Shown here piece by piece: positions 1 through 64,000 of a DNA stretch of 64,000 bases. The notes under the pieces were generated by a model. The model saw only the letters and a list, made by a program, of their open reading frames with translations, was not told the DNA's origin and searched no databases. Source of the stretch: an uncultured Gammaproteobacteria bacterium. Lineage in GTDB: Bacteria > Patescibacteriota > Microgenomatia > Levybacterales > UBA12049. A program made the translations under genes and the position numbers. The stretch covers positions 620,666-684,665 of the forward strand of contig CAZNAA010000001.1 in the NCBI GenBank assembly GCA_964571255.1, read 5' to 3'. The stretch's first letter is position 1. The number at the start of each line of letters is the position of its first letter.

Positions 1-2523
1 ATTGGGCAACTTCAACGATAATTTTCTTAAGTGTTCCTGCTTCCAACTCATCCCCCTTCTTGCGATCAAGAATTTGGACAGAAACAACAGTTCCTCTCTC
101 TCCGTGAGGAATTCGAAGGGAAGTATCTCGTACTTCTCTCGCTTGTTCTCCGAAAATTGCCCGCAGGAGTCTTTCCTCAGCAGTTAGTTCTGTTTCTCCT
201 TTTGGTGCAATCTTTCCAACTAAAATATCTCCAGGTCCAACTTCAGATCCAACAACTACAATTCCTTCTGCATCAAGCATGGCAAGTTGTTCCTCAGCTA
301 CGTTTGGAATATCTTGAGTGATTTCTTCAGGTCCTAATTTCGTTTCAACAACTGTTGCTTCGTATTTTTCAACGTGGATACTGGATAACAAATCTTCTTG
401 AACCAACTTATCAGAAATGATAATAGCGTCCTCATACCCAAGTCCTTCAAAAGACATATACGCAATAAGAAGGTTTTGTCCAAGTGCTAATTCTCCATCT
501 TCACTGGCTGGTCCATCAACAAGGAGGTCTCCCATTTTTACAATTTGTCCTTCGTTCACTACTGCTCGTTGTGTATACGCTGTTGCAGCTGAGGTTCTCT
601 TAAAGACATTGATTCCTATTGTTGCTTTCTCTCCTTTTTGTCCCTCAAGCATTACTTTATTCGAATCAACAAAGACAACTTTTCCATCAAATGGAGATTT
701 AACAACTCGTCCCATGACTTCTGAAATAGTTGCTTCCATACCTGTTCCAACGGTTGGAGATTCTGGACGAACAAGAGGAACAGCTTGACACTGCATGTGA
801 GATCCCATCAGAGACCTGATCGCTTCATCGTGAGCAACGAAAGGAATAAGACTGGCACTACTTCCTACTACCTGACGAGGAGTAAGGTCAACATAAGTAA
901 TAAGAGCTTTATCTACTTCTAAAAAGTCTCCATTGTGACGGGCTGGAACTCTATCTTCCAAAATTTCTCCTTCTGCACTCATTGGAACTCCAGCATGAGT
1001 AATATATTGTCCTTCTTCATCATCAGCTGACATATAGACAAGTTCATCTGTTACTTTAACTACTGTTTTACTCCCTTTTTTCTCTGTTACTACTTTTTTA
1101 TAAGGAGTTTCTAAAAAGCCATAGTTATTAACCTTGGCATAAAGCGCCATATAGGTAACGAGTCCAATATTTGGTCCTTCAGGAGATCTAATAGGATCAA
1201 TTCTTCCGTATTGAGAAGAGTTAATATCACGAATAGAGAAAGCTGCACGCTCGCGACTTATTCCACCCGTTCCCATAACTGTTAAACGGTTTAGGTTATC
1301 AATTTCTGAAAGGGGATTCGTTTGGTCAAGAATAGTTGACAGTTGTGAGGTACGGAAGAATTCATTAATAGAAGCCATAATTGGACGTGCATTGATAAGA
1401 CTTGATACAACGACAGGAACATCAGCCTGAAGCAAACTCATTCTCTCTTTAACCGATCTTTCAATTCGAAGCATTCCAACTCGGAAAGCATTGGCTGAAA
1501 CGAGTTCTCCAACACTTCGAACACGGCGATTTGCCAAACTATCAATATCATCAACAAAGCCTTTGCCTTGATGAAGCATCATCAAATACCCAATCGTTGA
1601 AACCACGTCATCAATAGTAAGGATTTTTTCCTCAGTTGATTTAAAACCAGGAACTGCTTGAAGTTTTTTGTTTGTTTTATATCGTCCAACTTCTCCAAGA
1701 TCATATCGTCTGTTGTTGAAAAAGAGGTTTTGAATACTTTCTCGAACTTTATCAAGTACAATTGGTTCTCCTGGATGCATTTTCTTAAAGATTTCAATCA
1801 GTGCCTCAGTTTCACTCCCTGTCTCGTCTTTCTGAAGAGTATTCGCAACAAAGGTTTGCTCCGATCCTTCAATCTCTGCAAATTTTTCTTTAATAGAATC
1901 ATTTGATGAAAGACCAATAGCTCTGAGAAGTGTTGTTGCAAGGAATTTACGACGTCTGTCGATTTTAACGGTAATGGTATTGTATCTGGTTGTTGAGAAT
2001 TCAAGCCATGATCCATGAACTGGTCGAATTTCAGCAGTATAGAGCGTTTTTCCTGTAGCTGGATCTTGTACTGCAGTAAAGAATACTCCAGGTGAACGGA
2101 CAAGTTGATTAACCACTGCTCTTTCAATTCCATTGACAATAAAGGTTCCTCTATCTGTCATTTGAGGAATATCGCCCAAGAAAACTTCTGCATTGATTTT
2201 GGATTCTGTTTTTTTATTGGTAAGGCTTGCTTGAACATAGAGGGGGGCATCAAAGGTAAGACCTTTATTTAAGGCTTCTTCAGGAGTAAGCTCTGCCTCT
2301 CCCATACGGTATTCACCAAGCTCTAAACTCCAGTTTTTGCCAGTAAAATCCTCAATAGGAGTAACTTCTTGGAGAATTTCGCGGATTCCTTCTCTGAGGA
2401 ACCATTTATAGGAGGCTTTTTGCGTTGCTAAAAGATCGATTTGAGGAAGATCTGTATATGTCTTACCCCAGTCGTAACGAATAATATGATCTGTATTGTT
2501 AGTTGTGCCTGTCTTTTTAGCCA
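1..2523 (-). CDS. rpoB: DNA-directed RNA polymerase subunit beta, N-terminal ~840 aa (3' end runs off window start)
   Basis: Absent from ORF track because edge-truncated; manual minus-strand translation from ATG(2523): MAKKTGTTNNTDHIIRYDWGK...GTFIVNGIERAVVNQLVRSPGVFF...LTVMGTGGISRERAAFSIRDI...RIDPIRSPEGPNIGLV... open to position 1. Confidence 0.93.
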
Positions 2524-2554
2524 TGAGAAGGTAGGTTTTTGAGCAGATCCCCCT

Positions 2555-2595
2555 AAATACACAAAAAGGTAAGGGAAAGAGAAGATCTCCCTTAC
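2555..2595 (-). terminator. Hairpin + U-tract in rpoB 5' leader (attenuator-like): GTAAGGGA-N11-TCCCTTAC then CTTTTTGTGTATTT on minus strand
   Basis: 8-bp GC-containing stem (2569-2576/2588-2595) followed on minus strand by T-run (2555-2568), located between putative promoter and rpoB ATG. Confidence 0.4.
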
Positions 2596-2621
2596 TTATC
2601 TTGAAATTAAAGGTAAATATA

Positions 2622-2651
2622 TGTATACCACACCAAGTAATTCCCTGTCAA
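2622..2651 (-). promoter_or_regulatory. sigma70-like promoter upstream of rpoB: TTGACA(2646-2651)-N18-TATACA(2622-2627)
   Basis: Consensus -35 hexamer and 4/6 -10 on minus strand, ~95 nt upstream of rpoB ATG. Confidence 0.4.
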
Positions 2652-2661
2652 TAGGCAAGGG

Positions 2662-3153
2662 TTACTGGCGGTATTTAGCAGGAAGCTTAGAAGGACGAGA
2701 AATTCGCTTCGCTCGTGGCTCAAGGACTCGTTGTGCAATAAGCCTTCTGATAAATTCTGTGGTTAAATAAATATCTAACCCTATATCTGCACTTATTTGT
2801 TCGATAGGCCAATTTAAATCTCTTAGTTCAATAATTCGTCCATTCCATTTTTTGAACAGGTTTTCACTTTCTCCTCGAGTAAGGTATTTTCTTCGAGGGG
2901 TTGTTTCTGGCTTCCTATTTATACCTTTCTGACGATGAAGTCTTTCTACTTCAGTTTCCACAACCTCAAACGGTAGAGAAAGAATTTTTGCAATCTCCCC
3001 AGCAGTTTGTCCAAACGATAGATATGTTGGTATATCTCTAATGATTCCATCGCGTCTGATACGTTCATAAGGAGAAAGATTCCTACTAGTACGTGGAAGA
3101 GCATAGAGAAACTTCGAATCCCCCCCAAAATTACTTAATTCTTGCTCTGACAT
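2662..3153 (-). CDS. Hypothetical tandem helix-turn-helix protein, paralog A (163 aa), basic C-terminal tail
   Basis: ORF; two HTH-like segments (GQTAGEIAKILSLPFEVV ; RIIELRDLNWPIEQISADIGLD); ~35% identity to 3638-4156 product. Confidence 0.6.
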   Translation of the reverse strand: MSEQELSNFGGDSKFLYALPRTSRNLSPYERIRRDGIIRDIPTYLSFGQTAGEIAKILSLPFEVVETEVERLHRQKGINRKPETTPRRKYLTRGESENLFKKWNGRIIELRDLNWPIEQISADIGLDIYLTTEFIRRLIAQRVLEPRAKRISRPSKLPAKYRQ

Positions 3154-3186
3154 AAGAGCAGTATTATATCATTTATTTCGCCCCAG

Positions 3187-3405
3187 CTATCTTTGGCCAC
3201 TTACTTTTCCACTGAGCTGTCTGATTTCGCCTTCTGATATCAATATTCTAATTAACCTTTTAGTCATACTACGACTCAAACCTGTAGCTAGAGAAATCTG
3301 GTAAACAGTCTTTCTTTCATTTCTAAGCGCAATCATTCGAGCTCTATGTTTTTTAAGCAACTTTTTTATAGGAGGTTCTGCTATTTCTTTCAGATATTGC
3401 TCCAC
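3187..3405 (-). CDS. Hypothetical HTH protein, short paralog B (72 aa); possibly 3' half of a disrupted gene 3187-3600
   Basis: RMIALRNERKTVYQISLATGLSRSMTKRLIRILISEGEIRQ aligns to second HTH of paralogs A/C; GTG start; in-frame 53-aa ORF (3442-3600) separated only by one TAA (3439-3441). Confidence 0.45.
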   Translation of the reverse strand: MEQYLKEIAEPPIKKLLKKHRARMIALRNERKTVYQISLATGLSRSMTKRLIRILISEGEIRQLSGKVSGQR

Positions 3406-3637
3406 CTCTTTAATAGGAAGCGTGAGAAGCAGTGCTATTTACTTAACTGAGACACCGCTATCATCAAGGGTCGTTATGTATGTTCGTGCTACTTTTCTTC
3501 TGCTTATCTCATCCGCAGCAGTATAGATTACTTGAGTTGGTAAAATAGGGTAATCTTTAGGATTTGGATCTCTGGCTCTTTCGCACTTAAATTTGGTCAT
3601 GGGTGTAGTTTGGATTATTTACTCTAAGCTAAAATAA

Positions 3638-4156
3638 TTACTGTTTACCTCTATATTTTATGGGTCGTTTAGAACGGCCATTATAAACTTGTCTTTTTCT
3701 ACGAGCGATTTCTCCTTCTTCTAATAATTTAGCTAACAGTAAATGAATAGATGACATGTCTAATCCTGTATCCTCACAGATTGCTTGAGCAGTCCATTCT
3801 TTATCTCTTAACTCAATTAGTCTTACTCTGAAGCGATCTAACAATGCTTTAGTCATTTCTGGAGATATAGGGGCTCTATGTCTCACTTCTTTTGGTCTTA
3901 GATTGTTAATACTAATATACTGAGATACTAATGCAACTGGGAGGGAAAGTGTTCTAGCAATAGCTTCATCTGTTAAGCCATTACTGACGTGAAGAGGGAT
4001 TTTTTCTTTCATCAGCTCTCGACGAGCCCGCTCATCAGGAGTTACCTCTCTTCGAGTAGGACGTCGGGGAGTTTGTCTATAGAAAGAACCTCCAGTAAGT
4101 TCTGCACTCATTTTTTTTTGAAAATCATCACCAGACCCTTCCCCCTCTTTAATCAT
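3638..4156 (-). CDS. Hypothetical tandem helix-turn-helix protein, paralog C (~172 aa)
   Basis: ORF; GLTDEAIARTLSLPVALV and RLIELRDKEWTAQAICEDTGLD motifs; start ATG 4156 (MIKEGEG) preceded by TATAAT(4164-4169). Confidence 0.6.
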   Translation of the reverse strand: MIKEGEGSGDDFQKKMSAELTGGSFYRQTPRRPTRREVTPDERARRELMKEKIPLHVSNGLTDEAIARTLSLPVALVSQYISINNLRPKEVRHRAPISPEMTKALLDRFRVRLIELRDKEWTAQAICEDTGLDMSSIHLLLAKLLEEGEIARRKRQVYNGRSKRPIKYRGKQ

Positions 4157-4163
4157 GTGCACT

Positions 4164-4169
4164 ATTATA
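4164..4169 (-). promoter_or_regulatory. -10 element TATAAT 7 nt upstream of ATG 4156 (leaderless-type)
   Basis: minus-strand gtgTATAATagtgcacATG. Confidence 0.4.
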
Positions 4170-4196
4170 CACCTCTTTCAGCTTCGATTAACTTCC

Positions 4197-4205
4197 TGCT
4201 ATAAT
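4197..4205 (+). promoter_or_regulatory. extended -10 TGcTATAAT 6 nt upstream of alaS ATG 4212 (leaderless-type)
   Basis: ccTGcTATAATacgcctATG; divergent from the 4164-4169 element. Confidence 0.5.
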
Positions 4206-4211
4206 ACGCCT

Positions 4212-6113
4212 ATGTTAACTGCAGCTGAAATTATTCAAAGATATATTACCTTTTTTGAAAAAAGAGGACATAAGAGGATTGCAAATGCTCCACTTGTTCC
4301 CCAGAATGATCCCACTACTCTTTTTACCTCAAGTGGAATGCAACCTCTTGTCCCGTATCTTTTAGGAGAAGTGCATCCCCAAGGGACAAGACTGGTTAAT
4401 GCTCAGAACTCCTTTAGAGCAAATGACTTTGATGAGATAGGTGATAACAGACATACCACTTTTTTTAGAATGCTAGGCAACTGGAGCCTAGGAGACTATT
4501 TCAAACAAGAACAAATTCCCTGGTTTTTAGAATTTCTTACTCATAAAGCTGAAGGATTAGGCCTTGATCCTAAAAACATCTATGTAACTGTTTTTTCAGG
4601 AGACAGCGCAAATAATATTCCCAAAGACACCGAATCTGCTGAGATTTGGAAAAAGTTGTTTCAAGAATCAGGAATAGAAGCAAAAGAAGTAGAACTTATT
4701 ACTGAAGAAGAGGGAGCAAAAAAGGGAATGCAAGGTGGAAAGATCTTTTACTACAACGCGAAAAAGAACTGGTGGTCAAGAAGTGGGACACCTGAAAATA
4801 TGCCAGCAGGAGAACCAGGTGGACCAGATACGGAAATGTTTTATGATTTTGGAACTCCCCATGATCCATCTTATGGAGAAAACTGTCATCCAAACTGTGA
4901 CTGTGGCCGGTTTATTGAACTAGGTAACTCTGTTTTCATGCAATATATTAAAAATGCTGACGGAACGTTTTCTCTTCTTCCTAAACAAAATGTCGACTAC
5001 GGAGGAGGACTGGAAAGAATTCACGCTGCAGTTAACAATGTGGCAGATGTCTATCGCACAAACCTTTTCTATCCAATCATTCAAACAATAGAAACACTTT
5101 CTGGCACAACCTATGAAAAAAATCCAAAAGACATGAGAATGATTGTTGGTCATTTGAGTGCAGCCTGTTTTATTATTAATGCTGGTATCTCCCCTTCCAA
5201 TACAGATCAGGGATATATCCTTCGCCGCTCTATTAGACGAGCAATGGATAGTACTCACTCTCTTCACTTAATAGATATTGAGCCTATTATTCAAACACTT
5301 GTTGATCAGTACCAAGAGACTGACCCAGAGTTAGTTGAGAACTTTGAAGTAATTAAAAATACCATTCTTGAAGAAAGTACAACATATAATAAAGCGCTTG
5401 ACTCTGCTAAGAAAAGTATTGAGAAAGAGATTAAAGAGAAAGGCATAAAAATAGGAGACGAACTCATGGGACTTACAGAAATCCCAGCAGAACTCGCTTT
5501 CAAATCCACTGCCTCATACGGCCTTGGCCCAACTCAGTTGAAAAGTCTTGGATACATTTTTGATGAACAAGCTTTTGCAGAGGAGATGAAAAAACATCAA
5601 GAGGTATCCAGGGCTGGAGCTGAGCGCAAATTCAAAGGAGGATTAGCAGATCATGAGGAAAAAACGATTCATGGACATACGGCAACACATTTGCTTCATA
5701 AATCTCTTCGAGACGTATTGGGAACACAAGTTCACCAAACAGGATCAAATATTACAACTGAGCGAGTCCGGTTTGACTTTAGTCACACCGATAAACTAAG
5801 CGATGAACAGCTAAAAACTGTTGAAGATACAGTCAATGAAAAGATCAAAGAAAACTTACCAGTCCATTTTGAGATTATTCCAACTAAAAAAGCCTATGAA
5901 TTAGGTGCTATTGGCTTATTTATGGATACATACGGAGATAGTTCTAAAATTTATTTCATCGGAGATACGTCAGAATCCTACACAAATGCCTATTCTATTG
6001 AATTTTGTGGAGGACCACACGTCGATTTTACAGGAGAGTTAAAATCCTTTAAGATAATAAAGCAGGAGAACCTTGGAAAAAATCAAAGAAGGATCTATGC
6101 TGTTGTTGGATAG
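4212..6113 (+). CDS. alaS: Alanine--tRNA ligase, short form (~634 aa; catalytic + tRNA recognition + editing HxxxH region, no C-Ala domain)
   Basis: MLTAAEIIQRYITFFEKRGH..., TLFTSSGMQ class II motif, FRMLGNWS, editing-domain HGHTATHLLH; ORF-track start 4155 includes the promoter and is probably wrong. Confidence 0.9.
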   Translation: MLTAAEIIQRYITFFEKRGHKRIANAPLVPQNDPTTLFTSSGMQPLVPYLLGEVHPQGTRLVNAQNSFRANDFDEIGDNRHTTFFRMLGNWSLGDYFKQEQIPWFLEFLTHKAEGLGLDPKNIYVTVFSGDSANNIPKDTESAEIWKKLFQESGIEAKEVELITEEEGAKKGMQGGKIFYYNAKKNWWSRSGTPENMPAGEPGGPDTEMFYDFGTPHDPSYGENCHPNCDCGRFIELGNSVFMQYIKNADGTFSLLPKQNVDYGGGLERIHAAVNNVADVYRTNLFYPIIQTIETLSGTTYEKNPKDMRMIVGHLSAACFIINAGISPSNTDQGYILRRSIRRAMDSTHSLHLIDIEPIIQTLVDQYQETDPELVENFEVIKNTILEESTTYNKALDSAKKSIEKEIKEKGIKIGDELMGLTEIPAELAFKSTASYGLGPTQLKSLGYIFDEQAFAEEMKKHQEVSRAGAERKFKGGLADHEEKTIHGHTATHLLHKSLRDVLGTQVHQTGSNITTERVRFDFSHTDKLSDEQLKTVEDTVNEKIKENLPVHFEIIPTKKAYELGAIGLFMDTYGDSSKIYFIGDTSESYTNAYSIEFCGGPHVDFTGELKSFKIIKQENLGKNQRRIYAVVG

Positions 6114-6122
6114 AAGTGCACT

Positions 6123-8495
6123 ATGAAACTGCCTATATCGTTTCCATTTGGGAAAAAAGAGCCACAAAAGGACTATTACCTAGTTCTTCTTCTCCGTGAT
6201 GAAAAAGTCAGTGCTGTTATTTTAGAGGAACAAGAGGCTCAAATCACGGTTAAAAACCTCTCGGAAGAGTCATTACAAACCCCTCTTTCTAAATTAGAAC
6301 TTGAAACCTTTACACAACTTCTCGATAGAACTATTAGTAAAGCTGAAGAACTCCTTCCTCCTAATGTTCAAACAGAAAAAACCATTTTTGGCGTAAAAGA
6401 CAACTGGGTTGAGGAGAAAAAGATTAAAAAAGAGCACTTAGATGTCCTTAAACAAATTGGTAATACCTTAGGATTAAAACCTATTGGCTTTTTAGTCATT
6501 AGTGAAGCTATTGCCCATCAAGTTCAAGAAGAAGAAGGAGCACCTCTTTCTGGACTCGTTGTGGAATTGGGAACTTTCTCGGCAACCATCACTCTTTTTA
6601 AAGGTGGGAGGCTTATTGAAACTCACACAGGAGAGAAGTTAGAAACGCATACCCAAACAGTTGACACGCTGCTTAAGCATTTTAGTGAAGCTGACGTCTT
6701 TCCTTCCCGCCTTCTCATCTTAAATACAGGAGACTCTCCTAACTTGGAACAAGAATTCCTGTCTCACCAATGGAGTAAAAGTATTCCATTCCTTCATATG
6801 CCTCAAATCTCTATTCTTGACTCTCATTTTGACGCAATTTCTGCAGTATATGGAGCTTCCTCTCAAATGGGCTTTAAAGTATTGAGTACAGAACTTACCA
6901 AACAAGCTATTAATATCATCCCTCTCTCTCCAATTGCACTAGAGGATAAAGAAACAGAGGAAAAAAAGGATGATAAAGAAGCAGAGAAATCTGAAACAAA
7001 AGAAGAAAAAGAAGATACTGACGGAAAAGAAAATAAAAAAGATGATGATGAAAAGAAACACGACGAGAAGGAATCAGAAAAAGAACTTCTTAAAGCAAAT
7101 CCCGATAACTTTGGTTTTGTCTCAGAAGAGGACATTGCCTCAACGATTCCTCTTGCTACTCCCACTCCCACTCCCACTCCTGCTTCTTTAGTTGCAATGG
7201 AGAGTGAAAAAGAAGAAGATGAAAGAGAAGAAGAAGAGACAGAAAACACATCACCTTCTCGCCTCTCTCAAAGAAGGAATTTTTCAACTATGTTATCTTT
7301 TTTACCTAAAGGACTTTCTCTTCCTCACCTCTCACTAGGAGCACTCTCTGGAGGAAGAGTTCCCAAAATGGGAATGATTGCTGGAATTGCACTCATTGTC
7401 CTCCTTATTCTTATCCCCTTTCTTTATAAATCCTTTGCTAAAGTAACTATCACCCTTTCTGTGAAAGAAAAATCTTTCTCAGACGAAACAACTGTTACCT
7501 TTGCAGTGGATGAGGAAAATAGTTTTACTGATAATGTTATTGGCGCCAAAACGGTGAGTGTCACGATTGAAGGAGAAGACAGTGCTGAGGCTACAGGGAA
7601 AAAGGATATTGGAGAAAAAGCTAAAGGAGCAGTTACTCTGTATAACAACGGAGACTCTCCACGAACCATTGCTTCAGGAACGGTGCTTAAGGCAAGTAAC
7701 AATGTTGAATTTACTCTAGATAAAGAAGTAACCATTGCCTCAGCCTCAGGAGACATTTTTAGCGGAACAAAGCCGGGAACTTCACAAGGTGCTGTGACGG
7801 CTAAAACCTTAGGACCTGAAGGAAATCTTCCTTCAAATACGAAATTCACTATCGGAGGAAGTAGTGTCTTGGCTGCTAAAAACGATACTGCTTTTTCTGG
7901 AGGAAATAAAAAATCCTTAACAGTTGTGAGCAAAACTGATCGAGACAAATTGCAACTGCAACTTCCTAAAAAACTCGGTGATAAAGCGAAAGAAGAGATT
8001 ACTGCCAAGATATCAAATGACGAAATACTTCTTCCATTTGATTTAGAAACCTCTTTTGATAAAAAAGAATTTGACCGAGCAGTCGATGAAGAAGCAAAAA
8101 GAGTAACTCTTAAAGGAACTATCACCTTTACCGGTGTTATTTATAACAAAGAAGATATAAAACAATATACGCTTGAAAAGGTCAAAGAAAAAACATCAAA
8201 TGATATTTCACTTGCCGAGAATAAACTAACTCAGGAACTATCTGGAATGAAGAGAGATGGGGACGAAATTAGTGCTAAACTTTCTATAAAAGCAGGTCTT
8301 TTGCCTTCCCTTGATACACAAAAACTCCAACAAACTGTTAAAGGAAAAGGAGTAGAGGAAGCACTTACTTCTCTTCGTTCTCTTCCGCAAACTGAAAAAG
8401 TCGAAATCGCTTTCAAACCATCTCTTCCTTTACTCAACGGCTCACTTCCCTCTAAAGAAGGAAATATCACATTTGTGATTAATTCCTATGAATAA
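6123..8495 (+). CDS. Membrane protein: N-terminal actin-like ATPase fold (FtsA/PilM-like), acidic K/E/D-rich linker with TPTPTP, one TM helix, ~350-aa extracytoplasmic beta-rich domain
   Basis: YYLVLLLRDEKVSAVILEE... and LSGLVVELGTFSATITLFKGG resemble phosphate-1/2 motifs of FtsA/PilM; TM MGMIAGIALIVLLILIPFLY; 790-aa ORF. Confidence 0.55.
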   Translation: MKLPISFPFGKKEPQKDYYLVLLLRDEKVSAVILEEQEAQITVKNLSEESLQTPLSKLELETFTQLLDRTISKAEELLPPNVQTEKTIFGVKDNWVEEKKIKKEHLDVLKQIGNTLGLKPIGFLVISEAIAHQVQEEEGAPLSGLVVELGTFSATITLFKGGRLIETHTGEKLETHTQTVDTLLKHFSEADVFPSRLLILNTGDSPNLEQEFLSHQWSKSIPFLHMPQISILDSHFDAISAVYGASSQMGFKVLSTELTKQAINIIPLSPIALEDKETEEKKDDKEAEKSETKEEKEDTDGKENKKDDDEKKHDEKESEKELLKANPDNFGFVSEEDIASTIPLATPTPTPTPASLVAMESEKEEDEREEEETENTSPSRLSQRRNFSTMLSFLPKGLSLPHLSLGALSGGRVPKMGMIAGIALIVLLILIPFLYKSFAKVTITLSVKEKSFSDETTVTFAVDEENSFTDNVIGAKTVSVTIEGEDSAEATGKKDIGEKAKGAVTLYNNGDSPRTIASGTVLKASNNVEFTLDKEVTIASASGDIFSGTKPGTSQGAVTAKTLGPEGNLPSNTKFTIGGSSVLAAKNDTAFSGGNKKSLTVVSKTDRDKLQLQLPKKLGDKAKEEITAKISNDEILLPFDLETSFDKKEFDRAVDEEAKRVTLKGTITFTGVIYNKEDIKQYTLEKVKEKTSNDISLAENKLTQELSGMKRDGDEISAKLSIKAGLLPSLDTQKLQQTVKGKGVEEALTSLRSLPQTEKVEIAFKPSLPLLNGSLPSKEGNITFVINSYE

Positions 8496-9210
8496 AACCT
8501 ATTACAAACAATCCCCTCGGATCAATAAACGGGTTCTGTTTCGTTTTTGTGGAATCTGTTTATGCTTACTTGGCGTTGTGGTAACAGGATATCTTTTTTT
8601 TCCCGTTATTTCCTGGAAGCTATACTTAGAACCAGCTTTTGCTTCTCAACAAATCACAAGTCCTGTTCCTCAAACAAACTTAGTAACGGCCAGTACCTGG
8701 CAAAGTCTTTTACAGTCAAATCAAATTGGAATAAACTTTAACGACCCAAAAAACTGGTTTCCAACTGCGTCTTTTGGCTCAAGTACCAAATCAAGTGTTG
8801 CCGAATACACTATTTCAATCCCAAAAATTAACATTTCCCAAGCGAGTGTCTCAACAATAGATGTGGATTTAGACAGGCATCTTATTAATTACCAAGGCAC
8901 CGCAACTCCTCCAAATAAAGGAAATGCTGTCATATTTGGCCACTCTACTCTCCCTCAGCTCTATAACCCCAAAGATTACAAGACTATTTTTGCTAACGCT
9001 CATACCTTAAAAAATGGAGACACGATTACCGTTCATTTAGACAAGATTGACTATACCTATAAGATTTTCTCTATCACCGTTGTTAGTCCTGAAGATACTT
9101 CCGCTTTAACTCAGAATTTTGATGATAGTTACCTAACGATTATTACCTGTACTCCTCCAGGAACGATTTGGAAGAGACTCATTATTAAATCAAAACTGGA
9201 AAAAATCTAA
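8488..9210 (+). CDS. Sortase family transpeptidase (membrane-anchored)
   Basis: N-terminal TM; conserved His (NAVIFGHSTL), TLxTC-like catalytic Cys motif (LTIITCTPPG), downstream Arg; overlaps upstream gene by 8 nt. Confidence 0.8.
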   Translation: MNKTYYKQSPRINKRVLFRFCGICLCLLGVVVTGYLFFPVISWKLYLEPAFASQQITSPVPQTNLVTASTWQSLLQSNQIGINFNDPKNWFPTASFGSSTKSSVAEYTISIPKINISQASVSTIDVDLDRHLINYQGTATPPNKGNAVIFGHSTLPQLYNPKDYKTIFANAHTLKNGDTITVHLDKIDYTYKIFSITVVSPEDTSALTQNFDDSYLTIITCTPPGTIWKRLIIKSKLEKI

Positions 9211-9251
9211 CCCTTCCCCACTTCTATCCTATTCCAGTATACTAAGGAGGT

Positions 9252-9401
9252 ATGGAAGGATTTTCTGCTCGAGCCTTTAGCTATTTAAAACAAATTTGGC
9301 CAACCATCTATCGAGGCATCAACTCTTTTTTCTACCTTTTCTTGTCATTTATGAAAAAAAGTGTTTCTCTTATGATTAGTCAAATGAAGGGAGGAGTGTA
9401 A
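9252..9401 (+). CDS. Small ORF (49 aa, hydrophobic) translationally coupled (TAATG) to downstream phosphorylase gene
   Basis: AAGGAGG 5 nt upstream of ATG 9252; MEGFSARAFSYLKQIWPTIYRGINSFFYLFLSFMKKSVSLMISQMKGGV; its 3' end supplies GGGAGGAG for next gene. Confidence 0.25.
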   Translation: MEGFSARAFSYLKQIWPTIYRGINSFFYLFLSFMKKSVSLMISQMKGGV

Positions 9402-10675
9402 TGGATCAGGAAGAACTTGCCCTTGACGCTATTCGAAAAAAGTTAGTTGGAAAATCTCTTAACTATAAAGAGATTTATGCCATTATGGATGAGATTGCCC
9501 ATGAGAAATTGGGAAATATCTTAACCACCTATTTTGCTGCATCTGGCTACTCAAAAGGATTTAGTGATGAAGAGCTATACTTTTTAACCAAAGCCATGGT
9601 AGAAACAGGGGAAAGGTTACGATTTGATGGAATTGTTGCTGATAAACACTCTATTGGCGGAGTTCCAGGAACAAGAACCACAATGATTGTTGTCCCCATT
9701 ATTGCCAGTGCAGGATTTACTATCCCCAAAAGTTCTTCTCGAGCCATCACAACTCCTGGAGGAACGGCAGATGATATGGAAGTTTTATGTCCAGTAACCT
9801 TTGATAAAGAAGAAATCTATAAAATTGTTGAGAAAACAAATGGCTGTATTGTCTGGGGAGGCAGCTTTAATATTGCACCAGCTGATGATATTTTAATTAA
9901 AGTAGAAGCTCCTCTTCTTTTTGAAAGTTTTGACAAAATTATTGTCTCTATTTTGGCTAAAAAAATTGCCTTTGGTTCAACTCATGTCATTATTGATCTT
10001 CCCTATGGAAAAGATGTCAAAGTTCATAGAGAATCTGATGCTCAAGTTCTGGCAGATAAATTTATCATGCTCTCTAAAAAATTCAAGATAAAACTTGAGG
10101 TCTTAATTCATAAAGTAGACGAACCTGCAGGACGGGGGCTAGGACCACTTCTTGAGACACGAGAGGCTCTTAGAGTTCTTGAACAACGAGAAGAGCGACC
10201 AATAGACCTTGAAGAGAGAGCACTGAATCTAGCAGGAAAGCTGCTTGATCTTTGTTTATCAGATTCTACGAAGCATTTACGAGAAACAGTATACGATCAA
10301 TATAAAACTGGTAGAGGCTGGGCTGAATATATTCTCTCCAGTGGTCAAGCTCATAAAAAAATGCTTGAGATTATTAAAGCACAAGGTGGAAAAGATACAG
10401 TACAAAGTATTGATCTGGAACCGGGAAAGTTTACTCATAGTGTCAAATCAACTCATTCAGGAAAAGTAAAAGGGATTAACAGTAAAAATGCAACCCTCCT
10501 TGCCAAAATCCTTGGAGCTCCACAAATGAAAACAGCAGGACTCTATTTAGACAAAAAAGACGGAGACAGTGTAGAAAAAGGAGAGAGTATATATACTCTT
10601 TATTCAGACGACGAGCATAACCTAAAAGAAGCTGTTGAATCAGTCAATCATTTTCCAGTCACTATTTTTTCCTAA
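9401..10675 (+). CDS. Nucleoside/AMP phosphorylase family protein (glycosyl transferase family 3; thymidine/AMP phosphorylase-like)
   Basis: DKHSIGGVPG(TRTT) phosphate-binding motif, TPGGTADDMEVL, 424 aa. Confidence 0.8.
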   Translation: MDQEELALDAIRKKLVGKSLNYKEIYAIMDEIAHEKLGNILTTYFAASGYSKGFSDEELYFLTKAMVETGERLRFDGIVADKHSIGGVPGTRTTMIVVPIIASAGFTIPKSSSRAITTPGGTADDMEVLCPVTFDKEEIYKIVEKTNGCIVWGGSFNIAPADDILIKVEAPLLFESFDKIIVSILAKKIAFGSTHVIIDLPYGKDVKVHRESDAQVLADKFIMLSKKFKIKLEVLIHKVDEPAGRGLGPLLETREALRVLEQREERPIDLEERALNLAGKLLDLCLSDSTKHLRETVYDQYKTGRGWAEYILSSGQAHKKMLEIIKAQGGKDTVQSIDLEPGKFTHSVKSTHSGKVKGINSKNATLLAKILGAPQMKTAGLYLDKKDGDSVEKGESIYTLYSDDEHNLKEAVESVNHFPVTIFS

Positions 10676-11638
10676 ATGAAAAACCGTTTAAAACTTTTCA
10701 TTCTTATCATCCTCCTTTGTGGAGTTACCCTCAGTTTTGGAGCTTGGAATTGGGCAAATTCTCCAGCTGATTCAAAAAACACCGTTTCTTCTATGTTTGT
10801 TATTGCTAAAGGAGAAGGAATTCGCTCTATTGGAAAAAGCTTGAAAGAACAAGGATTAATTAAAAGTGAAATTGCGTTTTATCTTCTTGTAAAAGAAAAA
10901 AGCTTTGATAATAAAATTCAAGCAGGAGATTTTCGCCTATCTCCTTCTCTTTCCCTTGAACAAATTATAACAACGCTAACTCAAGGCTCTCTTGATGTGT
11001 GGGTAACCATTCCTGAAGGGAAAAGATCTGAGGAGATTGTTGCAATTTTAAAAAAACAGTTAGCAACAGTAACACCTTTATGGGAGGAGGAGTTTAAAAA
11101 ACATGAAGGCTACCTTTTCCCAGATACCTATCTTATCCCACAAGATGCTGATGCCTCCCTCGTCATTTCTCTTCTGACCTCAACATTTGAGAAAAAGTAC
11201 GAAGCTGCAGTAGTCAAACAAACCTCTCCTTACACCAAAGAAGAAATTGTTATTTTGGCGTCCCTCATTGAAAGAGAAGCAAAATTTCCAGAGGATCGAG
11301 AAAAAATATCCTCAGTTTTACATAATAGACTTGAGATTGGTATGGCGTTGCAAATTGATGCAACTGTTCAATATGCCCTAGGGTTTCAGACACAAGAGAA
11401 TAAATGGTGGAAGGGAAGTCTGACGAATACCGATTTGAAGAAAGTAAGTCCTTACAACACCTATCTTCACCCAGGCTTTCCTCCAACTCCTATTAGTAAT
11501 CCAGGCCTTGCCTCACTCTTAGCAGCAGCAAATCCTGATAATACCTCTTACCTCTATTACTTATCAGATAAAACAGGACATAATCACTACGCAGAAACAT
11601 TTGAACAGCATCAAGCAAACATTGCGAAGTATCTTTAA
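10676..11638 (+). CDS. mltG: Endolytic murein transglycosylase MltG (YceG family)
   Basis: N-terminal TM, LASLIEREA, DATVQYALG, NTYLHPGFPPTPISNPG motifs. Confidence 0.85.
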   Translation: MKNRLKLFILIILLCGVTLSFGAWNWANSPADSKNTVSSMFVIAKGEGIRSIGKSLKEQGLIKSEIAFYLLVKEKSFDNKIQAGDFRLSPSLSLEQIITTLTQGSLDVWVTIPEGKRSEEIVAILKKQLATVTPLWEEEFKKHEGYLFPDTYLIPQDADASLVISLLTSTFEKKYEAAVVKQTSPYTKEEIVILASLIEREAKFPEDREKISSVLHNRLEIGMALQIDATVQYALGFQTQENKWWKGSLTNTDLKKVSPYNTYLHPGFPPTPISNPGLASLLAAANPDNTSYLYYLSDKTGHNHYAETFEQHQANIAKYL

Positions 11639-12099
11639 GCACTCTTTTTCGTACTTCGTTTAAAAAAGCGACGAGGGGATTTAGGTGACTCTCCACTAGT
11701 CATAATCGATTCTTTTATCTCAGCTAATTTTTCTTGTGCTGTTTCAACCAATTCAAGTTTTTTTAGATCTGCAATTACATCGGTAACTTGCTCACCCATG
11801 GGCGTTTCTTCCATTTTTTCAACCACTGCTTCAATCGCTTTCTTGGCTGAAGTAGTTTTTTCTAACACCTGTTTCTCTATCTTCTTTTCAAAAGGGGATA
11901 AATGTTTTTTTGCATTCTCAACTGTTACCTTTCCTTCGTCAAGAAGCTTTTCCAACTCGGAGAGAACATCTTCTCCTTCTTTTCCAATCTTAGAAAGTAA
12001 CTCACGCCCTTTTTTGCTCGTTAAAAAAAGCGTTGCAGCTACTCCAACCACCACACCTACTACAAATCCGCTAGCTCCTTGAGACTTTTGTTCATCCAT
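11635..12099 (-). CDS. YtxH-like membrane-associated protein (coiled-coil, N-terminal G/V-rich hydrophobic segment)
   Basis: GFVVGVVVGVAATLFLTSKKGRELL N-terminus typical of YtxH family; 154 aa. Confidence 0.55.
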   Translation of the reverse strand: MDEQKSQGASGFVVGVVVGVAATLFLTSKKGRELLSKIGKEGEDVLSELEKLLDEGKVTVENAKKHLSPFEKKIEKQVLEKTTSAKKAIEAVVEKMEETPMGEQVTDVIADLKKLELVETAQEKLAEIKESIMTSGESPKSPRRFFKRSTKKSA

Positions 12100-12101
12100 A
12101 C

Positions 12102-12362
12102 TTACTTTTTGTTTGAGAGAAGAGACTTGATAAGTTTAAAAATTCCTGTAATTGAGATCTCTTTTAGTATTCCTGAGATGTTTGAAAGTGGAGTAAGTAA
12201 CCCTTGAGCTGATGCATGAAGCTTTTCTACTGCAGTTCCAGCATTTTTAATAACCATTCGTACCTCTTTAATCAAAAGGAAAACTTGCACTCCAATAATC
12301 ACAAGAACAATCGTAATTGAAGTAAGAGTAAGAAGAAGAATGATTTGAACTGCTTCTGGCAT
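12102..12362 (-). CDS. DUF948-like small membrane protein
   Basis: 86 aa, single N-terminal TM then helical region; adjacent to YtxH-like gene as in Firmicutes. Confidence 0.5.
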   Translation of the reverse strand: MPEAVQIILLLTLTSITIVLVIIGVQVFLLIKEVRMVIKNAGTAVEKLHASAQGLLTPLSNISGILKEISITGIFKLIKSLLSNKK

Positions 12363-12392
12363 ATATCAAGCTTAACAGAAACTACGGTGGTG

Positions 12393-13028
12393 TCAATTGT
12401 CTTGAATGACTACATCTCGTTTTATGATGGTTTCCTTACCAAAAGTATTGCGAGCAACGACAGTTATCGTATTACTCCCTGGAAAAAGAGTAATTACTTT
12501 ACTAAACTCTCCTTGCTCTGAAACTGTTACTTGATCTTCATTCACAAAGACCAAAACAGAGGGATCTGTCTCCCCTGTTACTCGGACATCTTGTCCAAAA
12601 CTCTCTTGATCTTTAGGAGAAGAGAGGGAGATTCGAGGAGGAAGAAAAGCTGCGCGGTATTGATAAAAAAGATAAGAAAAGATAATAAGAAGTACTCCTA
12701 AAACCAAAAAAATCATTCGCCTCAGTCTAAACCTGCCAGTTCGCACCGTATGTTCTTTCGTAAAACCTTTAGGAAGTATCCGGTACGCATTATTGGCGTC
12801 AAATTCCCGTTTAAAAAGAGGGATAATACGTCTAGACGGGATGCCTAAAAACTCAGCATAATTTTTGACAAACCCTTGAGCATAGGAAGGAGAGGGAAGT
12901 TTATTATACTCCCCTTTCTCAATTGCGCTAAGGAACGAAAGTTTAATTCGTGTTCCCTCTGCAACCTCTTGTAGTGTCAATTTTTTATAAAGACGAGTTT
13001 CTTGAAGAATCTGACCAACAGTGATCAT
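12393..13028 (-). CDS. rodZ: RodZ-like cytoskeleton protein (XRE-type HTH + TM + C-terminal domain)
   Basis: MITVGQILQETRLYKKLTLQEVAEGTRIKLSFLSAIEKGEY HTH, TM MIFLVLGVLLIIFSYLFY. Confidence 0.7.
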   Translation of the reverse strand: MITVGQILQETRLYKKLTLQEVAEGTRIKLSFLSAIEKGEYNKLPSPSYAQGFVKNYAEFLGIPSRRIIPLFKREFDANNAYRILPKGFTKEHTVRTGRFRLRRMIFLVLGVLLIIFSYLFYQYRAAFLPPRISLSSPKDQESFGQDVRVTGETDPSVLVFVNEDQVTVSEQGEFSKVITLFPGSNTITVVARNTFGKETIIKRDVVIQDN

Positions 13029-13031
13029 AAC

Positions 13032-15170
13032 TTACTCAGAAGTAGAACTATTATTCATCGATTGGAGAAATTCATCAGCGTTTCGAACCAATACGTCACG
13101 TGGCTTTGATCCCTCAGCGTGACTAATAATCCCCAATTCTTCTAATTGATCAATAATTCTAGCAGCTCGAGAATACCCTATCGAAAGCTTTCTTTGCAAG
13201 AAGGAAGCTGAGGCAGTATCAAATTGACAGACCAGTTTTATTACCTCCTCAAACAAAGGATCCCTCCCGTCACTACTCGTACCAGCCCCTGCTCCTCCTT
13301 TTCCATTCTTGCCTCCAACAGGTTGGTTCAAAATCTCCTCAGTATACTCAACCGGAATTTCTTTTGCTTTTAAGTAGTCAACGAGTTTTTTAATTTCCTT
13401 CTCACTAACCCAGGCTCCTTGAATACGCGTTGCTTTCGCTTGATCTGGGGGAACAAATAACATATCTCCTCTTCCAAGAAGTTTTTCAGCTCCTGGTGCG
13501 TCTAAGATTACTCGAGAGTCAATTTGTGAAGAAACGTTAAAGGCAATACGAGATGGAATATTAGCTTTAATTAAACCAGTTATCACGTTAACTGATGGAC
13601 GCTGCGTTGCTATTACTAAATGAATCCCTGTAGCTCGAGCCATTTGAGCAAGCCTAGCAATCGCATCTTCCACCTCAACAGGTGCAAACATCATAAGATC
13701 TGCTAGCTCGTCAATAATGATGACAATATAGGGAAGGGCTTGAAAGCCTGATAATTCGTTATAGGAATCAATATTTCGTACTGCTCTTTCAGCAAATAAT
13801 TTATATCTGCGATCCATCTCCGATACTGCCCATTTGAGAGCTGAAAGAATTTTTTCTACATCCACAATCACAGGAGTTAATAAGTGAGGAATTCCGTTAT
13901 AGGAGGTAAATTCAACTCGTTTTGGATCAACTAAGATAAGTTTAATTTCCTGAGGAGATGCTCTAAAAAGAAGAGACGTAATGATTTCATTCATGAGTCC
14001 TGATTTTCCAGATCCAGTGGTACCAGCAATTAAAACGTGTGGCATTTTGGCAATATCAGCAATAATTGGTGCTCCTGAAACGTCAAGACCAAGTGAGACT
14101 GCGAGTTTAGATTTACTTTTTTGCATAGCAGCAGAGCCAAGCATAGTTCGAAGCGGAACAACTTCCAAAGACTTATTCGGGATTTCAATACCTACTAAGT
14201 TTCGGCCAGGAATTGGAGCTTCAATACGAATTTGTCCTCCTGGGGCTTCTGTAGCAAGTGCTAGGTTTGAAGCAAGAGAGGTAATTTTGGTAACTTTTGT
14301 TCCAAGTGCAATTTCTAAAGCATACTGAGTGACAGCTGGTCCTAAATTTACCTCAGCAACTCTAGCTTCAATCCCAAAAGACTGAAGCGTTTTTTCAATA
14401 ACAGAGGCGATTTTATTCACGTCTCCACGTTCTGCCTTGGCACCTGGTGCATCAGAAAGAAGAGAAAGAGGCGGATACTCCCAAATTCCTGTTCCATTCG
14501 GAGTCATCATATTCGTAACAAGTTTTTCTGAGAGCAAATCTTCCTTTTTGGCTTGATTTACCGGTTTGTCATTTTGAATAGGAGGTGCAACCTGGTCTTT
14601 TTGTAATCCTTTAATTTGAATTGGTTTACTCCTATCTAAGGTTGATTCAGATTTTTTAAACAGAGAAAAAAGTGACCAAGGAACTAGTTTTTTTCCTACT
14701 TCTTTGATATTGATGACAATTTGTAAGAATTCATCAAAAGACGTGTCAAACATGACAATAGCTCCCACTAAGATACCAAAAATAAAGACCAATCCTGCTC
14801 CAGGAGTAGTTAAAATCTCTTGAAATATATGAAACAAACTGCCTCCTACTTCTCCACTTTTTGTAATACCAATGACTGAGAGGAAGAAAAGGAGAAATCC
14901 AATCGTGACATTAAGTCGGGAAAGAAAAAATTTCAGGTGGAGAATATAAAACCCACCAAAAAAAAGAAGAAAGGGAGCTAAGAATGATCCTCCACCAAAT
15001 TTTTGTTCTAAGAGTATGCCAACTTGTGCCATACTTCCTTCTTGATATACTAAGGAGAGAAATAGGAGTCCGGACACTAACAAACTCCCTGTTCCAAACA
15101 GGGTATAAATGGTATTTTTCTTTAGCTTTAATTTAAGCCCTCGTTTTCGATATCCTCGTTTTGATCCCAT
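13032..15170 (-). CDS. ftsK: DNA translocase FtsK/SpoIIIE
   Basis: N-terminal TMs, Walker A LIAGTTGSGKSG, Walker B IVIIIDELADL, C-terminal winged-helix gamma domain. Confidence 0.9.
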   Translation of the reverse strand: MGSKRGYRKRGLKLKLKKNTIYTLFGTGSLLVSGLLFLSLVYQEGSMAQVGILLEQKFGGGSFLAPFLLFFGGFYILHLKFFLSRLNVTIGFLLFFLSVIGITKSGEVGGSLFHIFQEILTTPGAGLVFIFGILVGAIVMFDTSFDEFLQIVINIKEVGKKLVPWSLFSLFKKSESTLDRSKPIQIKGLQKDQVAPPIQNDKPVNQAKKEDLLSEKLVTNMMTPNGTGIWEYPPLSLLSDAPGAKAERGDVNKIASVIEKTLQSFGIEARVAEVNLGPAVTQYALEIALGTKVTKITSLASNLALATEAPGGQIRIEAPIPGRNLVGIEIPNKSLEVVPLRTMLGSAAMQKSKSKLAVSLGLDVSGAPIIADIAKMPHVLIAGTTGSGKSGLMNEIITSLLFRASPQEIKLILVDPKRVEFTSYNGIPHLLTPVIVDVEKILSALKWAVSEMDRRYKLFAERAVRNIDSYNELSGFQALPYIVIIIDELADLMMFAPVEVEDAIARLAQMARATGIHLVIATQRPSVNVITGLIKANIPSRIAFNVSSQIDSRVILDAPGAEKLLGRGDMLFVPPDQAKATRIQGAWVSEKEIKKLVDYLKAKEIPVEYTEEILNQPVGGKNGKGGAGAGTSSDGRDPLFEEVIKLVCQFDTASASFLQRKLSIGYSRAARIIDQLEELGIISHAEGSKPRDVLVRNADEFLQSMNNSSTSE

Positions 15171-15243
15171 AGGCAGAAAGATGCATTACTATAATAGCAC
15201 AACTCTCTCGATAAAAAGTGTTGCGACTTTTTGGGTATAGTCA

Positions 15244-16848
15244 TTACATTAAGCACGTAAACGGATGAGTTTTATCTTGTTTATAGATCCCACCCCACTC
15301 AACTACGGTGAATCCTTCTCGTTTAAATGTATGTATTTCAGGCTTTTCTATAGCAATAGGTGTATTAATAGGCTCGAAATAGAACATCACTCGAAGCAAA
15401 GAAGTAGGGGATGGAAAGACTGAAAGAGGAGATAATTCTGCAAGAGTTTCTTCAGAAACAAGCCCAACAAGATAATACGGAGACGATGGAAGAATTGGAT
15501 TCCAGTATTCTAAAAAGTCGTTTTTTTCTTTTTCATTAAGACCTACCTCAGTTAAAATCTTAGCTAAATCCTGAGACAAGGTAGAGGCGGGAAAGACATA
15601 GCCTTTAGTTGGTCTGCTAACTTTTTGATCAGGAAGTTTAGCTTCATAATATAAATAATCATAATATTTGTCTCCTCCCCAAATTTGTCCTGAGGGATGA
15701 GCGATAACACTCCATCCTGAAGTTGGGTAAGAAGGAGAAGTATAGGTCATCGGACCGACAGGTTTTACCAAAACATGTACAGGCTGTTTTATCTCTGGAT
15801 ACAGATATACAGCCGGCTTACATTCAGGAGTCCACCATCCCCATGGTTCAACTCCTGGTGCAATAGGGGTAAATGTGCCAATTTGAAGCGTATTTTTCCC
15901 ACTAGCTCCTGTAGTTTCTTCGTTGATTTGAAAGGACTTTGGATCTGGTACTGGATAAGCAGGCGAAACATATTTGTAAATGACTCCCTCTTCTCCTGGT
16001 TCTGGAGCATCATCAAAGAGAATCAGTTGGGGCATGATGGACTCACTAACGTAATGAGCAGAGTAGGTTTTTTGCTTCCCTTTATACGTAAAGGTATATT
16101 TCCCCCGAGGAAATTTATTTGATAAGTTATATTCTCCAGTCCCCGTTGTTTTATAATCATAGGCCAGAAGAGAGTATTTTGTATTTGCTGGCGGTTTAAT
16201 CTCGCATCTGTCACCAATCGGAACTCCATTTTGTGTCACAATATAACACCCGTCCCCTGAGCCATTCTGCCAGCTAGTAATAGCAGCGCTATTTAGCGAG
16301 GTTGGAGGATTTATATTTCCTGCTTCATCACGAGTTAAAGGCCGAGGACCGAGTTGAGAATTTAAATTACAATGCTCTTGAATAAAACCAGGAATTGGGT
16401 TGTTTTCTTCATAATAGACGTCAAAAAATATATAAACTGGACTATTTTGCTCTGGAGAAACATCTTGACTGACATCGACAAATACCATTTTAAAAGCATC
16501 ATCAGTCCACCCTGAGAGATAGATTCTATCATCAACAAAATATAACTCTCGTGTCTTTCCTTCGATAGTAATATTTTGTCCGGATTTTTCTAAATGCAGT
16601 GAGAGTTCTATTTTTAGAAATGGTACAGCTTTTCTAATGAGTCTGTAATTCTTACCATTAAAACTTAAAGGAGTACCTGAATTTGGAGGAATAACACATG
16701 GCTGAAGTTCTACATTTACGGAAGTTGGCGCGTTCGTCGTTTTGTCTGGTGTATAAAAGAGTCCTGAAAGTAATACGGCAAACACTGTTGCTACTCCCAA
16801 TCCTAAAATAACACTTAATTCAGAATCACCACGCAAAAGTTTTTTCAT
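15244..16848 (-). CDS. Hypothetical secreted/membrane-anchored protein (534 aa)
   Basis: N-terminal TM/signal anchor, no recognisable family. Confidence 0.6.
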   Translation of the reverse strand: MKKLLRGDSELSVILGLGVATVFAVLLSGLFYTPDKTTNAPTSVNVELQPCVIPPNSGTPLSFNGKNYRLIRKAVPFLKIELSLHLEKSGQNITIEGKTRELYFVDDRIYLSGWTDDAFKMVFVDVSQDVSPEQNSPVYIFFDVYYEENNPIPGFIQEHCNLNSQLGPRPLTRDEAGNINPPTSLNSAAITSWQNGSGDGCYIVTQNGVPIGDRCEIKPPANTKYSLLAYDYKTTGTGEYNLSNKFPRGKYTFTYKGKQKTYSAHYVSESIMPQLILFDDAPEPGEEGVIYKYVSPAYPVPDPKSFQINEETTGASGKNTLQIGTFTPIAPGVEPWGWWTPECKPAVYLYPEIKQPVHVLVKPVGPMTYTSPSYPTSGWSVIAHPSGQIWGGDKYYDYLYYEAKLPDQKVSRPTKGYVFPASTLSQDLAKILTEVGLNEKEKNDFLEYWNPILPSSPYYLVGLVSEETLAELSPLSVFPSPTSLLRVMFYFEPINTPIAIEKPEIHTFKREGFTVVEWGGIYKQDKTHPFTCLM

Positions 16849-16862
16849 ATCAGATTACCTTT

Positions 16863-16892
16863 ATTGTAGGTAAGGGAGGAATAGCTGTCAAA
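16863..16892 (-). promoter_or_regulatory. sigma70-like promoter TTGACA(16887-16892)-N18-TACAAT(16863-16868) upstream of 16848 gene
   Basis: consensus -35, 5/6 -10, 14-nt leader. Confidence 0.4.
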
Positions 16893-18629
16893 TTAGACTT
16901 CTATGACAACAGGCAAAATCAAAGGTCGTCTTTTGAGAACTTTAAAGATATGTCGAGTCGCAATATCTCCAACGAGTTTTCTCAAATGGACCCAGTTGGT
17001 TACTTTGCCTTTTTGTTTTCCTAGTGCAAGCTGAATTTCTTTAGGAAGAGAAAGAGATAGAGTTTTTTGATCATTAGGAGAAAAACCTCTGGTAACAAGA
17101 GAGGGTGCATCGACTAATTGTCCAGTTGAAGCATTCACTTCAGCCATCACGATAAGAATTCCTTCTTTAGCAAGCTTTTCTCTATCTCTAAGTACATATT
17201 GATCTACTTCTTCACCTGACACGTGGTCAACAAAAACAGTTTTGACTTCAATTTTCTTTCCGAGTCGTGCAACTCCATCCTCAAAAATAATTTCTTGCCC
17301 GTTTTCCGGAATAATTTGATGCGTCTGATCATATCCCATGGCGGTTGCAAGGAGTTTGTACGCCATCATATGTTTGTAATTTCCACTAGTTGGCAGAACG
17401 TATTCTGGCTTGGTCAATGAGATCATGAGTTGTAAATCCTGCTGACTTCCGTGTCCTGACACGTGATAGACTGCTCCACCTGGTGTTGAATAGAGAATTC
17501 TGACTCCCTTTTTCGCAACTGTATCAATAAGAGAGGTAACAGACACTTCGTTTCCAGGAATTGGATCAGCTGACATCACAATCATATCTTTTGGAGTCAG
17601 TTTAATTTCTCTATGTTCTCCATTAGCAATTCGAGTGAGAGCTGAGTTCTCCTGTCCCTGAGATCCAGCAGCCAATAATACTAATTGGTGATCAGGAATA
17701 TGATTAATCTGATCCATCTCCACTTCCATTCCAGCTGGAATTTTCATATACCCTAAACTTGAAGCCACATCTTTGACTTTTAACAGAGATCTTCCGATAA
17801 AACACACCTTTTTATTCAATTTGATGGCAGCAGCAAGAGTTTGATTCCATCTGGCAATTTGTGAGGAATAAGTAGTTAAAATAAACTTTCCTTCACACGA
17901 CCGCATGGCATTCTCAATCGTTTGTGCCAATGGTTGCTCAGTTGGAGAATGACCTGGTTTTTCTGCACCTAAACAGTCAGAAATCAGACACATCACCCCT
18001 TTTTTCCCGGCTTCTGTATATCCTTGAAAATCAGATCCCTTCCCGTCCTCTGGCATAAATTCAAATTTAAAATCTCCCGTATGAAGTAAATTCCCTGCAG
18101 GAGTTTGGATAAAAAGACTCGCACTATCTGGAACAGAGTGAGTGACATGAATAAACGTCACCGCAAAACTACCTATTTTGACGGTTGGATTTGAAAATTC
18201 CACTGGTTTTACGACTGGTTTGAGGCGAAAATCCAACAATTTGGCGTTAGCAAGTTGAGCTGTAAAGGGTGAAGCATAGATAGGAAAAGTTGTTTTTAAT
18301 TGAGGAAGAACAAACGGAAGAGCTCCGATATGATCTTCATGCCCGTGCGTTAAAACCATTCCAACAATTTTTTTGTTGGTAGTCAAAAGATAGGAGATAT
18401 CTGGGAGAAGAAGATCTACTCCAAGCATGGTTTCATCGGCAAAACCAATTCCACACTCTGCCAGTAAGATTTCGTCTCCATATTCATAAACGTACATGTT
18501 TTTAGTTACGTCCTCAACGCCACCAAGTGGCATGAAAGAAACTATTTTTCGACTCACCTTTACTTCAGGCTTGAGTTTATAATGAGGTTTTTGTGGTTGA
18601 GATGAAACTAAGGGTTGTATTGGATCCAT
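16893..18629 (-). CDS. rnj: Ribonuclease J (metallo-beta-lactamase/beta-CASP RNase)
   Basis: HGHEDHIG motif, beta-CASP and C-terminal domain, 578 aa. Confidence 0.9.
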   Translation of the reverse strand: MDPIQPLVSSQPQKPHYKLKPEVKVSRKIVSFMPLGGVEDVTKNMYVYEYGDEILLAECGIGFADETMLGVDLLLPDISYLLTTNKKIVGMVLTHGHEDHIGALPFVLPQLKTTFPIYASPFTAQLANAKLLDFRLKPVVKPVEFSNPTVKIGSFAVTFIHVTHSVPDSASLFIQTPAGNLLHTGDFKFEFMPEDGKGSDFQGYTEAGKKGVMCLISDCLGAEKPGHSPTEQPLAQTIENAMRSCEGKFILTTYSSQIARWNQTLAAAIKLNKKVCFIGRSLLKVKDVASSLGYMKIPAGMEVEMDQINHIPDHQLVLLAAGSQGQENSALTRIANGEHREIKLTPKDMIVMSADPIPGNEVSVTSLIDTVAKKGVRILYSTPGGAVYHVSGHGSQQDLQLMISLTKPEYVLPTSGNYKHMMAYKLLATAMGYDQTHQIIPENGQEIIFEDGVARLGKKIEVKTVFVDHVSGEEVDQYVLRDREKLAKEGILIVMAEVNASTGQLVDAPSLVTRGFSPNDQKTLSLSLPKEIQLALGKQKGKVTNWVHLRKLVGDIATRHIFKVLKRRPLILPVVIEV

Positions 18630-18634
18630 ATGAG

Positions 18635-19810
18635 TTACCAGGAAGGTAAAAATTCTTTAATATTTGATTGATCTACCTTTACACTTTCTACTTTTCCCTC
18701 AACAATCATTCGTGCAACCTTTCGACACATGCCCTCAATCAGTCTTTCTAAACTTCGAATGCCTGAGTCAAATCCTAAAGGCCTAATAAGAAGCGGCCAA
18801 ACAGAATCATCCACTTGTAACTGAGGTTCTGATAATCCTGTTCCTAATCGCACTCTATTAAACAGATATTGTTTCGCAATGGTTATTTTCTCTTGATCTG
18901 TATAGGAGGGCATCTGGATGATCTCTAAACGGTCTAGAACTGCGGTTGAGATGTTTTTGGTATTATTTGCCGTTGCGATAAACAACACGTTTGAGAGATT
19001 TACTGGATAGTCAATATAATGATCGGTAAAAGCTGCATTTTGCTCAGGGTCTAATAACTCAATGAGAACTCCCATAATATCAGCCCGAGCATTATCAGCA
19101 ACTCTATCTAATTCATCAAGAAGAATCACAGGATTTTTTGTTCCTGCAACACTAAGTTTTTTAATAACGCTCCCTGGTTCTGCATCAGGATACGCTTTTG
19201 ACTGTCCTCTGAGGACTCGTGAATCTGCCATACCTCCAAATGGAATACGAGCAAACTTTCGCCCTAAGGCTTCAGCTATAGAAATTGCCAGGGTTGTTTT
19301 TCCTGTTCCAGCCAATCCAACAAGGCACAAAATAGGAGCATGAGAAATCGTGTCTTTTTTACCAGATTTGAGATTTAAAATAATCGTTGCTAAGTATTCC
19401 AAAATTCTATCTTTAATAGGGTCTAATCCATAATGATTCTTATCAAGAACTTGCTTGGCTTTAATCAAATCCAGTAAGTCCTCAGATTGCGTATTCCAAG
19501 GAAGTCCTAGTACCCAGGTAATGTATGAAGAAGTATTTTCGTACTCTAAAATATAGTTAGTACTCATATACCCACTACTGGCACGAACCAAAGCAAGGCG
19601 TGATACGCGCTCTAAAAGAGTTTGCTTTAAATCCGAAGGAAGCGTAGTTGATTCAACTCGCTCTCCTAATTTTCGAATTTGATCATTTGATTCTATCTTA
19701 TCATTTCCGTTTCCATTCGTTTGAATTTGTGGCACGTCAGTAGTACTCGTTGGAGAGGGGTCTAAAGGAGTTTGATGTGGCGCTTGAAACAGCGGATGAG
19801 TTGGATCCAT
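18635..19810 (-). CDS. Lon-like AAA+ ATPase lacking LAN N-domain and S16 protease domain
   Basis: LGLPWN, LDKNHYGLDPIKDRILEYLA, Walker A LCLVGLAGTGKTT, Walker B VILLDELD, LDPEQNAAFTDHYIDYPVNLSNVLFIATAN; ends right after AAA+ alpha-subdomain; start ATG 19810 (MDPTHPL) because ATG 19831 overlaps the -10. Confidence 0.75.
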   Translation of the reverse strand: MDPTHPLFQAPHQTPLDPSPTSTTDVPQIQTNGNGNDKIESNDQIRKLGERVESTTLPSDLKQTLLERVSRLALVRASSGYMSTNYILEYENTSSYITWVLGLPWNTQSEDLLDLIKAKQVLDKNHYGLDPIKDRILEYLATIILNLKSGKKDTISHAPILCLVGLAGTGKTTLAISIAEALGRKFARIPFGGMADSRVLRGQSKAYPDAEPGSVIKKLSVAGTKNPVILLDELDRVADNARADIMGVLIELLDPEQNAAFTDHYIDYPVNLSNVLFIATANNTKNISTAVLDRLEIIQMPSYTDQEKITIAKQYLFNRVRLGTGLSEPQLQVDDSVWPLLIRPLGFDSGIRSLERLIEGMCRKVARMIVEGKVESVKVDQSNIKEFLPSW

Positions 19811-19830
19811 ATATGTAATACTATACAGCA

Positions 19831-19858
19831 TTTATAAAACCGGAGCAAAATGAGTCAA
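19831..19858 (-). promoter_or_regulatory. Promoter TTGACT(19853-19858)-N16-TATAAA(19831-19836) for lon-like/rnj operon
   Basis: near-consensus hexamers on minus strand. Confidence 0.35.
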
Positions 19859-19867
19859 AGACTACTC

Positions 19868-22258
19868 TTAATAGTGGACTTTACGACGAGCTGAGGAGGA
19901 AGGAGATGAACTCCGTCCGTCCCGAGAAGCATTTTGTCTTTTAAGTTGTTCTGTTAACGGATGAAGTGGTGGTCTATCACTACTTGATCTCTCTGGTCTA
20001 GGTCCCCTGTATCCTCCACTAGCTGCTCTAGGTCCACGATCTCCACCACGTCTATCTCCTCCACGATCTGAATAAGGAGGGCGACTTGTGCCTCCACCTT
20101 CTCTTCGAGGTCCACGATCTCCACCACCACTACTTCGTGCTGGTCCTGTATCTTCACTATCTAAAAGCATAGTCAAATTAATTCGTCCTTGATCATCAAT
20201 TTCAACTACGCGCACCTTTACCATTTGTCCAAGTTGGACAACGTCTTCTGGACTGTTTACAAATTCTTTGGACATTTTGGAAACATGAACAAGTCCTTCT
20301 TTTCCAGGAAGTACCTCAACAAAAGCTCCAAAATTTAAGATTCGTTTTACTTCTCCTTCAAATTCTTCCCCAACCATTACTTCTCGCATCATGCCAGTAA
20401 CCCAATCAACTGCTTTTTGAACTGATGCTTCGTCCACTCCTGAGACCGTAACAGTTCCATCATCTTCAACATCAACCGTTGCACCAGTTTGAGCAATGAT
20501 ATTTTTAATCACTTTTCCTCCAGGCCCAATGAGTTCTCCAATCTTGTCAACGGGAATTTGGAGTGTTTCAATCTTTGGAGCATACATCGAAACTTCTTTT
20601 CGAGGCTCTGCAATCGTTTTTGTCATGGTCTCAAGAATTTGCATTCGAGCTGTCTTTGCTCGAGCAAAGATTTCAGCAATTTCCTCAACTGAAAGACCTG
20701 GAATTTTTACATCCAACTGAATTGCCGTAACTCCTGTGTCAGTTCCTGCTACTTTGAAATCCATATCCCCTGAGAAGTCTTCAAGACCAATAATGTCTGT
20801 AAGAAGCGCTGATGCACCATCAACTGACATTCGTCCAATCGAAATTCCTGCAACTGGCTTTAAAATGGGAACTCCAGCATCCATTAGAGCAAGAGTTGAT
20901 CCACAGGTTGATGCCATTGAGGATGATCCATTTTGGGAAAGAACTTCAGATACGAGTCTAATGGTATAAGGGAAGTCTTTTTGTGAAGGGATTACTGCTT
21001 GCAAAGCTCGTTCTGCAAGTGCTCCGTGTCCAATCTCACGCCGAGATGGAGAGCCAATTCTTCCTGCTTCTCCAACGGAGAAAGGTGCTGCGGAGTAGTG
21101 ATGGATATAGCGTTTTGACTCTTCACCTTCTGCTGACTCAATAAGAAGCTCCATACGAGGGGATCCAAGCGTTGCAATGGTTAGAGCCTGAGTAAGACCG
21201 CGTTGGAAAACAGCTGAACCGTGAGTTCGTGGAAGAACTCCAACTGTGGTAGTGATTTCTCGGATTTCATCCATTTTTCGTCCATCAGGTCGTTTAGATT
21301 TTTCAACTACATTTGATCTAATTTTTTTAAACATCAAATACTCAACAGCTTTGGATAGAAGTTTTTTATCCATAGTTGTATTTGGATCTGCCATTTTGGC
21401 ATCAGTAGAGATAGCAGTTAGCAAATCATCTGTCTCTGTTCCTGAGCCTTCTTTATTAGCCCTCGTTGCGATCAGTCCTTCAACCTCTTTGGCATAGCCT
21501 TTTTCAACAAATTTAACAGCATCCATAAGCGCTGTATTTTGTGGAACAGCTTGTTTTTTCTGTCCAACCTTTTTGACTAATTCTTCAATAAGTGAGAGAA
21601 TTTTTGCTGTTTCTGTATGAGCCATTTTTACTGCTTCAACTAACACTTCCTCAGAAACTTGAAGAGCTCCAGCTTCAATCATGTTGGTCTTATCTTTAAG
21701 TTGGGAGAAAACGATATCTAAATCCGAATGCTCTGCTTCACTTGCAGTTGGATTTGGAAGAAATTGTGACGAATTTCCTTCTTTTTCTGTTATATACCCA
21801 ATACGAACTGCTCCAATTGGTCCACTCCAAGGAATACTAGAAATAGCAAGAGCTGCAGAAACGGCATTAACAGCAACGATATCTGGCTCATGTTCTGAAT
21901 CAACAGATAAAACGGTTGCAATCACTTGTACTTCCTGTTTGAATTCTTTGGGAAAAAGAGGACGAATAGAGCGATCAATAAGACGGCCAATCAGAATAGA
22001 TTCATCTGTTGGACGACCTTCCCGTTTTACCCAACGACTTCCTTTAATGCGTCCGCCTGCATAAAGTTTTTCAACGTATTCAACACTGAGTGGGAAATAA
22101 TCAATATCATCACGTGCTTTACCCTCAACAACGGTCACAAGTACGACAGTATCCCCAAGAGTTGCGAGAACTGATGCGGTTGCTTGTGGAGCAAGAAGCC
22201 CTGTTTCTAATGTTAATGTTTTCCCTGCAAATTCTGCAGATACTGAGGTCTTAGCCAT
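19868..22258 (-). CDS. pnp: Polyribonucleotide nucleotidyltransferase (PNPase) with ~110-aa Arg/Gly/Ser-rich C-terminal tail
   Basis: two RNase PH domains, KH and S1 domains; tail RGPRREGGGTSRPPYSDRGGDRRGGDRGPRAASGGYRGPRPERSSSD. Confidence 0.95.
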   Translation of the reverse strand: MAKTSVSAEFAGKTLTLETGLLAPQATASVLATLGDTVVLVTVVEGKARDDIDYFPLSVEYVEKLYAGGRIKGSRWVKREGRPTDESILIGRLIDRSIRPLFPKEFKQEVQVIATVLSVDSEHEPDIVAVNAVSAALAISSIPWSGPIGAVRIGYITEKEGNSSQFLPNPTASEAEHSDLDIVFSQLKDKTNMIEAGALQVSEEVLVEAVKMAHTETAKILSLIEELVKKVGQKKQAVPQNTALMDAVKFVEKGYAKEVEGLIATRANKEGSGTETDDLLTAISTDAKMADPNTTMDKKLLSKAVEYLMFKKIRSNVVEKSKRPDGRKMDEIREITTTVGVLPRTHGSAVFQRGLTQALTIATLGSPRMELLIESAEGEESKRYIHHYSAAPFSVGEAGRIGSPSRREIGHGALAERALQAVIPSQKDFPYTIRLVSEVLSQNGSSSMASTCGSTLALMDAGVPILKPVAGISIGRMSVDGASALLTDIIGLEDFSGDMDFKVAGTDTGVTAIQLDVKIPGLSVEEIAEIFARAKTARMQILETMTKTIAEPRKEVSMYAPKIETLQIPVDKIGELIGPGGKVIKNIIAQTGATVDVEDDGTVTVSGVDEASVQKAVDWVTGMMREVMVGEEFEGEVKRILNFGAFVEVLPGKEGLVHVSKMSKEFVNSPEDVVQLGQMVKVRVVEIDDQGRINLTMLLDSEDTGPARSSGGGDRGPRREGGGTSRPPYSDRGGDRRGGDRGPRAASGGYRGPRPERSSSDRPPLHPLTEQLKRQNASRDGRSSSPSSSARRKVHY

Positions 22259-22310
22259 ATAATATTCTTTCTATATACGAAGCGTATTTGGGGAAAAATC
22301 TAAGTCTAGC

Positions 22311-22580
22311 TTAGTCTTTCATTCCTAATTTCTTTAGTATATCACTCATTCGAGTTTTATCAACCTTTTCTAAAAAGTTAATAAGACGACGTCTTTTTGC
22401 AATCATTGAGAGAAGCCCACGTCGACTATGGACATCATGTGCATGAAGTTTCAAATGTTCTGCAAGTTTTGTGATTCTGGTTGTAAGAAGGGCAATTTGT
22501 ACTTCTGGACTCCCGGTGTCTCCTGGAGTTGTTTGGTATTGTTTAATTACGTCTTGTTTAATTGTTGGTGCTAGTGGCAT
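22311..22580 (-). CDS. rpsO: 30S ribosomal protein S15
   Basis: MPLAPTIKQDVIKQYQTTPGDTGSPEVQIALLTTRI...HSRRGLLSMIAKRRRL; start at second ATG (22580); ORF-track start 22601 lies inside the promoter. Confidence 0.9.
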   Translation of the reverse strand: MPLAPTIKQDVIKQYQTTPGDTGSPEVQIALLTTRITKLAEHLKLHAHDVHSRRGLLSMIAKRRRLINFLEKVDKTRMSDILKKLGMKD

Positions 22581-22589
22581 ACAAAAGGT

Positions 22590-22618
22590 ATTATAGCACA
22601 TGACTTACTCAGGTGCAA
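22590..22618 (-). promoter_or_regulatory. rpsO promoter TTGCAC(22613-22618)-N17-TGcTATAAT(22590-22598), 9 nt before ATG
   Basis: extended -10 consensus; implies leaderless or near-leaderless rpsO mRNA. Confidence 0.5.
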
Positions 22619-22762
22619 AGAGAATATCATTATCAGTCCGGCTTAGTCGAAGAGTACTAGATTCTTTAACTACTAAACATACTGCAGAAGTTGTCTTTGA
22701 AACAGGGGTTAATTCAAGAGGGTTAAGAAAAATAGCAGTCGTTTCAACCATATATTTCTATA

Positions 22763-23893
22763 TTAGACATTTGAGGAGCCTTTATATACTTTAGGGGTTA
22801 GCCAATCAGCAGGAGGAGTATTTTGTCCTTTATCACTTTGTGGTCTACTTTCCTGTTGGACTACTTGTTCCTCAACTACATCAGAAACTGCAGGAACTGA
22901 AAACGCTAAATCTGCAAAAGGATCTCGTTGAGGTTTTGGTTGGGTTGGTTGTCCACCTTGAGTATTTTGATTACTTTGCGATCTTGGTTGCTGTTGCTGA
23001 CGATTTTGATTCTGTTGTTTTGGCTGTTGGTTTCGTTGCGTATTTTGTCCAATTTGATTTTGTTGCTGTAGCTTTGATTGAGCTGGCTGATTTTGTTGTT
23101 TTGGTTGCTGCATTAAACTCATAAAGTCATCTCTGGCTTCAGTATGAAGAGCACGAGCTTGTTCCCGAGTTGCTCCTTTTTTCATGAGTTCTGCTGCCAT
23201 TTCAAAAGCAAGAAAACTCGTATTATCGTTTTGGAAATTATTTGTTCCGTCAATAATTCCAGAAAGGAGGTTTTGGGCTGCGTCTTGATCAATAGAGGTT
23301 TCATATCCAAGGGTTAAAATAAGATCAGCAACTTGCTCAGAAAGAGAAGAGAATCGACCTGAAACTAAATTAATATCGCCATATCTTTCATTACTGTCAT
23401 TATTATCAATATTTACAATCGTTGCATCTGTTAATGAGTCAGCAGCAATAGATGTATACATATCATCGTTATAGGACACCCCGATGGTGAGCAATAATTG
23501 AATAACTCCTGTTCCGCGGGTAAACTTAACACTTTGTTCATCAAAACTCAAACCAATCTCTCCAGCTTTGACTACAATGTTGAGAAAGTTATCATCCATG
23601 GTATAGGAAACGTTCTCAATTTCTCCGTCTTTATACGGGAAGGAAACAATCAAATCGCCTTCATTTGAAGCAGGCTGAGTGTGTACTTGATCAATACCTA
23701 CTAACGAGCCAACAGCAACGGTTGGTTCTGATCCAGTAATAACTTGGGGGGATTTTTGCAAACTACGCAAAACAAGAGATAAAGAAAGAGCTGCAGCCAT
23801 CTGGTCAACGGTTGGATTTTTTCCTACCAAAACCACGATTTTTTCGCTTTTCTCAATGGTACTTTTAAGATTTTGCAGTAATTGTTCGTCCAT
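22763..23893 (-). CDS. DHH/DHHA1-like (NrnA-like) protein with degenerate catalytic motifs and ~120-aa Gln/Asn-rich C-terminal tail
   Basis: N-terminal IVVLVGKNPTVDQMAAALSL resembles NrnA motif I region but lacks DGD; DHH replaced by DQVH; tail QQPKQQNQPAQSKLQQQNQIGQNTQRNQQPKQQNQNRQQQQPRSQSNQ. Confidence 0.5.
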   Translation of the reverse strand: MDEQLLQNLKSTIEKSEKIVVLVGKNPTVDQMAAALSLSLVLRSLQKSPQVITGSEPTVAVGSLVGIDQVHTQPASNEGDLIVSFPYKDGEIENVSYTMDDNFLNIVVKAGEIGLSFDEQSVKFTRGTGVIQLLLTIGVSYNDDMYTSIAADSLTDATIVNIDNNDSNERYGDINLVSGRFSSLSEQVADLILTLGYETSIDQDAAQNLLSGIIDGTNNFQNDNTSFLAFEMAAELMKKGATREQARALHTEARDDFMSLMQQPKQQNQPAQSKLQQQNQIGQNTQRNQQPKQQNQNRQQQQPRSQSNQNTQGGQPTQPKPQRDPFADLAFSVPAVSDVVEEQVVQQESRPQSDKGQNTPPADWLTPKVYKGSSNV

Positions 23894-23909
23894 ATGTAGC
23901 CCTTATTTG

Positions 23910-25337
23910 CTAACTATGGGATAGTATCACATCTCCAGGCTGGATGTCAAGAGGCGTGGAAAGCAGAATTCCTGCTTCTTTTTTCTCCTCAACTTTGGTT
24001 ACTTGGTCTTTTCCTACTCGAAGAGACGAAATGTGTGTTTCGCCAACGATTTCCTCTCCTCTCATGACTCGAATTTTATCTCTTTGGGCAACGCGTCCTT
24101 CCATAACTCGAATGCCAAAGGCAAAACTTTTCTCAAACGGAAATTTGGCCTGCACTTGAGAAACTCCATAAATTTCCTCCATTCCAGCTAGCTGCTTACC
24201 TTCTAATGCATCAGATAACTCATCAATCATTTCATAAATAATCGTATAGTTTTTAGCCAAAACCTTCTCAGTTGAAGCTAGTTTTACAACTTCTGGTCGA
24301 ATTCGGACGTTGAAACTTACGACAAATCCTCCAACTGATTTGGCCATTAAAATATCTGCCTCACTTACTTCTCCTGTTTTAGCGGAAACTACTTTAATCT
24401 CCTTAGGAAGTGAGGCCATAATAGCCTCAAGTGAACCTTTAGTATCAGCAATAAGGATAATAAAAAGACCGGTATTATCAGCATTAGCTTGATACATTGT
24501 TGGGTTTTCCTCAATAACCGGTACTAGTTCATCTTTTGTAGCTTGAATAACACTTCCCACTTCCAAAACTTCACTCATGCCTAAAATCTCTACCCCGTCT
24601 CCAATAATCGCTTCCTGAAGTTGTTTTCCCGTCTCATCCATCAAAGATCTCACCTTAAATTCATGCTGATCTGCATATAACACATCACGCACGGTGAGTT
24701 TGCCATTTTTGACAATAATAGTTGCCTTTGGACCTGATTTGGGATCTCTTTTTGATTCAATTACAACGGCTTTAACAGGAGCGGTAAGGGAAATATCTTT
24801 TGGAGACTGGAATTCCCAGACAAGTAAGATAAGATCTAGTAATTCTTTAATATTATGTCCTGTAGTTGAAGCTACTTCAATAACCGGAGTGTCTCCTCCT
24901 AATCCTTCCATCAACACGCCTTCTCCACTTAACTGTTGTTTCACTCTATCTACATTTTTAGTTGGGAGATCTGATTTGGTTAATACTACGATATAAGGAA
25001 TTTCAGCTTCTTTTAGAAGTGCGATACTTTCCTTCGTTTGAGGCATAACCCCATCATTGGCTGCCACAATTAAAAGACCGATATCAGCTGCATTAGCTCC
25101 CTGACTTCGCATCTTACTAAATGCAGCATGACCTGGAGTATCGATAAAAGTCATTTTTGAAGATTTTCCTTCATGCTCAATACTAATTGAGGACGTTCCA
25201 ATTTTTTGAGTAATTCCTCCGTGTTCTCGAGCTGCAATAGAGGTTTTTCGAATAGCATCAAGAAGTGATGTTTTTCCGTGATCTACATGGCCAAGGACCG
25301 TAACGACAGGGGCAAATGAGTGTTGTTTCTGTTCCAT
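23910..25337 (-). CDS. infB: Translation initiation factor IF-2, minimal form (G domain + C-terminal domains, 475 aa)
   Basis: VVTVLGHVDHGKTSLLD, DTPGH, TKSD GTPase motifs. Confidence 0.9.
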   Translation of the reverse strand: MEQKQHSFAPVVTVLGHVDHGKTSLLDAIRKTSIAAREHGGITQKIGTSSISIEHEGKSSKMTFIDTPGHAAFSKMRSQGANAADIGLLIVAANDGVMPQTKESIALLKEAEIPYIVVLTKSDLPTKNVDRVKQQLSGEGVLMEGLGGDTPVIEVASTTGHNIKELLDLILLVWEFQSPKDISLTAPVKAVVIESKRDPKSGPKATIIVKNGKLTVRDVLYADQHEFKVRSLMDETGKQLQEAIIGDGVEILGMSEVLEVGSVIQATKDELVPVIEENPTMYQANADNTGLFIILIADTKGSLEAIMASLPKEIKVVSAKTGEVSEADILMAKSVGGFVVSFNVRIRPEVVKLASTEKVLAKNYTIIYEMIDELSDALEGKQLAGMEEIYGVSQVQAKFPFEKSFAFGIRVMEGRVAQRDKIRVMRGEEIVGETHISSLRVGKDQVTKVEEKKEAGILLSTPLDIQPGDVILSHS

Positions 25338-25431
25338 AGTTGTTGTGTGTTATTCATGAGTAAAACAGCTTAGGCTGACTTACTGGGCACCAGTAGGGCT
25401 ATTATAGCGGAAAAAGAATGATTTGGGAAAT

Positions 25432-26601
25432 TTACTCTTTAGTACCGTCTTCAGGAGTTTCAGGAGCTACTTCTTCAGTAACTGGGGATTCTTCTGCACT
25501 TTCAGAAATGTCTTCAGTAGCTTCTACTTCCTCTTTTGGAGCTTCTGAAGCTGTTTCACTTTCAGGTTCTACTTTTTCTGCTGCTGGCTTACTCTCAGCT
25601 ACTTCCTCAACTGACTCTTCTACTACTTCTTCTTTTTTCTCTTCAACTGGAGGAAGTCCTGCTCCTTCAATTTCAATTCTATATCCAGTTAGTTTTGAGG
25701 CTAATCGAACGTTTTGGCCATCTTTTCCAATAGCTAGTGACAATTGATCTTCAGGAACGGTTACTTTTGCTGTTTTTTCCTCTTCATTAATCGTTACACT
25801 AACGTCTTTTGCAGGAGCTAAGGCTTGAGTAATAAAGGACTTATTGTCATCAGTCCATTGGATAATATCAATTTTTTCTCCATTTACTTCCTGCAAAACT
25901 GCCTGAACTCGAACTCCTTTTTGTCCAACACAACTTCCCACAGGATCAATTCCTGGTTGGTCAGAAAACACTGCCATTTTAGTACGAGTCCCTGCTTCTC
26001 GAACAATGGTTCGAACCTCAACACTACCTGACGCTACTTCTGGAACTTCTCGTCTAAATAGTCCTTCAATAAGTCCAGTGTGAGCTCTGGAGACAATAAC
26101 TTCTTCGCCTCTCGTTCCTTCTCGAATTTCTACCAAGTAAAAAGAGAGACGCTGATTTAAGTAATACTTATCAGACCCAACTTGCTCTGATGGAGGCATG
26201 AGCGCTTCAGCTTTTCCAATATCAACAATGATATTTGGTCCTGCAAAGCGAAGAACCATTCCAGCAACAACTGTTCCCATTTTGATTTTGTAATCACTAA
26301 TGATTGCTTCTTTTTCTTTTTCTCTAATTTGTTGGAGGATTACTTGTTTAGCAGTTTGTGCAGCAATGCGGCCAAATCCTGGAGGTGTTACGTCTTTTCC
26401 TTGATGAAGAATTTTTGCTTCCCCTGTACTTTGATTTAATTCAGCTTCATATTCTTCAAGCTCAATTTCTGGATTATCTTTTCTATATGCTGCAAGAATA
26501 GCACTTTTAACCGTATCAAGTACGACTTTAGCATCGACTCCCCTCTCGGTAGCGACTTGGTTTAAAGCTAGTGCAAATTCTGAACGTTGTATAGCTGGCA
26601 T
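25432..26601 (-). CDS. nusA: Transcription termination/antitermination factor NusA with acidic C-terminal tail
   Basis: S1 and two KH domains (GPNIIVDIGKAEALMP, GSCVGQKGVRVQAV, LAIGKDGQNVRLASKLTG); start ATG 26601 (MPAIQRSEF). Confidence 0.9.
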   Translation of the reverse strand: MPAIQRSEFALALNQVATERGVDAKVVLDTVKSAILAAYRKDNPEIELEEYEAELNQSTGEAKILHQGKDVTPPGFGRIAAQTAKQVILQQIREKEKEAIISDYKIKMGTVVAGMVLRFAGPNIIVDIGKAEALMPPSEQVGSDKYYLNQRLSFYLVEIREGTRGEEVIVSRAHTGLIEGLFRREVPEVASGSVEVRTIVREAGTRTKMAVFSDQPGIDPVGSCVGQKGVRVQAVLQEVNGEKIDIIQWTDDNKSFITQALAPAKDVSVTINEEEKTAKVTVPEDQLSLAIGKDGQNVRLASKLTGYRIEIEGAGLPPVEEKKEEVVEESVEEVAESKPAAEKVEPESETASEAPKEEVEATEDISESAEESPVTEEVAPETPEDGTKE

Positions 26602-26608
26602 GTGAGTA

Positions 26609-26617
26609 ATTATAGCA
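26609..26617 (-). promoter_or_regulatory. extended -10 TGcTATAAT 7 nt upstream of nusA ATG 26601
   Basis: minus strand tcTGcTATAATtactcacATG. Confidence 0.5.
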
Positions 26618-26754
26618 GAAGAGACCCGAGCATTCAATCCGTACATGAAAGAATTGACAATAAAAGTCCTATAGTTTACAATTGGAACATGGCAAAGATA
26701 GCTTTCTTAAGCTATTTAGTCGTTCTTTAACAGTAATACATGGGTTTTTCATAT

Positions 26755-26805
26755 CTAGCTTAGGAGATAAGGTTATACCTTTTATAGCTTTTTTTCCTAA
26801 GCTAG
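26755..26805. repeat. 11-bp perfect inverted repeat CTAGCTTAGGA / TCCTAAGCTAG with 29-nt AT-rich spacer at the AT-rich/GC-rich boundary
   Basis: arms 26755-26765 and 26795-26805. Confidence 0.6.
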
Positions 26806-26820
26806 TAGCAAGGGAATCAA

Positions 26821-26842
26821 TACGCTACCACCTGGTAGCGTA
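26821..26842. promoter_or_regulatory. 22-bp perfect palindrome TACGCTACCA-CC-TGGTAGCGTA 25 nt upstream of ATG 26868 (operator-like or 5'-UTR stem)
   Basis: 10-bp arms, GC-rich like the downstream gene; followed by AGGAGG RBS. Confidence 0.55.
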
Positions 26843-26867
26843 TCTCATCCAGCAGGAGGTAGTCACC

Positions 26868-27467
26868 ATGGCGATCAACGGAAAGTTTGTTGCGTCGGCG
26901 ACGCTACTCGTTAGCCTCTTTCTCTTAGCATTACTAGGCGGAAAGAGCGGAGTGGGGTCAGAACACTACATCCCGCGTCATCAGAGTATTATTCTCATCG
27001 CTACACCCGCACTTGAGCGGGGAGAGTGCTTCGAACTTCGTTTGGAGATCGAGGAAACCTACTCCCCGACCGAACGGATGTATCACACACGAACCTTACT
27101 CACGAAGGAGGATTGGTGCAAGCTGATTGGCGCGGAGCCAGAGCTTGTCTACCAGGTCGGCAAAAATATCCGATCCGCCTCTTCTCAAATATCGATAGAT
27201 GGAGGAACGGTACGGATCGGAGGGCTTCTGAGGCCATTTGGTGCTCAGGAGCACTACAGCGTCACATACCAAGTGACGATAGATACCAGCTGGAAGTGGC
27301 AAGAGAGCTTCGGGTCCAAGGGGCCCGAATACACTCTTTTCCGCATGGGCGATAATCAAAACTCGCCCCCGGCAGATTACATACTCGAAATCACGGAACC
27401 TGAAGGAGTCTCCATTCTCACTGATGAGGGGAGGTATTCCAACTTCGTGATGTCCAAGTCACGCTGA
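26868..27467 (+). CDS. Hypothetical secreted protein encoded in a GC-rich islet (~199 aa, N-terminal signal/TM)
   Basis: AGGAGG 8 nt upstream; MAINGKFVASATLLVSLFLLALLGGKSG...; local GC ~55% versus ~38% flanks. Confidence 0.55.
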   Translation: MAINGKFVASATLLVSLFLLALLGGKSGVGSEHYIPRHQSIILIATPALERGECFELRLEIEETYSPTERMYHTRTLLTKEDWCKLIGAEPELVYQVGKNIRSASSQISIDGGTVRIGGLLRPFGAQEHYSVTYQVTIDTSWKWQESFGSKGPEYTLFRMGDNQNSPPADYILEITEPEGVSILTDEGRYSNFVMSKSR

Positions 27468-27487
27468 TTGATGAGGGGTGGCTGTCC

Positions 27488-27514
27488 ACAGTGGGCGGCC
27501 ACCTGATCCCTATG
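27488..27514 (+). terminator. GC-rich hairpin GGTGGC-N15-GCCACC (loop contains palindrome CCACAGTGG) after the islet ORF; no U-tract
   Basis: seen directly; weak as intrinsic terminator. Confidence 0.3.
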
Positions 27515-27657
27515 AAAAAGCCTTTTTGTACCTAGTGAAAATTTTTGAAGTCTTCATTTATCTGCAATTGCGCAGAGAAAAAGGAGATTGAGGAAAGATC
27601 ACAAAATACAAAGCGGTGAGAGGAGCAATCTGCTTCTTCCCCATGTATTACAACAAC

Positions 27658-30033
27658 TTATTTAGAAATCGTATAGATAATTTCTTCATTCTCAACTGAA
27701 AATACTACCTTACTTCCCCGTTGCAGCATATCTTGCAGTTTCATTTTCGCTAAAGCATCCTCAATCGTATCCTGAATATAGCGTCGTAAAGGCCTGGCTC
27801 CAAACTGATTATTAGCTCCATGTGTAGCAATAAAGCCCAAGATGCTTTGATCAAAGCTAACCAAAAAATCTTGTTCTTCAAGGTATTTTGTTAACGATGC
27901 AAGCATGAGCTTGGTCACTTCTATTTGTTCCTGCGCAGAAAGAGGTTCAAACATGATGACATCATCAAATCGATTCAAAAGTTCAGGAGTATACAACCCT
28001 TGTGTTTGCAAAAATTCTAACAGATCTGTTTTCAACTGTTCTGCTTGAGTTTCTGCTTGAATTTTTTCTCGAATAAATTCTGCCCCTGCATTTGAAGTTG
28101 CAATAATGATTGCATTTTTAAAGGACACAACTCTTCCTAACGCATCTGTTAGTCTTCCATCGTCAAGTACCGGAAGGAGAAGATTTAAAACATCTCTGTC
28201 TGCTTTTTCAAATTCATCAAGAAGAATAAGACTAGAGGGATGATCCCGAACAGCTTCTGTTAATTCTCCTCTTCCATTATTTCCTCCAGGCATGCCAATC
28301 AGTCTCGCAACTCCTTCTGCTCCTCTAAATTCACTCATATCAAATCGAAGCATTTTCCCTTCTCCTCCAAAATAGACTGAGGCTAAGGCTTTAGCTGTTT
28401 CTGTTTTTCCAACTCCGGTTGGACCTAGAAACAGAAACGAAATAGGTTTTTTAGGAGGTTCTATATTTGACCGAATTCGCCTCACTGCCTCGGCAATTGC
28501 CACAGTTGCGTGCTGTTGACCAATAATTCTCTCTTGTAACTTGTCTTCAAGGGACAAAAGAGTTTTCTTTTCTTCTTGGCTTGGAGGAAGAGCCGTCGCA
28601 ACCCCTTTTTGTCCAACCGTTTGAGCAACATCTGATTCTTCTAAGAATTGTACTTGTCTTGTCTGGTGGACCCGTTGCCTGACATATCGGATACTGTCCT
28701 CAAGAAGGTTTATCGCACTTCCCGGAAGAACAACGTCTTGGGCATAAGAATCAGAGAGGCGAATTGATTCACGTAAGGCTTGATAACGGATTTTTACTCC
28801 AGTTCGTTTCTCTAAGTCTTCAACTTTTTCACATAAGATATGGAGTGCCGTTTGTTTATCAGGCTCTGAAATAGTAATAACCGTAAAAGCCTCACGAGCT
28901 GGACTATTTTCTAAGTATTGCTTATAGGCAGCTTGGGTCATAGTTGCAATAACAGGAAGTTTCCCATTTTTTAAATAAGGAAGGAGCGCTTCGGCAATAT
29001 TTACCTGGAAAGTAGGATTTCCCAGAATGTTTTCTAAGGCTGGAATATACAAAAGTACGTTATAAGAATGAGACACTTCTTGAATAATGGTTTGTAGCCT
29101 CGTTTCCAAATCAGCTCTATTAGCTGCTCCTGCCAAAAGTTGTCCTACCATTAACTCCAAAATTCGTCTGAAATTTAACTTTTCGGTAAGATTTCCAGAT
29201 TCTGTATCAAAAGCAAAGGCTTTTATGATACTCTCCTTCCCTACACCAATATCTCCAACCAGTAACACGTTATTATTCTCTGGTTTCTGAAGCGTTCCAA
29301 TTAACTCTTCATATTTTGCCTCTCTACTAAATAAATGAGGCCTTTGATAAGAGGAATAATAAAATTCTTGCGTATACTTTTGCGTTTCTGGGGTCCAGCC
29401 AGAAACTACTGCGTCTCCTATTCCTCTGCCACTGACCCGTACTCGAAACGGTTGTGGGTTTTCTTCTTCTGGATGAGCCATTCGAACCCAAGAGAGAAGA
29501 ACAAGGAGATCCTCTCGTTTTAAGTGGAGATTAAAAAGGGTTTGGCTTTGTTCCTCAATAAGCAACAAATAAGAAGCTAATAAATCCATTCGTAAAATGT
29601 ATTTACCCTTCACTTCTGTTGCTAATTCATAGGCAGTACGTAATAGTTGTTGCTGATCCACAAATATCTGAGGAATCATCTGTTTCTCAACTCCAAACCG
29701 GGTGAGAAAGAACTGCCCTTCAACCGTATTTAAAATATTGATTATTCCCCTTGTTCCTTTTTGATAGGCCAAAAGAGCATCAAGCGTACAACACTGGGTT
29801 AAATCAGAAGGATTTTCTGGAATCGTTTTATCAGGCATCATATGGCCTATTTTTCCAAAAACAAACAGCTCAGACGTAATTAAAAATTGAGTTAAAAAAA
29901 GCAAATAAGGAAAAAGGACTTTAGTCTCCCAAGAAAGATAGGCCAAATAGCTTAGTATTAAGACGCCTACTCCTCGAACAATAAGAAATTGCCAGGAAGT
30001 ATAGACTTGATAAATATGGGCAAAATATTTCAT
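27658..30033 (-). CDS. Hsp100/Clp-family ATPase paralog: N-terminal 2-TM anchor + Clp_N-like repeats, degenerate AAA D1 (Walker A GDIGVGKES, Walker B lost), intact D2, no M-domain
   Basis: TMs FLIVRGVGVLILSYLAYLSW / VLFPYLLFLTQFLITSELFVFG; D2 [55 protein letters not shown]; start overlaps upstream gene stop (ATGA). Confidence 0.85.
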   Translation of the reverse strand: MKYFAHIYQVYTSWQFLIVRGVGVLILSYLAYLSWETKVLFPYLLFLTQFLITSELFVFGKIGHMMPDKTIPENPSDLTQCCTLDALLAYQKGTRGIINILNTVEGQFFLTRFGVEKQMIPQIFVDQQQLLRTAYELATEVKGKYILRMDLLASYLLLIEEQSQTLFNLHLKREDLLVLLSWVRMAHPEEENPQPFRVRVSGRGIGDAVVSGWTPETQKYTQEFYYSSYQRPHLFSREAKYEELIGTLQKPENNNVLLVGDIGVGKESIIKAFAFDTESGNLTEKLNFRRILELMVGQLLAGAANRADLETRLQTIIQEVSHSYNVLLYIPALENILGNPTFQVNIAEALLPYLKNGKLPVIATMTQAAYKQYLENSPAREAFTVITISEPDKQTALHILCEKVEDLEKRTGVKIRYQALRESIRLSDSYAQDVVLPGSAINLLEDSIRYVRQRVHQTRQVQFLEESDVAQTVGQKGVATALPPSQEEKKTLLSLEDKLQERIIGQQHATVAIAEAVRRIRSNIEPPKKPISFLFLGPTGVGKTETAKALASVYFGGEGKMLRFDMSEFRGAEGVARLIGMPGGNNGRGELTEAVRDHPSSLILLDEFEKADRDVLNLLLPVLDDGRLTDALGRVVSFKNAIIIATSNAGAEFIREKIQAETQAEQLKTDLLEFLQTQGLYTPELLNRFDDVIMFEPLSAQEQIEVTKLMLASLTKYLEEQDFLVSFDQSILGFIATHGANNQFGARPLRRYIQDTIEDALAKMKLQDMLQRGSKVVFSVENEEIIYTISK

Positions 30034-30377
30034 ATGGCAGATACGATACTCATGATAACAAGAATGGTAACGACAAAAGGAAATCCAATAATAAAACTCA
30101 AAAGGAGTAGCTCAATAAAAAGAATCGGAAGCATCAGAATAAGCCACGTTAAAATAATACATAGTTTCACAAAAATTCCCATCACAATAGAGAATCTCAC
30201 AAGTCCTTCTCGATATTCATTTTTAATTGGTTGAAAAAAGGTTTGGAGAAGCATTTTTATGGAGAACATATGCATAAATGCCTTATTAAATGAGAGAAAA
30301 AAAAGTACTGCTTCTCGAGGTACTTCAATAAACCAAAAATGCAGAAAATAAAGAGGCAAAAGGGAGATATGTGACAT
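30030..30377 (-). CDS. Small polytopic membrane protein (115 aa, ~3 TM)
   Basis: hydrophobic ORF embedded in operon. Confidence 0.5.
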   Translation of the reverse strand: MSHISLLPLYFLHFWFIEVPREAVLFFLSFNKAFMHMFSIKMLLQTFFQPIKNEYREGLVRFSIVMGIFVKLCIILTWLILMLPILFIELLLLSFIIGFPFVVTILVIMSIVSAI

Positions 30378-30415
30378 GCTTTCAGTCTAAAGGGTTTTTA
30401 ATGGGTTTGCAATTT

Positions 30416-33280
30416 CTATGCAGCTGCAGAAAGTGTCGCACCCGTTGCTGGAGGTTTCGGAGCATCAGGCTGTGACTGATTAAACTCTTGCGTCGGTGGT
30501 AAATTCCACCCAGAAGAAGAAGCAGCAGGAGGAGGAGGTACAGCTGATACAGGGGATGAACTCATAACTGGTGCACCTTCAGTTATTGGAGGCAGCGATG
30601 ATACAGGAGAAGGGGTAGAAGCGAGTAGAGACGGAGGTACCTCTACTGGAGGCATTTGAGATGTGTCAGCAAGATTCTTTTCACTCATTGGATCAATTTC
30701 ATCTAGTTTTGCATCAGGAGTTGGAGGGATTTCTTCTCCTTGAACAGGAGAGGCATCCGGTTTTGCACCACCTGCACTAGCAGAGCCTTTAGCAAAGGTG
30801 AATTCTGATTTTGTAGCGTCGTATCCAACTAAAATAACATCAGGTGAGGCAAATGTTTTCCCAATAAGCTTGACTGCGATGGGATTTTCAATAGAGGTTT
30901 GAATCAACCGTCGTAACGGACGAGCTCCATAGACTGGATCATATCCTTCCTTGGCAAGCTCCATGAGAGCAGATTGGGTAATTTGGAGATCAAGTCCTTG
31001 CTCTTGAAGCAGATGGGCTGTTTTGGCAATATTATTTTTGGCAATTGAGGCCATATCAGCTTGTGCTAGAGGCTTAAAGACAACTACTTCATCAAATCGA
31101 TTCAAAAGCTCTGGCTTGAAAAACTTATGCAACTCATCAGAAAGAAGTGAATTAAGGTCTGCAAAGTCTTTCTGATACTCCTCCTCAGTTGCATGAGGTT
31201 TGCTCATTTGCTGCTGGATCAAAGCACTTCCGATATTTGAAGTAGCAATAATAATGGTGTTTTTGAAAGAAATAGTATTTCCTTTGTTATCCGTAAGTCT
31301 CCCATCCTCAAGCAGTTGCAGTAAAATATTAAAGACATCAGGATGGGCTTTTTCAATCTCATCAAGAAGCACAATGGAGTACGGTTTTCGTCTTACTGCT
31401 TCTGTTAATTGACCACCCTCTTCATAGCCAACATAGCCTGGAGGAGCTCCGATAAGCTTGGCTACTTCATGTTTTTCCATATACTCACTCATATCAAGTC
31501 GAACAAGTGCGTCTTCTTTGCCAAAAAGAATTTCAGCTAGGGTCTTGGCCAACTCTGTTTTTCCAACTCCAGTAGGGCCGAGGAAAATAAATGAAGCAAT
31601 CGGACGAGTAGGACTTGCGAGTCCAATTCTTCCTCTTTGAACTGCCTCTGTTACTGATTGGACAGCTTCTTCTTGCCCAATAAGACGTTTGTGGATAAGC
31701 TCAGCCAAGTGAAGTAGTTTTTCTCCTTCATCTTCAGTCAATTTAGTAATAGGAATCCCTGTCCAACTACTTACAACCTTTTCAATATCTGATTTGACTA
31801 CTGCTGTATCTGTTTTTTTACCTGTTGAGTGTTGCAGCTTAACATCTGCTGCAGCCTCATCCATCAAATCCACTGCTTTATCTGGCAAAAATCTCTCTCC
31901 AATATATTTTTTTGACAAATGGACTGCGTCTTTTAAGGTTTCATCTGAAAAAGTCACACTATGAAACTTCTCATATTTTGGCTTAATGATTTGAAGCATC
32001 TCAACTGCAACTTCCTCAGTTGGTTCGTCAACTATAATTGGCTGAAAGCGTCTTTCAAAGGCTTTATCCTTTTCAAAATGCTTCCGATACTCACTGGTTG
32101 TTGTCGTTCCAATAAGCTGCAACTGTCCCCGAGCTAGATAGGGTTTAACAATATTTGAAGCATCCAGTGCTCCTCCCTCATCTCCTGCTCCAATAAGAGT
32201 ATGAATTTCATCAATGAAAAGAATGATCTCTCCACTCGCCTCAATGGTTTCTTTAATAACATCTCGAAGTCTCTCCTCAAACTCTCCCCGATGAGATGCT
32301 CCGGCCACAAGAGAGGCAAGATCCATTTGAATAATTCTTTTACCTGAGAGATCTTTTGGAGCAGTTCCTCCCACAATTGATTGAGCAAGGCCTTCAACAA
32401 TAGCCGTCTTTCCAACTCCTGCCTCTCCAATGATAATAGGATTATTTTTCGATCTTCTGAGTAAAATATGCACCATTCGCTCAATTTCTTTATCTCGTCC
32501 TGCAATCGGATCTAATTTTCCGTCTTTGGCTTGTTGAGTGAGATCAATTCCATATTTCTCCAAAACTGATTTTTTTCCCGTGTGATAGGTGGGATTTTTA
32601 GCAAGAGACTGAACAAGCTTATCTTTTTGAATTCCCTTCTCACTGAGTGCTTTATTCATCGATTCCAAAGAGGCAAGAGCTACGAGGAGATCTTCAGGTG
32701 AGATAAAGGCAACTCCTCGTCCTTTCACGTCCTTATATGCAGCATCAAAAACTGATTTGGTTTGATCACTCAGTTTTGGCTGCCCTGAAAAATTCCCTGG
32801 AATTTGTTTCGCTTGGATTTCTTTAGAAAGGGCTCCAACATCTACTGATTCTTTTTGCAAAAGAGCAAAAATTTCTTGATCAAAAAGAATTCCATATAAA
32901 AGCAAATCTGGCTCAATCTTTTCTTTTTTCAATCTTGTTGCTTCTTCTTGAGCATGGGTCAAGGCTTGGGAAGATCTCGCATCTAGATGAGAAAGAACTG
33001 ACATGTCTTGCTTGGTTGCAGGATCTAAGGAAGAAGACGTTGAGGCAACAGGTGTTTGTCCTATAGGAGCTTCTGGATCAAGAGGAGTTGGATCATTAGG
33101 AACAGGAGATACAGGCGTACTCGTTGCACCTGAAGAAGCTAATGGAGCTTGAGGTACAGGAGTAGCTACTGGCTGAGCAGATGGTGTTTGTCCGTCTTCT
33201 GGTTTATGAAATAAATTACCAAACATAGTTCCATTATGGACATAAGTTTTGTCAAAAAGCAACTTATAACCTGTCTTCAC
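30416..33280 (-). CDS. ClpA/ClpC-type Hsp100 ATPase (two Clp_N repeats, canonical D1 and D2, no long M-domain) with Pro/Ser/Thr-rich N- and C-terminal extensions
   Basis: D1 [32 protein letters not shown]; D2 [56 protein letters not shown]; 954 aa; overlaps upstream gene by 17 nt. Confidence 0.9.
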
Positions 33281-36200
33281 TTACAGGAGCTTTTTCCTCT
33301 GTTTTACTTGGTGGAATCTCTTCTTTTATCTCCATGTGTTGCACCTTCATCTCAGGCTTTTTCTCGTCACGTCTGGCAGGAAGTTTTGATTCTTCCTCTT
33401 GCTCTTTTTTATCGACATCCTCAAGTACATCTTTGGCTGCTTCTTGTTTGGCCTTCAAATAGCCAACAATTTCTGTTTGTGAGAAGCCTCCAATAAGAAG
33501 GAACGGCAGAATACCTGATACTTTTTTCATTCCTTCCTGTCTTTTTTCATTGACTGGAGAGGAAAGAAGGTTAATGGCCTCAGTAATCTCTTCAATATCT
33601 TGACTGATAAATTGAGCCTTTGGTACTTTTTGTCCTTGTCTAATTGGTTCATCGAGATTTTCATAGTTTTCCTTCCAGATTTTTTTGACTGCTTCATAAT
33701 CCTCAAGTGAGACGTTTTGAACTCTATTCACAACGGGGAAGGAGACATCTTTTTTAATCAGTGAGGTATTGGGTTTTTGCTGGCGTTGTTTGACCAACAA
33801 ACTATAAATAAATCCAGCTAACTGATCACCCTTGTCTTTGGCCTTTACTAGTTCCTCTTTGACTTTCTCAACGGTAACTACAGGCTGTACAGGTGTAACC
33901 GTTTGGATAAGTTGAGTAGCAAAAGGTGTTTGTTGTTGAGCCTCAAGACGGATTTGTTGGGTGAGATTAAAGACTGTTTCTTTACTCGCTTCTCCTCTTC
34001 CCTCAATCATATCCAAAAGTTGCGTGGCAAGTTTGTTGCCTTTTACTTGCTCTTCTTTAATAAAGGTAAGAAGTACTGTGTAGGACTCTTTCTCTTTTTG
34101 ATCAGTAATAAGCTCTGGTTTAAGAAGTTTCTCAACAATCTCTGTAACTTTTTGTGACTGAACTGGAGCAGGAGTAGATTGGACAGGAGTAGTTTGTTTT
34201 TGAACAAGTGTAGAAAGAACCGATTGGAGAGTTGTACTTCCTCGTACTTCTTTTATCGTTTGAGTTACTTGCTTAATCAGATCTTGCGTAATATTTTGAG
34301 GTGATTGGAGAATAGGGAGAAGTTGAGTAGCTAACTGATCACCTTTTTGGGCATCTTTGACAATCGTTTCTCGAATAGTCATAGCTGTTTCTTTTTCTTT
34401 TTGAGGAAGCAAATCAGGTTGAGCTAGGTGTTGGATAAAGGTAGCAACATGATTTTCTGTAATTTCCGTTGTCCCTTGTTGCAAATACGTATTGGTAATG
34501 TAGTTTACAACTGATTGATCTGTTTTATTAACTTGGCTCATTTGCTGAGTGAGAGAATTCATAACAGATGGAGAAAGAGATTGCGTTTGGGTAATAAGTG
34601 AGAGCAGTTGACGAGCTAGTGGAGTACCCAACACTGCTTCTTTCGTAATCGTTTCTTTCAAAACTTCTATATTTTGCTTGTCAGAAATGTTGGTAATCAC
34701 CTCAGGATGTGCGAGTTGGTTAATAATAGTAGTTAAGGCTTGCTCTGTTGAAACAGCTTGGGTACTACTCGACTGATCAGTTTTGGAGGAGATATATTGA
34801 TTAAGAGTTGTGGCAAAAGAGTTTCCCGCAACAGATTGCTGGCTTACGGTCTCTTTGACTTTCTCATAGACTGTTTTTTCGGTTATTTGAGTAACTCGCT
34901 CAGGTGTTGCAATGTTATTTAAGATATTAATTAACACTGGTCTGTCGTCTGAAACAGTAACAGGAGTTGAAACAATAGCACTGGATGCTTGCAATACGAC
35001 ATTGGCAAATTGATTCCCTCTTTGACTTTCATTTCTTAACGTCTCTCGAATCCTTTCAAATTGTTGTCTTTCAACAGGAGTTCTAGCCAGTTGAGGATTT
35101 GAGATTTGTTGGAGATTTTGAACAGACACAGGAGTACTCGTTTGCGTTGTTGTTGTCGTTTTTATTTGATTAGTATCGAACATGGCAATATCTCGCATAG
35201 TAGGAATTGCTACTTGGATTTGTTTGAGAACTTCATTTAACCTACTCACCTCTGTACTTCGAATAACAGGAGTTGATTGCTGCTGTTGCACTGAAACCGT
35301 TTGTCTTAATGGCCTTGCTTGAGGCAGTGACTTGGCCTGAGAGGCTGGAGTAACCGATTGAACGATAGGTTCTGAGAAAGGAAGTTGCAGCTTTCGTCCA
35401 AACGGCAAACTGAGAGCCTTTCCAGTTGGGAAGGAAGGAGGAGTAGGTGGAGGTGGTGGAGATAGTGGTTGACGATTAAGCATAGTATTTGAGAGAGCAA
35501 GAAACTGCTTCATTCCTGGAGCATCATTTAAAGCAAGACTAAATAGATAATCAAGAAAAATACGAAGCAAGATAAAGGGCAAAATCATAACAGCCCACAG
35601 CATCATGAGACAAATAGTGTAGAGAGCAAACGTTTCAGGAAGATTCACGCTACTGGCAAGACCAATAGCTTGTCTTGGTCCTCCTAGTAAAATATTCACT
35701 GCTGTTTGATAGACAGGAGTTGCCGTTTTCGTAACAATAGTTCCTGTTGGTTGATAAGAAAAAAGCGGAATGGTTGATTGCCACAAAGAGACAAGTCCTG
35801 CAAGGAGTACGGCAAAAAGAGGGCCATATAATACCCACCGGAAAAACTCCCCTATCCAAATTTTAGCGGTATTTCGAATCGGCCAGTAGAAAAGAAGCAG
35901 AGGGAAAATGGGAGAGATAATAATAAAAAACCACAATACTATTTTTCGAATAATAAGCATGGCAGCCATGGCATAATAGGTAACTGCAGTAAGTCTGGTT
36001 AAAAGAAGCGTCATGAACGCTGACTCATCAGTAAAGGAGTCTACTCGCTTGTACCCGATAAAGTCTTCATATTTAAATGCAATATTTAGCAAATTTTCTT
36101 GACTAATTGTTTGACGCACTGCAGCAGTGGCGGGATCTGGATTTCGCAGGAAAAACCCTTGGGTAATATCAGTTAGTTGATAAATGATCTGGACCATTCC

Positions 36201-36584
36201 AAATGAAAAGGTGACTAGAAGTAAAATTCCCACAAAGCGGGGAATAAATTTTTGCAAGCTAATATTACTTCCCCTAGTTATGAGCATCAAAAACGCTGTT
36301 GAGAGAATAAAGAGAGCAAAGAATGCATAGACAAGATTTCTGATAATAATCCAGAAAGGAATGAGAGGGTTTCCTTCGTTGCCTAACTGCACCCATTTGT
36401 AGTTTTCCAACGTCCAATCCAAAAACGCTCCAGCTCGTGCAGCTGTTTTTCCAACAAAGGTTACTTCATTATCAACAACCCACGTTCCAACTAAGTCAGC
36501 TGCAAAAATATGAGAGGGAACAAAGAACAAAAGAATACTAAAAATGGTAAGAAAAAGAAGAAAGTTGGGCAGCAAGCGTTTCAT
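33264..36584 (-). CDS. Large membrane protein (1106 aa): signal peptide + ~7-8 TM N-terminal module, poly-Pro linker, ~600-aa Gln/Thr/Ser-rich region of ~6 degenerate tandem repeats, acidic/Lys tail
   Basis: repeat signatures ETIVKDAQKGDQLATQLLPIL / ETITKEAVLGTPLARQLLSLI / EEQVKGNKLATQLLDMI / KAKDKGDQLAGFIYSLL / RNESQRGNQFANVVLQ / QQSVAGNSFATTLNQYI, each preceded by (H/Q)PE(V/L)IT-like segment. Confidence 0.8.
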   Translation of the reverse strand: MKRLLPNFLLFLTIFSILLFFVPSHIFAADLVGTWVVDNEVTFVGKTAARAGAFLDWTLENYKWVQLGNEGNPLIPFWIIIRNLVYAFFALFILSTAFLMLITRGSNISLQKFIPRFVGILLLVTFSFGMVQIIYQLTDITQGFFLRNPDPATAAVRQTISQENLLNIAFKYEDFIGYKRVDSFTDESAFMTLLLTRLTAVTYYAMAAMLIIRKIVLWFFIIISPIFPLLLFYWPIRNTAKIWIGEFFRWVLYGPLFAVLLAGLVSLWQSTIPLFSYQPTGTIVTKTATPVYQTAVNILLGGPRQAIGLASSVNLPETFALYTICLMMLWAVMILPFILLRIFLDYLFSLALNDAPGMKQFLALSNTMLNRQPLSPPPPPTPPSFPTGKALSLPFGRKLQLPFSEPIVQSVTPASQAKSLPQARPLRQTVSVQQQQSTPVIRSTEVSRLNEVLKQIQVAIPTMRDIAMFDTNQIKTTTTTQTSTPVSVQNLQQISNPQLARTPVERQQFERIRETLRNESQRGNQFANVVLQASSAIVSTPVTVSDDRPVLINILNNIATPERVTQITEKTVYEKVKETVSQQSVAGNSFATTLNQYISSKTDQSSSTQAVSTEQALTTIINQLAHPEVITNISDKQNIEVLKETITKEAVLGTPLARQLLSLITQTQSLSPSVMNSLTQQMSQVNKTDQSVVNYITNTYLQQGTTEITENHVATFIQHLAQPDLLPQKEKETAMTIRETIVKDAQKGDQLATQLLPILQSPQNITQDLIKQVTQTIKEVRGSTTLQSVLSTLVQKQTTPVQSTPAPVQSQKVTEIVEKLLKPELITDQKEKESYTVLLTFIKEEQVKGNKLATQLLDMIEGRGEASKETVFNLTQQIRLEAQQQTPFATQLIQTVTPVQPVVTVEKVKEELVKAKDKGDQLAGFIYSLLVKQRQQKPNTSLIKKDVSFPVVNRVQNVSLEDYEAVKKIWKENYENLDEPIRQGQKVPKAQFISQDIEEITEAINLLSSPVNEKRQEGMKKVSGILPFLLIGGFSQTEIVGYLKAKQEAAKDVLEDVDKKEQEEESKLPARRDEKKPEMKVQHMEIKEEIPPSKTEEKAPVSEDRL

Positions 36585-36702
36585 ACTATAAATTCATAAA
36601 AAGAGTAGACAGAATTACCTATCTCTCCTCTTGTATAGTAGCATATTTACTGACTCATATTGGAATAGATATTTAACAAATTGTGGATGAAAAAGAGATT
36701 CA

Positions 36703-36733
36703 GGTATCCCGCTGCAGTTAGCAGCGGAATACC
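36703..36733 (-). terminator. 13-bp stem hairpin GGTATcCCGCTGC-AGTTA-GCAGCGGaATACC followed on minus strand by UCUCUUUUUC
   Basis: seen directly; sits between GC-islet ORF and the Clp operon start. Confidence 0.5.
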
Positions 36734-36904
36734 ATACTCTTGCGATGATAGTGTGAAGGAGTAGTCTACGGTAGCCTGCATCTCCCACCCAATGGAATCA
36801 TGCCCCCAGCGTTTACCCACCCTGAGGCGCGTAGTCGCTTTGCAACCGCCTGCTCGTCTTCTTCTTTGGTACGGGCTTGACATGATCTCCATCCTTTCTT
36901 GTTG

Positions 36905-37276
36905 TTAACCATTTATCTGCTCGTCGATCATCGAGAGCAGCAGTTCGCGGACATTGTCCTCCGCTAACAACCGTCGGAGAGCAAGCCTCGTGATAGCACC
37001 CTTGAAGGCCGAGAGAAAGATCTCGATGATAGCGTGTTCGTGTTGGGAAGCAAAATTGTGTTTTTTTTGCTTCGCCAAATCCTGCCACCTCGGATAGTGG
37101 GGGCGTTCGTGGGGGAAGAACTTAACAGTCTTTTCCCCCCAGAAACGCCACCTGGGCCTGCGATGATCTACCCTATTGAACTTATCCCACGTTTCTATTG
37201 GAAGTAAGTCCACAAGTGCTACAACAAACGCTGTAGTATTGTTTTTGAGGTCGATTTGAGAATCTAGGATTTCCAT
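36905..37276 (-). CDS. Hypothetical protein in second GC-rich islet (~123 aa)
   Basis: GGAGG upstream of ATG 37276 (MEILDSQIDLK...); GC ~50%; overlapping alternative-frame ORFs judged spurious. Confidence 0.45.
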   Translation of the reverse strand: MEILDSQIDLKNNTTAFVVALVDLLPIETWDKFNRVDHRRPRWRFWGEKTVKFFPHERPHYPRWQDLAKQKKHNFASQHEHAIIEIFLSAFKGAITRLALRRLLAEDNVRELLLSMIDEQING

Positions 37277-37524
37277 TTTTCCCTCCTGCCCTCCTACCAC
37301 TGGTACATCCAGTAGTATTGAAGCAAGTAAAAAGAAAAGAAATTAATTCCTTCCCTCTTTCCTTGCTTCAAAAGATAACAGAGATTACGTTTCACAACTA
37401 TTAATGTGCAAGAGAATTAAAATATTCTAGGTTCTACTAGATTTCTGCATTCAGAAATAAGTTGAATCTAAAAACTGAGAAGATTATAAGATAAAAATAG
37501 AGAGATTGCAAACTATGGGGTTGA

Positions 37525-38406
37525 TTAGAACCAATTTTTCTTTTTGGAATCGGTACTATCAAATTCTTCCAGTAATTCTTTTTGTCTTTTCGTTACACTT
37601 TTTGGAATAGCCACTTTAATCTTGACGTAGTGATCTCCATTCCCGCCTCCTCTGATTCTTGGCATTCCTTTCCCAGAAAGTCTAATAAGCATTCCAGGTT
37701 GTGTTCCTGAGGGAATTTTTATCGTTACTTTTCCTTGAACTGTTTCAACAGGTAATTGAGTTCCGAGTACAGCTTGAGGAAAAGAAATCTCTTCTTCTGT
37801 AATAATGTCTGCTCCTTCTCTTTGATATCTGTTGTGAGGCTGTACATCAATAAGAACGTCATAGTTTTCAAATCGAATACGAGATCCTCGGTCTACCCCT
37901 GCTGGGATTTTTATCTTTTGTTTTTTCCCATCAATCGTTACTTCTTTTTCTACTCCTTTTATAGCATCATCAAAAGTAATGGTTAAGGAGTAAACAGGAC
38001 GACGTTGGGCTCTGGAGAAAGGTCCGCCGGCTCCTCCAAAAAATTGTTCGAAAATTTCAAAGGGATCTGAAAATCCGCCAGAATCAAATCCTTGGTTTTG
38101 AGAAGAAGAATAAGTATACGTAAATGGCCCTCCTCCTTGGAAAGGTCCACCAGGTCCTGGTCCCCCTGCTCCTGGACCTCCTTGATCAAAAGCAGCTGAA
38201 CCATATTGATCGTATAATTGTTTTTTCTGAGGATCTGAGAGAACTTCGTATGCCTTAGTTATTTCTTTAAATTTAGTTTCTGCTTCCTTAGTTTTATTTC
38301 TATCTGGGTGATACTGCAGTGCAAGCTTTCGATATGACTTTTTTATTTCATCAGGTGGAGATGATTTGGTAATTCCTAGTAATTGATAATAATCAGTTTG
38401 TGCCAT
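37525..38406 (-). CDS. dnaJ: DnaJ-family co-chaperone (J domain + G/F region + C-terminal domains; no Zn-finger CxxCxGxG repeats)
   Basis: YYQLLGITKSSPPDEIKKSYRKLALQYHPDRN. Confidence 0.9.
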   Translation of the reverse strand: MAQTDYYQLLGITKSSPPDEIKKSYRKLALQYHPDRNKTKEAETKFKEITKAYEVLSDPQKKQLYDQYGSAAFDQGGPGAGGPGPGGPFQGGGPFTYTYSSSQNQGFDSGGFSDPFEIFEQFFGGAGGPFSRAQRRPVYSLTITFDDAIKGVEKEVTIDGKKQKIKIPAGVDRGSRIRFENYDVLIDVQPHNRYQREGADIITEEEISFPQAVLGTQLPVETVQGKVTIKIPSGTQPGMLIRLSGKGMPRIRGGGNGDHYVKIKVAIPKSVTKRQKELLEEFDSTDSKKKNWF

Positions 38407-38425
38407 AGGTCTTTAGATACGAAAG

Positions 38426-38443
38426 AAGCGCGTTTCCGCGCTT
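38426..38443. other. Intergenic hairpin AAGCGCG-TTTC-CGCGCTT between dnaK and dnaJ
   Basis: 7-bp GC stem; minus-strand RNA loop GAAA; T-run on plus side, weak U-run on minus side. Confidence 0.4.
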
Positions 38444-38467
38444 TTGTATAGCTTTTTGAGCTAATAG

Positions 38468-40381
38468 TTATTCTACCACTTCTCCTTCTTTTGCTTTTCC
38501 TTTATCTTCTCCCGGCTCTTTTTTCTCATCACCATCAGTTTTCCCATCTTCCTCAACTGCTTCAATTTCTGGTTCCTCAGTTGGATTAGGAGTAGATTGC
38601 ATATGTTGTCCAATTTTTTGCATAGATTCAGCTAACTCTTTGGATTTACTCTCAATCTCTTCTTTGCTTCCTGAATCAAGTACGCTTCTGAGACTACTGA
38701 TTTTTTCCTCAACTTCAGTTTTTATTTCATCAGTTATTTTCCCTTCAGCATCTTTAAGGGATTTTTCTGCAGTAAAGATGAGTGAGTCAGCCATGTTTTT
38801 AGCCTCAACTTGAGATTTTTTCTCTTCGTCTTCTTTTGCATGCAACTCTGCTTCTTTAGTCATTTTTTCAACCTCTTCTTTGGATAACCCAGTTGAGCCT
38901 TGAATCTTGATACTTTGCTCTTTGCCACTAGCTTTGTCTTTAGCCGTAACGTGCAAGATTCCATTGGCATCAATATCAAAAGTCACCTCAACTTGTGGCA
39001 TACCTCGTGGAGCTGGTGGAATTCCGTCTAGGATAAATCTTCCCAAGGATTTATTATCAGCTGCCATAGATCTCTCCCCCTGTAATACATTAATTTCAAC
39101 TTGTGTTTGGTTATCAGCAGCAGTTGAGAAAACTTGGGATTTACTCGTTGGAATAGTCGTATTTCGATTAATAAGAGGAGTTGAAACAGCACCAAGCGTC
39201 TCAATACCCAGAGTTAATGGAGTAACGTCTAAAAGAAGTACATCTTTAACATCTCCTGCCAATACTCCTCCTTGAATGGCTGCACCCATGGCAACGACTT
39301 CATCTGGATTTACTGACTTATTGGATTCTTTCCCAAAGTATTTAGAAACTGTTTCGATAATCTTTGGCATTCGAGTCATTCCTCCAACCAAAACGACTTC
39401 ATCAACCTCCGATGCTTTCATCCCAGCGTCTTTAAGAGCTAATTCTACTGGTTTAAGCGTTTTTTGAACTAAATCATCAACAAGTTGCTCAAGCTTGGAA
39501 CGAGTCAAAGTCAAAGTCAAATGTAGTGGGCCATTCTCTCCTTGGGTGATGAATGGTTGATTAATGGATGCCTCTTGTGAAGAAGATAGTTCAATTTTGG
39601 CTTTTTCAGCAGATTCTTTGAGACGTTGGAGTGCTTGAGGATCTTTTCTCAAATCAACGTTGTTTTCCTTTTTAAATTCATCGGCAATGTGATCAATAAT
39701 GACTTGATCAAAATCATCTCCTCCCAAATGAGTATCACCATTCGTCGACTTTACCTCAGTTACGCCTTCTCCTAACTCAAGAATAGAAATATCAAACGTC
39801 CCTCCGCCCAAGTCATATACGGCAATCGTATGAGAGTTTTTCTTATCTAAGCCATAGGCTAAAGCTGCTGCAGTTGGTTCGTTAATAATTCGTTTTACAT
39901 CAAGTCCAGCAATCTCTCCAGCTTGTTTGGTTGCTTGGCGTTGACTGTCATCAAAATAGGCGGGAACGGTGATAACTGCTTCTGTTACTTTCTCACCCAG
40001 ATAGGACTCTGCATCGGCTTTGATTTTTTGCAAAATCATGGCTGAGATTTCTTGTGGAGTAAAGGTTTTCCCATCAACCTCAACTACTGCCATTCCATCT
40101 CGTCCTTCTTTAACAGTGTATGGAAGCCATTTCAAATCGCGTTGTACGGATTCGTCTTTAAACTTTTTTCCCATGAGACGTTTGACTGAGAAAATGGTTT
40201 GTTTTGGCTTTAACACCATTTGGCGCTTAGCAACGTCTCCAACAACGTGGGAGATTGGGTCAACCACTGAAGGGATAACGTTTCTGCCTTCAGCTGAGTG
40301 GATAACATTTGCCATTCCACCTTGCATTACAGCAACGCATGAGTTTGTTGTTCCTAAATCAATTCCAATTATTTTACCCAT
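38468..40381 (-). CDS. dnaK: Chaperone DnaK (Hsp70)
   Basis: [31 protein letters not shown], acidic C-terminal tail. Confidence 0.97.
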
Positions 40382-40443
40382 ATATTTTTTGTGAGTCTTT
40401 TTAAGATCTCAGAGAAAAAAATTTATTTTTCTTCTCTCAAATC

Positions 40444-40956
40444 TTACTTTCCTCCAACTGCTACTTCAGCAGGACGTAGTAATTTTCCGTAGAGCAAGTA
40501 TCCAGGACGTCTTTCTTCAATCACTATATTAGCATCTCCGTCAATAATTTCAACTGCCTCCATGAGGGATGGATCAAAAACTTTTCCAACTGTTTCTATC
40601 TTCTCAACCCCTTCACCTTTTAGTGCGTCTTTGTAGACAGTAATGACTAATTCAAGAGTCTTATCAGTATTATGCTTTGAAGTCATCTCCAGCATATCTA
40701 GAGTGGGAAGTAATCGTTGCAGAAGAGACAGATTGGCACTTTTAATCCACTCTGACTTTTCTTCTCGTACTCGCTTTTCAAGGTTCTGATAATCAGCAAG
40801 AATTCTCTTGTACTGATTTGTCATTTCTTCTAGTTGTATTTCGCAACTGTCATGTATGTCTTCTTCAAGAACAGGCATTTCCTCCACGTCTTGTTGTTCC
40901 TCTTTCACTTGATCTTGCTTCTTCATAATTTTACCACTGTTTTGCCACGTCTTCAA
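40444..40956 (-). CDS. grpE: Nucleotide exchange factor GrpE
   Basis: coiled-coil N-half and C-terminal beta domain; operon position. Confidence 0.85.
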   Translation of the reverse strand: MKTWQNSGKIMKKQDQVKEEQQDVEEMPVLEEDIHDSCEIQLEEMTNQYKRILADYQNLEKRVREEKSEWIKSANLSLLQRLLPTLDMLEMTSKHNTDKTLELVITVYKDALKGEGVEKIETVGKVFDPSLMEAVEIIDGDANIVIEERRPGYLLYGKLLRPAEVAVGGK

Positions 40957-41665
40957 TCAAATCTCCAAAATATCTTACTGCAGGAACAATAGTTGTATAG
41001 TTAAGGCGTTGTGGTCCAATAACTCCAATTTCTCCATGTTCCTGTCCTGGTACGTTGTACTCAGTAAAAACTAACCCATATGGTCCTTTTAACGCTCCTC
41101 CTAATTCATCTCCCATAACAATGTGAATTTCTTCATCAACGTCACTGTTTGCAAATAGTACTTTGAAATATTCATACTCATCCAAGGCTTGTAAAAGTGT
41201 TTTAGTGATATCGATATCAAAAAACTCTGGCATATCTAAAATATGTGCATAGCCTGAGCAATAGATTTGTCCACTTCCTGTTGTAGCAATGGCAACGGCT
41301 CCCGTTTTTTGAGCTAATGACTTAGTAACTTCCCTCAGAAACCTATCGACTTGAGACCGATAATCCCATACATTTTCTTTTAAGGCTACTTCCTCAACCG
41401 TTGATAACTGCTTTACTTTCATTAACTCTTTGACATACAGTCTCATGCCTTCAGCGGTTGGGATTCTTCCGGCTGAGGTGTGAGGTTTTTCTAAATAGCC
41501 AAGAGTTGTTAGATGAACCATTTCGTTTCGAATGGTTGCAGGAGAAGCACTTAAATTATATTTCTTCTCAATGGTTTCTGATCCAACTGGTAAAGCAGTG
41601 TCAATGTATTCCTCAATAATACTTTTCAGAATATCGATTTGACGCTGAGTAAGGTTATGAATCAT
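40931..41665 (-). CDS. hrcA: Heat-inducible transcription repressor HrcA (short, 244 aa)
   Basis: N-terminal winged HTH (TQRQIDILKSIIEEYIDTALPVGSETI), operon hrcA-grpE-dnaK-dnaJ. Confidence 0.85.
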   Translation of the reverse strand: MIHNLTQRQIDILKSIIEEYIDTALPVGSETIEKKYNLSASPATIRNEMVHLTTLGYLEKPHTSAGRIPTAEGMRLYVKELMKVKQLSTVEEVALKENVWDYRSQVDRFLREVTKSLAQKTGAVAIATTGSGQIYCSGYAHILDMPEFFDIDITKTLLQALDEYEYFKVLFANSDVDEEIHIVMGDELGGALKGPYGLVFTEYNVPGQEHGEIGVIGPQRLNYTTIVPAVRYFGDLIEDVAKQW

Positions 41666-41676
41666 AAGTTAGCAAT

Positions 41677-41705
41677 ATATTAACAAGACTGCCAGATTTT
41701 GTCAA
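41677..41705 (-). promoter_or_regulatory. Consensus sigma70 promoter TTGACA(41700-41705)-N17-TAATAT(41677-41682), 11 nt before hrcA ATG
   Basis: seen directly on minus strand; no CIRCE inverted repeat detectable nearby. Confidence 0.5.
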
Positions 41706-41745
41706 GTATATACATGAGAGTCTTTTTTTCGATACTATAAAAACA

Positions 41746-42081
41746 ATGATGAAAAGAAACAAGCGCAAAATCATGCATGCACTTCTAAGTGGTGTGTTTT
41801 TTATTCTTTTTTGTTTGTTTATTCGCTATGTCTCACCTGAGACAGTCGTAAGCTTAGGCTTTTTCTCTCTTTCCAGCTTGCCTTTTTTCTTTATCCTCCT
41901 TTTTCTTTTTACCTACTTTTTAACTATTACCTTTCTTCCCAGTGGTTTTCATGGACTTCTCATCTCAGGCTTTATCACCACCTACTTTTTGTTTCGGCTC
42001 AACGGACTGGAGAACCCGTTGTTTTTTGTCTTGCTTCTCTCTCTTCTTCTTCTCATTGAGCTTGTCATGTATAAGCGCTAG
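41746..42081 (+). CDS. Small membrane protein (111 aa)
   Basis: 3-4 hydrophobic helices; TACTAT 7 nt upstream of ATG. Confidence 0.45.
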   Translation: MMKRNKRKIMHALLSGVFFILFCLFIRYVSPETVVSLGFFSLSSLPFFFILLFLFTYFLTITFLPSGFHGLLISGFITTYFLFRLNGLENPLFFVLLLSLLLLIELVMYKR

Positions 42082-42101
42082 TTTCTATTTTTAGCCTCGT
42101 T

Positions 42102-42110
42102 TGGTACAAT
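42102..42110 (+). promoter_or_regulatory. extended -10 TGgTACAAT 6 nt upstream of metG ATG 42117
   Basis: ttTGgTACAATccagttATG. Confidence 0.5.
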
Positions 42111-42116
42111 CCAGTT

Positions 42117-43565
42117 ATGAACAAGTATTACATCACTAATGCCATTCCCTATGTCAATGCAGCTCCTCATATTGGACACGCATTAGAATTTATTCAATCA
42201 GATACCATTGCTCGGTTTCACCGCTTACTTGGTGAAGAAGTAACATACCTTTGTGGCTCTGATGAGAATGCTCTTAAAAATGTTCAAGCAGCAGAAAAGA
42301 CTGGAGAAACAGTTCAAGTGTTTGTTGATAAATATGCATCAGTTTTTGAGGAAGCAGTGAAGAAATTAGGAGTTGCGTTTGATATCTTTCAAAAAACGAG
42401 TGATCAAGACAAACACTATCCAGCTAGTCAGAAGTTATGGGAACTTTGTAATGCAAACGGCGACATCTATAAAAAGTCCTACAAAGGGCTCTATTGTGTA
42501 GGATGTGAGACGTTTTATGCTAAAGAGGAACTTAACGAAAATGGCGAGTGCTTTGAACACCCTGGGAAAAAATTAGAAGAAGTAGAGGAGGAAAACTACT
42601 TCTTCCGCCTTTCTAAGTATCAAAAGGAGCTTATTGAACTTATTGAATCAGATACCTACCAAATTGTCCCTTCATTTAGGAAAAACGAAATTCTTTCTTT
42701 TCTGAAAAGTGGACTTGAGGACTTTAGTATTTCTCGAAGTAATGAGAGAGCCAAAAACTGGGGAATACCAGTTCCTGGAGATCCAACTCAGCGAATTTAT
42801 GTCTGGTTTGACGCGTTAAACGTATATCAAAGTGGGATTGGATTTTGCTGGGATGAGGAGCAATATTCAAAACTTTGGCCAGCTGATTTACATGTGATTG
42901 GCAAAGGAATTATTCGATTCCATGCTATCTATTGGCCAGCTATGCTTCTTTCAGCTAAACTCCAGCTTCCCAAAAAACTCTTTGTTCATGAGTACTTTAC
43001 TGTTGACGGGCAAAAAATGTCAAAGACTCTTGGAAATGTGATTGATCCAGTCGAAATGGTTGAAAAGTATGGAGCAGATCCCTTACGGTATTATTGCCTC
43101 TCTAAATTCTCTCCATTTTCTGATGGGGACTTTTCAGAAGAAAGACTCAAAGAAACGTATAACTCTGATTTAGCCAATGGACTAGGAAATCTTGTTGCCA
43201 GAGTTTCACGACTTTGTGAGACAGTACAGCTTGAAAACAAAGGACGAGTTAAGTCTCTTTCTGAATTAACTGAAATTGAAGAGTATCTTTCCTTTTTTGA
43301 AGAATTTAAGTTTAATGAAGTACTTTCTTTTGTCTGGAGAAAAATTACAGAGGTTGATCAATATATAAATCAAGAAAAACCATGGACTTTAGTTGAATCA
43401 GATACGGAGAAGGCAAAAGAGATCCTCACAAGGTGTGTTGAGGAAATTCTCGATATCTCAGTTCTTCTTACTCCTTTTATGCCAGAAACAGCAGGGAAAA
43501 TTCAAAATATATTTGGGAAAGAGGCAATTACTGCAGGAGAATCATTATTCCCTCGTCTTTCGTAA
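42117..43565 (+). CDS. metG: Methionine--tRNA ligase, minimal form (482 aa, no C-terminal tRNA-binding domain)
   Basis: HIGH motif PYVNAAPHIGHA, KMSKS motif KMSKTLGN. Confidence 0.92.
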   Translation: MNKYYITNAIPYVNAAPHIGHALEFIQSDTIARFHRLLGEEVTYLCGSDENALKNVQAAEKTGETVQVFVDKYASVFEEAVKKLGVAFDIFQKTSDQDKHYPASQKLWELCNANGDIYKKSYKGLYCVGCETFYAKEELNENGECFEHPGKKLEEVEEENYFFRLSKYQKELIELIESDTYQIVPSFRKNEILSFLKSGLEDFSISRSNERAKNWGIPVPGDPTQRIYVWFDALNVYQSGIGFCWDEEQYSKLWPADLHVIGKGIIRFHAIYWPAMLLSAKLQLPKKLFVHEYFTVDGQKMSKTLGNVIDPVEMVEKYGADPLRYYCLSKFSPFSDGDFSEERLKETYNSDLANGLGNLVARVSRLCETVQLENKGRVKSLSELTEIEEYLSFFEEFKFNEVLSFVWRKITEVDQYINQEKPWTLVESDTEKAKEILTRCVEEILDISVLLTPFMPETAGKIQNIFGKEAITAGESLFPRLS

Positions 43566-43569
43566 TTAC

Positions 43570-43905
43570 TTATTTAAAAAGCATATTCAAAGCCCAGGAG
43601 ATAAGAGATAAAACAATACTAAATAGGAGTGCCCATAAAAACCCATCAACAGTAAAGCCAGGAACAACATACGTTGCTCCCAAAATAAGTAAGGCGTTAA
43701 TAACCAGAGTAAACAAACCAAAGGTGAGAATAGTAATAGGAAGGGTAAGTAAAACTAAGATTGGCTTAATAACTACATTGGCAATTCCTAAGACTACAGC
43801 GAGAACTAATGCGGTGACAAAAGTGTCAACATGAATTCCAGGAAGAATATAGGCAGCAGTAAGAATAGCTAGCGCATTCAGTAACCAATTAATAAGTATT
43901 CCCAT
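43570..43905 (-). CDS. YvlD/DUF360 (phage holin 4_2 family) 4-TM membrane protein
   Basis: NALAILTAAYILPGIHVDTF...KPILVLLTLPITILTFGLFTLVINALLIL...VPGFTVDGF; likely start MGILINW (43905); longer ORF to 43968 also possible. Confidence 0.65.
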   Translation of the reverse strand: MGILINWLLNALAILTAAYILPGIHVDTFVTALVLAVVLGIANVVIKPILVLLTLPITILTFGLFTLVINALLILGATYVVPGFTVDGFLWALLFSIVLSLISWALNMLFK

Positions 43906-43951
43906 ATCTATATGGTATTCCAAACTAATTTCCCAGGTCAAGAGTGATTCT

Positions 43952-43960
43952 TGGTATAAT
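43952..43960 (+). promoter_or_regulatory. extended -10 TGgTATAAT 7 nt upstream of tatD ATG 43968
   Basis: ttTGgTATAATgcagacaATG. Confidence 0.5.
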
Positions 43961-43967
43961 GCAGACA

Positions 43968-44783
43968 ATGATTGATATTCATTGTCATTTAAATTTTCAC
44001 TCCTATGAAAATGATACTCCAGAAGTAATTAAGAATGCTTTTGCTGCAGGAGTGAGAGCAATTGTTAATGTTGGGACAAAACTGGACTCGAGTAAACAAG
44101 CAGTTGAACTAGCTCACCAATATGACAATTTGTGGGCAATCGTGGGAGTTCATCCTCATCATGCAGACAAAGTCGAGTTAGGTGAAGACTGGATCAAAGA
44201 GCTTGAGATTCTAGCAACAGATGAGAAAGTTATTGGAATTGGAGAGATTGGAATGGATTATTACTCCTATCAATCAAACGGCATTGTGGAATCCTCACTT
44301 CAAAAAGAAGTCTTTGAGGCCCAAATTGAGCTAGCTCATAGACAAAAACTTCCTCTCCAAATTCATCATAGACAAGTAGGACAAGAACTCATTGATATTC
44401 TCCTCCATCACAAAAATCTACTTCTTCCTATTCCTGGGATGTTTCATTGTTTTGCTGGATCAAAAGAGTTTCTCAAACAAGCACTAGACTTAGGATTTTT
44501 TATTGGCTTTGATGGAAACGTGACGTATAAAGGGATTCCCAAAGGAGAAACTGTCTCCCTTCGAGAACTTGCTGAGTACACACCCCTTGATCGAATCGTT
44601 ACCGAAACTGATAGCCCTTATCTTACTCCTGAGCCTTTCCGTGGACAGAGAAATGAGTCAAAACATGTTATACTTGTTGGAGAGTTCCTTGCAGATCTTA
44701 AAGGAGTAACGAATGCGGAAATGAGTGAGATTACAGTGAAGAATGTCTTGACTGCTTTCCCAAAATTGAAACTTACTCTTTAG
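43968..44783 (+). CDS. tatD: TatD-family metal-dependent hydrolase/DNase
   Basis: MIDIHCHLNF..., GEIGMDYY, HHR, FDGNVTYK motifs. Confidence 0.85.
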   Translation: MIDIHCHLNFHSYENDTPEVIKNAFAAGVRAIVNVGTKLDSSKQAVELAHQYDNLWAIVGVHPHHADKVELGEDWIKELEILATDEKVIGIGEIGMDYYSYQSNGIVESSLQKEVFEAQIELAHRQKLPLQIHHRQVGQELIDILLHHKNLLLPIPGMFHCFAGSKEFLKQALDLGFFIGFDGNVTYKGIPKGETVSLRELAEYTPLDRIVTETDSPYLTPEPFRGQRNESKHVILVGEFLADLKGVTNAEMSEITVKNVLTAFPKLKLTL

Positions 44784-44793
44784 GCACTAACGT

Positions 44794-46287
44794 ATGACAA
44801 ATACATTTGATCGTCTTTTTACCCGCTACCCTATTAAAACAAGACGTTTTTTCGAAATTCTCCCAGGATTTATGGCCTGGACTCTCATTTTATTTCCCAT
44901 CTGGGGAGCACTTCTTATCCCAACCTTTCTTGCCTACTTTATTCTTTTCTTTGATATCTATTGGTTGTATAAATCTGCCTCTCTTGTCGTAACCGCCCAC
45001 ATTGCGTCAAAAAAGATTCGGGTAACAGAAAAAATAAATTGGTATGAAAGAGCTCAAAAGTTTGAAGAGAGATCAAAGGTCCATCATATTCTTATTATCC
45101 CAAACTACACCGAGACTGCCGAGAAACTTAAAGTAACTCTTCAAGCTTTAGCAAATCAAAATATGCCTCTTAAATACTTACACATCGTTTTGGCTATGGA
45201 GGAGAGGGAGAAAAATGGAAGAGAAAAAGGAGATATTCTTATTAAGGAATTTAAAGATGTCTTTGGAACTATTATGGCCACCTATCACCCAGACGTTTTG
45301 GGTGAAGTGAAAGGCAAGTCTTCAAATGAGGCATACGGAGGACGGGAAGCATATAAGTATCTTATTGAAAATGGTCCATTAGATTTGGATTACACCACAG
45401 TAACAGCCATTGATGCTGACTCTATTTTTGATAAAGAATATTTTGGCAATCTTACCTATCTTTTCCTTGAAGATAAATTACGGTATCAAAAATTCTGGCA
45501 ATCAGCTATTGTTCACTACACTAATATCTGGCAAGTTCCCGCCCCTAATAGAATTATTTCTTTCTTTGGAGGATTGTGGAGAACCTCCCTTCTTGTCAGA
45601 CAAGACAAACTACTAACGCACGCAACCTACTCTCTTTCTTTCAGACTCCTTCATGAAATAGGCTACTGGGATGTTGATGTTATTCCTGAAGATTATCGAA
45701 TCTTTTTCAAAGCATTTTATGCCAAACAGGGGCAAATTTGGGTTGAGCCAATTTTTCTCAAAACCTCCGTTGATGTTGCCCAGTCCCCAACGTACTGGGG
45801 AAGTCTACAGAATAAATATAATCAGGAGAGGCGCTGGTCATGGGGAGTATCTGATCAACCTCTTTTTATTAAATGGTGGTTCACCGTTCCTGGAGTTCCT
45901 TTTTACAGAAAGACAACCCTTCTTTTACAAGTATTAATGGATCACGTGTTATGGCCTGCTAATTGGTTTATTATCACCATTGCAGCAAACGTTATTCCCT
46001 TTGTTAATCCAGTCTACTCTCGAACGGCACTTGGCTACCGGCTTCCACAACTTGCCGGATCTATTTTAACTATTGGGCTTATTTCAATTGTTGCACTCAT
46101 TTATATAGATTTTAAAAATAAACCAGAGCATATCAAACTTCCTTGGTACCGAAAACTCTTTTTCCCGTTTGAGTTTATTTTAATGCCTCTTATTGGATTT
46201 TTCCTTTCTGCACTCCCTGCTCTTATCTCACACACTCAGCTCATGTTTGGCAAGAGAATGGAGTATAAAGTAACTGAGAAAGTATAA
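44794..46287 (+). CDS. Membrane-embedded processive family-2 glycosyltransferase (cellulose/chitin/hyaluronan-synthase-like)
   Basis: N-terminal TMs, DxD (TAIDADSIF), Q(x2)RW motif (QERRWSWG), C-terminal TM bundle. Confidence 0.8.
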   Translation: MTNTFDRLFTRYPIKTRRFFEILPGFMAWTLILFPIWGALLIPTFLAYFILFFDIYWLYKSASLVVTAHIASKKIRVTEKINWYERAQKFEERSKVHHILIIPNYTETAEKLKVTLQALANQNMPLKYLHIVLAMEEREKNGREKGDILIKEFKDVFGTIMATYHPDVLGEVKGKSSNEAYGGREAYKYLIENGPLDLDYTTVTAIDADSIFDKEYFGNLTYLFLEDKLRYQKFWQSAIVHYTNIWQVPAPNRIISFFGGLWRTSLLVRQDKLLTHATYSLSFRLLHEIGYWDVDVIPEDYRIFFKAFYAKQGQIWVEPIFLKTSVDVAQSPTYWGSLQNKYNQERRWSWGVSDQPLFIKWWFTVPGVPFYRKTTLLLQVLMDHVLWPANWFIITIAANVIPFVNPVYSRTALGYRLPQLAGSILTIGLISIVALIYIDFKNKPEHIKLPWYRKLFFPFEFILMPLIGFFLSALPALISHTQLMFGKRMEYKVTEKV

Positions 46288-46289
46288 GT

Positions 46290-46643
46290 ATGAAAGAGCT
46301 GTTGCAAGATATTAAAGCTGATGGATTAGTTTGGAGAGGAACCATTGCTGCAACAATCCTTCTTTTCATTTGTATTATCTATACTGGAATTGCCTACTAT
46401 ATTTTCCCACCCGTCATTCCTCTTTTTCACCAACTTCCTTGGGGAGAACAACGACTGGCTGAGAAAATAGGAATTGTACTTCCTGTTGGCTTTACTTTTT
46501 GTACGGTCTATATCAATGTGATTCTCGCTACGATGATTCATAAGACACTTCCTTTAGTTGGAAGAATTCTGATTATCACTAGTCTTTTATTAACGATTCT
46601 TTTAAGTATCTTTTTAATTAAAACGACTCTTTTAGTTATATGA
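46290..46643 (+). CDS. Small membrane protein (117 aa)
   Basis: hydrophobic ORF; 4-nt overlap with next gene. Confidence 0.45.
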   Translation: MKELLQDIKADGLVWRGTIAATILLFICIIYTGIAYYIFPPVIPLFHQLPWGEQRLAEKIGIVLPVGFTFCTVYINVILATMIHKTLPLVGRILIITSLLLTILLSIFLIKTTLLVI

Positions 46644-47689
46644 TCGAAATACTTTATTTGCCATTTCTTTTTTCAGCTCTTTTAACAGCATTTCTTACTT
46701 ACCTCCTTATTCCTCTTATTAAAAAAGCAGGACTCGTGGATGATCCAAAAATTCATATTCACCCAAAAGTGATTCATACAGGGAGTGTTCCCCGAGGGGG
46801 AGGAATACCACTTTTCTTGGGAGTTTTCATCTCAGGGTTACTTTTTCTTCCTATTAATCAACAAACGATTATTCTATTTGTGGCCTCATTTCTTTGCTTA
46901 ATCGTTGGAACGATTGATGATAAATATAATGGTCTTGGGAAAGATCTCTCTCCTGTTATTAGACTTGGAGTGAATATTTTAGCTGCAAGTATCGTTGTTT
47001 TTGGAGGAATCTCCATTTCATTTCTCACTAACCCTTTTGGAGGGATTATTCATTTGGATATTCCCCTTCTTTCTTTTCTCCCTATTACTGCAGGACAAAT
47101 TATCTCCATTGTCTGGATTATTTGGGTTATGAATATGATGAACTGGAGTAAGGGGGTTGATCAAATGCCAGGACTTGTTGCTATTGCTGCATTTGTCATA
47201 GGGCTTTTAGCAATAAAACTAAGTGGAGATATGCAGTTTTTAGATACCCCTCTCTCTTTTATCATTGCAGGAGCAGCACTGGGCTTTCTTCCTTTTAATC
47301 TCAATCCTGCCCGGATTTTTCCTGGATACGGAGCGACCGCACTTTATTTGCTTCTAGCTGCAGTTTCCATTCTTTCCAGTGCAAAATTAGCAACAGCTAT
47401 TTTAGTTATGGGAGTTCCAACTATTGATGCAGCCTTTACGATTATTAGACGAATTGCAAACAAAAAATCCCCCATGTATGGAGATCGGAAACATTTGTAT
47501 CATTTGCTTTTGGATTTTGGTTATTCGAAGAGACAAATTGCGTTGTTCTATTGGGCTTTATCTGCTATATTGGGCGTTGTGGCCCTCACTCTTGAAAGTA
47601 AGAGTAAGTTATTTGCTATAGTAATGGTAACAGTTATTACGGTTGGGGGATTAATATTTTTACACAGCTTTAATGAAAAAGATTCTTAG
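46640..47689 (+). CDS. Polyprenyl-phosphate sugar-1-phosphate transferase of the MraY/WecA family
   Basis: GTIDDKYNGLG and MNMMNWSKGVDQMPG motifs, ~10 TM. Confidence 0.8.
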   Translation: MIEILYLPFLFSALLTAFLTYLLIPLIKKAGLVDDPKIHIHPKVIHTGSVPRGGGIPLFLGVFISGLLFLPINQQTIILFVASFLCLIVGTIDDKYNGLGKDLSPVIRLGVNILAASIVVFGGISISFLTNPFGGIIHLDIPLLSFLPITAGQIISIVWIIWVMNMMNWSKGVDQMPGLVAIAAFVIGLLAIKLSGDMQFLDTPLSFIIAGAALGFLPFNLNPARIFPGYGATALYLLLAAVSILSSAKLATAILVMGVPTIDAAFTIIRRIANKKSPMYGDRKHLYHLLLDFGYSKRQIALFYWALSAILGVVALTLESKSKLFAIVMVTVITVGGLIFLHSFNEKDS

Positions 47690-48644
47690 TTATTTCAAAC
47701 TCTGCAGACCTCGGCAATGGATTAAAAACGTTGCCATTTTCGCATCCATCACCTTTAACGGAGGCTTATTTGAACCAGTATCACTTCTTCATGTATTTTT
47801 TGGCTTTTTAGTATTTTGTGGTCTATCCAGTGCCACGTATATTATTAATGATCTTTTTGATATTCAAAAAGACAAATTGCACCCATTCAAAAGAAATCGT
47901 CCTCTTGCCAAAGGAACTGTATCTGTTCCCGAGGCCATAGTTCTTGCCATTCTTCTTGGAGGAGGATCACTGATTGGAAGCATTGTCGTGCAACCTGGAG
48001 ATAGCTTTAGTGGCCTCCCATCATTCTTCATTGTAGCGGTAACATACTTGGTACTACAGTTCTCTTATTCCATGCTTCTCAAACACGTAACGGTTTTGGA
48101 TATTTTAAGTATTGCTGCTGGATATATCTTGCGAGTCTATGCAGGAGAAGTCCTTTTCCCAGGGTCACACATTCCTGTCTGGTTATTTTTGACAACGATT
48201 TCTTTGTCTCTTTTCTTAGCAGTTGGAAAGAGACGATCTGAGCTGACTCTTGTCTCAACCCAATCGGCTGCAGCGATTGCTTCCATTAGAGAAACGCTTT
48301 CTCATTACTCAGAGAGGCTCCTTGACGTGTATGCTTCAATTTTTGCTACCTCCACCTTTATTTCTTATGCCCTTTTTACCTTTGTGGAGAATAGCAAGTC
48401 TCTAACCATTACTAATGAATTACTTCTCCCAGATTACCTTCCCATGTCACTGCAAAAAAAGTGGCTCATGATTACAATCATCCCAGTAGTGTATGGTTTG
48501 ATGAGATATCTTCAAGACATTTATGAAAAACATGAAGGAGAGAGTCCTGAAAGAGTACTATTGTCTGACAAGCAGTTACTTGCAACAGTTATTACGTGGG
48601 TATTGATGGTAATTGGGATTATTTATGTTATTCAGGGAGGGTGA
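47673..48644 (+). CDS. UbiA-family prenyltransferase, decaprenyl-phosphate phosphoribosyltransferase (DPPRS)-like
   Basis: YIINDLFDIQKDKLHPFKRNRPLAKG (NDxxDxxxD + KR.RP.A.G signature), polytopic; overlaps upstream gene by 17 nt. Confidence 0.75.
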   Translation: MKKILSYFKLCRPRQWIKNVAIFASITFNGGLFEPVSLLHVFFGFLVFCGLSSATYIINDLFDIQKDKLHPFKRNRPLAKGTVSVPEAIVLAILLGGGSLIGSIVVQPGDSFSGLPSFFIVAVTYLVLQFSYSMLLKHVTVLDILSIAAGYILRVYAGEVLFPGSHIPVWLFLTTISLSLFLAVGKRRSELTLVSTQSAAAIASIRETLSHYSERLLDVYASIFATSTFISYALFTFVENSKSLTITNELLLPDYLPMSLQKKWLMITIIPVVYGLMRYLQDIYEKHEGESPERVLLSDKQLLATVITWVLMVIGIIYVIQGG

Positions 48645-48853
48645 GAAGATGATTCGCATTCCTTTTGGGTCACCATCGGGAACCACCTGCTTCTCAGATT
48701 CAAGAATAGGTTGATATATTGAGCTAATCGTATCGTTCTTAACCAATATTTATTTCAAACATAGTTAGCCTCAAATGTACTGACACCCTAACAGGATTCG
48801 AACTCTTCTTCTTGAATAACATACTACTTTATGGAATACTTCAGTTACATATG

Positions 48854-49945
48854 GAAGATACTCAACAACCAATACCCATACAGCCAGTAATACAAACTCC
48901 CCCGGATTCACGGAAACCAAATACGCTAGTGATGGGTTTAGGAGCAATTGTTCTTATTGGTTTAGGATTGCTCGGGGGATATTTTCTTTTTGCAAACAAA
49001 AATCTGACTAACTCTCAAATTCCTTTACAAAGGATAGCCGCTTCACCAACTATAACTCAACAACCAAGTCAGACAGAGAATCAAACAGCAAATTGGCAGA
49101 CATATAGAAATAATAAATACTTCTATAGCATAAAGTATCCAAATCAGTTAAAAACTGAGGATAGAATGGCTGGTCAAACTAGTTATGATCCAAATACACT
49201 TCAAATATTTAGTAGTGACACAAACATAGTATTTACAGTACAAGTACTGACTTCTGCCAATACTTCAGACTTGAAAACATATGTAGAAACTATTAAAAAT
49301 CAAAATAGTACTAATGCAAACGTAAAGATTGGAACAATTACGCAAACGACTATTGATAACCAAAATGCGTTTGAAATTCAAGTTACGGGAAACGGCAGAG
49401 ATGGCGGCTGGCAAGGAACAGATTCACAGCCTCATACTTATATGTATGTCCAAAATAAAAACCTAAAATACCAATTAGATTATGCAAATAATGACACTTT
49501 CGCTCCAATTATATTAGCAAGTTTCAAATTTCTGAATAATACTTCTCCAACAACCTCGTCTCAAATAAATGGAGCAAGCTTAGTAAACATTAAATATACT
49601 TTGCCAGCTGGATGGAAAGCTACCTTAAATGCGGATTCTCTTTTACTCGCGCCGAGTACAGGATATTTATCTATAAAAGTAGATGACTATAATGGAACGA
49701 CTGGCAGACGAGAATATTACTGCCAAGTAAGTAAGATATGTGTTGAAGGAACTACAAAGTTTACTGAAATGACTATTGGAAATATTTCAGGGTATATGGC
49801 ATCAGGATTAGATAACAGCGGTGGTGGTTCAGAATACTTTGGAGCAAAAGGAAATAAATTCTATGTTATCAGTAGTTATAATCCACCTTTACCAAATAAT
49901 TTTGAGAATTCTTATAAGCAAGTATTAAACTCTTTAGTATTCTAA
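48854..49945 (+). CDS. Hypothetical membrane-anchored secreted protein (Asn/Thr-rich)
   Basis: ORF; TM GLGAIVLIGLGLLGGYFLF; ORF-track start 48812 uses TTG; ATG 48854 preferred. Confidence 0.5.
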   Translation, partial: EDTQQPIPIQPVIQTPPDSRKPNTLVMGLGAIVLIGLGLLGGYFLFANKNLTNSQIPLQRIAASPTITQQPSQTENQTANWQTYRNNKYFYSIKYPNQLKTEDRMAGQTSYDPNTLQIFSSDTNIVFTVQVLTSANTSDLKTYVETIKNQNSTNANVKIGTITQTTIDNQNAFEIQVTGNGRDGGWQGTDSQPHTYMYVQNKNLKYQLDYANNDTFAPIILASFKFLNNTSPTTSSQINGASLVNIKYTLPAGWKATLNADSLLLAPSTGYLSIKVDDYNGTTGRREYYCQVSKICVEGTTKFTEMTIGNISGYMASGLDNSGGGSEYFGAKGNKFYVISSYNPPLPNNFENSYKQVLNSLVF

Positions 49946-50046
49946 AATTTACTCTTCATTTTGTTCATCATATACTAGTATCAATTGTTCCCAAAAAGTC
50001 AGAGATCGTTCGAACAGACTCCCCGTCGGGTCACTAATCTACGATT

Positions 50047-50790
50047 TTACTCCTCAAGTAACCGTTTTAAATACGAGGAGGGATTATTGAGAAAAGTCTT
50101 TGTTAGTTGGTATACTTCTGTTTCTTCATACGCAACTTCTTCAATTACTTCTCCGTTAAATGCAAGTATTTGAGCCTCAGGATATGCAAGAAGAATAGGT
50201 GAGTGAGTTGCAATAATAAACTGACTATTCGGATTATCTTTAATCATATTATGAATTAATACCATTAAAGAAAGTTGCCGCTGAGGAGATAATGCAGCTT
50301 CTGGTTCATCCATTAAATAAAATCCTCCTCTTGAAAATCTTTCTGTAAATAGGATTAAGAAAGACTGACCATGTGATTTCTTATGTAATGATTCTCCTCC
50401 ATAGGCGTTATACATTCTTTTATCCTCTTTTCCTATTTCATCAACGTATGTGGCTAAATTAAAAAATGTTTCTGCACGAAAAAAGTATCCACCTAAAAGT
50501 TTATTTGACCAACTTAACCTTAGATACTCTGATAATGAGTTCGTATCTTCGTCAGATGTATTTGTTGCAATACTTCTACTCCCTCCTTCTTTTCCAAATC
50601 CATAGTTTCCAGCAATCGCTTCAAGAAAAGTTGATTTGCCAGATCCATTTTCACCGATAAAGAAAGTAACTTTTTGAGTTATATCTAGAGCAGTAAAGTT
50701 TTTTACAATATCAATATTAAAGGGATATTTATTCCAATCAGGAACTTGATCTTTTAAGAAAGTAATTTGACGAAGATATGGTTCATTCAT
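50047..50790 (-). CDS. Stand-alone ABC/RecF-like ATPase (AAA_21-type, 247 aa)
   Basis: Walker A FFIGENGSGKST, ABC signature-like region, Walker B FYLMDEPEAALS, H-loop IIATHSP. Confidence 0.75.
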   Translation of the reverse strand: MNEPYLRQITFLKDQVPDWNKYPFNIDIVKNFTALDITQKVTFFIGENGSGKSTFLEAIAGNYGFGKEGGSRSIATNTSDEDTNSLSEYLRLSWSNKLLGGYFFRAETFFNLATYVDEIGKEDKRMYNAYGGESLHKKSHGQSFLILFTERFSRGGFYLMDEPEAALSPQRQLSLMVLIHNMIKDNPNSQFIIATHSPILLAYPEAQILAFNGEVIEEVAYEETEVYQLTKTFLNNPSSYLKRLLEE

Positions 50791-50793
50791 TCT

Positions 50794-51642
50794 TTATCCT
50801 TCTTTCACAAACTCTGCACTAACCCATCCTTCTTTTCCATCTTTCAACTTTATCCTGTACCATCCATCAATAGTTTGAAGAGGAACATACGTTTCTCCAG
50901 GAAGCACTCTTCCTACCTCATTTGCAGTTGATGAGTTAGAATCTCGAACTCTTAGAAATCCAGTTGGAGTTTGAAGAATAGTAATTTGAGAGGCTGGAGT
51001 TGCTGTAGGAGTTGGAGTCAATGAAACTTGTGGAGCAGGAGTGGGAGTAGGAAGAGGATCTTGTCCAATGCCAAGTGTTCCAATCACTGTTACTTTGTAC
51101 CCTGCATAAGTTCTAATGGGAACTGTTTTTTCTCTATAACCTGACTTTTTTAACTTTACTTTATGATCTGATGCACTGAGGTTTTTCATAAGAAGGGGAG
51201 TAACCCCAATAAGATTGGAGTCCATATATACTTCGGCTTTATCTGGAAAAGAAACGACTAATACTTGTACTTCGTTTTTCTCAGGAACTGCAGAGACAGA
51301 AATGACACTCCCACTTCCTTTTCCTTCGGGTCCAAAGACTCTATCAACTGCCGTAAGAGTATTATTGGTTAAAGTAATTTTTTCTTTGTATTCAGGAAAA
51401 GCAGTATCCAGTGGAACTAACTTAATCGTGTAATCACCTGAGGGGAAAACATTTTGTCCATCTGTTCGAGGATAGGGAGTTTGTCCTAGATACTTATCAT
51501 TTAAATAGATTTTACTTTCTGGATTTGATGTTACTTGAATGGCTCCCTTCCCATTTATGCGTCTAACAATAAAAAGAGAGATAAAAATAAGAAAGAGGAA
51601 AAAGAGAGTAAAGACAACTAATAGAAATATGATTTTTTTCAT
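50794..51642 (-). CDS. Membrane-anchored protein with two PEGA-like domains, TPTP linker and C-terminal SH3b-like domain
   Basis: IYLNDKYLGQTPY / VYMDSNLIGVTPL PEGA signatures; GWYRIKLKDGKEGWVSAEFV. Confidence 0.55.
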   Translation of the reverse strand: MKKIIFLLVVFTLFFLFLIFISLFIVRRINGKGAIQVTSNPESKIYLNDKYLGQTPYPRTDGQNVFPSGDYTIKLVPLDTAFPEYKEKITLTNNTLTAVDRVFGPEGKGSGSVISVSAVPEKNEVQVLVVSFPDKAEVYMDSNLIGVTPLLMKNLSASDHKVKLKKSGYREKTVPIRTYAGYKVTVIGTLGIGQDPLPTPTPAPQVSLTPTPTATPASQITILQTPTGFLRVRDSNSSTANEVGRVLPGETYVPLQTIDGWYRIKLKDGKEGWVSAEFVKEG

Positions 51643-51668
51643 GTGGTAAAGCTCTTAGGGAGAGAATA

Positions 51669-53813
51669 CTAAACTACAGAGATTACTTCAACTGTTCCAC
51701 CACAAACGCGTGTAATAAGCTCTGTTACTTCAGTAAGAACGGATTGCACTCTCTCTTCTGTAATTCCTTCTCCTCCATCGACATTAATATACAGATTTTT
51801 CGTTTCCTCAGTTACTGCAGTTCGGACACTATCTCTATAGTTTAGATCTAAATTAAATGGTCCTACTTGATCGGTGTATATCATCTCTCCTTTTTTAATA
51901 GAAGTTTCCTCCGCTTCTCCAAGCAAATGAATTTTCTCTTCTCCTTTTGCAAGAGTTAGTTTCGTTGGGAATTCTAATTTTTCCATATCAAATACACCAA
52001 TTGATACTTTGTGTTTCAAAACCACAACGTTTGCTGCATCTACTGCTGTGTTGACGTTGTATACCTCTTTTCCACTGGCAAGACGTCTCAGGAGTGCTTC
52101 AGGACTAGGACGGCGTGAGTGATAGTCTACTCCCATGGTTTTATACATTGCTCTATAAGACTGAACTTCTGGAATTTCATTAATTTGTTCATTCGTTAAT
52201 CCAGCAAGGGATGTGACTACTTCTCCTTTTTCTTTTTCTAACTCTTCTGAAAGTTTTGTAACAGAGACTCCTTTAATAACCGCTACTCCCACCTTTATTG
52301 CTGGGAATTTTTGTAATACTGTTGAATCAATAGTGAGTTGCTCATTTGACACACTTTGTATAGAGGGAGCACTGTCTGATTTTAAGGTTGGGAACATCAC
52401 TACTTCTTTAATTCCCCATTTATTGGTGAAAAACATTGTGAGTCTATCAATTCCTACCCCAATTCCTCCAGTTGGTGGCATGCCATGCTCCATGGCAAGA
52501 AGGAAGTCTTCATCAAGTTGTTGTGCTTCTTCTTTGTCTTTTCGAGCAGCAACAACGTCTTTGGTAAATCTTTCTCTTTGAATAACAGGATCTGTCAACT
52601 CAGACCATCCATCAAAAATTTCTTTGCCTCCAACGTATCCTTCAAATCTCTCTACCCATCCCGGTTTACTCCTGTGAGGTTTTGAGAGAGGACTCACGTC
52701 TTCTGGATAATCAATAATCCAAGTTGGTTCACTCAGTTGTTTTGGAATTAAATGATCAAAGATCATAAAGATAAGTTGTCCTCTCGTTTCTCCTCCTAAA
52801 AGTTCCATATGAGGACAATGAAGTTTGGCAAATTCAAGAAGAGATGCTTCTGTCTCATCATCAACATCTAGTCCCAATTTTTCTTTAAGAATCTCAGTCA
52901 TAGAGATTCTTTTCCACTCTCCTCCAATATCAATAGTTTTATCTTCAATTTGGAGTGTGGTGTTTCCATTGAGTTTTTGGGCGATATGTTTGCAAAGTCC
53001 TTCTGCTACATCCATCACCCTGTTATAGTCTGCATACGCCTCATACCACTCAATCATGGTAAATTCTGGAAAGTGAGTTTGATCAATGCCTTCATTTCGA
53101 AAATCTTTACAGATCTCATATACTCTCTCATATCCACCAACCATCAAACGTTTCAGATATAACTCATCAGCAATTCGCAAATAGACGTCTTTATTTAACG
53201 CATTTAAATGAGTTTTAAAAGGTTTTGCATTAGCTCCACCATAAAGTGGTTGCAAAGTAGGGGTTTCGACTTCCCAGAATCCTAAATTGTCTAAATATTC
53301 ACGTACTGCGCGAACAAGTTTGGTTCGAGTATTAAATCTCTCCCGAACTTCTGGGTTAAGAAGTAAATCTAAATATCTTTGGCGATATCTCGTCTCAACG
53401 TCTTTTACCCCGTACCACTCACTAGGAAGCGGACGAAGGACTTTGGTTAAGAGAGTATAACTGGTTGGAGCAATAGAAACTTCCCCTGCAGTTGTCATAA
53501 CAATTTCTCCCTCAACGCCAACAAAATCTCCCAGATCCAAAAGTTTTAAATGATCATAGAGCTCTCCAAGGAGTTCTTTTTTAAGAAAAAGTTGGATTTT
53601 CCCTGTTTCATCTTTCAAATCAGCAAAAGAGATATTTCCATGAGAGCGAAAAGACGTGAGTCTTCCTGCAGTTTTCACTGTTTTTCCTTCCATCTCACGA
53701 GCTTGCCCAATCGTTTGTTCTTTAGGATAGGACGCAGGGTATGGATTCCAGCCTAAAGCTCTAATTCGCTCTAGTTTTTCAATCATTTGTTGACGCAGGT
53801 TTGAGTCTTCCAT
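51669..53813 (-). CDS. lysS: Lysine--tRNA ligase (class II) fused to ~215-aa C-terminal B3/B4-like tRNA-binding/editing-type domain
   Basis: OB anticodon domain; class II motifs (FRNEGIDQTHFPEFTMIEWY; GGIGVGIDRLTMFF); C-terminal NTAVDAANVVVLKHKVSIGVFDMEKL matches B3/4 N.VD..N...L..G.P.H.FD signature. Confidence 0.85.
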   Translation of the reverse strand: MEDSNLRQQMIEKLERIRALGWNPYPASYPKEQTIGQAREMEGKTVKTAGRLTSFRSHGNISFADLKDETGKIQLFLKKELLGELYDHLKLLDLGDFVGVEGEIVMTTAGEVSIAPTSYTLLTKVLRPLPSEWYGVKDVETRYRQRYLDLLLNPEVRERFNTRTKLVRAVREYLDNLGFWEVETPTLQPLYGGANAKPFKTHLNALNKDVYLRIADELYLKRLMVGGYERVYEICKDFRNEGIDQTHFPEFTMIEWYEAYADYNRVMDVAEGLCKHIAQKLNGNTTLQIEDKTIDIGGEWKRISMTEILKEKLGLDVDDETEASLLEFAKLHCPHMELLGGETRGQLIFMIFDHLIPKQLSEPTWIIDYPEDVSPLSKPHRSKPGWVERFEGYVGGKEIFDGWSELTDPVIQRERFTKDVVAARKDKEEAQQLDEDFLLAMEHGMPPTGGIGVGIDRLTMFFTNKWGIKEVVMFPTLKSDSAPSIQSVSNEQLTIDSTVLQKFPAIKVGVAVIKGVSVTKLSEELEKEKGEVVTSLAGLTNEQINEIPEVQSYRAMYKTMGVDYHSRRPSPEALLRRLASGKEVYNVNTAVDAANVVVLKHKVSIGVFDMEKLEFPTKLTLAKGEEKIHLLGEAEETSIKKGEMIYTDQVGPFNLDLNYRDSVRTAVTEETKNLYINVDGGEGITEERVQSVLTEVTELITRVCGGTVEVISVV

Positions 53814-53819
53814 ATTGGT

Positions 53820-53828
53820 ATTATAGCA
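53820..53828 (-). promoter_or_regulatory. extended -10 TGcTATAAT 6 nt upstream of lysS ATG 53813
   Basis: minus strand ttTGcTATAATaccaatATG. Confidence 0.5.
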
Positions 53829-53833
53829 AAGCT

Positions 53834-54919
53834 TTACTCTGTCATTTTGATCAGTTTTGCTACTAATTCTTTCAGGGTTTCCATATCTTCAATTGAGACA
53901 TACTCATCAGTCGTATGAGTAAGAAAAGTCCCGTCCCCCAGATTAATCACTTGAATTCCGTGCTCAACAAAGATATTGGCATCAGCACATCCCCAATCAG
54001 GCTTCAAAACTGGTGTAATCCCCATTTCTTCCATTACCGATTGAATATAGGAGATTTCTGGATCAGTTTTTTCATAAAAATATCCTCCGTTCTCCCTCAC
54101 TATCTCTATTTCAACAGTTGCAGAGTGAGATTTGGTTACTTCCTCTACTACAGATCTAATCTCCTCACTTAATCGATCTATTTCTTCCTCATAAAAACTC
54201 CTTACCTCTCCTTGAAACAGTAGTTCTCCTGGAATCGTATTGCGAACACTTCCTCCTTTAATTACCCCTATATTTACCGCTGCACTTTCTGAGACTTTTC
54301 CCACTTTTATTTTTCCAAGGATTTCATGAAACATAGTGAGTGCATTAATTCCAATTTCTGGTTTTGATGCATGAGCTGATTTCCCAATCAGTTTTATATT
54401 AAACCGGTCATAAAAAGGAGCTGCCGTAATGATAGTTCCAAGAGGATTTGGATTATCAAAGGTATACCCTTTTTTAGCAGTAACGAGTGAACAATCGAGA
54501 TTCACTGCACCATAATTTCCCACCTCTTCTGAAAGAGTAAAGACAATATCAAGACTGGGTCTATTTTCTTCAACAAGTGTTGAAAGTTCTGAAAGAAGAG
54601 TGAGAAGAATTGCCACTCCCACTTTATTATCTGCACCAAGAATAGTATCTCCACTACTTCGAATAAATCCATCAGTAATAACAGGTTTCACTCCTCTTCC
54701 TGGCTCAACCGTATCAACGTGTGCAGATAAAAGAATTCTTTCTCCTTTTCCGCTAACTGAAATAATGACATTCCCAAAAGAATCAAGAGTCGGAGTAAAA
54801 GGAAGGTGTCCTATATAGTTAAGAATAAAAGAAACAATTCTGTCTTCCTCTCCACTAGGACTATCTATTTTTACTAAATCTAAAAATGTATTGATAAGTA
54901 AGCTATTCATAATATCCAA
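53834..54919 (-). CDS. M20-family metallopeptidase (peptidase T-like)
   Basis: HVDTV, GADNKVG, SEEVG metal-ligand motifs. Confidence 0.75.
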   Translation of the reverse strand: MDIMNSLLINTFLDLVKIDSPSGEEDRIVSFILNYIGHLPFTPTLDSFGNVIISVSGKGERILLSAHVDTVEPGRGVKPVITDGFIRSSGDTILGADNKVGVAILLTLLSELSTLVEENRPSLDIVFTLSEEVGNYGAVNLDCSLVTAKKGYTFDNPNPLGTIITAAPFYDRFNIKLIGKSAHASKPEIGINALTMFHEILGKIKVGKVSESAAVNIGVIKGGSVRNTIPGELLFQGEVRSFYEEEIDRLSEEIRSVVEEVTKSHSATVEIEIVRENGGYFYEKTDPEISYIQSVMEEMGITPVLKPDWGCADANIFVEHGIQVINLGDGTFLTHTTDEYVSIEDMETLKELVAKLIKMTE

Positions 54920-55703
54920 CCTCCATTAATCTTCTCACCATATTCTCTCGTGATCCAAAGAATTCTCGATACCCATCACTAAATCGTTGCGCTGTATCTG
55001 TACTGGAAATAAACATGGTACAGGGAATATGTGTATCATACATTTGCATTTCTTGCCTATGTGGAATTTTACTTCTCACAATAATATCAGGAACCTGTGC
55101 CCTATCAACTCTTTGTACACATGCTTCTCCATATTGAAATCCGGTTCCAAAAGGAGACTCCGTTGGTTTACACACACACGTTAATGGAGCAATGAATGGA
55201 TAATCCAAATGATGGGTTGGTTTGAAAGAAACTCCTCTCATCCCAGCAATATGTCCAAGCGCTCTTAGTTCTCTAATCTCTTTTGTTGTCCCAATAACAA
55301 GTTGTGAGCCATTACTAAGAGCAGTACTTGACGCTTCAAGCGTTGCTTGTTGAACAAGTGTCCCTAGTCCTTGATTTCTATTTGATGCATGAACAAAAAC
55401 AGATCCCATTTCACAAATACCTCGTAATTCTTCAGGAAGACCAAGTTCTTCTGCAAGTTCTGTTGAGATAAGAGGAATGAGACGAGAGATAGCTACAGGA
55501 ACATCTTGCCCTTCTTCTCCTGCCATAATAACAGCAGCAAGCCCTTGAAGTAATGATACTTCAAGTTTTCTTGGATCAACTTGAAGTAATGCTCCATCTC
55601 GATTCATCTCGTGTGCCAAACAATCCAGAGGAGGAAGACCTCTTTCAGGAAGTGTATGAGCTGTTATAACTGATATTCGTGATTTTTCCATAGTTTTTTC
55701 CAC
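54903..55703 (-). CDS. Hypothetical protein, possibly GNAT-fold
   Basis: NRNQGLGTLV resembles acetyl-CoA binding Q/RxxGxG/A; weak. Confidence 0.35.
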   Translation of the reverse strand: MEKTMEKSRISVITAHTLPERGLPPLDCLAHEMNRDGALLQVDPRKLEVSLLQGLAAVIMAGEEGQDVPVAISRLIPLISTELAEELGLPEELRGICEMGSVFVHASNRNQGLGTLVQQATLEASSTALSNGSQLVIGTTKEIRELRALGHIAGMRGVSFKPTHHLDYPFIAPLTCVCKPTESPFGTGFQYGEACVQRVDRAQVPDIIVRSKIPHRQEMQMYDTHIPCTMFISSTDTAQRFSDGYREFFGSRENMVRRLMEVGYYE

Positions 55704-55819
55704 TAAAAAACCCCTCAGTGAGGGGCTACTATTTTTTGGTGTGTACCACCAGAAAACCCCTCGTTAGGAGAGGTTCTTCTTACTTGCAACTGTTACGTTT
55801 TGAAATGTCATAAAAATAA

Positions 55820-56926
55820 TCATACCATGATTTCTTCTTTTGTCAAGGATACTCCCAACAGATACCAGAAGGCCGTTAGTGTCACAACACTTACTGGATT
55901 AAAGCACATACACGTTATTATTCCTAAAAGCATGAGAAAATATGCAGTCTGTTTTTTTTCTATAAACTGTTTTATGGCTTGATACAACAGAGCAAGAATA
56001 GATATGACACCAATTACTCCTCCTTGCACAAACCAATCAAGCAAAAAGTGATGACTACTATCAAGATTAATATATTTCATCTCGATAACACTTCTGGCAT
56101 TTGTCTCAATCACTTGTTGAATATTTCCAATCCCTTGTCCAATCAGTGGAGAGTCTATTCCAGAAGTGAGTGCTACTTTCCAAATTTCTGCTCTATTTTC
56201 ATAGATGCTTTTTGTTTCAAAAAAAGGAAATGTGTGACTTACTACTAATAGACAAAGGGTAATAATAATTGCTTTTGAAATACTTAATTTACTCATGCAA
56301 AGAAGAAATATTCCTTGAAGTACAAAAGCTAATAACCCAGATCTGGATCCAGTAAGAAGAATGATTATCAATGAGAGGAGTACTACTCCGACTTTTTTCC
56401 AAAGATTTTTTTCTTTGATAGAGATAATCCAAGGCCATAAAAAAATAACAAAAGCAGAAAGAGCATTTGGTTCACCGAGTGTTCCAATACTCCTTTCATC
56501 TATTCTTCCAGAAATAAAAAGACTAGCAATGAATTGAACTAGTAAAAGAATCAGTAATACATTTGATGAAAAACTGGGGAGTTTATTTTTCTGAGCTAGA
56601 AAAAACAAGCCAAGAAATAAAACTAATAAAAATACTCCTTGCAGTCGAAATGCAGTTCCTAACAGAACACTTGGACTTGGAAAGAAAAGAAAACTACAAA
56701 GAATAATAAAGAGTATTCCCCCAAGAGCAAGTCTTGTAAGTTTTGTTTGAGAGGAAAATAAATCCCTTACTTTTTCTTTTGGTAATGAAAGACTAAAAAG
56801 AGCAATACTTACTAAAAGAAGTATTTCACTAACTAATACTTTTGGTATTTCAAATGGAGTAATGCCAAGTGGAAAAATAACATAGGGAGTGAGAAAAAGA
56901 AGAGTGAAAAGAAGTAGTGAAATCAC
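55820..56926 (-). CDS. O-antigen ligase/polymerase-like (Wzy_C) polytopic membrane protein
   Basis: ~10 TM, periplasmic-loop motif LLTGSRSGLLAF. Confidence 0.65.
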   Translation of the reverse strand: MISLLLFTLLFLTPYVIFPLGITPFEIPKVLVSEILLLVSIALFSLSLPKEKVRDLFSSQTKLTRLALGGILFIILCSFLFFPSPSVLLGTAFRLQGVFLLVLFLGLFFLAQKNKLPSFSSNVLLILLLVQFIASLFISGRIDERSIGTLGEPNALSAFVIFLWPWIISIKEKNLWKKVGVVLLSLIIILLTGSRSGLLAFVLQGIFLLCMSKLSISKAIIITLCLLVVSHTFPFFETKSIYENRAEIWKVALTSGIDSPLIGQGIGNIQQVIETNARSVIEMKYINLDSSHHFLLDWFVQGGVIGVISILALLYQAIKQFIEKKQTAYFLMLLGIITCMCFNPVSVVTLTAFWYLLGVSLTKEEIMV

Positions 56927-56934
56927 AAGATGGA

Positions 56935-57333
56935 TTATAGATTAAATAATAATCCTTGGAAATTTACAGTTCTTTCTTGTCCAGCAACAACTCGTACTAC
57001 TTGAAGTGGAGGATTAAAAAATGAACTACTACTACTCGTTGCTTCAACAAAGTAAAGACCAGGAACTACATTTGCCATATACTCTCCATTACTATCAGTC
57101 ATAACTGTTGTCTTTTGATTTTGGTTTAAAACATTTTTTAGAGTAATCGTTACGTTTGCTCCTGGAAGAATTGATGAGAGGGGACGTAAGACATTACGAA
57201 GAGTTACTTTTCCCTTCACTGAGAAAAATGTAACAGGAGCGGTAACAACTTCTGCTGCAGAGACTGGGATGGTTGAGAAAACAAGGAAGAGGGAAAAAAG
57301 AAAAAGAGTTCCTACTAAAATTCTTTTTATCAT
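56935..57333 (-). CDS. Secreted carboxypeptidase-regulatory-like (transthyretin-fold) domain protein
   Basis: signal peptide, TDSNGEY motif. Confidence 0.55.
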   Translation of the reverse strand: MIKRILVGTLFLFSLFLVFSTIPVSAAEVVTAPVTFFSVKGKVTLRNVLRPLSSILPGANVTITLKNVLNQNQKTTVMTDSNGEYMANVVPGLYFVEATSSSSSFFNPPLQVVRVVAGQERTVNFQGLLFNL

Positions 57334-57339
57334 TTATTT

Positions 57340-57369
57340 AGTGTAAAAATTTTTGCACTTTTCTGTCAA
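57340..57369 (-). promoter_or_regulatory. Promoter TTGACA(57364-57369)-N18-TACACT(57340-57345), 6 nt before ATG 57333
   Basis: seen on minus strand. Confidence 0.35.
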
Positions 57370-57383
57370 TAGATCAGATGGGG

Positions 57384-58343
57384 TCATTTTATGACCTCTA
57401 CTTCTGGATCAAGAGTAAATCCAAATGTTTCTTGGCATTTATCCTGAATCGCTTTTATAACAGCTAATACGTCTTGAGATTTGGCTCCTCCAAGATTATT
57501 GATAAAATTTCCATGTCGTTCAGACACTTGAGCTCTTCCTACTTTATATCCTCTAAATCCCATATGAGTAATTAAATATCCTGCCGAAACTTTTCCATGC
57601 CATTTTGTTTTGATTGTCTCCTCAAGTTCTGGAAGTACTTTAATCACTTTTGCAATTTCTTCAGGGGACTCAATATTTTTAAAGACAGATCCTGTATTAG
57701 GATATTCATGAGGATGATTTGTTTCCCTGTATTCAATATGTTCTTTATAAACCTCTTTTGCTTTTTCAACTTCTTCCTCCGTTGCAGGAAAAAGTTGAAA
57801 AGTTGCCGAAATAAGAATGAGTTCCTTGTTATGTTTAACAACACTTCCTCGATATTCAAATTCCATTTCACTCTTTTGCAGTGTTTTGGTTTTGGTTGGA
57901 TCTGAAAGTGAAAAAACTTCACACGACACAAAAGTATTTTTCAATTCTCCTCCAAAGGCTCCAACATTTCCTCGAACAGCAGCACCTATTGTTCCTGGGA
58001 GTCCTCCTGCCCATTCAAGTCCAATAAATCCGGCAGCAAAACCTTCTTGAATAAGCGTATCCAGTAATTCTCCGGCAAAAACAGTAACTCTTCCATCTTT
58101 AGTAAATTTCAATGGTTCTTTTGATTCATTAAAACGCAGCACTGCTCCATCAAAATACTTATCAGTAAAAAGAATATTGGCCCCAGTTCCAACCACCACA
58201 ACATTTTTTAATTTTTGCTCGGAAATATATTGCAGCGCAGTTTTAACGTCTTCAATTGAGGAAATATCAAAAAGGTGTTTTACTGTCCCACCAATTTGAT
58301 ACCAAAGGATCTCACTAATTGGAAAATCTTCATATACAACCAT
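57384..58343 (-). CDS. murB: UDP-N-acetylenolpyruvoylglucosamine reductase
   Basis: FAD-binding GTGANILF, C-terminal SAGYLI...GFRGYKVGRAQVSERHGNFINNLGGAKSQDV. Confidence 0.85.
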   Translation of the reverse strand: MVVYEDFPISEILWYQIGGTVKHLFDISSIEDVKTALQYISEQKLKNVVVVGTGANILFTDKYFDGAVLRFNESKEPLKFTKDGRVTVFAGELLDTLIQEGFAAGFIGLEWAGGLPGTIGAAVRGNVGAFGGELKNTFVSCEVFSLSDPTKTKTLQKSEMEFEYRGSVVKHNKELILISATFQLFPATEEEVEKAKEVYKEHIEYRETNHPHEYPNTGSVFKNIESPEEIAKVIKVLPELEETIKTKWHGKVSAGYLITHMGFRGYKVGRAQVSERHGNFINNLGGAKSQDVLAVIKAIQDKCQETFGFTLDPEVEVIK

Positions 58344-58347
58344 ACAG

Positions 58348-60138
58348 TTAACTTTCAGTTTCCATTGATACAGAGGAAACAAGATGATCAGGAAGGCGCA
58401 AAAGGCCCTCGTCTAATCTTTTTTGATCTAGAAAGTGGGCAATAAATCCAACACTTCGTGACAGGACAAATAAACTATTGAAAAATTCTTGAGTTACCAA
58501 TTCTTGCAGCTCTTCAGGACTTATGCCTTCTTTTTCTGAAAGAACATCAAGTAAAACTGCCGCAATAGCTCCGTCAATGTTTAAGATTAAATTTCCTTTC
58601 TTGCTACTCGTTACCTTCTCAACCTCAAGAGCAAAACTGGTATAAACTTTTTTCTCACAACTTTCAATAAAGGTAAGAAGCTTTTTTACTCTTGGATCAG
58701 GAAGATCTACTCGGTATTTTTTATGCCCTATTCCTAAGATATATTCATTTCGTGAAGCAAACGACTCAACAAACTCAGAAGCTTGAGTTTTTTCACTTAC
58801 TCCTTTTAGCCAATTACCAGCTGCTTCATTGACTGCTCCTCCAAAACGAGAACCAATGGTAAGTAAACCTGATGCTAAGGCTGAAACTAAATCCCTCCCA
58901 GCTCGGGCTGTAACAATGGTATTCACTGCTCCTGAGACGTGTGGTCCGTGATCAATAAGAAGTTTTAAGATAAACTCCACTACCTTTTCTGTTTCTTTGG
59001 ATTTGATTTGTTTTCCCAAAAAAGCTGATGCGACAAGGTAAGCAAACGAGTTGTTCTCAACGAGTGAGAGGAGTGAGGAATTGAGAAAATAGGCCTCTCC
59101 ATCTTTCTCCTGTGAAAGAGAGGTGGTGATTAAGGATTGGGAGCGATTTTTAATCTCATCCATATGCGTAGTATACGACTTCTCAGTGTGCTTGGATAGA
59201 GATGGAATTTGACCAACTAGAGAAACAAACTCTTCAAAAGAAGTAGCAACACTCATTCCCACTTCTTTTAGTCGCGCTCTTTTGGCCTTCGCACTCTCAT
59301 CCACAGTTCCTGCCATAGCCTTAGCATGACCAAATTGGGGAGGAGTTGGGAACAGATCGGAAACAATTCCAGCAATGTAGCAAACTGTTGGTTTAGTAAG
59401 TTTCTTCTGCTCATAAAGAGTAGCAATTTCATACTCATCTACTCCCCCTAACTCTCCGTAATATACAATGTGAGTTGTTTGGGAATCATTTTCTGCAAGT
59501 AAAAAAGCGTCTTTTGGACTAGTAAGGGGAAATCTATCTCCTCCCATATGCAACCCAAAAGAAATTCTTTTTCCACTCGTTGTCACTATTCGCATCAACT
59601 CATTAGTCATCCCGCCTGATGCTGAGATAACCGCAACACTTCCTCCATCTAGTAAATCTCCATCTAAAAATTGCACTGCATCAGTTCCTCCAATAGCACC
59701 ACTTTTCAAAAACCCAGGAAGAAGAAGACCAATACTTGCTGGTCCTAGAATTAATTTGTCTTTTGTCATTGTTAACAGTTCAAGTGCTTGTCTTTCCGGA
59801 ACGTCTTCAGCAAAGATGGTTAATACTTTTAACTTAGGGAGGGAAAGGGCATCTTTGGAGGAGTGTAATACTCTTCTTCCAGAACGAACGTTAATAGCAA
59901 CGGTTATTTTTTCTTGAAATGACTGAGGAAGTGAAGCAATGGATTCAAAAACAGGAAGTAATATTTCTTTTTTTCCAAAATAAAACTTTTCATACTTTCT
60001 TCCTGTTGAGAGAATGGCACAAAGACTAGGTTTTTCTTTTCCCAATAAAAAATCATAGTCCAAAATGGATTGAATAATCCCTTTGTGACTTCCAATCATA
60101 AGAATATTTTGATTACCTGATCTGAGTGCTTGTATCAT
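58348..60138 (-). CDS. aclA: ATP-citrate lyase large subunit AclA-like (CoA-binding/succinyl-CoA-synthetase-alpha-like + citrate-synthase-like domain)
   Basis: ILGIGHKKYRVDLPDPRV matches ACLY GIGHRVKSINNPDMRV; His-loop region; 596 aa. Confidence 0.8.
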   Translation of the reverse strand: MIQALRSGNQNILMIGSHKGIIQSILDYDFLLGKEKPSLCAILSTGRKYEKFYFGKKEILLPVFESIASLPQSFQEKITVAINVRSGRRVLHSSKDALSLPKLKVLTIFAEDVPERQALELLTMTKDKLILGPASIGLLLPGFLKSGAIGGTDAVQFLDGDLLDGGSVAVISASGGMTNELMRIVTTSGKRISFGLHMGGDRFPLTSPKDAFLLAENDSQTTHIVYYGELGGVDEYEIATLYEQKKLTKPTVCYIAGIVSDLFPTPPQFGHAKAMAGTVDESAKAKRARLKEVGMSVATSFEEFVSLVGQIPSLSKHTEKSYTTHMDEIKNRSQSLITTSLSQEKDGEAYFLNSSLLSLVENNSFAYLVASAFLGKQIKSKETEKVVEFILKLLIDHGPHVSGAVNTIVTARAGRDLVSALASGLLTIGSRFGGAVNEAAGNWLKGVSEKTQASEFVESFASRNEYILGIGHKKYRVDLPDPRVKKLLTFIESCEKKVYTSFALEVEKVTSSKKGNLILNIDGAIAAVLLDVLSEKEGISPEELQELVTQEFFNSLFVLSRSVGFIAHFLDQKRLDEGLLRLPDHLVSSVSMETES

Positions 60139-61277
60139 ACGTTTATTGCTTGTTTGACTATTTCAGAAATGGTCATATCAGGACCAGATACTGCTCCGTA
60201 GAGATTTTTATCTTTTAAGAATTGCTCCATTAGTGCTAAGCCTTTTTTCTGATTCGGCCCACCACGCCTCACATAGACTTTTACTTTTTCTTTGACTAAT
60301 TTTTCACTTTCTTCGTCTAAGGCTTGGATTACTCCAGTAAAGGTTTTGGCAATATCCGTAAAGTTGGCTACTCCTCCTCCAATAATAATACGTTTGTTCT
60401 GTGCCGTACTCTTAAAAAGAAGACTGAGTAACTCTTTGGTATACAAATAGGTTTCCTCAGTCGTTGGGTTCCCACTATACTCTCCATAATTTGCAATCTC
60501 TTCTCCTTTACCACTTTGTGCAATTTCATCAGCAATAACTAAACTTGCTCCTCCTCCAGACATGAGTAAAAAGATACTTCCATTTTTATTAAGTACCGTT
60601 AAGGAAAAAGAGGCTTGGGACTTTTCAGAAAGATCCTTAATGTGTTTTTCTTCCTCAGTTATTTTTTGAAAAGGAAGCGCAAAATCCTCTTCATTCCAAA
60701 AAGAGGTTGCAAAGAAGCTAGCTGCTGTATCTACTTCACACGCAATATCAAGTGGAAGAAACTGAGATTGCTTATACACAAACGGATTTATTTCCAAGAA
60801 AGAAAGATACGCATCATTAAAAAGTGTCACAAGGGTAGGAAGAAGTTGTGGATCTATTCCTTCAAGTGAAGGGATCTCTTTTGTAATAAGATGTTTTATA
60901 ACTTCACTTTCCTCTTCTATATGCACTCCCCCTTTTTTTGAGTACAAAAGGTGAATACCATCTCGCTCTCGTGTAAGAGAGAGGTATTGCTCCTCATCTG
61001 ATTCATGAGGAATATATGGCTCAAGTAAAAACGTGCTATAACCTTTCTCCATCCAATCAGAAAGAAGTGATTCAATATCTCCTTTGGCAATATTTACCTT
61101 GACGAGTCCTGACAGAAAACGTTTTTTTACTCCCTGATCTACTTTCAAAACATATTGTCCCTCAGGAATACTGTGCACTTGACTCATATCAGTAAGAGAA
61201 ACTCCAGAATAAGAGAGAGAAAGAGCGTGGAAAACAAGTGTCTTACTGGAAAATTCCGATAACCGTTGTCGTGCCAT
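60135..61277 (-). CDS. aclB: ATP-citrate lyase small subunit AclB-like (ATP-grasp, succinyl-CoA-synthetase-beta-like)
   Basis: FLLMSGGGASLVIADEI...ANYGEYSGNPTTEETY...IIGGGVANFTDIAKTF...VYVRRGGPN aligns closely to the ACLY N-terminal region; 4-nt overlap with aclA. Confidence 0.85.
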   Translation of the reverse strand: MARQRLSEFSSKTLVFHALSLSYSGVSLTDMSQVHSIPEGQYVLKVDQGVKKRFLSGLVKVNIAKGDIESLLSDWMEKGYSTFLLEPYIPHESDEEQYLSLTRERDGIHLLYSKKGGVHIEEESEVIKHLITKEIPSLEGIDPQLLPTLVTLFNDAYLSFLEINPFVYKQSQFLPLDIACEVDTAASFFATSFWNEEDFALPFQKITEEEKHIKDLSEKSQASFSLTVLNKNGSIFLLMSGGGASLVIADEIAQSGKGEEIANYGEYSGNPTTEETYLYTKELLSLLFKSTAQNKRIIIGGGVANFTDIAKTFTGVIQALDEESEKLVKEKVKVYVRRGGPNQKKGLALMEQFLKDKNLYGAVSGPDMTISEIVKQAINV

Positions 61278-61315
61278 ACAAGATAAGCGTAACGAAAGCA
61301 GAGGAAGTTGACAAG

Positions 61316-61780
61316 CTACTCAATAGCTTTAATCGTATATTCTATTTTCCCAGATGGTGCAGCTACGACTGCTTTTTCTCCAATCTTTTTTCCAAGAAGT
61401 GCTTTTCCAAGAGGAGATTGATCAGAGATTTTTTTCTTTCTAGGATCTGCTTCCCATTCACCAACAATCCGATATTTTTCTTCTTTTCCATTCGTTACGG
61501 TAACTGTTGAACCAACCGAGACAACCCCTGTTGTTTTTTTGGAATCATCAATCACACTTACTTGCTTAAGCAGTTCTTCAAGCTCACTAATTCGATCATC
61601 CATAAAAGACAATTCGTCACGTGCTGCTTGATATTGAGCGTTTTCAGAGAGGTCTCCCATCTCACGAGCCGTCGTTAATTGAGAGACAACTTCAGGTCGT
61701 TTTTTATGGACCAAATCATCGTATTCTTTCTTTAGCTCAGCTAGTCCTTGAGCTGTTAAATATTGTTTTTTTGCTTTCAT
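61316..61780 (-). CDS. greA: Transcription elongation factor GreA
   Basis: MKAKKQYLTAQGLAELKKEYDDL coiled-coil + FKBP-like C-domain; ORF-track start 61807 lies in an upstream terminator hairpin. Confidence 0.85.
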   Translation of the reverse strand: MKAKKQYLTAQGLAELKKEYDDLVHKKRPEVVSQLTTAREMGDLSENAQYQAARDELSFMDDRISELEELLKQVSVIDDSKKTTGVVSVGSTVTVTNGKEEKYRIVGEWEADPRKKKISDQSPLGKALLGKKIGEKAVVAAPSGKIEYTIKAIE

Positions 61781-61818
61781 AATAAACCTAAAAATAAACC
61801 CTCCCAAGTACTGGAGGG
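61781..61818 (-). terminator. Intrinsic terminator CCCTCC-N8-GGAGGG + UUUAUUUUUAGGUUUAUU ending at greA ATG
   Basis: stem 61799-61804/61813-61818; U-tract 61781-61798 on minus strand. Confidence 0.5.
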
Positions 61819-61861
61819 AAATGTCAAATCGAGTGCAGTATAGATAATATATTGAGCCTTG

Positions 61862-62710
61862 TCAATGTGGTATAGTACTCGTTTTAGCCTCAAATTCTCT
61901 TAAAATACGCATGCGGTAATCTACTGGGTGAAAGGCAGCTAGATGGAGTGAAACTGTCTCAATTGTTTGCGTTTTTCGAATAGAAAAAAGCTGAAGATGG
62001 TAGCATAAAAAATTAAAAAACCGAGTTACTCCTAACACTTTTGAAGAGGGTGCAATAGAGGGAGAAATTGCGTTTTTTGCATTAGGAAAAAAGGGAAATG
62101 TCCAGGAGTTTTTCCATATAAATCTCTCATAAATACTTTCTTTGTTTATTACAGGAAATAATTGGTGAATTTCCCGAGCAGTATAGATATCTCGTTGTTT
62201 TTGGGGAAAACTCAACTTCTCTTCGTCAAGTAACATATTCACACAGACAAGCTCTGTTGTATTCACAGATTTTTTCGTTCGCAAAACTCCTTTGTATACC
62301 AAAAATAAAAGGACGATACACCGAGTAAGCCAGAGAGTATGGGACTTAGTAATTAAAAAAAGATCAATATCTCCTTTTTTTTGATATTGCCCAGCTCCTA
62401 AGCTTCCACTTATTCCAATAAAAAGAATCCAAGAAATAAAAGACAAAGGAGAAAGAAGTTTTTTCATCTCTTCTCTTTTCTCAGTCACTTTTTTTTCATT
62501 TATCACTCTTGTCTCAATCCATTCGTTTCTTCCTTTCAATGTAACAAAGTTGTCTTTTAACAGAAGTTCAGGCAAGTCAGAGAGCGTTTTGAGAAAAGAG
62601 ACATAGGAGAGTTTTTTGGGAAGAAAATACCAGAGTTCTCTTTGCGTTAAAGGAAAGTGAAAAATACTACTATACAAAAGTGGAATAAGAAAGGCTTTCT
62701 TACTGTCCAT
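61862..62710 (-). CDS. Hypothetical protein with minimal nucleotidyltransferase-like motif
   Basis: GISGSLGAGQYQKKGDIDLFLI (GS-x(n)-DxD); start uncertain (62737 or 62710). Confidence 0.35.
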   Translation of the reverse strand: MDSKKAFLIPLLYSSIFHFPLTQRELWYFLPKKLSYVSFLKTLSDLPELLLKDNFVTLKGRNEWIETRVINEKKVTEKREEMKKLLSPLSFISWILFIGISGSLGAGQYQKKGDIDLFLITKSHTLWLTRCIVLLFLVYKGVLRTKKSVNTTELVCVNMLLDEEKLSFPQKQRDIYTAREIHQLFPVINKESIYERFIWKNSWTFPFFPNAKNAISPSIAPSSKVLGVTRFFNFLCYHLQLFSIRKTQTIETVSLHLAAFHPVDYRMRILREFEAKTSTIPH

Positions 62711-64000
62711 ACTGCCCCAGGACTTGTGAAACCCCATTAGATAACGTATCTACAGCACTTTCTGGAGAAGTTGCTTGCAATACTGAGCGAACAGCATTCC
62801 CCATATACCCATTTAATTGGTCATTTAATCCATTGTCATACGTATCTGCAACAAAAGGAGTTGATACAGCAAAAGGAGACTGTAGAAGGAATGGATAGAC
62901 CAGCTTATTGTCTTTTAGCGTTTCAGAAAGATCTGATCGAGGATATAATTCTCCAAAGAGGCGTACCTTTGCTGCTTCTGCATAGAACTTTTGTAGGGTT
63001 TCTTTTCGTTGTAAAAAGTTCATAAGTAAAAAGGCTGCTTCTTGATTCGTACTTTTACTCGATACCCCTTCAAGCCAATAACTTGCAACGGTCAGACTTT
63101 TTCCAGGCAAATTTGGAACAGGATGAGTTGAGAACTTTAACTCTTTATTTACGGCTTCGATTTGGAAAATATCCCATGAATAGCCAAGATACATGGCTAA
63201 TTTTCCTTGGATAAACAGAGTAAGGGAGGGTTCTAGTGAACTATCCCACACGTTATTTGTATCTCTAGCAAAAGCTGTGTAGAAAGTAAGTGCTTCACTT
63301 GCTTTATCTTTTGTTTGGGCAAGAGTAGCAAAGTCTGTTCCATTTTGAAGCATAATGAGTGAGACAATATCTGGAGCATGGGTGATATTGTCATACGTCC
63401 CTAGTCCTGCTCCGGCTGTTTGAATTTTTCCTTCTTGATCTTTGACTGTTACGGCTTTTGCAACTTTAATAAACTCATCCCAGGTGGTTGGAACCGGTTG
63501 ACCACTGGCTTCTAAAATTTCAGTATTCACAAAAAGTGCGAGAGTATCTATCCCTAGTGGAATGCCATAGACAGCTCCTCCCTTAACACTATCTTGTTGA
63601 ACTACAGGAAAGTAGTTGATTTGAAAACTTTGAGGATCAATCGTATTTTTGGGAAAAGGAGATAACTCTTTGGAAAGCATTGGATACCATGTATTGTGGT
63701 AGCGAAAAACGTCAGGTCCATTCCCTAAAGGAATTCGAGCAGAAAGACGTTGGCGATAATCTTTGATGTCTTGTCTGGAATATTTGACTGTAATATGGGG
63801 ATACTCTTTGCTAAAGTCATCAAAAAGTGACTGCATCACTCGTGGCTCTTCCCATAATCCCCAATACGTTAGTGTAACGGCTTGAGGCTTTGAGTTAAAC
63901 ATTGGAAGAATCACTCTGGTAACAAGGAGAAAGAGTAATCCTATTCCTAAAATAAAAAGGAGGACAGCAATAATTGGTCCCCATGGAATAGAACGATGAG
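62700..64000 (-). CDS. ABC transporter solute-binding protein (family 1, sugar-type), N-terminus extends beyond window
   Basis: ORF open to window end; upstream in-frame ...PWGPIIAVLLFILGIGLLFLLVTRV TM anchor; 404-aa periplasmic-domain-like body. Confidence 0.7.
   Translation of the reverse strand, partial: HRSIPWGPIIAVLLFILGIGLLFLLVTRVILPMFNSKPQAVTLTYWGLWEEPRVMQSLFDDFSKEYPHITVKYSRQDIKDYRQRLSARIPLGNGPDVFRYHNTWYPMLSKELSPFPKNTIDPQSFQINYFPVVQQDSVKGGAVYGIPLGIDTLALFVNTEILEASGQPVPTTWDEFIKVAKAVTVKDQEGKIQTAGAGLGTYDNITHAPDIVSLIMLQNGTDFATLAQTKDKASEALTFYTAFARDTNNVWDSSLEPSLTLFIQGKLAMYLGYSWDIFQIEAVNKELKFSTHPVPNLPGKSLTVASYWLEGVSSKSTNQEAAFLLMNFLQRKETLQKFYAEAAKVRLFGELYPRSDLSETLKDNKLVYPFLLQSPFAVSTPFVADTYDNGLNDQLNGYMGNAVRSVLQATSPESAVDTLSNGVSQVLGQYGQ

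Follow-up and report, generated by a model that had tools for sequence, protein, structure and literature searches.

Two separable, apparently undescribed Hsp100 modules downstream of the dnaK operon in an ultrasmall, Patescibacteria-type bacterium

Do the four tightly packed genes that follow the dnaK operon in this DNA form a single machine, and if so, of what kind? A sequence-only reading had proposed a four-gene operon as a candidate system for membrane proteostasis or export. In the window, by which we mean the whole 64-kb stretch that was analysed, the four genes fall into two conserved, separable modules instead of forming one indivisible operon. Module A (36584-30416, minus strand) consists of a large membrane protein, BIG, and a soluble Hsp100, CLPC-like. 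Module B (30377-27658, minus strand) consists of a small membrane protein, SMALL, and a membrane-anchored Hsp100 paralogue, ANCH. Both modules are conserved, neither fits a known Clp class, and both are apparently undescribed. Homologues carry only generic database annotation (“Clp ATP-binding subunit”, “AAA family ATPase” or “hypothetical”), and a literature search found no published description of these modules, which agrees with the earlier statement that no characterised system was known. The source is an ultrasmall, Patescibacteria-type bacterium.

Layout and neighbourhood of the locus

Four co-directional ORFs are present on the minus strand, as first read, at 36584-33264 (BIG, 1106 aa), 33280/33226-30416 (CLPC-like), 30377-30030 (SMALL, 115 aa) and 30033-27658 (ANCH, 791 aa); the domains described below lie on the same strand. 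The distances between them are 37 nt, 38 nt and then a 4-nt overlap, and the ATGA stop/start overlap of SMALL and ANCH is indeed seen at 30033-30030. A further overlap, of BIG with CLPC-like at 33264-33280, had been reported. It needs a GTG start at 33280, which gives the longest ORF, but all orthologues align from ATG 33226, leaving the 37-nt spacer.

The hrcA-grpE-dnaK-dnaJ operon (37525..41665, minus strand) lies upstream, with the same order in most related loci. The cluster had been placed immediately after dnaJ; the actual gap is about 940 bp, of which about 831 bp is a lineage-specific insertion between dnaJ and BIG (36694..37524). The insertion carries an ORF (36905-37300), is missing from a relative that is 86-88% identical in nucleotide sequence, and gave no match in Rfam, Pfam or NCBIfam searches. 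It sits where relatives have a VirB2-like pilin gene.

In terms of gene order, the genes are syntenic across distantly related Patescibacteria. It is fair to call them an Hsp100 system that is associated with the membrane and linked to the dnaK operon. Streamlined genomes can keep gene order without functional coupling. Upstream sequence was sufficient in 21 loci. In 12 of them module A adjoins module B in the order seen here; in the other nine the BIG and CLPC-like cassette is missing from the 10 kb upstream of module B. This speaks against one obligate four-gene system. It also bears on the idea that all four proteins work in one complex, with the soluble and anchored Hsp100s forming a hetero-hexamer or stacked pair tethered to a VirB6-like channel. 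The tight packing, the order kept in those 12 loci and the identity of about 35% between the D2 rings of the two Hsp100s would suit such a complex. The nine loci of module B without a nearby module A do not, and neither do the variable genes (secreted proteins, a UvrD helicase) often inserted between the modules in related loci, nor the distribution of the repeat described below, whose HMM matches neither ANCH nor SMALL. We regard a single complex as very unlikely.

The four-gene block is flanked by dnaK on one side and nusA-infB on the other. These housekeeping surroundings, together with the position behind hrcA-grpE-dnaK-dnaJ, could point to plain proteostasis. The soluble Hsp100 would then be a general stress disaggregase that belongs to the heat-shock regulon of dnaK, much like clpB in dnaK-clpB operons; ANCH and SMALL would serve membrane-protein quality control; and BIG would be a neighbour with no functional tie, owing its place to ancestral gene order. 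The many loci in which module B stands directly behind dnaJ without module A, only a few bases away (e.g. L130, L119 and L150), fit this explanation as well. On the contrary, no match to the CIRCE operator (TTAGCACTC-N9-GAGTGCTAA, up to 3 mismatches) was found anywhere in the window, where a divergent operator is possible. The stress co-regulation of the four genes with dnaK that was proposed earlier is plausible from position only.

The anchored Hsp100 and its small partner

SMALL (30030..30377) is hydrophobic and conserved, in agreement with its description as a membrane protein of 115 aa. Its invariant features are the motif F-x-P-x-K-N-E-Y-R-x-G-L-V and, in the hydrophobic C-terminal half, a Glu; it belongs to no Pfam or NCBIfam family. 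ANCH follows directly behind SMALL in all 63 loci, and in 13 of these the two are a single fused protein; an independent fused representative has 840 aa. From the fused forms one would expect SMALL to have an odd number of TM helices, which is at odds with the positive-inside rule.

ANCH (27658..30033) belongs to a family of about 800 aa, with 42-49% identity, found in many Patescibacteria MAGs. In ANCH, a TM hairpin is followed by a helical N-domain, then by a degenerate D1 and finally by a D2 that is active by its motifs. The Pfam matches (AAA_2 E 2e-45, ClpB_D2-small E 9e-18, AAA_lid_9 E 3e-7, the D1 match being weak) correspond to a class I Hsp100 architecture. The TM hairpin covers residues 14-62 (29848..29994), as assigned from hydropathy, AF2 and conservation, and bears a near-invariant Arg20 and Glu55. 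AF2 predicts helices at 14-37 and 41-62 with pLDDT 82-88, so the two hydrophobic N-terminal segments hold up as the TM helices first proposed.

The D1 module (residues ~236-465; 28639..29328) has GVGKE as Walker A, YIPALE as Walker B and AANRA as pore loop. An invariant Pro replaces the Asp of Walker B, and the pore loop has no Tyr. These motifs agree with the earlier view that the first AAA module is catalytically dead, as far as sequence can tell. Among distant members, at least L002 of the Saccharimonadales keeps intact D1 motifs, so the dead D1 is a trait of the subfamily. Next, the D2 and D2-small region (residues ~529-777; 27703..28449) has intact Walker A/B, sensor and Arg fingers, with GGNNGRGE as its pore loop. 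The family consensus of this loop, PGEGxERGE, contains no aromatic residue. A pore-loop Tyr is found in none of 20 family members and in no distant member either, and in one distant fused member (P0222) the D2 pore loop is deleted. With no aromatic residue in either ring, ANCH is a poor candidate for the extracting or threading unfoldase that had been suggested, and threading of substrates by it appears unlikely. The lack of the aromatics needed for extraction also counts against plain membrane-protein quality control.

In Southlakia epibionticum, transposon read counts for SEML1_0701/0700 are as low as those of rpoB and nusA, and the canonical ClpC of the same organism tolerates insertions (10.1101/2023.05.02.539146, supplement). 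The architecture of this pair matches SMALL-ANCH, with SEML1_0700 assigned to ANCH by domain coordinates and gene arrangement only.

The soluble Hsp100, the VirB6-like protein and their common repeat

CLPC-like (30416..33226, with ATG 33226 chosen by homology) is a two-ring Hsp100 whose N- and C-terminal tails are rich in Pro and Ser. Its Pfam domains (AAA E 5e-22, AAA_lid_9, AAA_2 E 3e-71, ClpB_D2-small E 5e-21) again give a class I Hsp100 architecture. The ATPase motifs are intact in both rings and the D2 pore loop is a canonical GYVGY, with SHR in place of KYR in D1, where His stands for Tyr. Each of the 18 orthologues that cover these regions completely has the SHR loop and the D2 GYVGY loop and lacks both the M-domain and the [IVL]G[FL] ClpP-docking loop; the protein is thus not the canonical ClpA/C-type unfoldase it was first taken for. 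In the PDB alignment, residues 487-492 span positions 399-519 of T. thermophilus ClpB, and the D1 spacing at this site is short and identical in all complete orthologues. At the ClpP-loop site CLPC-like has QMSKPHA, where S. aureus ClpC has RFAGFGG, and no [I/L/V]-G-[F/L] tripeptide occurs at the D2 site in any CLPC-like orthologue or in the ANCH family.

Three identities were rejected for CLPC-like. ClpB is out because the M-domain is missing and TIGR03346 scores 895, below its cut-off of 1232. ClpA/ClpC is out because the ClpP-docking loop is missing and TIGR02639 scores 733, below 993. Finally, ClpV/TssH is out because TIGR03345 scores 701, below 885, and no T6SS family is found in the window or in related loci. 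ANCH likewise falls below all NCBIfam equivalog cut-offs. Without a ClpP-docking loop, CLPC-like is probably not part of a protease. ClpB-type disaggregases need the M-domain to work with DnaK; CLPC-like has none and is thus presumably not a DnaK-coupled disaggregase of this type, which is a point against plain proteostasis.

BIG (33264..36584) is a polytopic membrane protein whose N-terminal domain has the VirB6 fold and whose long tail carries repeats, in agreement with its first description. The membrane domain (residues 1-372; 35469..36584) has a signal peptide and five TM helices, and its fold is a polytopic bundle of helices like that of R388 TrwI. We infer a topology with the N-terminus out and the C-terminus in. 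Against Pfam TrbL (PF04610) BIG itself gives E=1.3e-4, below the gathering score; in its family, 8 of 25 members reach E 1e-4 to 4e-6, with 22-24 bits for a cut-off of 25.9.

In all 15 loci with room for it, the gene directly upstream of the Hsp100 is a BIG orthologue (754-2154 aa). In look-ups centred on BIG, an Hsp100 with the SHR D1 pore loop and no M-domain insert was found within about 3 kb in two of three loci, with a different gene order in one of these two. The closest named relatives of BIG are from Levybacteria and Daviesbacteria, both Microgenomatia.

The tail of BIG has about 730 aa, of which about 460 aa are covered by six degenerate copies of a novel repeat of about 65 aa (residues 478-937; 33774..35153, placed by motif anchors). 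Its motif reads …P-E-x-I…K-E-T…G-x-x-L-A-x-x-L-L, and it has no match in Pfam, NCBIfam or the PDB. An HMM built from the six copies and searched against 4214 ORFs matches only BIG orthologues, C-terminal extensions of Hsp100 orthologues from other lineages (E 1e-20 to 1e-31, 5-7 copies) and a pair of small genes next to the cluster. A repeat common to the BIG tail and the C-terminus of these Hsp100 orthologues ties the two proteins together and argues for a cytoplasmic tail. The tail is probably a docking or adaptor module common to BIG and the Hsp100. The earlier alternative, in which the repeats belong to an exported surface protein, fits poorly with this, since the same repeat stands on Hsp100 C-termini in other lineages. 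A domain common only to BIG and Hsp100 tails is also hard to reconcile with BIG as an unrelated neighbour, and we consider plain proteostasis rather unlikely.

As for secretion, no ClpP, VirB4, VirD4, T6SS or T7SS marker appeared when practically every ORF of 120 aa or more in the 64-kb window was searched against Pfam. The first reading was right on these markers; the VirB6-like protein is nevertheless a T4SS-type component itself. In many more distant relatives, a two-TM, VirB2-like pilin gene (PF18895 matches) lies immediately upstream of BIG. Neither tblastn nor a pilin HMM finds one in the 64-kb window, and a 92%-identical relative likewise has no pilin gene.

BIG may have its partners in a VirB4-based T4SS whose genes lie elsewhere. 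In the stronger form of this idea, BIG supplies VirB6, and in relatives the pilin supplies VirB2, to an ordinary VirB4-driven Patescibacterial T4SS, and the Hsp100 is the assembly or disassembly chaperone of that T4SS, comparable to ClpV or Francisella ClpB for T6SS. A 2025 survey reports VirB4-based T4SS across Patescibacteria and, in Microgenomatia, scarce VirB6 homologues and abundant VirB2 arrays (PMC12102498). This suits the VirB6 fold of BIG, the placement of its nearest named relatives in Microgenomatia and the pilin arrays that adjoin the Hsp100 in one locus (L171). On the contrary, VirB4, VirB3 and VirB8 are absent from every related locus of about 20 kb examined and from the window. 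We judge a chaperone role for an ordinary T4SS to be unlikely.

Proposed roles and comparison with known systems

The explanation that we favour, and hold tentatively, is that of two Patescibacteria-type membrane-associated Hsp100 modules in tandem behind the dnaK operon, with the following roles. BIG would be a VirB6-fold inner-membrane platform with a cytoplasmic repeat tail. CLPC-like, with both ATPase rings intact by motifs, would be an autonomous unfoldase, and the repeats would be the physical link that holds its hexamer on the platform. This link is suggested by the same repeat on the Hsp100 C-terminus, the D2 or exit end, in other lineages. CLPC-like would most likely extract, recycle or feed VirB2-like pilin, or other membrane or secreted clients; since the 64-kb window has no pilin gene, the proposed pilin client is missing locally. 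By analogy, the role of module A may resemble that of ClpV for T6SS or of HSP101 on the PTEX pore.

In module B, SMALL and ANCH would form an obligate membrane complex. Judged by its motifs, ANCH would hydrolyse ATP only in D2 in its subfamily. With only this activity and no aromatic pore loop, it is presumably not a threading unfoldase. More likely, ANCH would be a membrane-bound switch or scaffold that is driven by ATP, is co-expressed with DnaK/DnaJ and acts on membrane-embedded partners.

Both ATPases share the Clp-type D1, D2 and D2-small architecture of ClpB/Hsp104 and ClpC/ClpA, and their strong PDB matches include ClpB (1qvr, E 3e-207) and ClpC (6em9, E 2e-202). None of their catalytic motifs is lost in CLPC-like, which also has the GYVGY pore loop in D2. 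It differs from ClpB and ClpC in having no M-domain, from ClpA and ClpC in having no ClpP-docking loop, and by the His in place of the D1 pore Tyr. ANCH departs further, with its TM hairpin, dead D1 and lack of an aromatic pore loop. A precedent is ClpI of Actinomycetota, reportedly an extra double-ring Clp class defined bioinformatically, with sub-classes that lack a ClpP-binding motif. ClpI is said to be soluble and to keep the M-domain and unfolding-associated motifs, and its taxon and neighbour genes are unrelated to those of the modules here.

ClpV (TssH) and Francisella ClpB are likewise ClpP-free Hsp100s that serve, and are encoded beside, a secretion apparatus. Here there are no T6SS genes, and the partner of CLPC-like is a VirB6-fold membrane protein instead of a sheath. 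Module A also resembles PTEX of Plasmodium (HSP101-PTEX150-EXP2), where a ClpB-like unfoldase sits with its D2 end on a membrane pore and pushes unfolded proteins across. HSP101 (6e10) is among the PDB matches. PTEX is however eukaryotic, with unrelated membrane partners, and for module A docking and export are only inferred.

BIG is similar to VirB6/TrbL (TrwI), accompanied by VirB2 and including the Patescibacterial T4SS (PMC12102498), in its fold, its polytopic topology and, in relatives, its upstream pilin. In contrast to T4SS, there is no VirB4, VirB3, VirB8 or VirD4 nearby and no pilin gene here, BIG has its tail of about 730 aa, and the neighbouring ATPase is an Hsp100.

Lastly, ANCH can be compared with FtsH, FtsHi/Ycf2, Pex1-Pex6 with Pex15, Msp1 and Bcs1, which are also TM-anchored AAA+ rings at a membrane. 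As in this set of machines, ANCH and SMALL combine one inactive ATPase tier or subunit with a dedicated small membrane partner. All of the machines named belong to other AAA+ clades, and all but Bcs1 grip substrates by aromatic pore loops, whereas ANCH is a derivative of Hsp100 and has no such loop.

The Hsp100 cluster and its surroundings

The window, with a GC content of about 39%, is from a Patescibacteria/CPR-type genome and has a housekeeping character, with genes for aminoacyl-tRNA synthetases, FtsK, RNase J, PNPase, NusA, IF-2 and MurB. On the minus strand, hrcA, grpE, dnaK and dnaJ (41665-37525) are followed, after a spacer of ~940 bp, by four genes: BIG (36584-33264), a membrane protein of 1106 aa; CLPC-like, a soluble Clp-type ATPase (ATG at 33226, to 30416); SMALL (30377-30030), a membrane protein of 115 aa; and ANCH (30033-27658), a membrane-anchored Hsp100 paralogue of 791 aa. 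The ANCH product recurs with 100% identity on an NCBI contig of 772,860 bp, and its named relatives belong to Levybacteria, Saccharimonadales and the “Patescibacteria group”. Beyond ANCH lies a convergent ORF on the plus strand (26682-27467), and then nusA and infB.

The sequence-only reading is borne out for the four ORFs with their domain content, and for the ATGA stop/start overlap of SMALL and ANCH (30033-30030). The overlap it described at 33264-33280, however, is an artefact of taking the longest ORF, which begins at GTG 33280. Every orthologue aligns from ATG 33226, so that BIG ends with a spacer of 37 nt before this start. In agreement with the earlier claim, ClpP, VirB4/VirD4, T6SS and T7SS components were not detected in the window by Pfam scans covering nearly all ORFs of 120 aa or more.

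The cluster had also been placed immediately after dnaJ, but this does not hold. A contig of 86-88% nucleotide identity (L172), in which BIG begins ~100 nt past dnaJ, lacks about 831 bp (36694-37524) that are inserted here. The insertion is GC-richer, has no match in Pfam, NCBIfam or Rfam, and holds an ORF (36905-37300), which codes for 131 aa if it starts at a GTG and for 123 aa if it starts at an ATG that has a good Shine-Dalgarno. The whole dnaJ-BIG spacer gave only noise against Rfam. As for regulatory signals, no CIRCE operator was found anywhere in the window, though hrcA is present, and a promoter and terminator scan gave promoter predictions no better than in shuffles. No tRNA genes or Rfam families at gathering threshold were found in the 64 kb.

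Three further loci in the window were recorded. Two adjacent genes at 58348-61277 (minus) look like both subunits of ATP-citrate lyase, one with CoA-ligase and citrate-synthase C-terminal domains and the other with Citrate_bind and ATP-grasp; this enzyme would be unusual in a reduced CPR genome. At 18635-19831 (minus) lies a 398-aa protein with AAA and Lon_lid and without the Lon protease domain. Its gene also follows PNPase in three relatives (L081, L085 and L088), which makes it a third atypical AAA+ protein in the same conserved neighbourhood. Finally, at 6123-9210 (plus), a 790-aa protein with a weak Baseplate_J-like match (E 9e-5) precedes an overlapping sortase gene, and is probably a sortase-anchored surface protein.

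A soluble Hsp100 linked to a VirB6-fold protein by gene order and a shared repeat

BIG is predicted to have a signal peptide and five TM helices in an N-out/C-in arrangement, with which hydropathy, the positive-inside rule and the model helices agree. Its membrane domain has a VirB6 fold, followed by a tail of novel repeats. This tail contains six degenerate repeats of ~65 aa each, which motif anchoring and an HMM brought to light, while self-BLAST of the tail showed none. The tail has no match in PDB, Pfam or NCBIfam.

BIG is directly upstream of a soluble Hsp100 in all 15 loci with room. Look-ups centred on BIG gave three loci. The first has the same gene order as the window, in the second (Daviesbacteria) the Hsp100 is followed downstream by a pilin array and the VirB6-like gene, and the third has a BIG copy without Clp, amid IS elements.

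The repeats themselves also connect the two proteins. An HMM built solely from the six BIG repeats of the window was searched against the 4214 ORFs of all fetched loci. It matches BIG orthologues, with 2-17 copies, and also C-terminal extensions of Hsp100 orthologues, in which 5-7 copies lie past D2-small (E 1e-20 to 1e-31; for example L083, L095, L121, L131, L148 and L168). Beyond these two families, only two small adjacent genes are matched. The repeat is thus found on either partner and, since an Hsp100 carrying it must be cytoplasmic, it is a cytoplasmic module, which supports the C-in topology of BIG. A structural and evolutionary coupling of BIG and the Hsp100 is well supported. We infer that through the repeat the unfoldase is docked, by the end at D2, to the VirB6-like platform.

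In terms of class, CLPC-like had been read as a canonical two-ring ClpA/C-type unfoldase. In both rings the Walker A/B pairs are indeed intact, as is the D2 pore loop (GYVGY), but the protein departs from the known classes in three features. The M-domain is absent, as residue 399 of T. thermophilus ClpB is followed in the alignment by residue 519; where ClpC has the VGF/AGF loop that docks ClpP, CLPC-like reads MSKPHA; and the D1 pore loop has His in place of the Tyr that, to our knowledge, all characterised Hsp100s carry there. All three departures are identical in 18 of 18 non-redundant orthologues complete over these regions, and in three more added later. ClpB needs its M-domain for coupling to DnaK, and docking of ClpP needs the loop. 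Lacking both, CLPC-like should act autonomously, independent of DnaK and ClpP. The protein has Pro/Ser-rich N- and C-terminal tails, of 81 and 136 aa respectively. Its NCBIfam scores are below the cut-offs for ClpB, ClpA and ClpV, and the identities ClpB, ClpA/C and ClpV were each ruled out on their defining features.

Many relatives encode, immediately upstream of BIG, a conserved protein of ~100 aa that has two TM segments and matches to PF18895 (T4SS_pilin). Searches by tblastn and HMM did not find this gene in the window, and it is also missing from the 92%-identical relative. The insertion at 36694-37524 occupies the site that the VirB2-like pilin gene has in more distant relatives.

The SMALL-ANCH pair

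SMALL has no Pfam or NCBIfam family and no PDB match. Its invariant features are the motif FxPxKNEYRxGLV and a Glu in the hydrophobic half. A metagenome scan with this motif gave 344 relatives, for which 80 loci were fetched. ANCH directly follows SMALL in 63 of 63 loci with room, and in 13 of these the two form a single ORF of ~820 aa, in which one TM segment stands in for the ANCH hairpin. An independent 840-aa representative has the same fusion, and a profile search with SMALL, which found 56 representative clusters, gave no new domain partner apart from the anchored Clp in the fusion. Fusion together with strict adjacency is Rosetta-stone evidence, by which a physical complex of SMALL and ANCH appears well supported.

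The public (NCBI) gene model of SMALL (P0161) has only 79 aa. It is probably truncated, since the 36 residues upstream are conserved, including the invariant FW, Pro20 and Ser29; the 115-aa ORF (30030-30377) is probably the true product. As for topology, the single TM segment of the fusions gives an odd TM count (L105, L106, L120, L123, L138, L147, L158, L164 and L165), which misfits a simple topology with a cytoplasmic KNEYR motif.

ANCH begins with two segments that are hydrophobic by hydropathy. The sequence-only reading was to be refuted if these TM segments were not predicted as helices, and it stands in this respect, as both are helical (14-37 and 41-62) in an AF2 model with an overall pLDDT of 81. 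They are followed by an eight-helix N-domain without a match in PDB, Pfam or NCBIfam. The first ring is degenerate, with GVGKE as Walker A, YIPALE as Walker B, where a family-invariant Pro replaces the Asp, and AANRA as pore loop. This degeneracy is a trait of the subfamily, because the relative L002 retains GKT and DE in D1. In D2, by contrast with D1, the Walker A/B motifs, sensor-1, the Arg finger and sensor-2 are all intact, and the pore loop reads GGNNGRGE (family consensus PGEGxERGE). None of the family members compared has an aromatic pore-loop residue, including the distant Saccharimonadales-type members, and a fused SMALL-ANCH member with 31% identity has the D2 pore loop deleted. Substrate threading by Hsp100s requires pore-loop tyrosines, and we infer from the missing aromatics that ANCH is not a threading unfoldase.

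A contig scan with the anchored-Clp alignment used the generic patterns LLDEFEKA and SFLFLGPTG. It returned mostly ordinary ClpC of Firmicutes and Actinobacteria, with a handful of usable Patescibacteria loci.

Two modules and their relation to known systems

The four genes had been proposed as one operon forming a single system. The order seen in the window does recur: in 21 loci the sequence upstream of SMALL extends for 9 kb or more, and BIG and the Hsp100 are present there in 12 of them. They are absent there in the other nine, in most of which dnaJ directly precedes SMALL-ANCH, so an indivisible operon is not upheld. The window therefore shows two separable modules, BIG with CLPC-like and SMALL with ANCH, that commonly occur side by side. 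Downstream, nusA is present in 23 of 27 loci.

Furthermore, the Hsp100 and SMALL are separated in at least 10 relatives (L097, L107, L109, L113, L118, L121, L127, L148, L159 and L168) by a co-directional gene whose variable product is a secreted or surface protein of 545-1049 aa; the window has none. The one in L121 (4148-5893) is a subtilisin-like protease. These secreted or membrane-anchored proteins inside the cluster could be clients or merely passengers.

In Southlakia epibionticum, the gene of a 127-aa “hypothetical” protein, SEML1_0701, overlaps that of SEML1_0700, an “AAA family ATPase” of 860 aa that has AAA_2 at 544-706 and a weak D1, without Clp_N (10.1101/2023.05.02.539146). This architecture matches SMALL-ANCH, from which we take the pairs to be putative orthologues. 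In the transposon data, SEML1_0700 has 41 insertion sites and falls from 118 reads at T0 to 10 at T4. These numbers resemble those for rpoB (54 sites, 119 reads) and nusA (12 sites, 27 reads), while the reads number 14,540 for SEML1_0512, the canonical ClpC with a UVR motif, and 2,972 for ClpP (10.1101/2023.05.02.539146). If the orthology holds, the low read count suggests that a SMALL-ANCH-type pair is important for fitness, perhaps nearly essential. SEML1_0512, which lies beside nusA, was also considered as the ANCH orthologue and rejected, as its double Clp_N and UVR/M-domain mark a canonical ClpC.

The text of the Southlakia study does not discuss these genes (10.1101/2023.05.02.539146). 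A 2025 survey of Patescibacterial T4SS reports VirB4, VirB3, VirB6 and VirB2-like genes around virB4, finds VirB6 scarce in Microgenomatia and makes no mention of Clp, AAA or DnaK (PMC12102498). In the literature that we searched, neither a membrane-anchored Hsp100 nor a VirB6-Hsp100 pairing is described.

In the two-module model, the links in structure and evolution are well supported, and the mechanisms are what we propose for them. CLPC-like would extract or export pilin or other clients at the VirB6-like platform, and ANCH would have a non-threading, ATP-driven role. The fullest version is one we put forward tentatively and consider rather unlikely to hold as a whole. It describes a VirB4-independent, Hsp100-powered membrane machine derived from a T4SS core, in which an M-domain-less, ClpP-independent unfoldase, docked by repeats on a VirB6-fold channel, would dislocate VirB2-like pilins or export proteins. 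Beside it, a near-essential, membrane-embedded ANCH-SMALL would have given up threading for a new ATP-driven membrane function.

Patescibacteria account for much of bacterial diversity and live host-attached, with envelope machines that are largely unknown. If true, the model would give a concrete candidate for energising pilin or surface-protein handling in this group, and the possible near-essentiality of the anchored pair is directly testable in the one genetically tractable system, Southlakia. Known Clp/Hsp100 mechanisms would be extended by two new sub-classes: one physically joined to a VirB6-fold membrane protein through a repeat domain that both have, and one embedded in the membrane, without gripping pore loops and with an obligate small partner.

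Follow-up and report, generated by a model that had tools for sequence, protein, structure and literature searches.

Clp/Hsp100 ATPases are textbook soluble threading machines, and this locus raises the question of whether one of them is tethered to a membrane with only one of its two ATPase rings working, and what such a protein might do. The window, meaning the whole 64,000-nucleotide stretch of DNA that was analysed, encodes on its minus strand a protein of 791 amino acids with an ATG start (27658..30033), here called TM-Clp; all other features with coordinates below lie on the same strand. The initial annotation described a membrane-anchored Clp paralog with a degenerate D1 ring. That reading is supported, with membrane insertion as a prediction, and the two findings it had named as capable of overturning it, a mis-called start and D1 motifs that turn out intact when properly aligned, both came out in its favour. 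The open reading frame and all five motifs quoted from it are present (GDIGVGKES at residues 260-268, YIPALE at 329-334, GPTGVGKTE at 537-545, LLDEFEKA at 604-611 and GARPLRR at 745-751). In databases, TM-Clp genes currently carry the generic name "ATP-dependent Clp protease ATP-binding subunit". A literature search covering membrane-anchored bacterial Clp/Hsp100 proteins and Clp in Patescibacteria returned no relevant paper and none on TM-Clp.

Domain architecture and family range

TM-Clp has the two tandem AAA+ modules of a class-I Clp/Hsp100 protein, a D1 with AAA_lid_9 and an AAA_2-type D2 with ClpB_D2-small. Its Pfam matches are PF17871 (AAA_lid_9) at residues 393-462, PF07724 (AAA_2) at 529-691 and PF10431 (ClpB_D2-small) at 698-777. 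The best solved relatives in both sequence and fold are ClpC, ClpB and ClpA (E=1e-99 for ClpC), and a soluble paralog encoded next door is collinear with TM-Clp over 544 amino acids at 36% identity. A homolog search retrieved more than 100 proteins of about 800 amino acids, and the family was found in 141 species-level genomes; it is restricted to Patescibacteria (CPR), mainly Levybacteria/Microgenomatia. As defined here, the family has an N-terminal hairpin with R20 and E55, a D1 without the Walker B Asp, a D2 whose nucleotide motifs are intact and an upstream gene for a small membrane protein with a KNEYR motif, and the protein in the window has each of these features. Sequence comparison indicates that TM-Clp is a real and conserved class-I Clp/Hsp100 ATPase, in a form particular to this lineage.

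The N-terminal hairpin and the start codon

Two membrane helices are predicted at the N-terminus. Helix 1 (residues 14-37; 29923..29994) follows a basic N-tail and has a Kyte-Doolittle peak of 1.88 in a 19-residue window; helix 2 (residues 41-62; 29848..29913) is marginally hydrophobic, with a peak of 1.61 in the same window. AlphaFold2 models both as long helices with pLDDT of about 88-91. The hydrophobic pattern is kept in nearly all full-length (~800 aa) homologs, and the minimum approximate insertion energy within the first 75 residues has a family median of 0.5 kcal/mol, while in the rest of these proteins it never falls below 4.6 and for canonical Clp N-termini it is about 16. Given the conservation among homologs, the insertion energies and the low dN/dS, the N-terminal hydrophobic segments are far beyond chance. 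The initial annotation spoke of two strongly hydrophobic segments; there are indeed two, but "strongly" overstates the second, which has an insertion energy of about 4-5 kcal/mol and conserved Asn, Glu and His. These polar positions are Q49 (Asn in most homologs), E55 and residue 59, a His in most homologs and a Phe here. Among 108 homologs, 101 have R20 and 105 have E55. Helix 2 is followed by K61 and R/K64, and the mean number of Lys plus Arg is 3.6 in the N-tail, 0.9 in the inter-helix loop and 3.3 after helix 2. TM-Clp is accordingly predicted to span the membrane twice, as a helical hairpin whose two ends face the cytoplasm.

This prediction would fail if the hydrophobic N-terminus were an annotation artefact, the true start being Met65 or Met66 and the product an ordinary soluble Clp. 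The next in-frame ATG codons are indeed at positions 65 and 66, and a few database homologs are annotated in shorter form (737-750 aa). Against this, conservation of residues 1-65 extends to more than 100 homologs (Y11, R20, L27, F46, E55, F57 and P67 at 90% or above), and codons 1-65, compared with those of a 92%-identical relative, show 12 synonymous and 2 non-synonymous changes (dN/dS 0.038), a sign of purifying selection. The TM-Clp ATG also overlaps the stop of the upstream gene (ATGA), the commonest arrangement among related species, while in-frame fusions to that gene retain helix 2 and both helices are modelled with high confidence. Together these observations effectively refute the artefact, and the annotated start stands.

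The hairpin leads into an all-helical N-domain (residues ~75-190; 29464..29811), with eight helices in the AlphaFold2 model. Aligned with hhalign to the N-domain of the canonical neighbour, it gives a probability of 77% (E=2e-5). No Pfam match to Clp_N (PF02861) was found in TM-Clp or in 120 homologs, and a family profile of the domain had no match in the PDB. The domain, which the initial annotation described as Clp_N-like repeats, is possibly a remote Clp_N relative. A search with the N-terminal 236 residues matched only 58 representative clusters, in which full-length proteins measure about 780-830 amino acids and the module is always N-terminal.

A degenerate D1 ring

The D1 AAA+ module (residues 236-480; 28594..29328; dN/dS 0.060) aligns with residues 184-453 of ClpC D1 and lacks each of the features of a hydrolysis-competent ring (GK[ST], hhhhDE and Arg fingers). 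In its Walker A motif GDIGVGKES (29230..29256) the Ser/Thr is replaced by Glu, a substitution found in 98 of 108 homologs, with the Lys retained in 101. At the Walker B position, YIPALE (29032..29049), Asp is replaced by Pro and Glu by Ala; this Pro occurs in 106 of 108 homologs, the local sequence being IPA here and IP[ED] in the family. The Arg fingers are absent, their RR replaced by E[AV]. Misalignment does not account for this, as the motifs remain degenerate when TM-Clp is aligned to ClpC, ClpB and the canonical paralog of the same genome: against solved ClpC and the neighbour, GDIGVGKES falls on GEPGVGKTA and LLYIPALE on ILFIDEIH.

Several catalytic and pore-loop residues have thus been lost, as they would be in a decaying duplicate drifting toward a pseudogene. 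The pattern of conservation effectively refutes that explanation. Values of dN/dS are 0.06-0.08 in every domain of TM-Clp, the D2 catalytic residues are invariant, the gene persists in 141 species-level genomes and the replacements are themselves conserved (GK-E-N; IP-E/D-F-Q-N-I-L-G; SS-Y/F-x-L-D-L-S-G). Judged from these alignments, the degenerate D1 is conserved throughout the family and is not damage peculiar to this copy.

The pore loops of D1 are also altered, following the definitions of primary and secondary (D1') loops in PMC6546751. The primary loop, AGAANRAD (29110..29133), has Asn in place of the Tyr of K-Y-R, a position occupied by N, D or T in the family. The D1' loop, GNPTFQVNIAE (28990..29022), carries a family-specific aromatic residue, F342, which is Tyr or Phe in 106 of 108 homologs; the canonical Clp has no aromatic there. 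The residues R306 and E310 of D1 are retained and align with R252 and E256 of ClpB, which form inter-protomer salt bridges (PMC6546751).

D2 as the predicted motor

The D2 AAA+ module with D2-small (residues 481-791; 27661..28593) matches AAA_2 at E=1.7e-45 and ClpB_D2-small at E=8.9e-18. By motif and homolog alignment it has a Walker A, GPTGVGKTE (28399..28425), a Walker B, LLDEFEKA (28201..28224), and a sensor 2, GARPLRR (27781..27801). Walker A and Walker B, sensor 1 N648, Arg finger R688 and sensor 2 R747 and R751 are invariant in the family. The initial annotation called D2 fully canonical, which holds for all of these elements and not for the pore loop. In alignments the primary loop, GMPGGNNGRGE (28264..28296), has lost GYVGY and contains no aromatic; GNNGR here corresponds to GE-GDER in the family, and the loop is variable and in some species deleted. 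The pore-loop tyrosines typical of class I (D1 K-Y-R and D2 G-Y-V-G) are therefore missing from both TM-Clp rings. Neither this loss in both rings nor the small membrane partner described below had been noticed in the initial annotation.

A ClpP-docking (I/L/V)G(F/L) loop in D2, a feature that the initial annotation had left to be looked for, is absent. The VGF region of ClpC falls on a gap in TM-Clp and in the whole family, and between sensor 1 and the Arg finger no insertion or ClpP-loop motif was found in 108 homologs. Without this loop TM-Clp would not be a protease partner, and the name "Clp protease ATP-binding subunit" is misleading. There is also no M-domain, the D1-D2 linker being as short as in the M-less neighbour; this speaks against ClpB-type coupling to DnaK.

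A small membrane partner

The gene immediately upstream (30030..30377) shares the ATGA overlap with TM-Clp and encodes a 115-aa membrane protein with the motif TFFxPxKNEYRxGLV and no Pfam or NCBIfam family match. A partner gene of this kind, encoding about 110 amino acids, directly precedes TM-Clp in each of the 72 species loci examined, is found beside distant TM-Clp members in other genomic contexts and has a dN/dS of 0.05-0.13. From the overlap of the reading frames, the partner and TM-Clp are expected to be translationally coupled. In five species the two are fused in frame, and such Rosetta-stone fusions support a physical link; they would place the C-terminus of the partner outside the cell. 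AlphaFold models the partner as long helices and nothing else, too little to fix how many times it spans the membrane.

Genomic neighbourhood

Upstream of the pair lies the gene for the soluble Clp paralog (954 aa; 30416..33280), which has intact D1 and D2 motifs and P/S/T-rich tails but no M-domain and no ClpP loop. It is preceded by a gene for a VirB6/TrbL-like polytopic membrane protein (1106 aa; 33264..36584) with a long repeat-rich C-terminal tail, whose PF04610 match (E=1.3e-4 to 2.5e-5) is below the Pfam threshold; 11 of 21 VirB6-like orthologs match the same family. Directly upstream of this cluster are the heat-shock genes hrcA-grpE-dnaK-dnaJ (37525..41665), assigned by Pfam. In most related loci the genes hrcA-grpE-dnaK-dnaJ precede the pair, frequently separated from it by genes for a VirB2-like pilin, the VirB6-like protein and the soluble Clp; in some species the pair stands directly after dnaJ. 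Of 51 loci, 35 have a dnaJ gene upstream in the same orientation. The VirB6-like gene is present in 30 of the 51 and also in locus L093, with a pilin-like gene in 26 of those 30. One distant TM-Clp member lies outside any chaperone context.

Regulatory elements were also searched for. A search of the window for the CIRCE/HrcA operator (TTAGCACTC-N9-GAGTGCTAA, allowing up to 3 mismatches) gave no match, so that heat-shock co-regulation is suggested by gene order alone; the sole inverted repeat preceding hrcA is a trivial palindrome. Between 26.5 and 42.2 kb, promoter-like sites occur at the chance rate in a consensus scan, and terminator-like sites number 20 against 13.4 (sd 3.2) in shuffles, none of them marking operon boundaries. 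Rfam gave no match at gathering thresholds in the whole window and none at E<=1 in two intergenic gaps, and no tRNA or tmRNA was found. A defence system was considered and rejected, the PADLOC matches being to a generic Clp-D2 model common to the canonical neighbour.

The recurrent soluble paralog suggests that TM-Clp could act as its membrane anchor or regulator, either in mixed hexamers like those of Pex1/Pex6 or Yta10/Yta12 or by ring docking, with the pore loops of the soluble, active partner doing the threading. Of 51 loci, 33 encode a canonical-motif Clp just before the pair, and one such gene lies near a distant TM-Clp member. TM-Clp and the soluble Clp are paralogs that align collinearly and have the same linker without an M-domain, TM-Clp lacks gripping tyrosines where the neighbour keeps a canonical GYVGY in D2, and the D1-loop Arg and Glu that match the ClpB salt-bridge residues are retained. 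In about one-third of loci, however, no canonical Clp is encoded next to TM-Clp within 9-10 kb, and where it is missing the D2 loop has degenerated further still, so that no pattern of compensation appears; moreover, the invariably linked gene is that of the small membrane protein and not of the soluble Clp. An anchoring role is judged unlikely.

Attention to the pilin-like and VirB6-like genes leads to another proposal, in which TM-Clp, the small protein and the soluble Clp would be the ATPase parts of a VirB4-independent envelope machine built around these two proteins and serving pilus assembly, secretion or uptake. The order pilin-like, VirB6-like, Clp, small gene, TM-Clp recurs, and its genes overlap or nearly abut. 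PF04610 is matched by 11 of 21 VirB6-like proteins and PF18895 by six of six pilin-like (VirB2-like) proteins tested, and no VirB4 or VirD4 gene was called in the eleven loci with gene tables. In a survey of type IV secretion in Patescibacteria, which does not mention Clp, many VirB6 and VirB2 homologs were located apart from virB4 (PMC12102498). Yet the VirB2/VirB6/Clp block is missing in about 40% of loci, where the pair directly follows dnaJ, and the window itself has no pilin gene. The anchor is on the N-terminal, entry side of TM-Clp, a geometry that fits pulling from the membrane rather than pushing into a channel, and the link to the machine consists of gene adjacency. The proposal is improbable. 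An extension of it, for which the prospects seem slim, holds that TM-Clp and its partner would form a membrane-embedded hexamer whose 12 or more transmembrane helices, with a conserved, buried Arg-Glu pair per hairpin, build or gate an axial conduit. Together with the VirB2-like and VirB6-like proteins and the M-less Clp, this would be a VirB4-independent, Clp-powered system for pilus assembly or retraction, or for macromolecule transport across the membrane, that works without tyrosine pore loops.

Comparison with known systems

ClpC, ClpB and ClpA share with TM-Clp the tandem AAA+ modules, the D1 lid, the AAA_2-type D2 and D2-small. The M-less linker of ClpA resembles that of TM-Clp, and the NCBIfam ClpA alignment covers residues 122-778 in a single stretch. 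Where these proteins have a free Clp_N domain, TM-Clp has a membrane hairpin at its N-terminus. Its D1, unlike theirs, is missing the Walker A Thr, the Asp-Glu of Walker B and the Arg fingers, and neither TM-Clp ring has a pore-loop Tyr. ClpB has an M-domain and ClpA and ClpC an (I/V)G(F/L) ClpP loop, whereas TM-Clp has neither and has in addition an obligate small membrane partner. Scores fall well below all of the NCBIfam equivalog cutoffs, at 421 bits against 1232 for ClpB (TIGR03346), with the match split in two, 382 against 993 for ClpA and 348 against 885 for ClpV/TssH. No T6SS families were found among the window ORFs scanned or the genes called in related loci.

More distant systems were compared as well. 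FtsH combines one classic-clade AAA module, whose pore loop is aromatic, with a fused M41 protease and an extracytoplasmic domain of some size between its transmembrane helices; TM-Clp shares a predicted hairpin with it, but has two Hsp100-type modules, an inter-helix loop of about 3-8 residues, no peptidase domain and no primary pore-loop aromatic, which places it outside the FtsH type. The Torsins, eukaryotic, membrane-associated and Clp-D2-like, form a single ring in the ER lumen and, having no Arg finger themselves, receive one from LAP1 or LULL1, whereas TM-Clp is bacterial, has a second (dead) ring and has an invariant D2 Arg finger, R688, so that it is no Torsin and any likeness is functional only. 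In Pex1/Pex6 and NSF one ring is degenerate and structural and the other is the motor, and both act at a membrane through an anchor. TM-Clp has a similar division of labour between a degenerate structural ring and a motor ring; Pex1/Pex6 and NSF, however, are classic-clade AAA proteins, attach to membranes via separate proteins (Pex15/Pex26 and SNAP-SNARE) and have aromatic pore loops in the active ring. Hsp101 of PTEX is soluble, docks by its D2 face on the EXP2 pore and keeps its pore-loop tyrosines, unlike TM-Clp, and mitochondrial CLPB/Skd3 differs in having a single AAA+ ring with pore-loop tyrosines kept. The N-terminal hydrophobic stretch of Skd3 is removed by processing.

A proposed membrane remodeller

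The favoured explanation, held at a probability of about 0.5, is that TM-Clp is a D2-driven remodeller acting with its small partner at the face of the membrane, in membrane proteostasis. The basic N-tail would be cytoplasmic, and the helical N-domain would sit some 15 residues from the membrane. Six subunits would assemble into a ring whose substrate-entry face, made up of the N-domain and D1, lies against the inner membrane face. D1 would be incapable of ATP hydrolysis and retained as a structural ring, leaving D2, which its invariant catalytic residues suggest to be competent for ATP hydrolysis, as the sole motor. TM-Clp and the ~110-aa membrane protein would be an obligate two-protein unit, in which ATP hydrolysis by D2 remodels or pulls clients embedded in or associated with the membrane, or the small partner itself. 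The unit may belong to a heat-shock and proteostasis network with DnaK, DnaJ, GrpE and the soluble Clp paralog, although the missing M-domain argues against direct ClpB-like cooperation with DnaK.

Strong pore loops, such as those FtsH and Msp1 have retained, are what one would expect of a dislocase, and the degenerate or deleted D2 loop counts against the favoured reading, as do the marginal hydrophobicity of the second segment and the distant member without chaperone context. With the primary tyrosines gone and the D2 loop apparently dispensable, any grip would come from the new D1' aromatic. A remodeller or switch of low processivity is a likelier role for TM-Clp than threading in the manner of ClpB.

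Significance

In its apparent membrane tethering, TM-Clp appears unlike every characterised Clp/Hsp100 relative. With its partner it makes up a new two-gene module, a KNEYR-motif small membrane protein and a membrane Clp. The module is located in the dnaK operon, and the bacteria that carry it are a large group, host-dependent and not in culture, about whose envelopes and proteostasis little is understood. Where VirB2-like and VirB6-like genes without VirB4 are linked to the module, as they frequently are, one may ask whether these orphan type IV secretion parts are powered or serviced by Clp ATPases. As a natural "D1-dead, pore-loop-less" design it is open to dissection, and a D2-only membrane Hsp100 without pore-loop tyrosines would challenge the universality of tyrosine-mediated polypeptide threading.

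Architecture and family assignment

The gene for the predicted membrane-anchored Clp paralog (TM-Clp; 27658..30033, minus strand) encodes 791 amino acids from an ATG start, and all five motifs quoted in the initial annotation lie at the expected positions. These are the Walker A sequence GDIGVGKES (aa 260-268) and the Walker B position YIPALE (aa 329-334) of the first AAA+ ring (D1), and the Walker A sequence GPTGVGKTE (aa 537-545), Walker B sequence LLDEFEKA (aa 604-611) and sensor-2 sequence GARPLRR (aa 745-751) of the second (D2). Pfam recognizes the D1 lid (PF17871, aa 393-462) and D2 (PF07724, E=1.7e-45, plus the D2-small domain), with only weak generic P-loop matches in the D1 core. By fold and domain order TM-Clp is a member of the Clp/Hsp100 superfamily, and its closest solved structure is Bacillus subtilis ClpC (E=1.4e-99).

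TM-Clp falls far short of the cutoff of every NCBIfam Clp equivalog, with 421 versus 1232 for ClpB, 382 versus 993 for ClpA and 348 versus 885 for ClpV, and gene context as well as score sets it apart from ClpV. The M-domain that defines ClpB is absent, the D1-D2 linker being collinear with, and of the same length as, that of an M-less Clp encoded nearby. The ClpP loop that defines ClpA and ClpC is likewise missing: the ClpC VGF loop aligns with a gap in TM-Clp, and no docking loop is found among 108 homologs. Unlike FtsH, TM-Clp carries no protease, and it shares neither the single ring nor the absence of an Arg finger that characterize Torsin. The generic name given to homologs in public databases, ‘ATP-dependent Clp protease ATP-binding subunit’, is misleading for this family. 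The literature searched contains no account of the TM-Clp family or of any bacterial Hsp100 anchored in the membrane, and a survey of type IV secretion in Patescibacteria does not mention Clp (PMC12102498). The architecture and family description are put forward with high confidence.

Predicted membrane hairpin, partner protein and N-domain

The initial annotation reported two strongly hydrophobic segments at the N-terminus and named a mis-called start among the findings that would refute it. This possibility is rejected because the ATG and the stop of the gene upstream overlap (ATGA), nearly all full-length homologs (~800 aa, 42-49% identical) share the N-terminal pattern, both helices are modeled and codons 1-65 are under purifying selection (12 synonymous and 2 non-synonymous differences from the closest relative, the 92%-identical L090; dN/dS 0.038). 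No further in-frame ATG occurs before codon 65 or 66. In homologs a basic tail (Y..YRsAl.R..R) leads into a hydrophobic helix, which a short loop connects to a second helix whose Asn, Glu and His are conserved (…LFlfNlfVM.EvFFHyK). The AlphaFold2 model (74-sequence alignment, mean pLDDT 83) places helices at residues 14-37 and 41-62 (pLDDT about 88-91), then an N-domain of eight helices (78-186), D1 and D2.

Insertion energies were calculated for the best 19-residue window on a position-independent Hessa-type scale. The first 75 residues of family members have a median of 0.5 kcal/mol, the remainder of these proteins never falls below 4.6 kcal/mol and canonical Clp N-termini score ~16 kcal/mol. 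The second segment is marginal in the family (~4.9 kcal/mol), and the two segments of the window’s own TM-Clp score 2.0 and 4.3 kcal/mol. The correct start and a conserved hairpin are thus upheld, whereas strong hydrophobicity does not extend to segment 2; the hairpin is predicted to sit in the membrane. Lys and Arg residues average 3.6 ahead of helix 1, 0.9 in the loop and 3.3 past helix 2, which fits a cytoplasmic location of both ends, as the ATPase domains require.

Immediately upstream lies the ORF of a small membrane protein, the partner (30030-30377, minus strand), for which no Pfam or NCBIfam family is found. In the NCBI record the annotated product is a hypothetical protein of 79 aa that begins at internal Met37; a 115-aa form is supported instead by the conservation of residues 1-36 among homologs and by a dN/dS of 0.13 over those codons. 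Its invariant residues follow the pattern T.F.P.KNEYR.GLV.F…K…E…P. A scan of one genome per species was positive in 141 species, from which 80 loci were fetched; TM-Clp follows directly in all 72 with enough downstream sequence (71 by automated count, plus one whose overlapping start that count missed), most frequently with a 4-nt ATGA overlap. Five species (L016, L054, L066, L080 and L086) have an in-frame fusion of the two genes, in which the small protein takes the place of the first transmembrane helix (TM1) and joins directly to the equivalent of the second (TM2). Such Rosetta-stone fusions indicate that partner and TM-Clp act as one unit, and their layout places the ATPase and the C-terminus of the partner on opposite sides of the membrane. 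The partner is also encoded upstream of two distant family members whose N-termini are ~25% identical (hhalign 99.1% and 99.5%), and for one of these the genomic context is unrelated.

R20 in TM1 (29974-29976) and E55 in TM2 (29869-29871), the latter otherwise near-invariant, are found together in almost every unfused member of the family and are predicted to lie at similar depths in the membrane. The five fusions have neither, and this joint loss hints at a buried Arg-Glu pair inside the hairpin.

The Clp_N-like repeats proposed for the N-domain find no counterpart in Pfam, where Clp_N has 0 matches in TM-Clp or 120 homologs, and a PDB search with a family profile gives no match. Searched with phmmer against 1.84 billion representatives, residues 1-236 match 58 clusters only; in the full-length clusters the module is always N-terminal in proteins of ~780-830 aa, with no other placement or protein length among the matches. 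The domain is modeled as all-helical, and profile-profile comparison with the N-domain family of the neighboring Clp gives 77% probability (E=2e-5) over 86 columns, in register. It is possibly a remote Clp_N derivative.

The two AAA+ rings

The reported degeneracy of D1 survives alignment, with GDIGVGKES lying over GEPGVGKTA of ClpC and LLYIPALEN over the ClpC Walker B strand ILFID(E/A)LHT. Across 108 aligned homologs, the Ser/Thr of the canonical Walker A GK[ST] is Glu in 98 (Lys is kept in 101) and the Asp of the Walker B hhhhDE is Pro in 106; the RR Arg fingers have become E-[A/V], and the Tyr of the primary pore loop (K-Y-R) is replaced by Asn, Asp or Thr. The Walker B Asp-Glu and the Arg fingers are missing from every one of the more divergent representatives (≤50% identity), some of which retain GK[ST]. 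The motifs that replace the canonical ones are conserved in turn (GKEN; IP[ED]FQNILG) and dN/dS in D1 (0.060) equals that in D2 (0.069), which excludes a decaying pseudogene. Judged from these sequences, D1 is dead by design rather than by decay.

Residues R306 (kept in 100/108 homologs) and E310 (107/108) align with R252 and E256 in the ClpB D1 loop, which make inter-protomer salt bridges (PMC6546751), and this match suggests that TM-Clp forms an ordinary hexameric spiral. The secondary D1 loop (D1' in the ClpB nomenclature of the same study) has gained a conserved aromatic within the motif G[AGS][ST][ST][YF]x[LI]D[LI]SG, Tyr or Phe being present in 106/108 homologs (F342 in the window’s TM-Clp); canonical Clp proteins have [12 protein letters not shown] at this position.

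D2 had been described as fully canonical. This is accurate for its nucleotide-binding and catalytic residues, since Walker A and B, sensor 1 (N648), the Arg finger (R688) and sensor 2 (R747, R751) are invariant in the 74-sequence alignment, but not for its primary pore loop. ClpB, ClpC and the neighboring paralog have [13 protein letters not shown] there, whereas the window’s TM-Clp has GMPGGNNGRG and the family GAPPGE-GDERG, both without an aromatic. Among 70 species-level sequences the loop is variable and in several largely deleted (e.g. LL----DELV), independently of an adjacent soluble Clp.

Genomic context

The minus-strand gene order in the window is hrcA, grpE, dnaK, dnaJ, VirB6/TrbL-like, soluble Clp, small gene, TM-Clp, nusA, infB. 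Among loci with 9 kb or more of flanking sequence, dnaJ lies upstream on the same strand in 35/51 and nusA downstream in 51/56. The soluble Clp is upstream in 33/51 and the VirB6-like gene in 30/51; in the remaining loci the partner/TM-Clp pair often comes directly after dnaJ.

The soluble paralog (30416-33280, minus strand) has intact D1 and D2 motifs, keeps GYVGY in D2 and lacks an M-domain and a ClpP loop; its D1 pore-loop Tyr is His (SHR) in 41/42 orthologs. It has long Pro/Ser/Thr-rich tails at both termini, and orthologs span 818 to 1517 aa. That TM-Clp anchors or regulates this protein is considered unlikely.

The VirB6/TrbL-like gene (33264-36584, minus strand; 1106 aa) encodes a polytopic domain behind a signal-like N-terminus, and then ~700 aa of Q/T/S-rich tail in which five or more repeats of a motif end in G..LA.QLL; sub-threshold PF04610 matches occur in 11/21 orthologs. 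In relatives a VirB2/T4SS_pilin-like gene lies ahead of it (in 26 of the 30 loci that have the VirB6-like gene), and the soluble Clp always comes next. The pilin-like gene is absent from the window, and no VirB4 or VirD4 is called in the eleven loci with gene tables. A role for TM-Clp in energizing a VirB2/VirB6-based envelope machine is considered quite improbable.

Between dnaJ and the VirB6-like gene, at the position of the pilin-like gene in most relatives, is an insertion of ~830 nt (36694-37524), compared with a spacer of ~100 nt in L090. Its core has 47-58% GC against 39% for the genome, and its folding z-scores are -5.9 (minus strand) and -3.1 (plus strand). It matches no Rfam family, has no second copy in the window and none in related loci, and Pfam matches nothing in its sole ORF (36905-37300, minus strand; 131 aa). 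The insertion may represent a mobile-element remnant or a structured RNA of unknown type. Downstream of pnp, a 398-aa protein (18635-19831, minus strand) combines an AAA domain and a Lon lid without the Lon protease domain, and loci L008 and L091 have similar syntenic genes of 354 and 420 aa. Between nusA and TM-Clp, on the opposite strand, is a 261-aa TTG ORF without a Pfam match (26682-27467, plus strand), which from an internal Met (aa ~63) onward resembles a secreted domain behind a signal peptide. Because L090 has a 208-aa gene there, the true gene is probably shorter than this ORF.

Records of TM-Clp loci are mostly titled Levybacteria, Microgenomates or Patescibacteria. Many other MAG records with Levybacteria-type synteny (L010, L015, L020, L022, L028, L030, L045, L078 and others) bear mixed titles: uncultured Gammaproteobacteria, Woesearchaeota archaeon, Methylomirabilota, Sulfotelmatobacter and Lysobacterales. 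Because of the shared synteny and a NusA 65-78% identical to the window’s, these titles are almost certainly placeholders or mis-binned taxonomy.

Proposed function

The evidence strongly supports a protein that is conserved and under selection, in which a hydrophobic hairpin at the N-terminus precedes a non-catalytic D1 and a catalytically equipped D2; it lacks ClpP- or DnaK-coupling elements and has an obligate small membrane partner. The hexamer would hold its N-domain/D1 face against the inner face of the membrane. To our knowledge, substrates enter through this face in all solved Hsp100 machines, which favors acting on or extracting clients over outward pushing; the D2 motor would then work on membrane-embedded or membrane-bound clients, or on the partner itself. 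Loss of both primary pore-loop tyrosines and the dispensable D2 loop argue against processive ClpB-like threading, and the new ring of D1' aromatics may provide a weaker substrate grip. Alternatively, by analogy with Torsin, D2 may serve as a conformational switch. The place of TM-Clp in the dnaK operon points to proteostasis, and the reading preferred here, at a probability of roughly 0.4-0.5, is that TM-Clp is a remodeler in membrane proteostasis.

Follow-up and report, generated by a model that had tools for sequence, protein, structure and literature searches.

VirB6 subunits of type IV secretion systems (T4SS) assemble as a pentamer whose membrane part consists of helices α1 and α2 only, α1 being the proposed recruitment site for VirB2 (PMC9259494). 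Extended VirB6 proteins combine five or more hydrophobic helices with large hydrophilic domains, the role of which is unknown (PMC12857230). Those of the Rickettsiales (Anaplasma/Ehrlichia VirB6-3/-4, Rickettsia RvhB6) have a very long hydrophilic repeat region C-terminal to a TrbL/VirB6 domain, and trypsin digestion of intact cells suggested surface exposure of the C-terminal repeats of Anaplasma VirB6-3/-4 (PMC7648143). A VirB6-like polytopic N-domain with a large hydrophilic domain is also found in F-plasmid TraG, whose C-domain acts in mating-pair stabilisation and entry exclusion, and in Gram-positive MPF_FA VirB6 homologues (Tn916 Orf15 type, 700-900 aa). In the Saccharimonadia (Southlakia epibionticum; survey Quinonero-Coronel et al. 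2025), a monoderm T4SS uses VirB2-like pilins of the PF18895 type, and the VirB6 homologue is part of an essential apparatus. VirB6 homologues were reported to be 'scarce' in Microgenomatia, 'suggesting extreme sequence divergence'; virB4 lies near dnaA in this group, and the Table S3 entries for two Levybacteria assemblies list VirB4, TrsD, two VirB2, VirB1 and T4CP, with VirB6 not among them (PMC12102498).

We analysed a 64-kb stretch of DNA (the window) from the same phylum as the Saccharimonadia. With a probability of about 0.6, one of its genes encodes a VirB6 (TrbL) family protein that has diverged strongly, an 'extended VirB6' belonging to a Patescibacterial T4SS-like apparatus. According to the ORF list and its translation, this gene is an uninterrupted reading frame of 1106 codons. 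Its parts and its neighbours are as follows.

33264..36584, minus strand: whole ORF of the extended VirB6-like protein, 1106 aa (ORF list, translation, homologues, dN/dS)
36501..36584, minus strand: aa 1-28, signal-peptide-like N-terminus, with MKR, a hydrophobic core and IFA/A (sequence, Kyte-Doolittle, AlphaFold)
35475..36500, minus strand: aa 29-370, VirB6/TrbL-like polytopic domain, helices 39-60, 74-103, 110-145, 183-231, 234-270, 316-353 and 356-369
35427..35459, minus strand: aa 376-386, proline linker PPPPPTPPSFP, C-terminal to the last hydrophobic helix (sequence, family consensus)
33798..35126, minus strand: aa 487-929, helical repeats of ~50 aa, five full copies and two half copies (dot-plot, HMM, AlphaFold)
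33381..33809, minus strand: aa 926-1068, conserved C-terminal domain (HMM, AlphaFold pLDDT, dN/dS)
33267..33380, minus strand: aa 1069-1106, highly charged E/K tail (composition, dN/dS)
30416..33226, minus strand: downstream gene, ClpB-type Hsp100, 936 aa from a conserved MFGNLF start (Pfam, NCBIfam)
36680..37515, minus strand: lineage-specific GC-rich insertion of ~835 nt (alignment with the closest relative, locus L007; GC profile)
37525..38406, minus strand: upstream gene, dnaJ, the last of the hrcA-grpE-dnaK-dnaJ block at 37525-41665 (Pfam)

The window protein is ~12% identical to TrwI/VirB6 of R388 (PDB 7O3V, 8RT9) and to A. tumefaciens VirB6. Compared with these proteins of ~300-350 aa, it adds a cleavable-looking signal peptide, the long helix 316-353 and a 700-aa C-terminal extension; its gene lies apart from virB4, virB3, virB5 and virB8, and its host is a monoderm. 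The Rickettsiales proteins share its architecture, and in both families the length differs by strain or species. However, their extensions show no detectable sequence or fold similarity to that of the window protein, and their repeats are recent tandems at the DNA level, whereas those of the window are ancient (18-41% identical). The rickettsial genes belong to a sodB-virB3-virB4-virB6 operon, unlike the window gene; a further difference is the conserved globular-looking helical domain in which the window module ends. TraG and the MPF_FA proteins, the latter also from monoderms, are encoded within conjugation modules, which is not the case here, and act together with a relaxase and a coupling protein, and no homology between their extensions and ours was detected with Pfam. 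Legionella DotA (PDB 9NGY) carries its additions as inserted domains; its Dot/Icm system is of type IVB, belongs to a diderm and pairs with IcmX, and the gene context differs. Finally, Saccharimonadia virB6 lies near virB4 and is found by standard profiles, whereas the window family resides in a chaperone cluster, far from virB4.

The N-terminal domain and its resemblance to VirB6

The N-terminus, MKRLLPNFLLFLTIFSILLFFVPSHIFA/AD, resembles a Sec signal peptide with predicted cleavage at the slash, as an earlier note made from the sequence had read it. A Kyte-Doolittle segment covers it (aa 1-33), AlphaFold places a helix at 4-20 followed by a low-confidence stretch at 25-31, and A28 is nearly invariant in the family alignment. 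Beyond the signal peptide, five hydrophobic segments appear in the Kyte-Doolittle scan. The family alignment has six hydrophobic stretches, and the long AlphaFold helices of the domain are 74-103, 110-145, 183-231, 234-270 and 316-353. Helix 183-231 is made of two hydrophobic halves separated by an invariant RK. The number of hydrophobic helices is therefore 5-6, possibly 7, and the earlier count of 7-8 was an overestimate. The polytopic character of VirB6, with about five or more hydrophobic helices, is thus found in the window protein. The RK pair is part of a motif, R213-K214-x-x-L217-W218, that is invariant as judged on the alignment of the VirB6-like family only. VirB6 proteins have a conserved tryptophan in the central loop leading from TMD3 to TMD4.

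The AlphaFold model (pLDDT 84, pTM 0.77) shows the N-terminal ~370 aa in a predicted VirB6 fold. A Foldseek search of the PDB with this model returned TrwI for all top nine matches, with probabilities of 0.54-1.00 (0.96-1.00 for the top five). The Pfam profile PF04610 scores 22.2 bits on the full-length protein and 23.8 bits on aa 1-400, spanning profile positions 4-191 of 215 and remaining below the gathering cutoff of 25.9. Among 46 relatives, 19 are matched by it at E≤0.01, the best at 5.1e-7, and several homologues carry precomputed PF04610 or PF19590 (TrbL_3) matches. The likeness to VirB6/TrbL proposed in the earlier note is thus supported by the predicted fold, with a profile match that stays below threshold. 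With aa 1-400 as the query, a word-indexed homologue search recovered close relatives, most of them short, and no canonical VirB6 protein. The protein has the layout of an extended VirB6: aa 29-370 are VirB6-like, and aa 371-1106 are hydrophilic, helical and repetitive.

Homologues number at least 574, almost all from Patescibacteria/Levybacteria metagenome-assembled genomes, with lengths from about 440 to 3266 aa. We compared 86 related loci, mostly from Levybacteria. In the closest relative, L007, the orthologue is 93% identical and the ORF is intact, as it is in the window. Between the two, dN/dS is 0.063 over the whole gene (dS 0.63, dN 0.04), with 0.04 in the TM domain, 0.07 in the repeats and 0.024 in the C-terminal domain, which is the tightest part. 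The gene is under strong purifying selection despite the missing adjacent pilin gene described below.

Repeats and terminal domain of the extension

The proline linker read in the earlier note was located at aa 376-386, and its P..PPP consensus is kept among family members. Across the family, the stretch of ~47 residues past the last helix has a net positive charge (K+R 5.5 versus D+E 2.1). The Q/T/S-rich region of ~600 aa noted before was also found (aa 400-1000: Q 13, T 12, V 10, L 9 and S 8 percent); S+T+N+Q makes up 36-37% of the linker and repeats versus 18-22% of 14 cytoplasmic proteins encoded in the window.

Five full repeat cores of ~50 aa were delineated (aa 487-535, 550-600, 614-666, 709-761 and 809-860), spaced 63, 64, 95 and 100 aa from start to start, together with two half copies (aa 868-896 and 904-929). 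The earlier note had correctly described divergent tandem repeats and their recurring motif, (H/Q)PE(V/L)IT...KE...(I/L)KETI.K(E/D)..KG..LA(T/R)QLL..I, and had counted about six units of 70-100 aa. Our consensus reads ..L.KIANPE.IT...ERE.Y..LREKLV.ESQKGN.LAT.IL... In a self dot-plot, the check the note had suggested, the best windows score 56, 54, 51 and 50, above the shuffle maximum of 46 (mean 37, sd 3.5). Using leave-one-out HMMs, each omitted full copy scores 18-39 bits, compared with at most 4.4 bits in 200 shuffles, and the half copies reach 5-8 bits with the repeat HMM. Self-BLASTP of the 1106-aa protein gave no off-diagonal match, so that window scoring and HMMs were needed to see the repeats. 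Identity between the cores is 18-41% at the protein level and 48-60% at the DNA level, and TRF found no DNA tandem array. Owing to this low identity and to the lack of a TRF array, the repeats are judged to be old, which agrees with the earlier view that they are ancient, diverged in DNA and not a recent expansion. AlphaFold predicts three helices in each full repeat, and the family HMM counts 1-14 copies per family protein.

The C-terminal domain of ~140 aa (consensus N.VQ.VSLEDYEAVKK.W.ENY ... ILPFLL.GGFSQTEIV.YLKAK) scores 199 bits with its HMM, is present in 1-4 copies per family member and is modelled with a pLDDT >90 over aa ~960-1066. No match to aa 926-1068 was found in Pfam, NCBIfam or the PDB, and aa 371-1106 match no Pfam or NCBIfam family. 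Foldseek comparison of the aa 700-1075 model with the PDB yielded generic helical-repeat noise alone (all E>1, probability <0.16). A family-alignment profile run against all PDB sequences gave nothing relevant and no VirB6, the best match being a Q-rich stretch of TBP (E=0.35). Only 370 protein clusters at the 50% identity level contain the module, whose full-length members carry the VirB6-like N-domain. These data show a C-terminal part specific to the lineage: a string of three-helix repeats that closes with the conserved helical domain of ~140 aa. The tail beyond it (D/E/K/R 50%) is poorly conserved, with a dN/dS of 0.62.

Gene order around the VirB6-like gene

Directly upstream of the VirB6-like gene, 79 of 83 related loci have a gene for a VirB2-like T4SS pilin (PF18895), the median gap being ~3 nt. 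The pilin consensus scores 33.7 bits against PF18895 T4SS_pilin (cutoff 26.6). The statement of the earlier note that there is no T4SS context thus holds for the 64-kb window, in which the pilin HMM reaches at best 10 bits and no pilin gene is present, but not for the relatives. The adjacent pilin gene is also absent in L007. The interval between dnaJ and the VirB6-like gene contains only the ~835-nt insertion and a conserved leader of ~100 nt, the latter ~98% conserved between the window and L007; relatives carry the pilin gene in the interval where the window has the GC-rich insertion. A comparison with Rfam gave no RNA family for either the window or the insertion, and PADLOC and PHROGs returned nothing for the insertion's ORFs or the VirB6-like protein. 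With the adjacent pilin gene lost in the window's lineage, a pilin partner, if there is one, must have its gene at another place in the genome.

The gene occupies position X of a same-strand array, hrcA-grpE-dnaK-dnaJ-X-clpB-TM115-clpB2. The product of the following gene contains the Pfam domains Clp_N, AAA, AAA_lid_9, AAA_2 and ClpB_D2-small, and its best NCBIfam match is ClpB. It starts at the conserved MFGNLF (ATG at 33226), 37 nt past the stop of the VirB6-like gene; an apparent overlap of the two genes was rejected as the artefact of an over-long GTG ORF. That the VirB6-like gene is the first of an Hsp100 operon, as previously suggested, is not established: it lies inside the hrcA-to-clpB2 array, and the pilin gene precedes it in relatives. 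The note had proposed to look for homologues beside Clp genes: of 73 related loci, 61 have ClpB at most 300 nt downstream and another 8 have it within 2 kb, and dnaK lies upstream in 68 of 74. The trio of pilin, VirB6-like protein and ClpB is kept with dnaJ either upstream (38 loci) or downstream (23 loci). A divergent copy in L064 is followed by groES-groEL instead of ClpB, copies at a second locus in L004 and L075 have no ClpB and are followed by secreted S8 peptidases, and in L006 an S8 peptidase comes after ClpB. The ClpB proteins of related loci carry a conserved extreme N-terminal M(L/F)GNLF and a low-complexity linker of 40-106 aa, atypical for ClpB. Nearby lies a second Hsp100 paralogue, which starts with two hydrophobic segments in its N-terminal part and whose NBD1 is dead; it is coupled to a membrane protein of 115 aa.

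VirB4, VirB3, VirB8 and VirD4 were found neither in the window (Pfam scan of the larger ORFs) nor within ±10 kb in eight fetched loci (Pfam annotations of called genes); the other 80 loci were annotated against window-derived reference proteins only, a set outside which VirB4 falls. The window contains no match to the CIRCE consensus, the HrcA operator, with up to 3 mismatches, so that heat-shock regulation is assumed from context only. The promoter scan performed no better than shuffles, and the terminator scan was uninformative on operon limits. Pfam, NCBIfam, PADLOC and PHROGs detected no J domain, ClpS or MecA-like adaptor or Clp_N partner motif in the VirB6-like protein; the only support for a role as Hsp100/DnaK co-chaperone or adaptor is gene adjacency. 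The position between dnaK/dnaJ and clpB most simply reflects co-expression with the heat-shock chaperone cluster, and position alone does not imply a physical partnership.

Possible function in Levybacteria

By analogy with R388 TrwI/VirB6, the signal peptide would be removed, leaving the first two long helices, 74-103 and 110-145, as anchors in the cytoplasmic membrane. Five such proteins would then make up a dome-like platform that pulls VirB2-like pilins from the membrane and builds a pilus or conduit by stacking them. This platform may cooperate with a Levybacteria gene cluster at another site, near dnaA, that encodes VirB4, TrsD and VirB2, a tie that we infer, as VirB4, VirB3, VirB8 and VirD4 were found neither in the window nor near the gene in the eight fetched loci. 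The protein would be the VirB6 subunit for which the published census has no entry in two Levybacteria genomes. Its C-terminal arms would form five long flexible helical tethers round the platform and, if outside, could reach across the wall, steadying contact or the assembly of a pilus. A T4SS role does not explain the near-universal placement in chaperone clusters (dnaK/clpB, or groESL in L064).

On which side of the membrane the extension lies is finely balanced. We lean slightly towards the outside because the R388 structure is periplasmic after α2 and because the C-terminal repeats of Anaplasma VirB6-3/-4 appear to be surface exposed. In the classical topology of A. tumefaciens VirB6, the C-terminus is cytoplasmic; together with the net positive segment past the helices, this points to the cytoplasmic side. 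Positive-inside counts conflict among the 5-, 6- and 7-helix models. Composition was rejected as a guide, since the linker of ClpB, a cytoplasmic protein of the same genome, is similarly S/T/P/Q-rich.

If the extension is cytoplasmic, a co-opted VirB6 fold could serve a chaperone-coupled membrane machine, whose C-terminal modules dock ClpB, through its conserved N-terminal M(L/F)GNLF peptide carried by a flexible linker, and/or DnaK, Hsp100 feeding or extracting polypeptides at a VirB6/VirB2 conduit independently of VirB4. We consider this unlikely. It would fit the proximity of ClpB, which persists even where dnaJ has moved, the groES-groEL genes downstream of one divergent copy, the atypical N-terminal motif and linker of ClpB, and the nearby Hsp100 paralogue with its membrane partner; the net-positive segment agrees with a cytoplasmic C-terminus in 5- or 7-TM models, and the type VI secretion system of Francisella uses the general ClpB. 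However, neighbouring genes within one bacterial class may owe their adjacency to an inherited order and to common regulation, an hrcA-grpE-dnaK-dnaJ block with a nearby clpB is an ordinary heat-shock arrangement into which the gene pair may simply have been inserted, the second-locus copies in L004 and L075 do without ClpB, and the R388-based topology sets the extension outside the membrane. Quite unlikely, too, is that Levybacteria possess an unrecognised translocation or pilus-assembly module, made of the pilin, the extended VirB6, ClpB with its M(L/F)GNLF tether and the membrane-anchored ClpB paralogue with its 115-aa partner, which Hsp100 would drive instead of or besides VirB4, the repeated modules being cytoplasmic docking sites for chaperones or clients.

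An external extension would also suit a surface fibril or adhesin, with the VirB6-like domain as a mere anchor and the linker and S/T/Q-rich modules crossing the wall to host cells or substrate, their number varying by species and neighbouring proteases possibly releasing them. The composition, the range of family lengths with 1-4 modules, the S8 peptidases after the gene in L004 and L075 and after ClpB in L006, and the trypsin data on the Anaplasma repeats speak for this reading. We nevertheless judge it improbable: the composition is non-discriminating given the ClpB linker, no sortase motif or known adhesin fold was found, the low dN/dS of the repeats (0.07) and the near-invariant C-terminal domain are unlike an antigenic or host-driven variable adhesin, and the tight pairing with a VirB2-like pilin suggests that the VirB6 domain is more than an anchor. 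Loss of the adjacent pilin in the window and L007 and the foreign-looking insertion upstream could signal a decaying remnant, non-functional in the window genome since its partner was deleted. This is very hard to reconcile with an ORF intact in both genomes, a dN of 0.04 against a dS of 0.63, a C-terminal domain that is the most constrained part and a ~98% conserved leader.

Patescibacteria depend on other cells, and a T4SS is essential in Saccharimonadia, the sole lineage in which this was tested experimentally. As a probable diverged extended VirB6, the family described here is a concrete, fold-supported candidate for the missing VirB6 subunit of Levybacteria. It indicates that T4SS parts, a VirB2-like pilin and VirB6, can be encoded away from virB4, within a heat-shock chaperone cluster. 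It also enlarges the range of 'extended VirB6' modules by a new and well-conserved type, and the possible tie of an Hsp100 chaperone to a secretion-type membrane platform is a testable lead.

Domain organization of the VirB6-like protein

The 1106-aa open reading frame of the earlier note is real; its strand, minus, is added here as a correction. It sits within a same-strand array extending from hrcA to a second Hsp100:

40931-41665, minus strand: hrcA
40444-40956, minus strand: grpE
38468-40381, minus strand: dnaK
37525-38406, minus strand: dnaJ
33264-36584, minus strand: VirB6-like gene, 1106 aa (ORF and translation)
30416-33226, minus strand: ClpB-type Hsp100
32950-33226, minus strand: ClpB N-terminus, M(L/F)G(N/S)LF peptide and linker
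30030-30377, minus strand: 115-aa membrane protein
27658-30033, minus strand: second, diverged Hsp100

The N-terminus of the protein is signal-peptide-like (MKR, a hydrophobic core, then IFA-A), with A28 nearly invariant among relatives. Five hydrophobic segments follow on Kyte-Doolittle plots, and an AlphaFold model of aa 1-400, based on a 46-sequence alignment (pLDDT 84.4, pTM 0.77), contains long helices at 74-103, 110-145, 183-231, 234-270 and 316-353. Throughout the family, an invariant Arg-Lys divides helix 183-231 into two equally hydrophobic halves, so that the number of membrane-embedded helices is 5-6, possibly 7. This count, drawn from Kyte-Doolittle, AlphaFold and family hydrophobicity, replaces the 7-8 transmembrane helices initially proposed. 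The PPPPPTPPSFP linker noticed at the same time is located at aa 376-386.

The Pfam TrbL/VirB6 model aligns to aa 92-279 over almost its full length, at 22.2-23.8 bits, below the cutoff of 25.9 bits. The same model matches 19 of 46 relatives at E<=0.01, with 5e-7 as the lowest value. In Foldseek searches the first nine hits were chains of TrwI, the VirB6 of plasmid R388, with a probability of 0.96-1.00 for the top five and weak E-values (0.015-1.1). On these results we take the N-domain (aa 29-370), with its VirB6 fold, as a genuine, very diverged VirB6 homologue. The resemblance to VirB6/TrbL suspected from the sequence is thereby supported and sharpened, also by the pairing with a pilin gene in relatives described below. 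With its hydrophilic tail of 700 aa the protein fits what has been defined in the literature as an extended VirB6 (PMC12857230).

Self-comparison of aa 401-1010 (BLOSUM62, window of 25) gave top scores of 56, 54, 51 and 50, above the highest value of 46 reached in fifty shuffles (mean of the maxima 37.1, sd 3.5). The copies are placed as follows:

aa 487-535, 550-600, 614-666, 709-761 and 809-860: five full repeat copies
aa 868-896 and 904-929: two half copies (5-8 bits)

When each full copy was left out in turn, a four-copy HMM recovered the fifth at 18-39 bits, while the best domain score among 200 composition-matched shuffles was 4.4 bits. The internal repetition claimed in the earlier note is therefore borne out, not its form of about six units of 70-100 aa, since we find five full and two half copies with a core of about 50 aa. 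Identity between copies is 18-41% in protein and 48-60% in DNA, and TRF detected no DNA-level tandem array; judged from these sequence data, the repeats are old, as had been supposed. Each full repeat is modelled as three helices (AlphaFold, aa 700-1075, pLDDT 79.8).

More than 574 homologues of 800-1900 aa, all labelled hypothetical, were collected, nearly all from Patescibacteria MAGs; the named ones are mostly Levybacteria. They share a common order, in which the VirB6-like N-domain is followed by a Pro-rich linker, the conserved motif ..PTMRDIA.. and between one and four modules. Each module is made of a series of ~45-aa repeats and a terminal ~140-aa domain (consensus N.VQ.VSLEDYEAVKK.W.ENY ... 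ILPFLL.GGFSQTEIV.YLKAK). The extension is modular, helical and conserved. A single module is present in the window protein; many relatives with lengths of ~700-800 aa carry a single repeat and a single domain, and the largest family members extend to 2790-3266 aa. When 1.84 billion representative proteins were searched in full with HMMER, the C-terminal module turned up in only 370 clusters. Among 124 previously unseen module-bearing representatives, 87 carry the VirB6-like N-domain; most of the remaining 37 are short fragments starting within the repeat region. The module had no match in Pfam, NCBIfam, PDB sequence profiles or PDB folds.

Comparison with L007, the closest relative of the window, gave dS 0.63, dN 0.04 and dN/dS 0.063 for the whole gene, with regional dN/dS values of 0.043 (membrane domain), 0.074 (linker and repeats) and 0.024 (C-terminal domain). 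The gene is thus under purifying selection and, by this evolutionary test, still functional in the window.

Gene neighbourhood in the window and in related loci

We assembled 88 related loci from public assemblies, 86 after removal of two duplicate records and including 80 GTDB species representatives, and annotated them with queries derived from the window. In 79 of 83 loci a gene of ~100 aa lies immediately 5' of the VirB6-like gene; the two are separated by a median of ~3 nt and often overlap. The consensus of its family matches PF18895 (T4SS_pilin) at 33.7 bits (cutoff 26.6), individual members scoring 18.6-27.7 bits. On the 3' side, 61 of 73 loci have ClpB no more than 300 nt away; in 8 more it lies within 2 kb downstream, with one signal-anchored protein of ~460 aa intervening. 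DnaK is encoded upstream in 68 of 74 loci; dnaJ is found on the upstream side in 38 and on the downstream side in 23. The VirB2-like pilin gene, the VirB6-like gene and ClpB stay together while their surroundings rearrange, as seen from the pilin and ClpB adjacency, which holds while the position of dnaJ varies. The intervening ~460-aa protein is itself conserved and ends in ...FTCSQ (L012 12267-13658, L044 12320-13678, L055 3230-4612 and five further related loci).

Copies also occur in other surroundings. In two related loci, L004 (10001-16798) and L075 (10001-16756), second-locus copies lie beside alaS and a Baseplate_J-like/sortase pair, without pilin and ClpB neighbours and with two secreted S8 peptidases downstream. 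In a third, L064 (9226-14764), a divergent copy is preceded by two pilin genes and followed by groES-groEL. The Baseplate_J-like/sortase pair of L004 and L075 is syntenic with window positions 6123-9210, where a sortase is preceded by a protein of 790 aa that matches Baseplate_J-like weakly.

In the 64-kb window, Pfam scans of the larger ORFs found no VirB4, VirB3, VirB8 or VirD4, and the pilin HMM found no pilin gene. The earlier statement that there is no T4SS context thus holds for the window and fails for the family. The window and the 93%-identical L007, where the pilin position is reduced to a gap of 102 nt, are among the few loci without a pilin gene; the context was lost in this lineage, and its absence does not characterise the family. 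The VirB6-like gene seemed to overlap the next gene by 17 nt, which is an artefact: ClpB begins at the conserved MFGNLF, 37 nt past the stop codon.

The window carries an insertion of ~835 nt (~36680-37515, minus orientation) that L007 lacks; it separates the stop codon of dnaJ from the conserved leader preceding the VirB6-like gene. Its 3' two-thirds have 50-59% GC against ~32% for the genome. It encodes a 131-aa ORF (36905-37300), and its end is formed by a 13-bp GC-rich hairpin with a U-rich tract behind it (~36700-36735). It has an RNA fold z-score of -2.5, and searches of Rfam, Pfam, NCBIfam, PADLOC and PHROGs gave no match; either a mobile element or a structured RNA is conceivable. Elsewhere in the window (58348-61277), two adjoining genes match ATP-citrate lyase/synthase domains, Citrate_bind and ATP-grasp N in the first and CoA-ligase and Citrate_synt in the second; such an enzyme of central carbon metabolism is unexpected in a reduced Patescibacteria genome.

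Chaperone genes and location of the extension

The simplest reading of the conserved adjacency to ClpB is shared regulation and expression within the heat-shock cluster, the VirB6-like gene being co-expressed, we infer, with the chaperones. No CIRCE operator was found in the window, so that shared heat-shock regulation rests on context. That ClpB works physically with the VirB6-like platform is improbable, although three observations leave room for it. ClpB starts with M(L/F)G(N/S)LF in 59 of 66 related loci, the remainder having mostly near variants (MFGKLF, MFGDLF), and a variable P/S/T/Q-rich low-complexity linker of 40-106 aa separates this peptide from Clp_N. ClpB proteins do not usually have such an arrangement, which resembles a short linear motif on a tether. 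In the second Hsp100 (791 aa), two hydrophobic segments lie near the N-terminus (aa ~15-58), NBD1 is without a Walker A motif and NBD2 is intact; the protein is possibly an AAA+ unfoldase anchored in the membrane. Its gene overlaps by 4 nt that of the conserved 115-aa membrane protein upstream, and the pair (27658-30377) is conserved in most related loci.

On which side of the cytoplasmic membrane the extension lies is nearly balanced. The ~47 residues past the last hydrophobic helix carry a net positive charge (K+R 5.5 against D+E 2.1 in the family), favouring the cytoplasm, and in the classical A. tumefaciens topology VirB6 has its C-terminus inside, an analogy that would agree. In R388, VirB6 is a pentamer of which only α1 and α2 are membrane-embedded (PMC9259494), and by analogy all parts beyond α2 would be outside. 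Trypsin digestion suggested surface exposure of the repeat extensions of Anaplasma VirB6-3 and VirB6-4 (PMC7648143), a parallel that may extend to the present repeats. S/T/N/Q residues make up 36-37% of the linker and repeats, compared with 18-22% of cytoplasmic proteins encoded in the window, as might suit an outside location; however, the cytoplasmic ClpB of related genomes also has an S/T/P/Q-rich linker, and composition therefore cannot decide the membrane side. We lean slightly towards the outside.

A candidate VirB6 for Levybacteria

A survey of T4SS genes in Patescibacteria by Quinonero-Coronel et al. (2025) found VirB4, often near dnaA, TrsD, VirB3 and VirB2-like pilins to be widespread; for Microgenomatia it described VirB6 homologues as scarce, "suggesting extreme sequence divergence" (PMC12102498). 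In its Table S3, the rows of two Levybacteria assemblies contain VirB4, TrsD, two PF18895 VirB2 proteins, VirB1 and a T4CP hit, and no VirB6. Extended VirB6 proteins are already known as a kind; what is new here is one with a novel C-terminal module, in a clade without a previously recognised VirB6, and its location in a chaperone cluster is unusual and conserved. In R388, α1 of VirB6 is the proposed recruitment site of the VirB2 pilin (PMC9259494), which provides a direct rationale for the tight pairing of the VirB2-like and VirB6-like genes. The VirB6-like protein would act as a pentameric platform and cooperate with the distant VirB4 cluster. The family is a good candidate for the VirB6 missing from those Levybacteria rows; its gene occupies another part of the chromosome, where it is accompanied by that of a further VirB2-like pilin.
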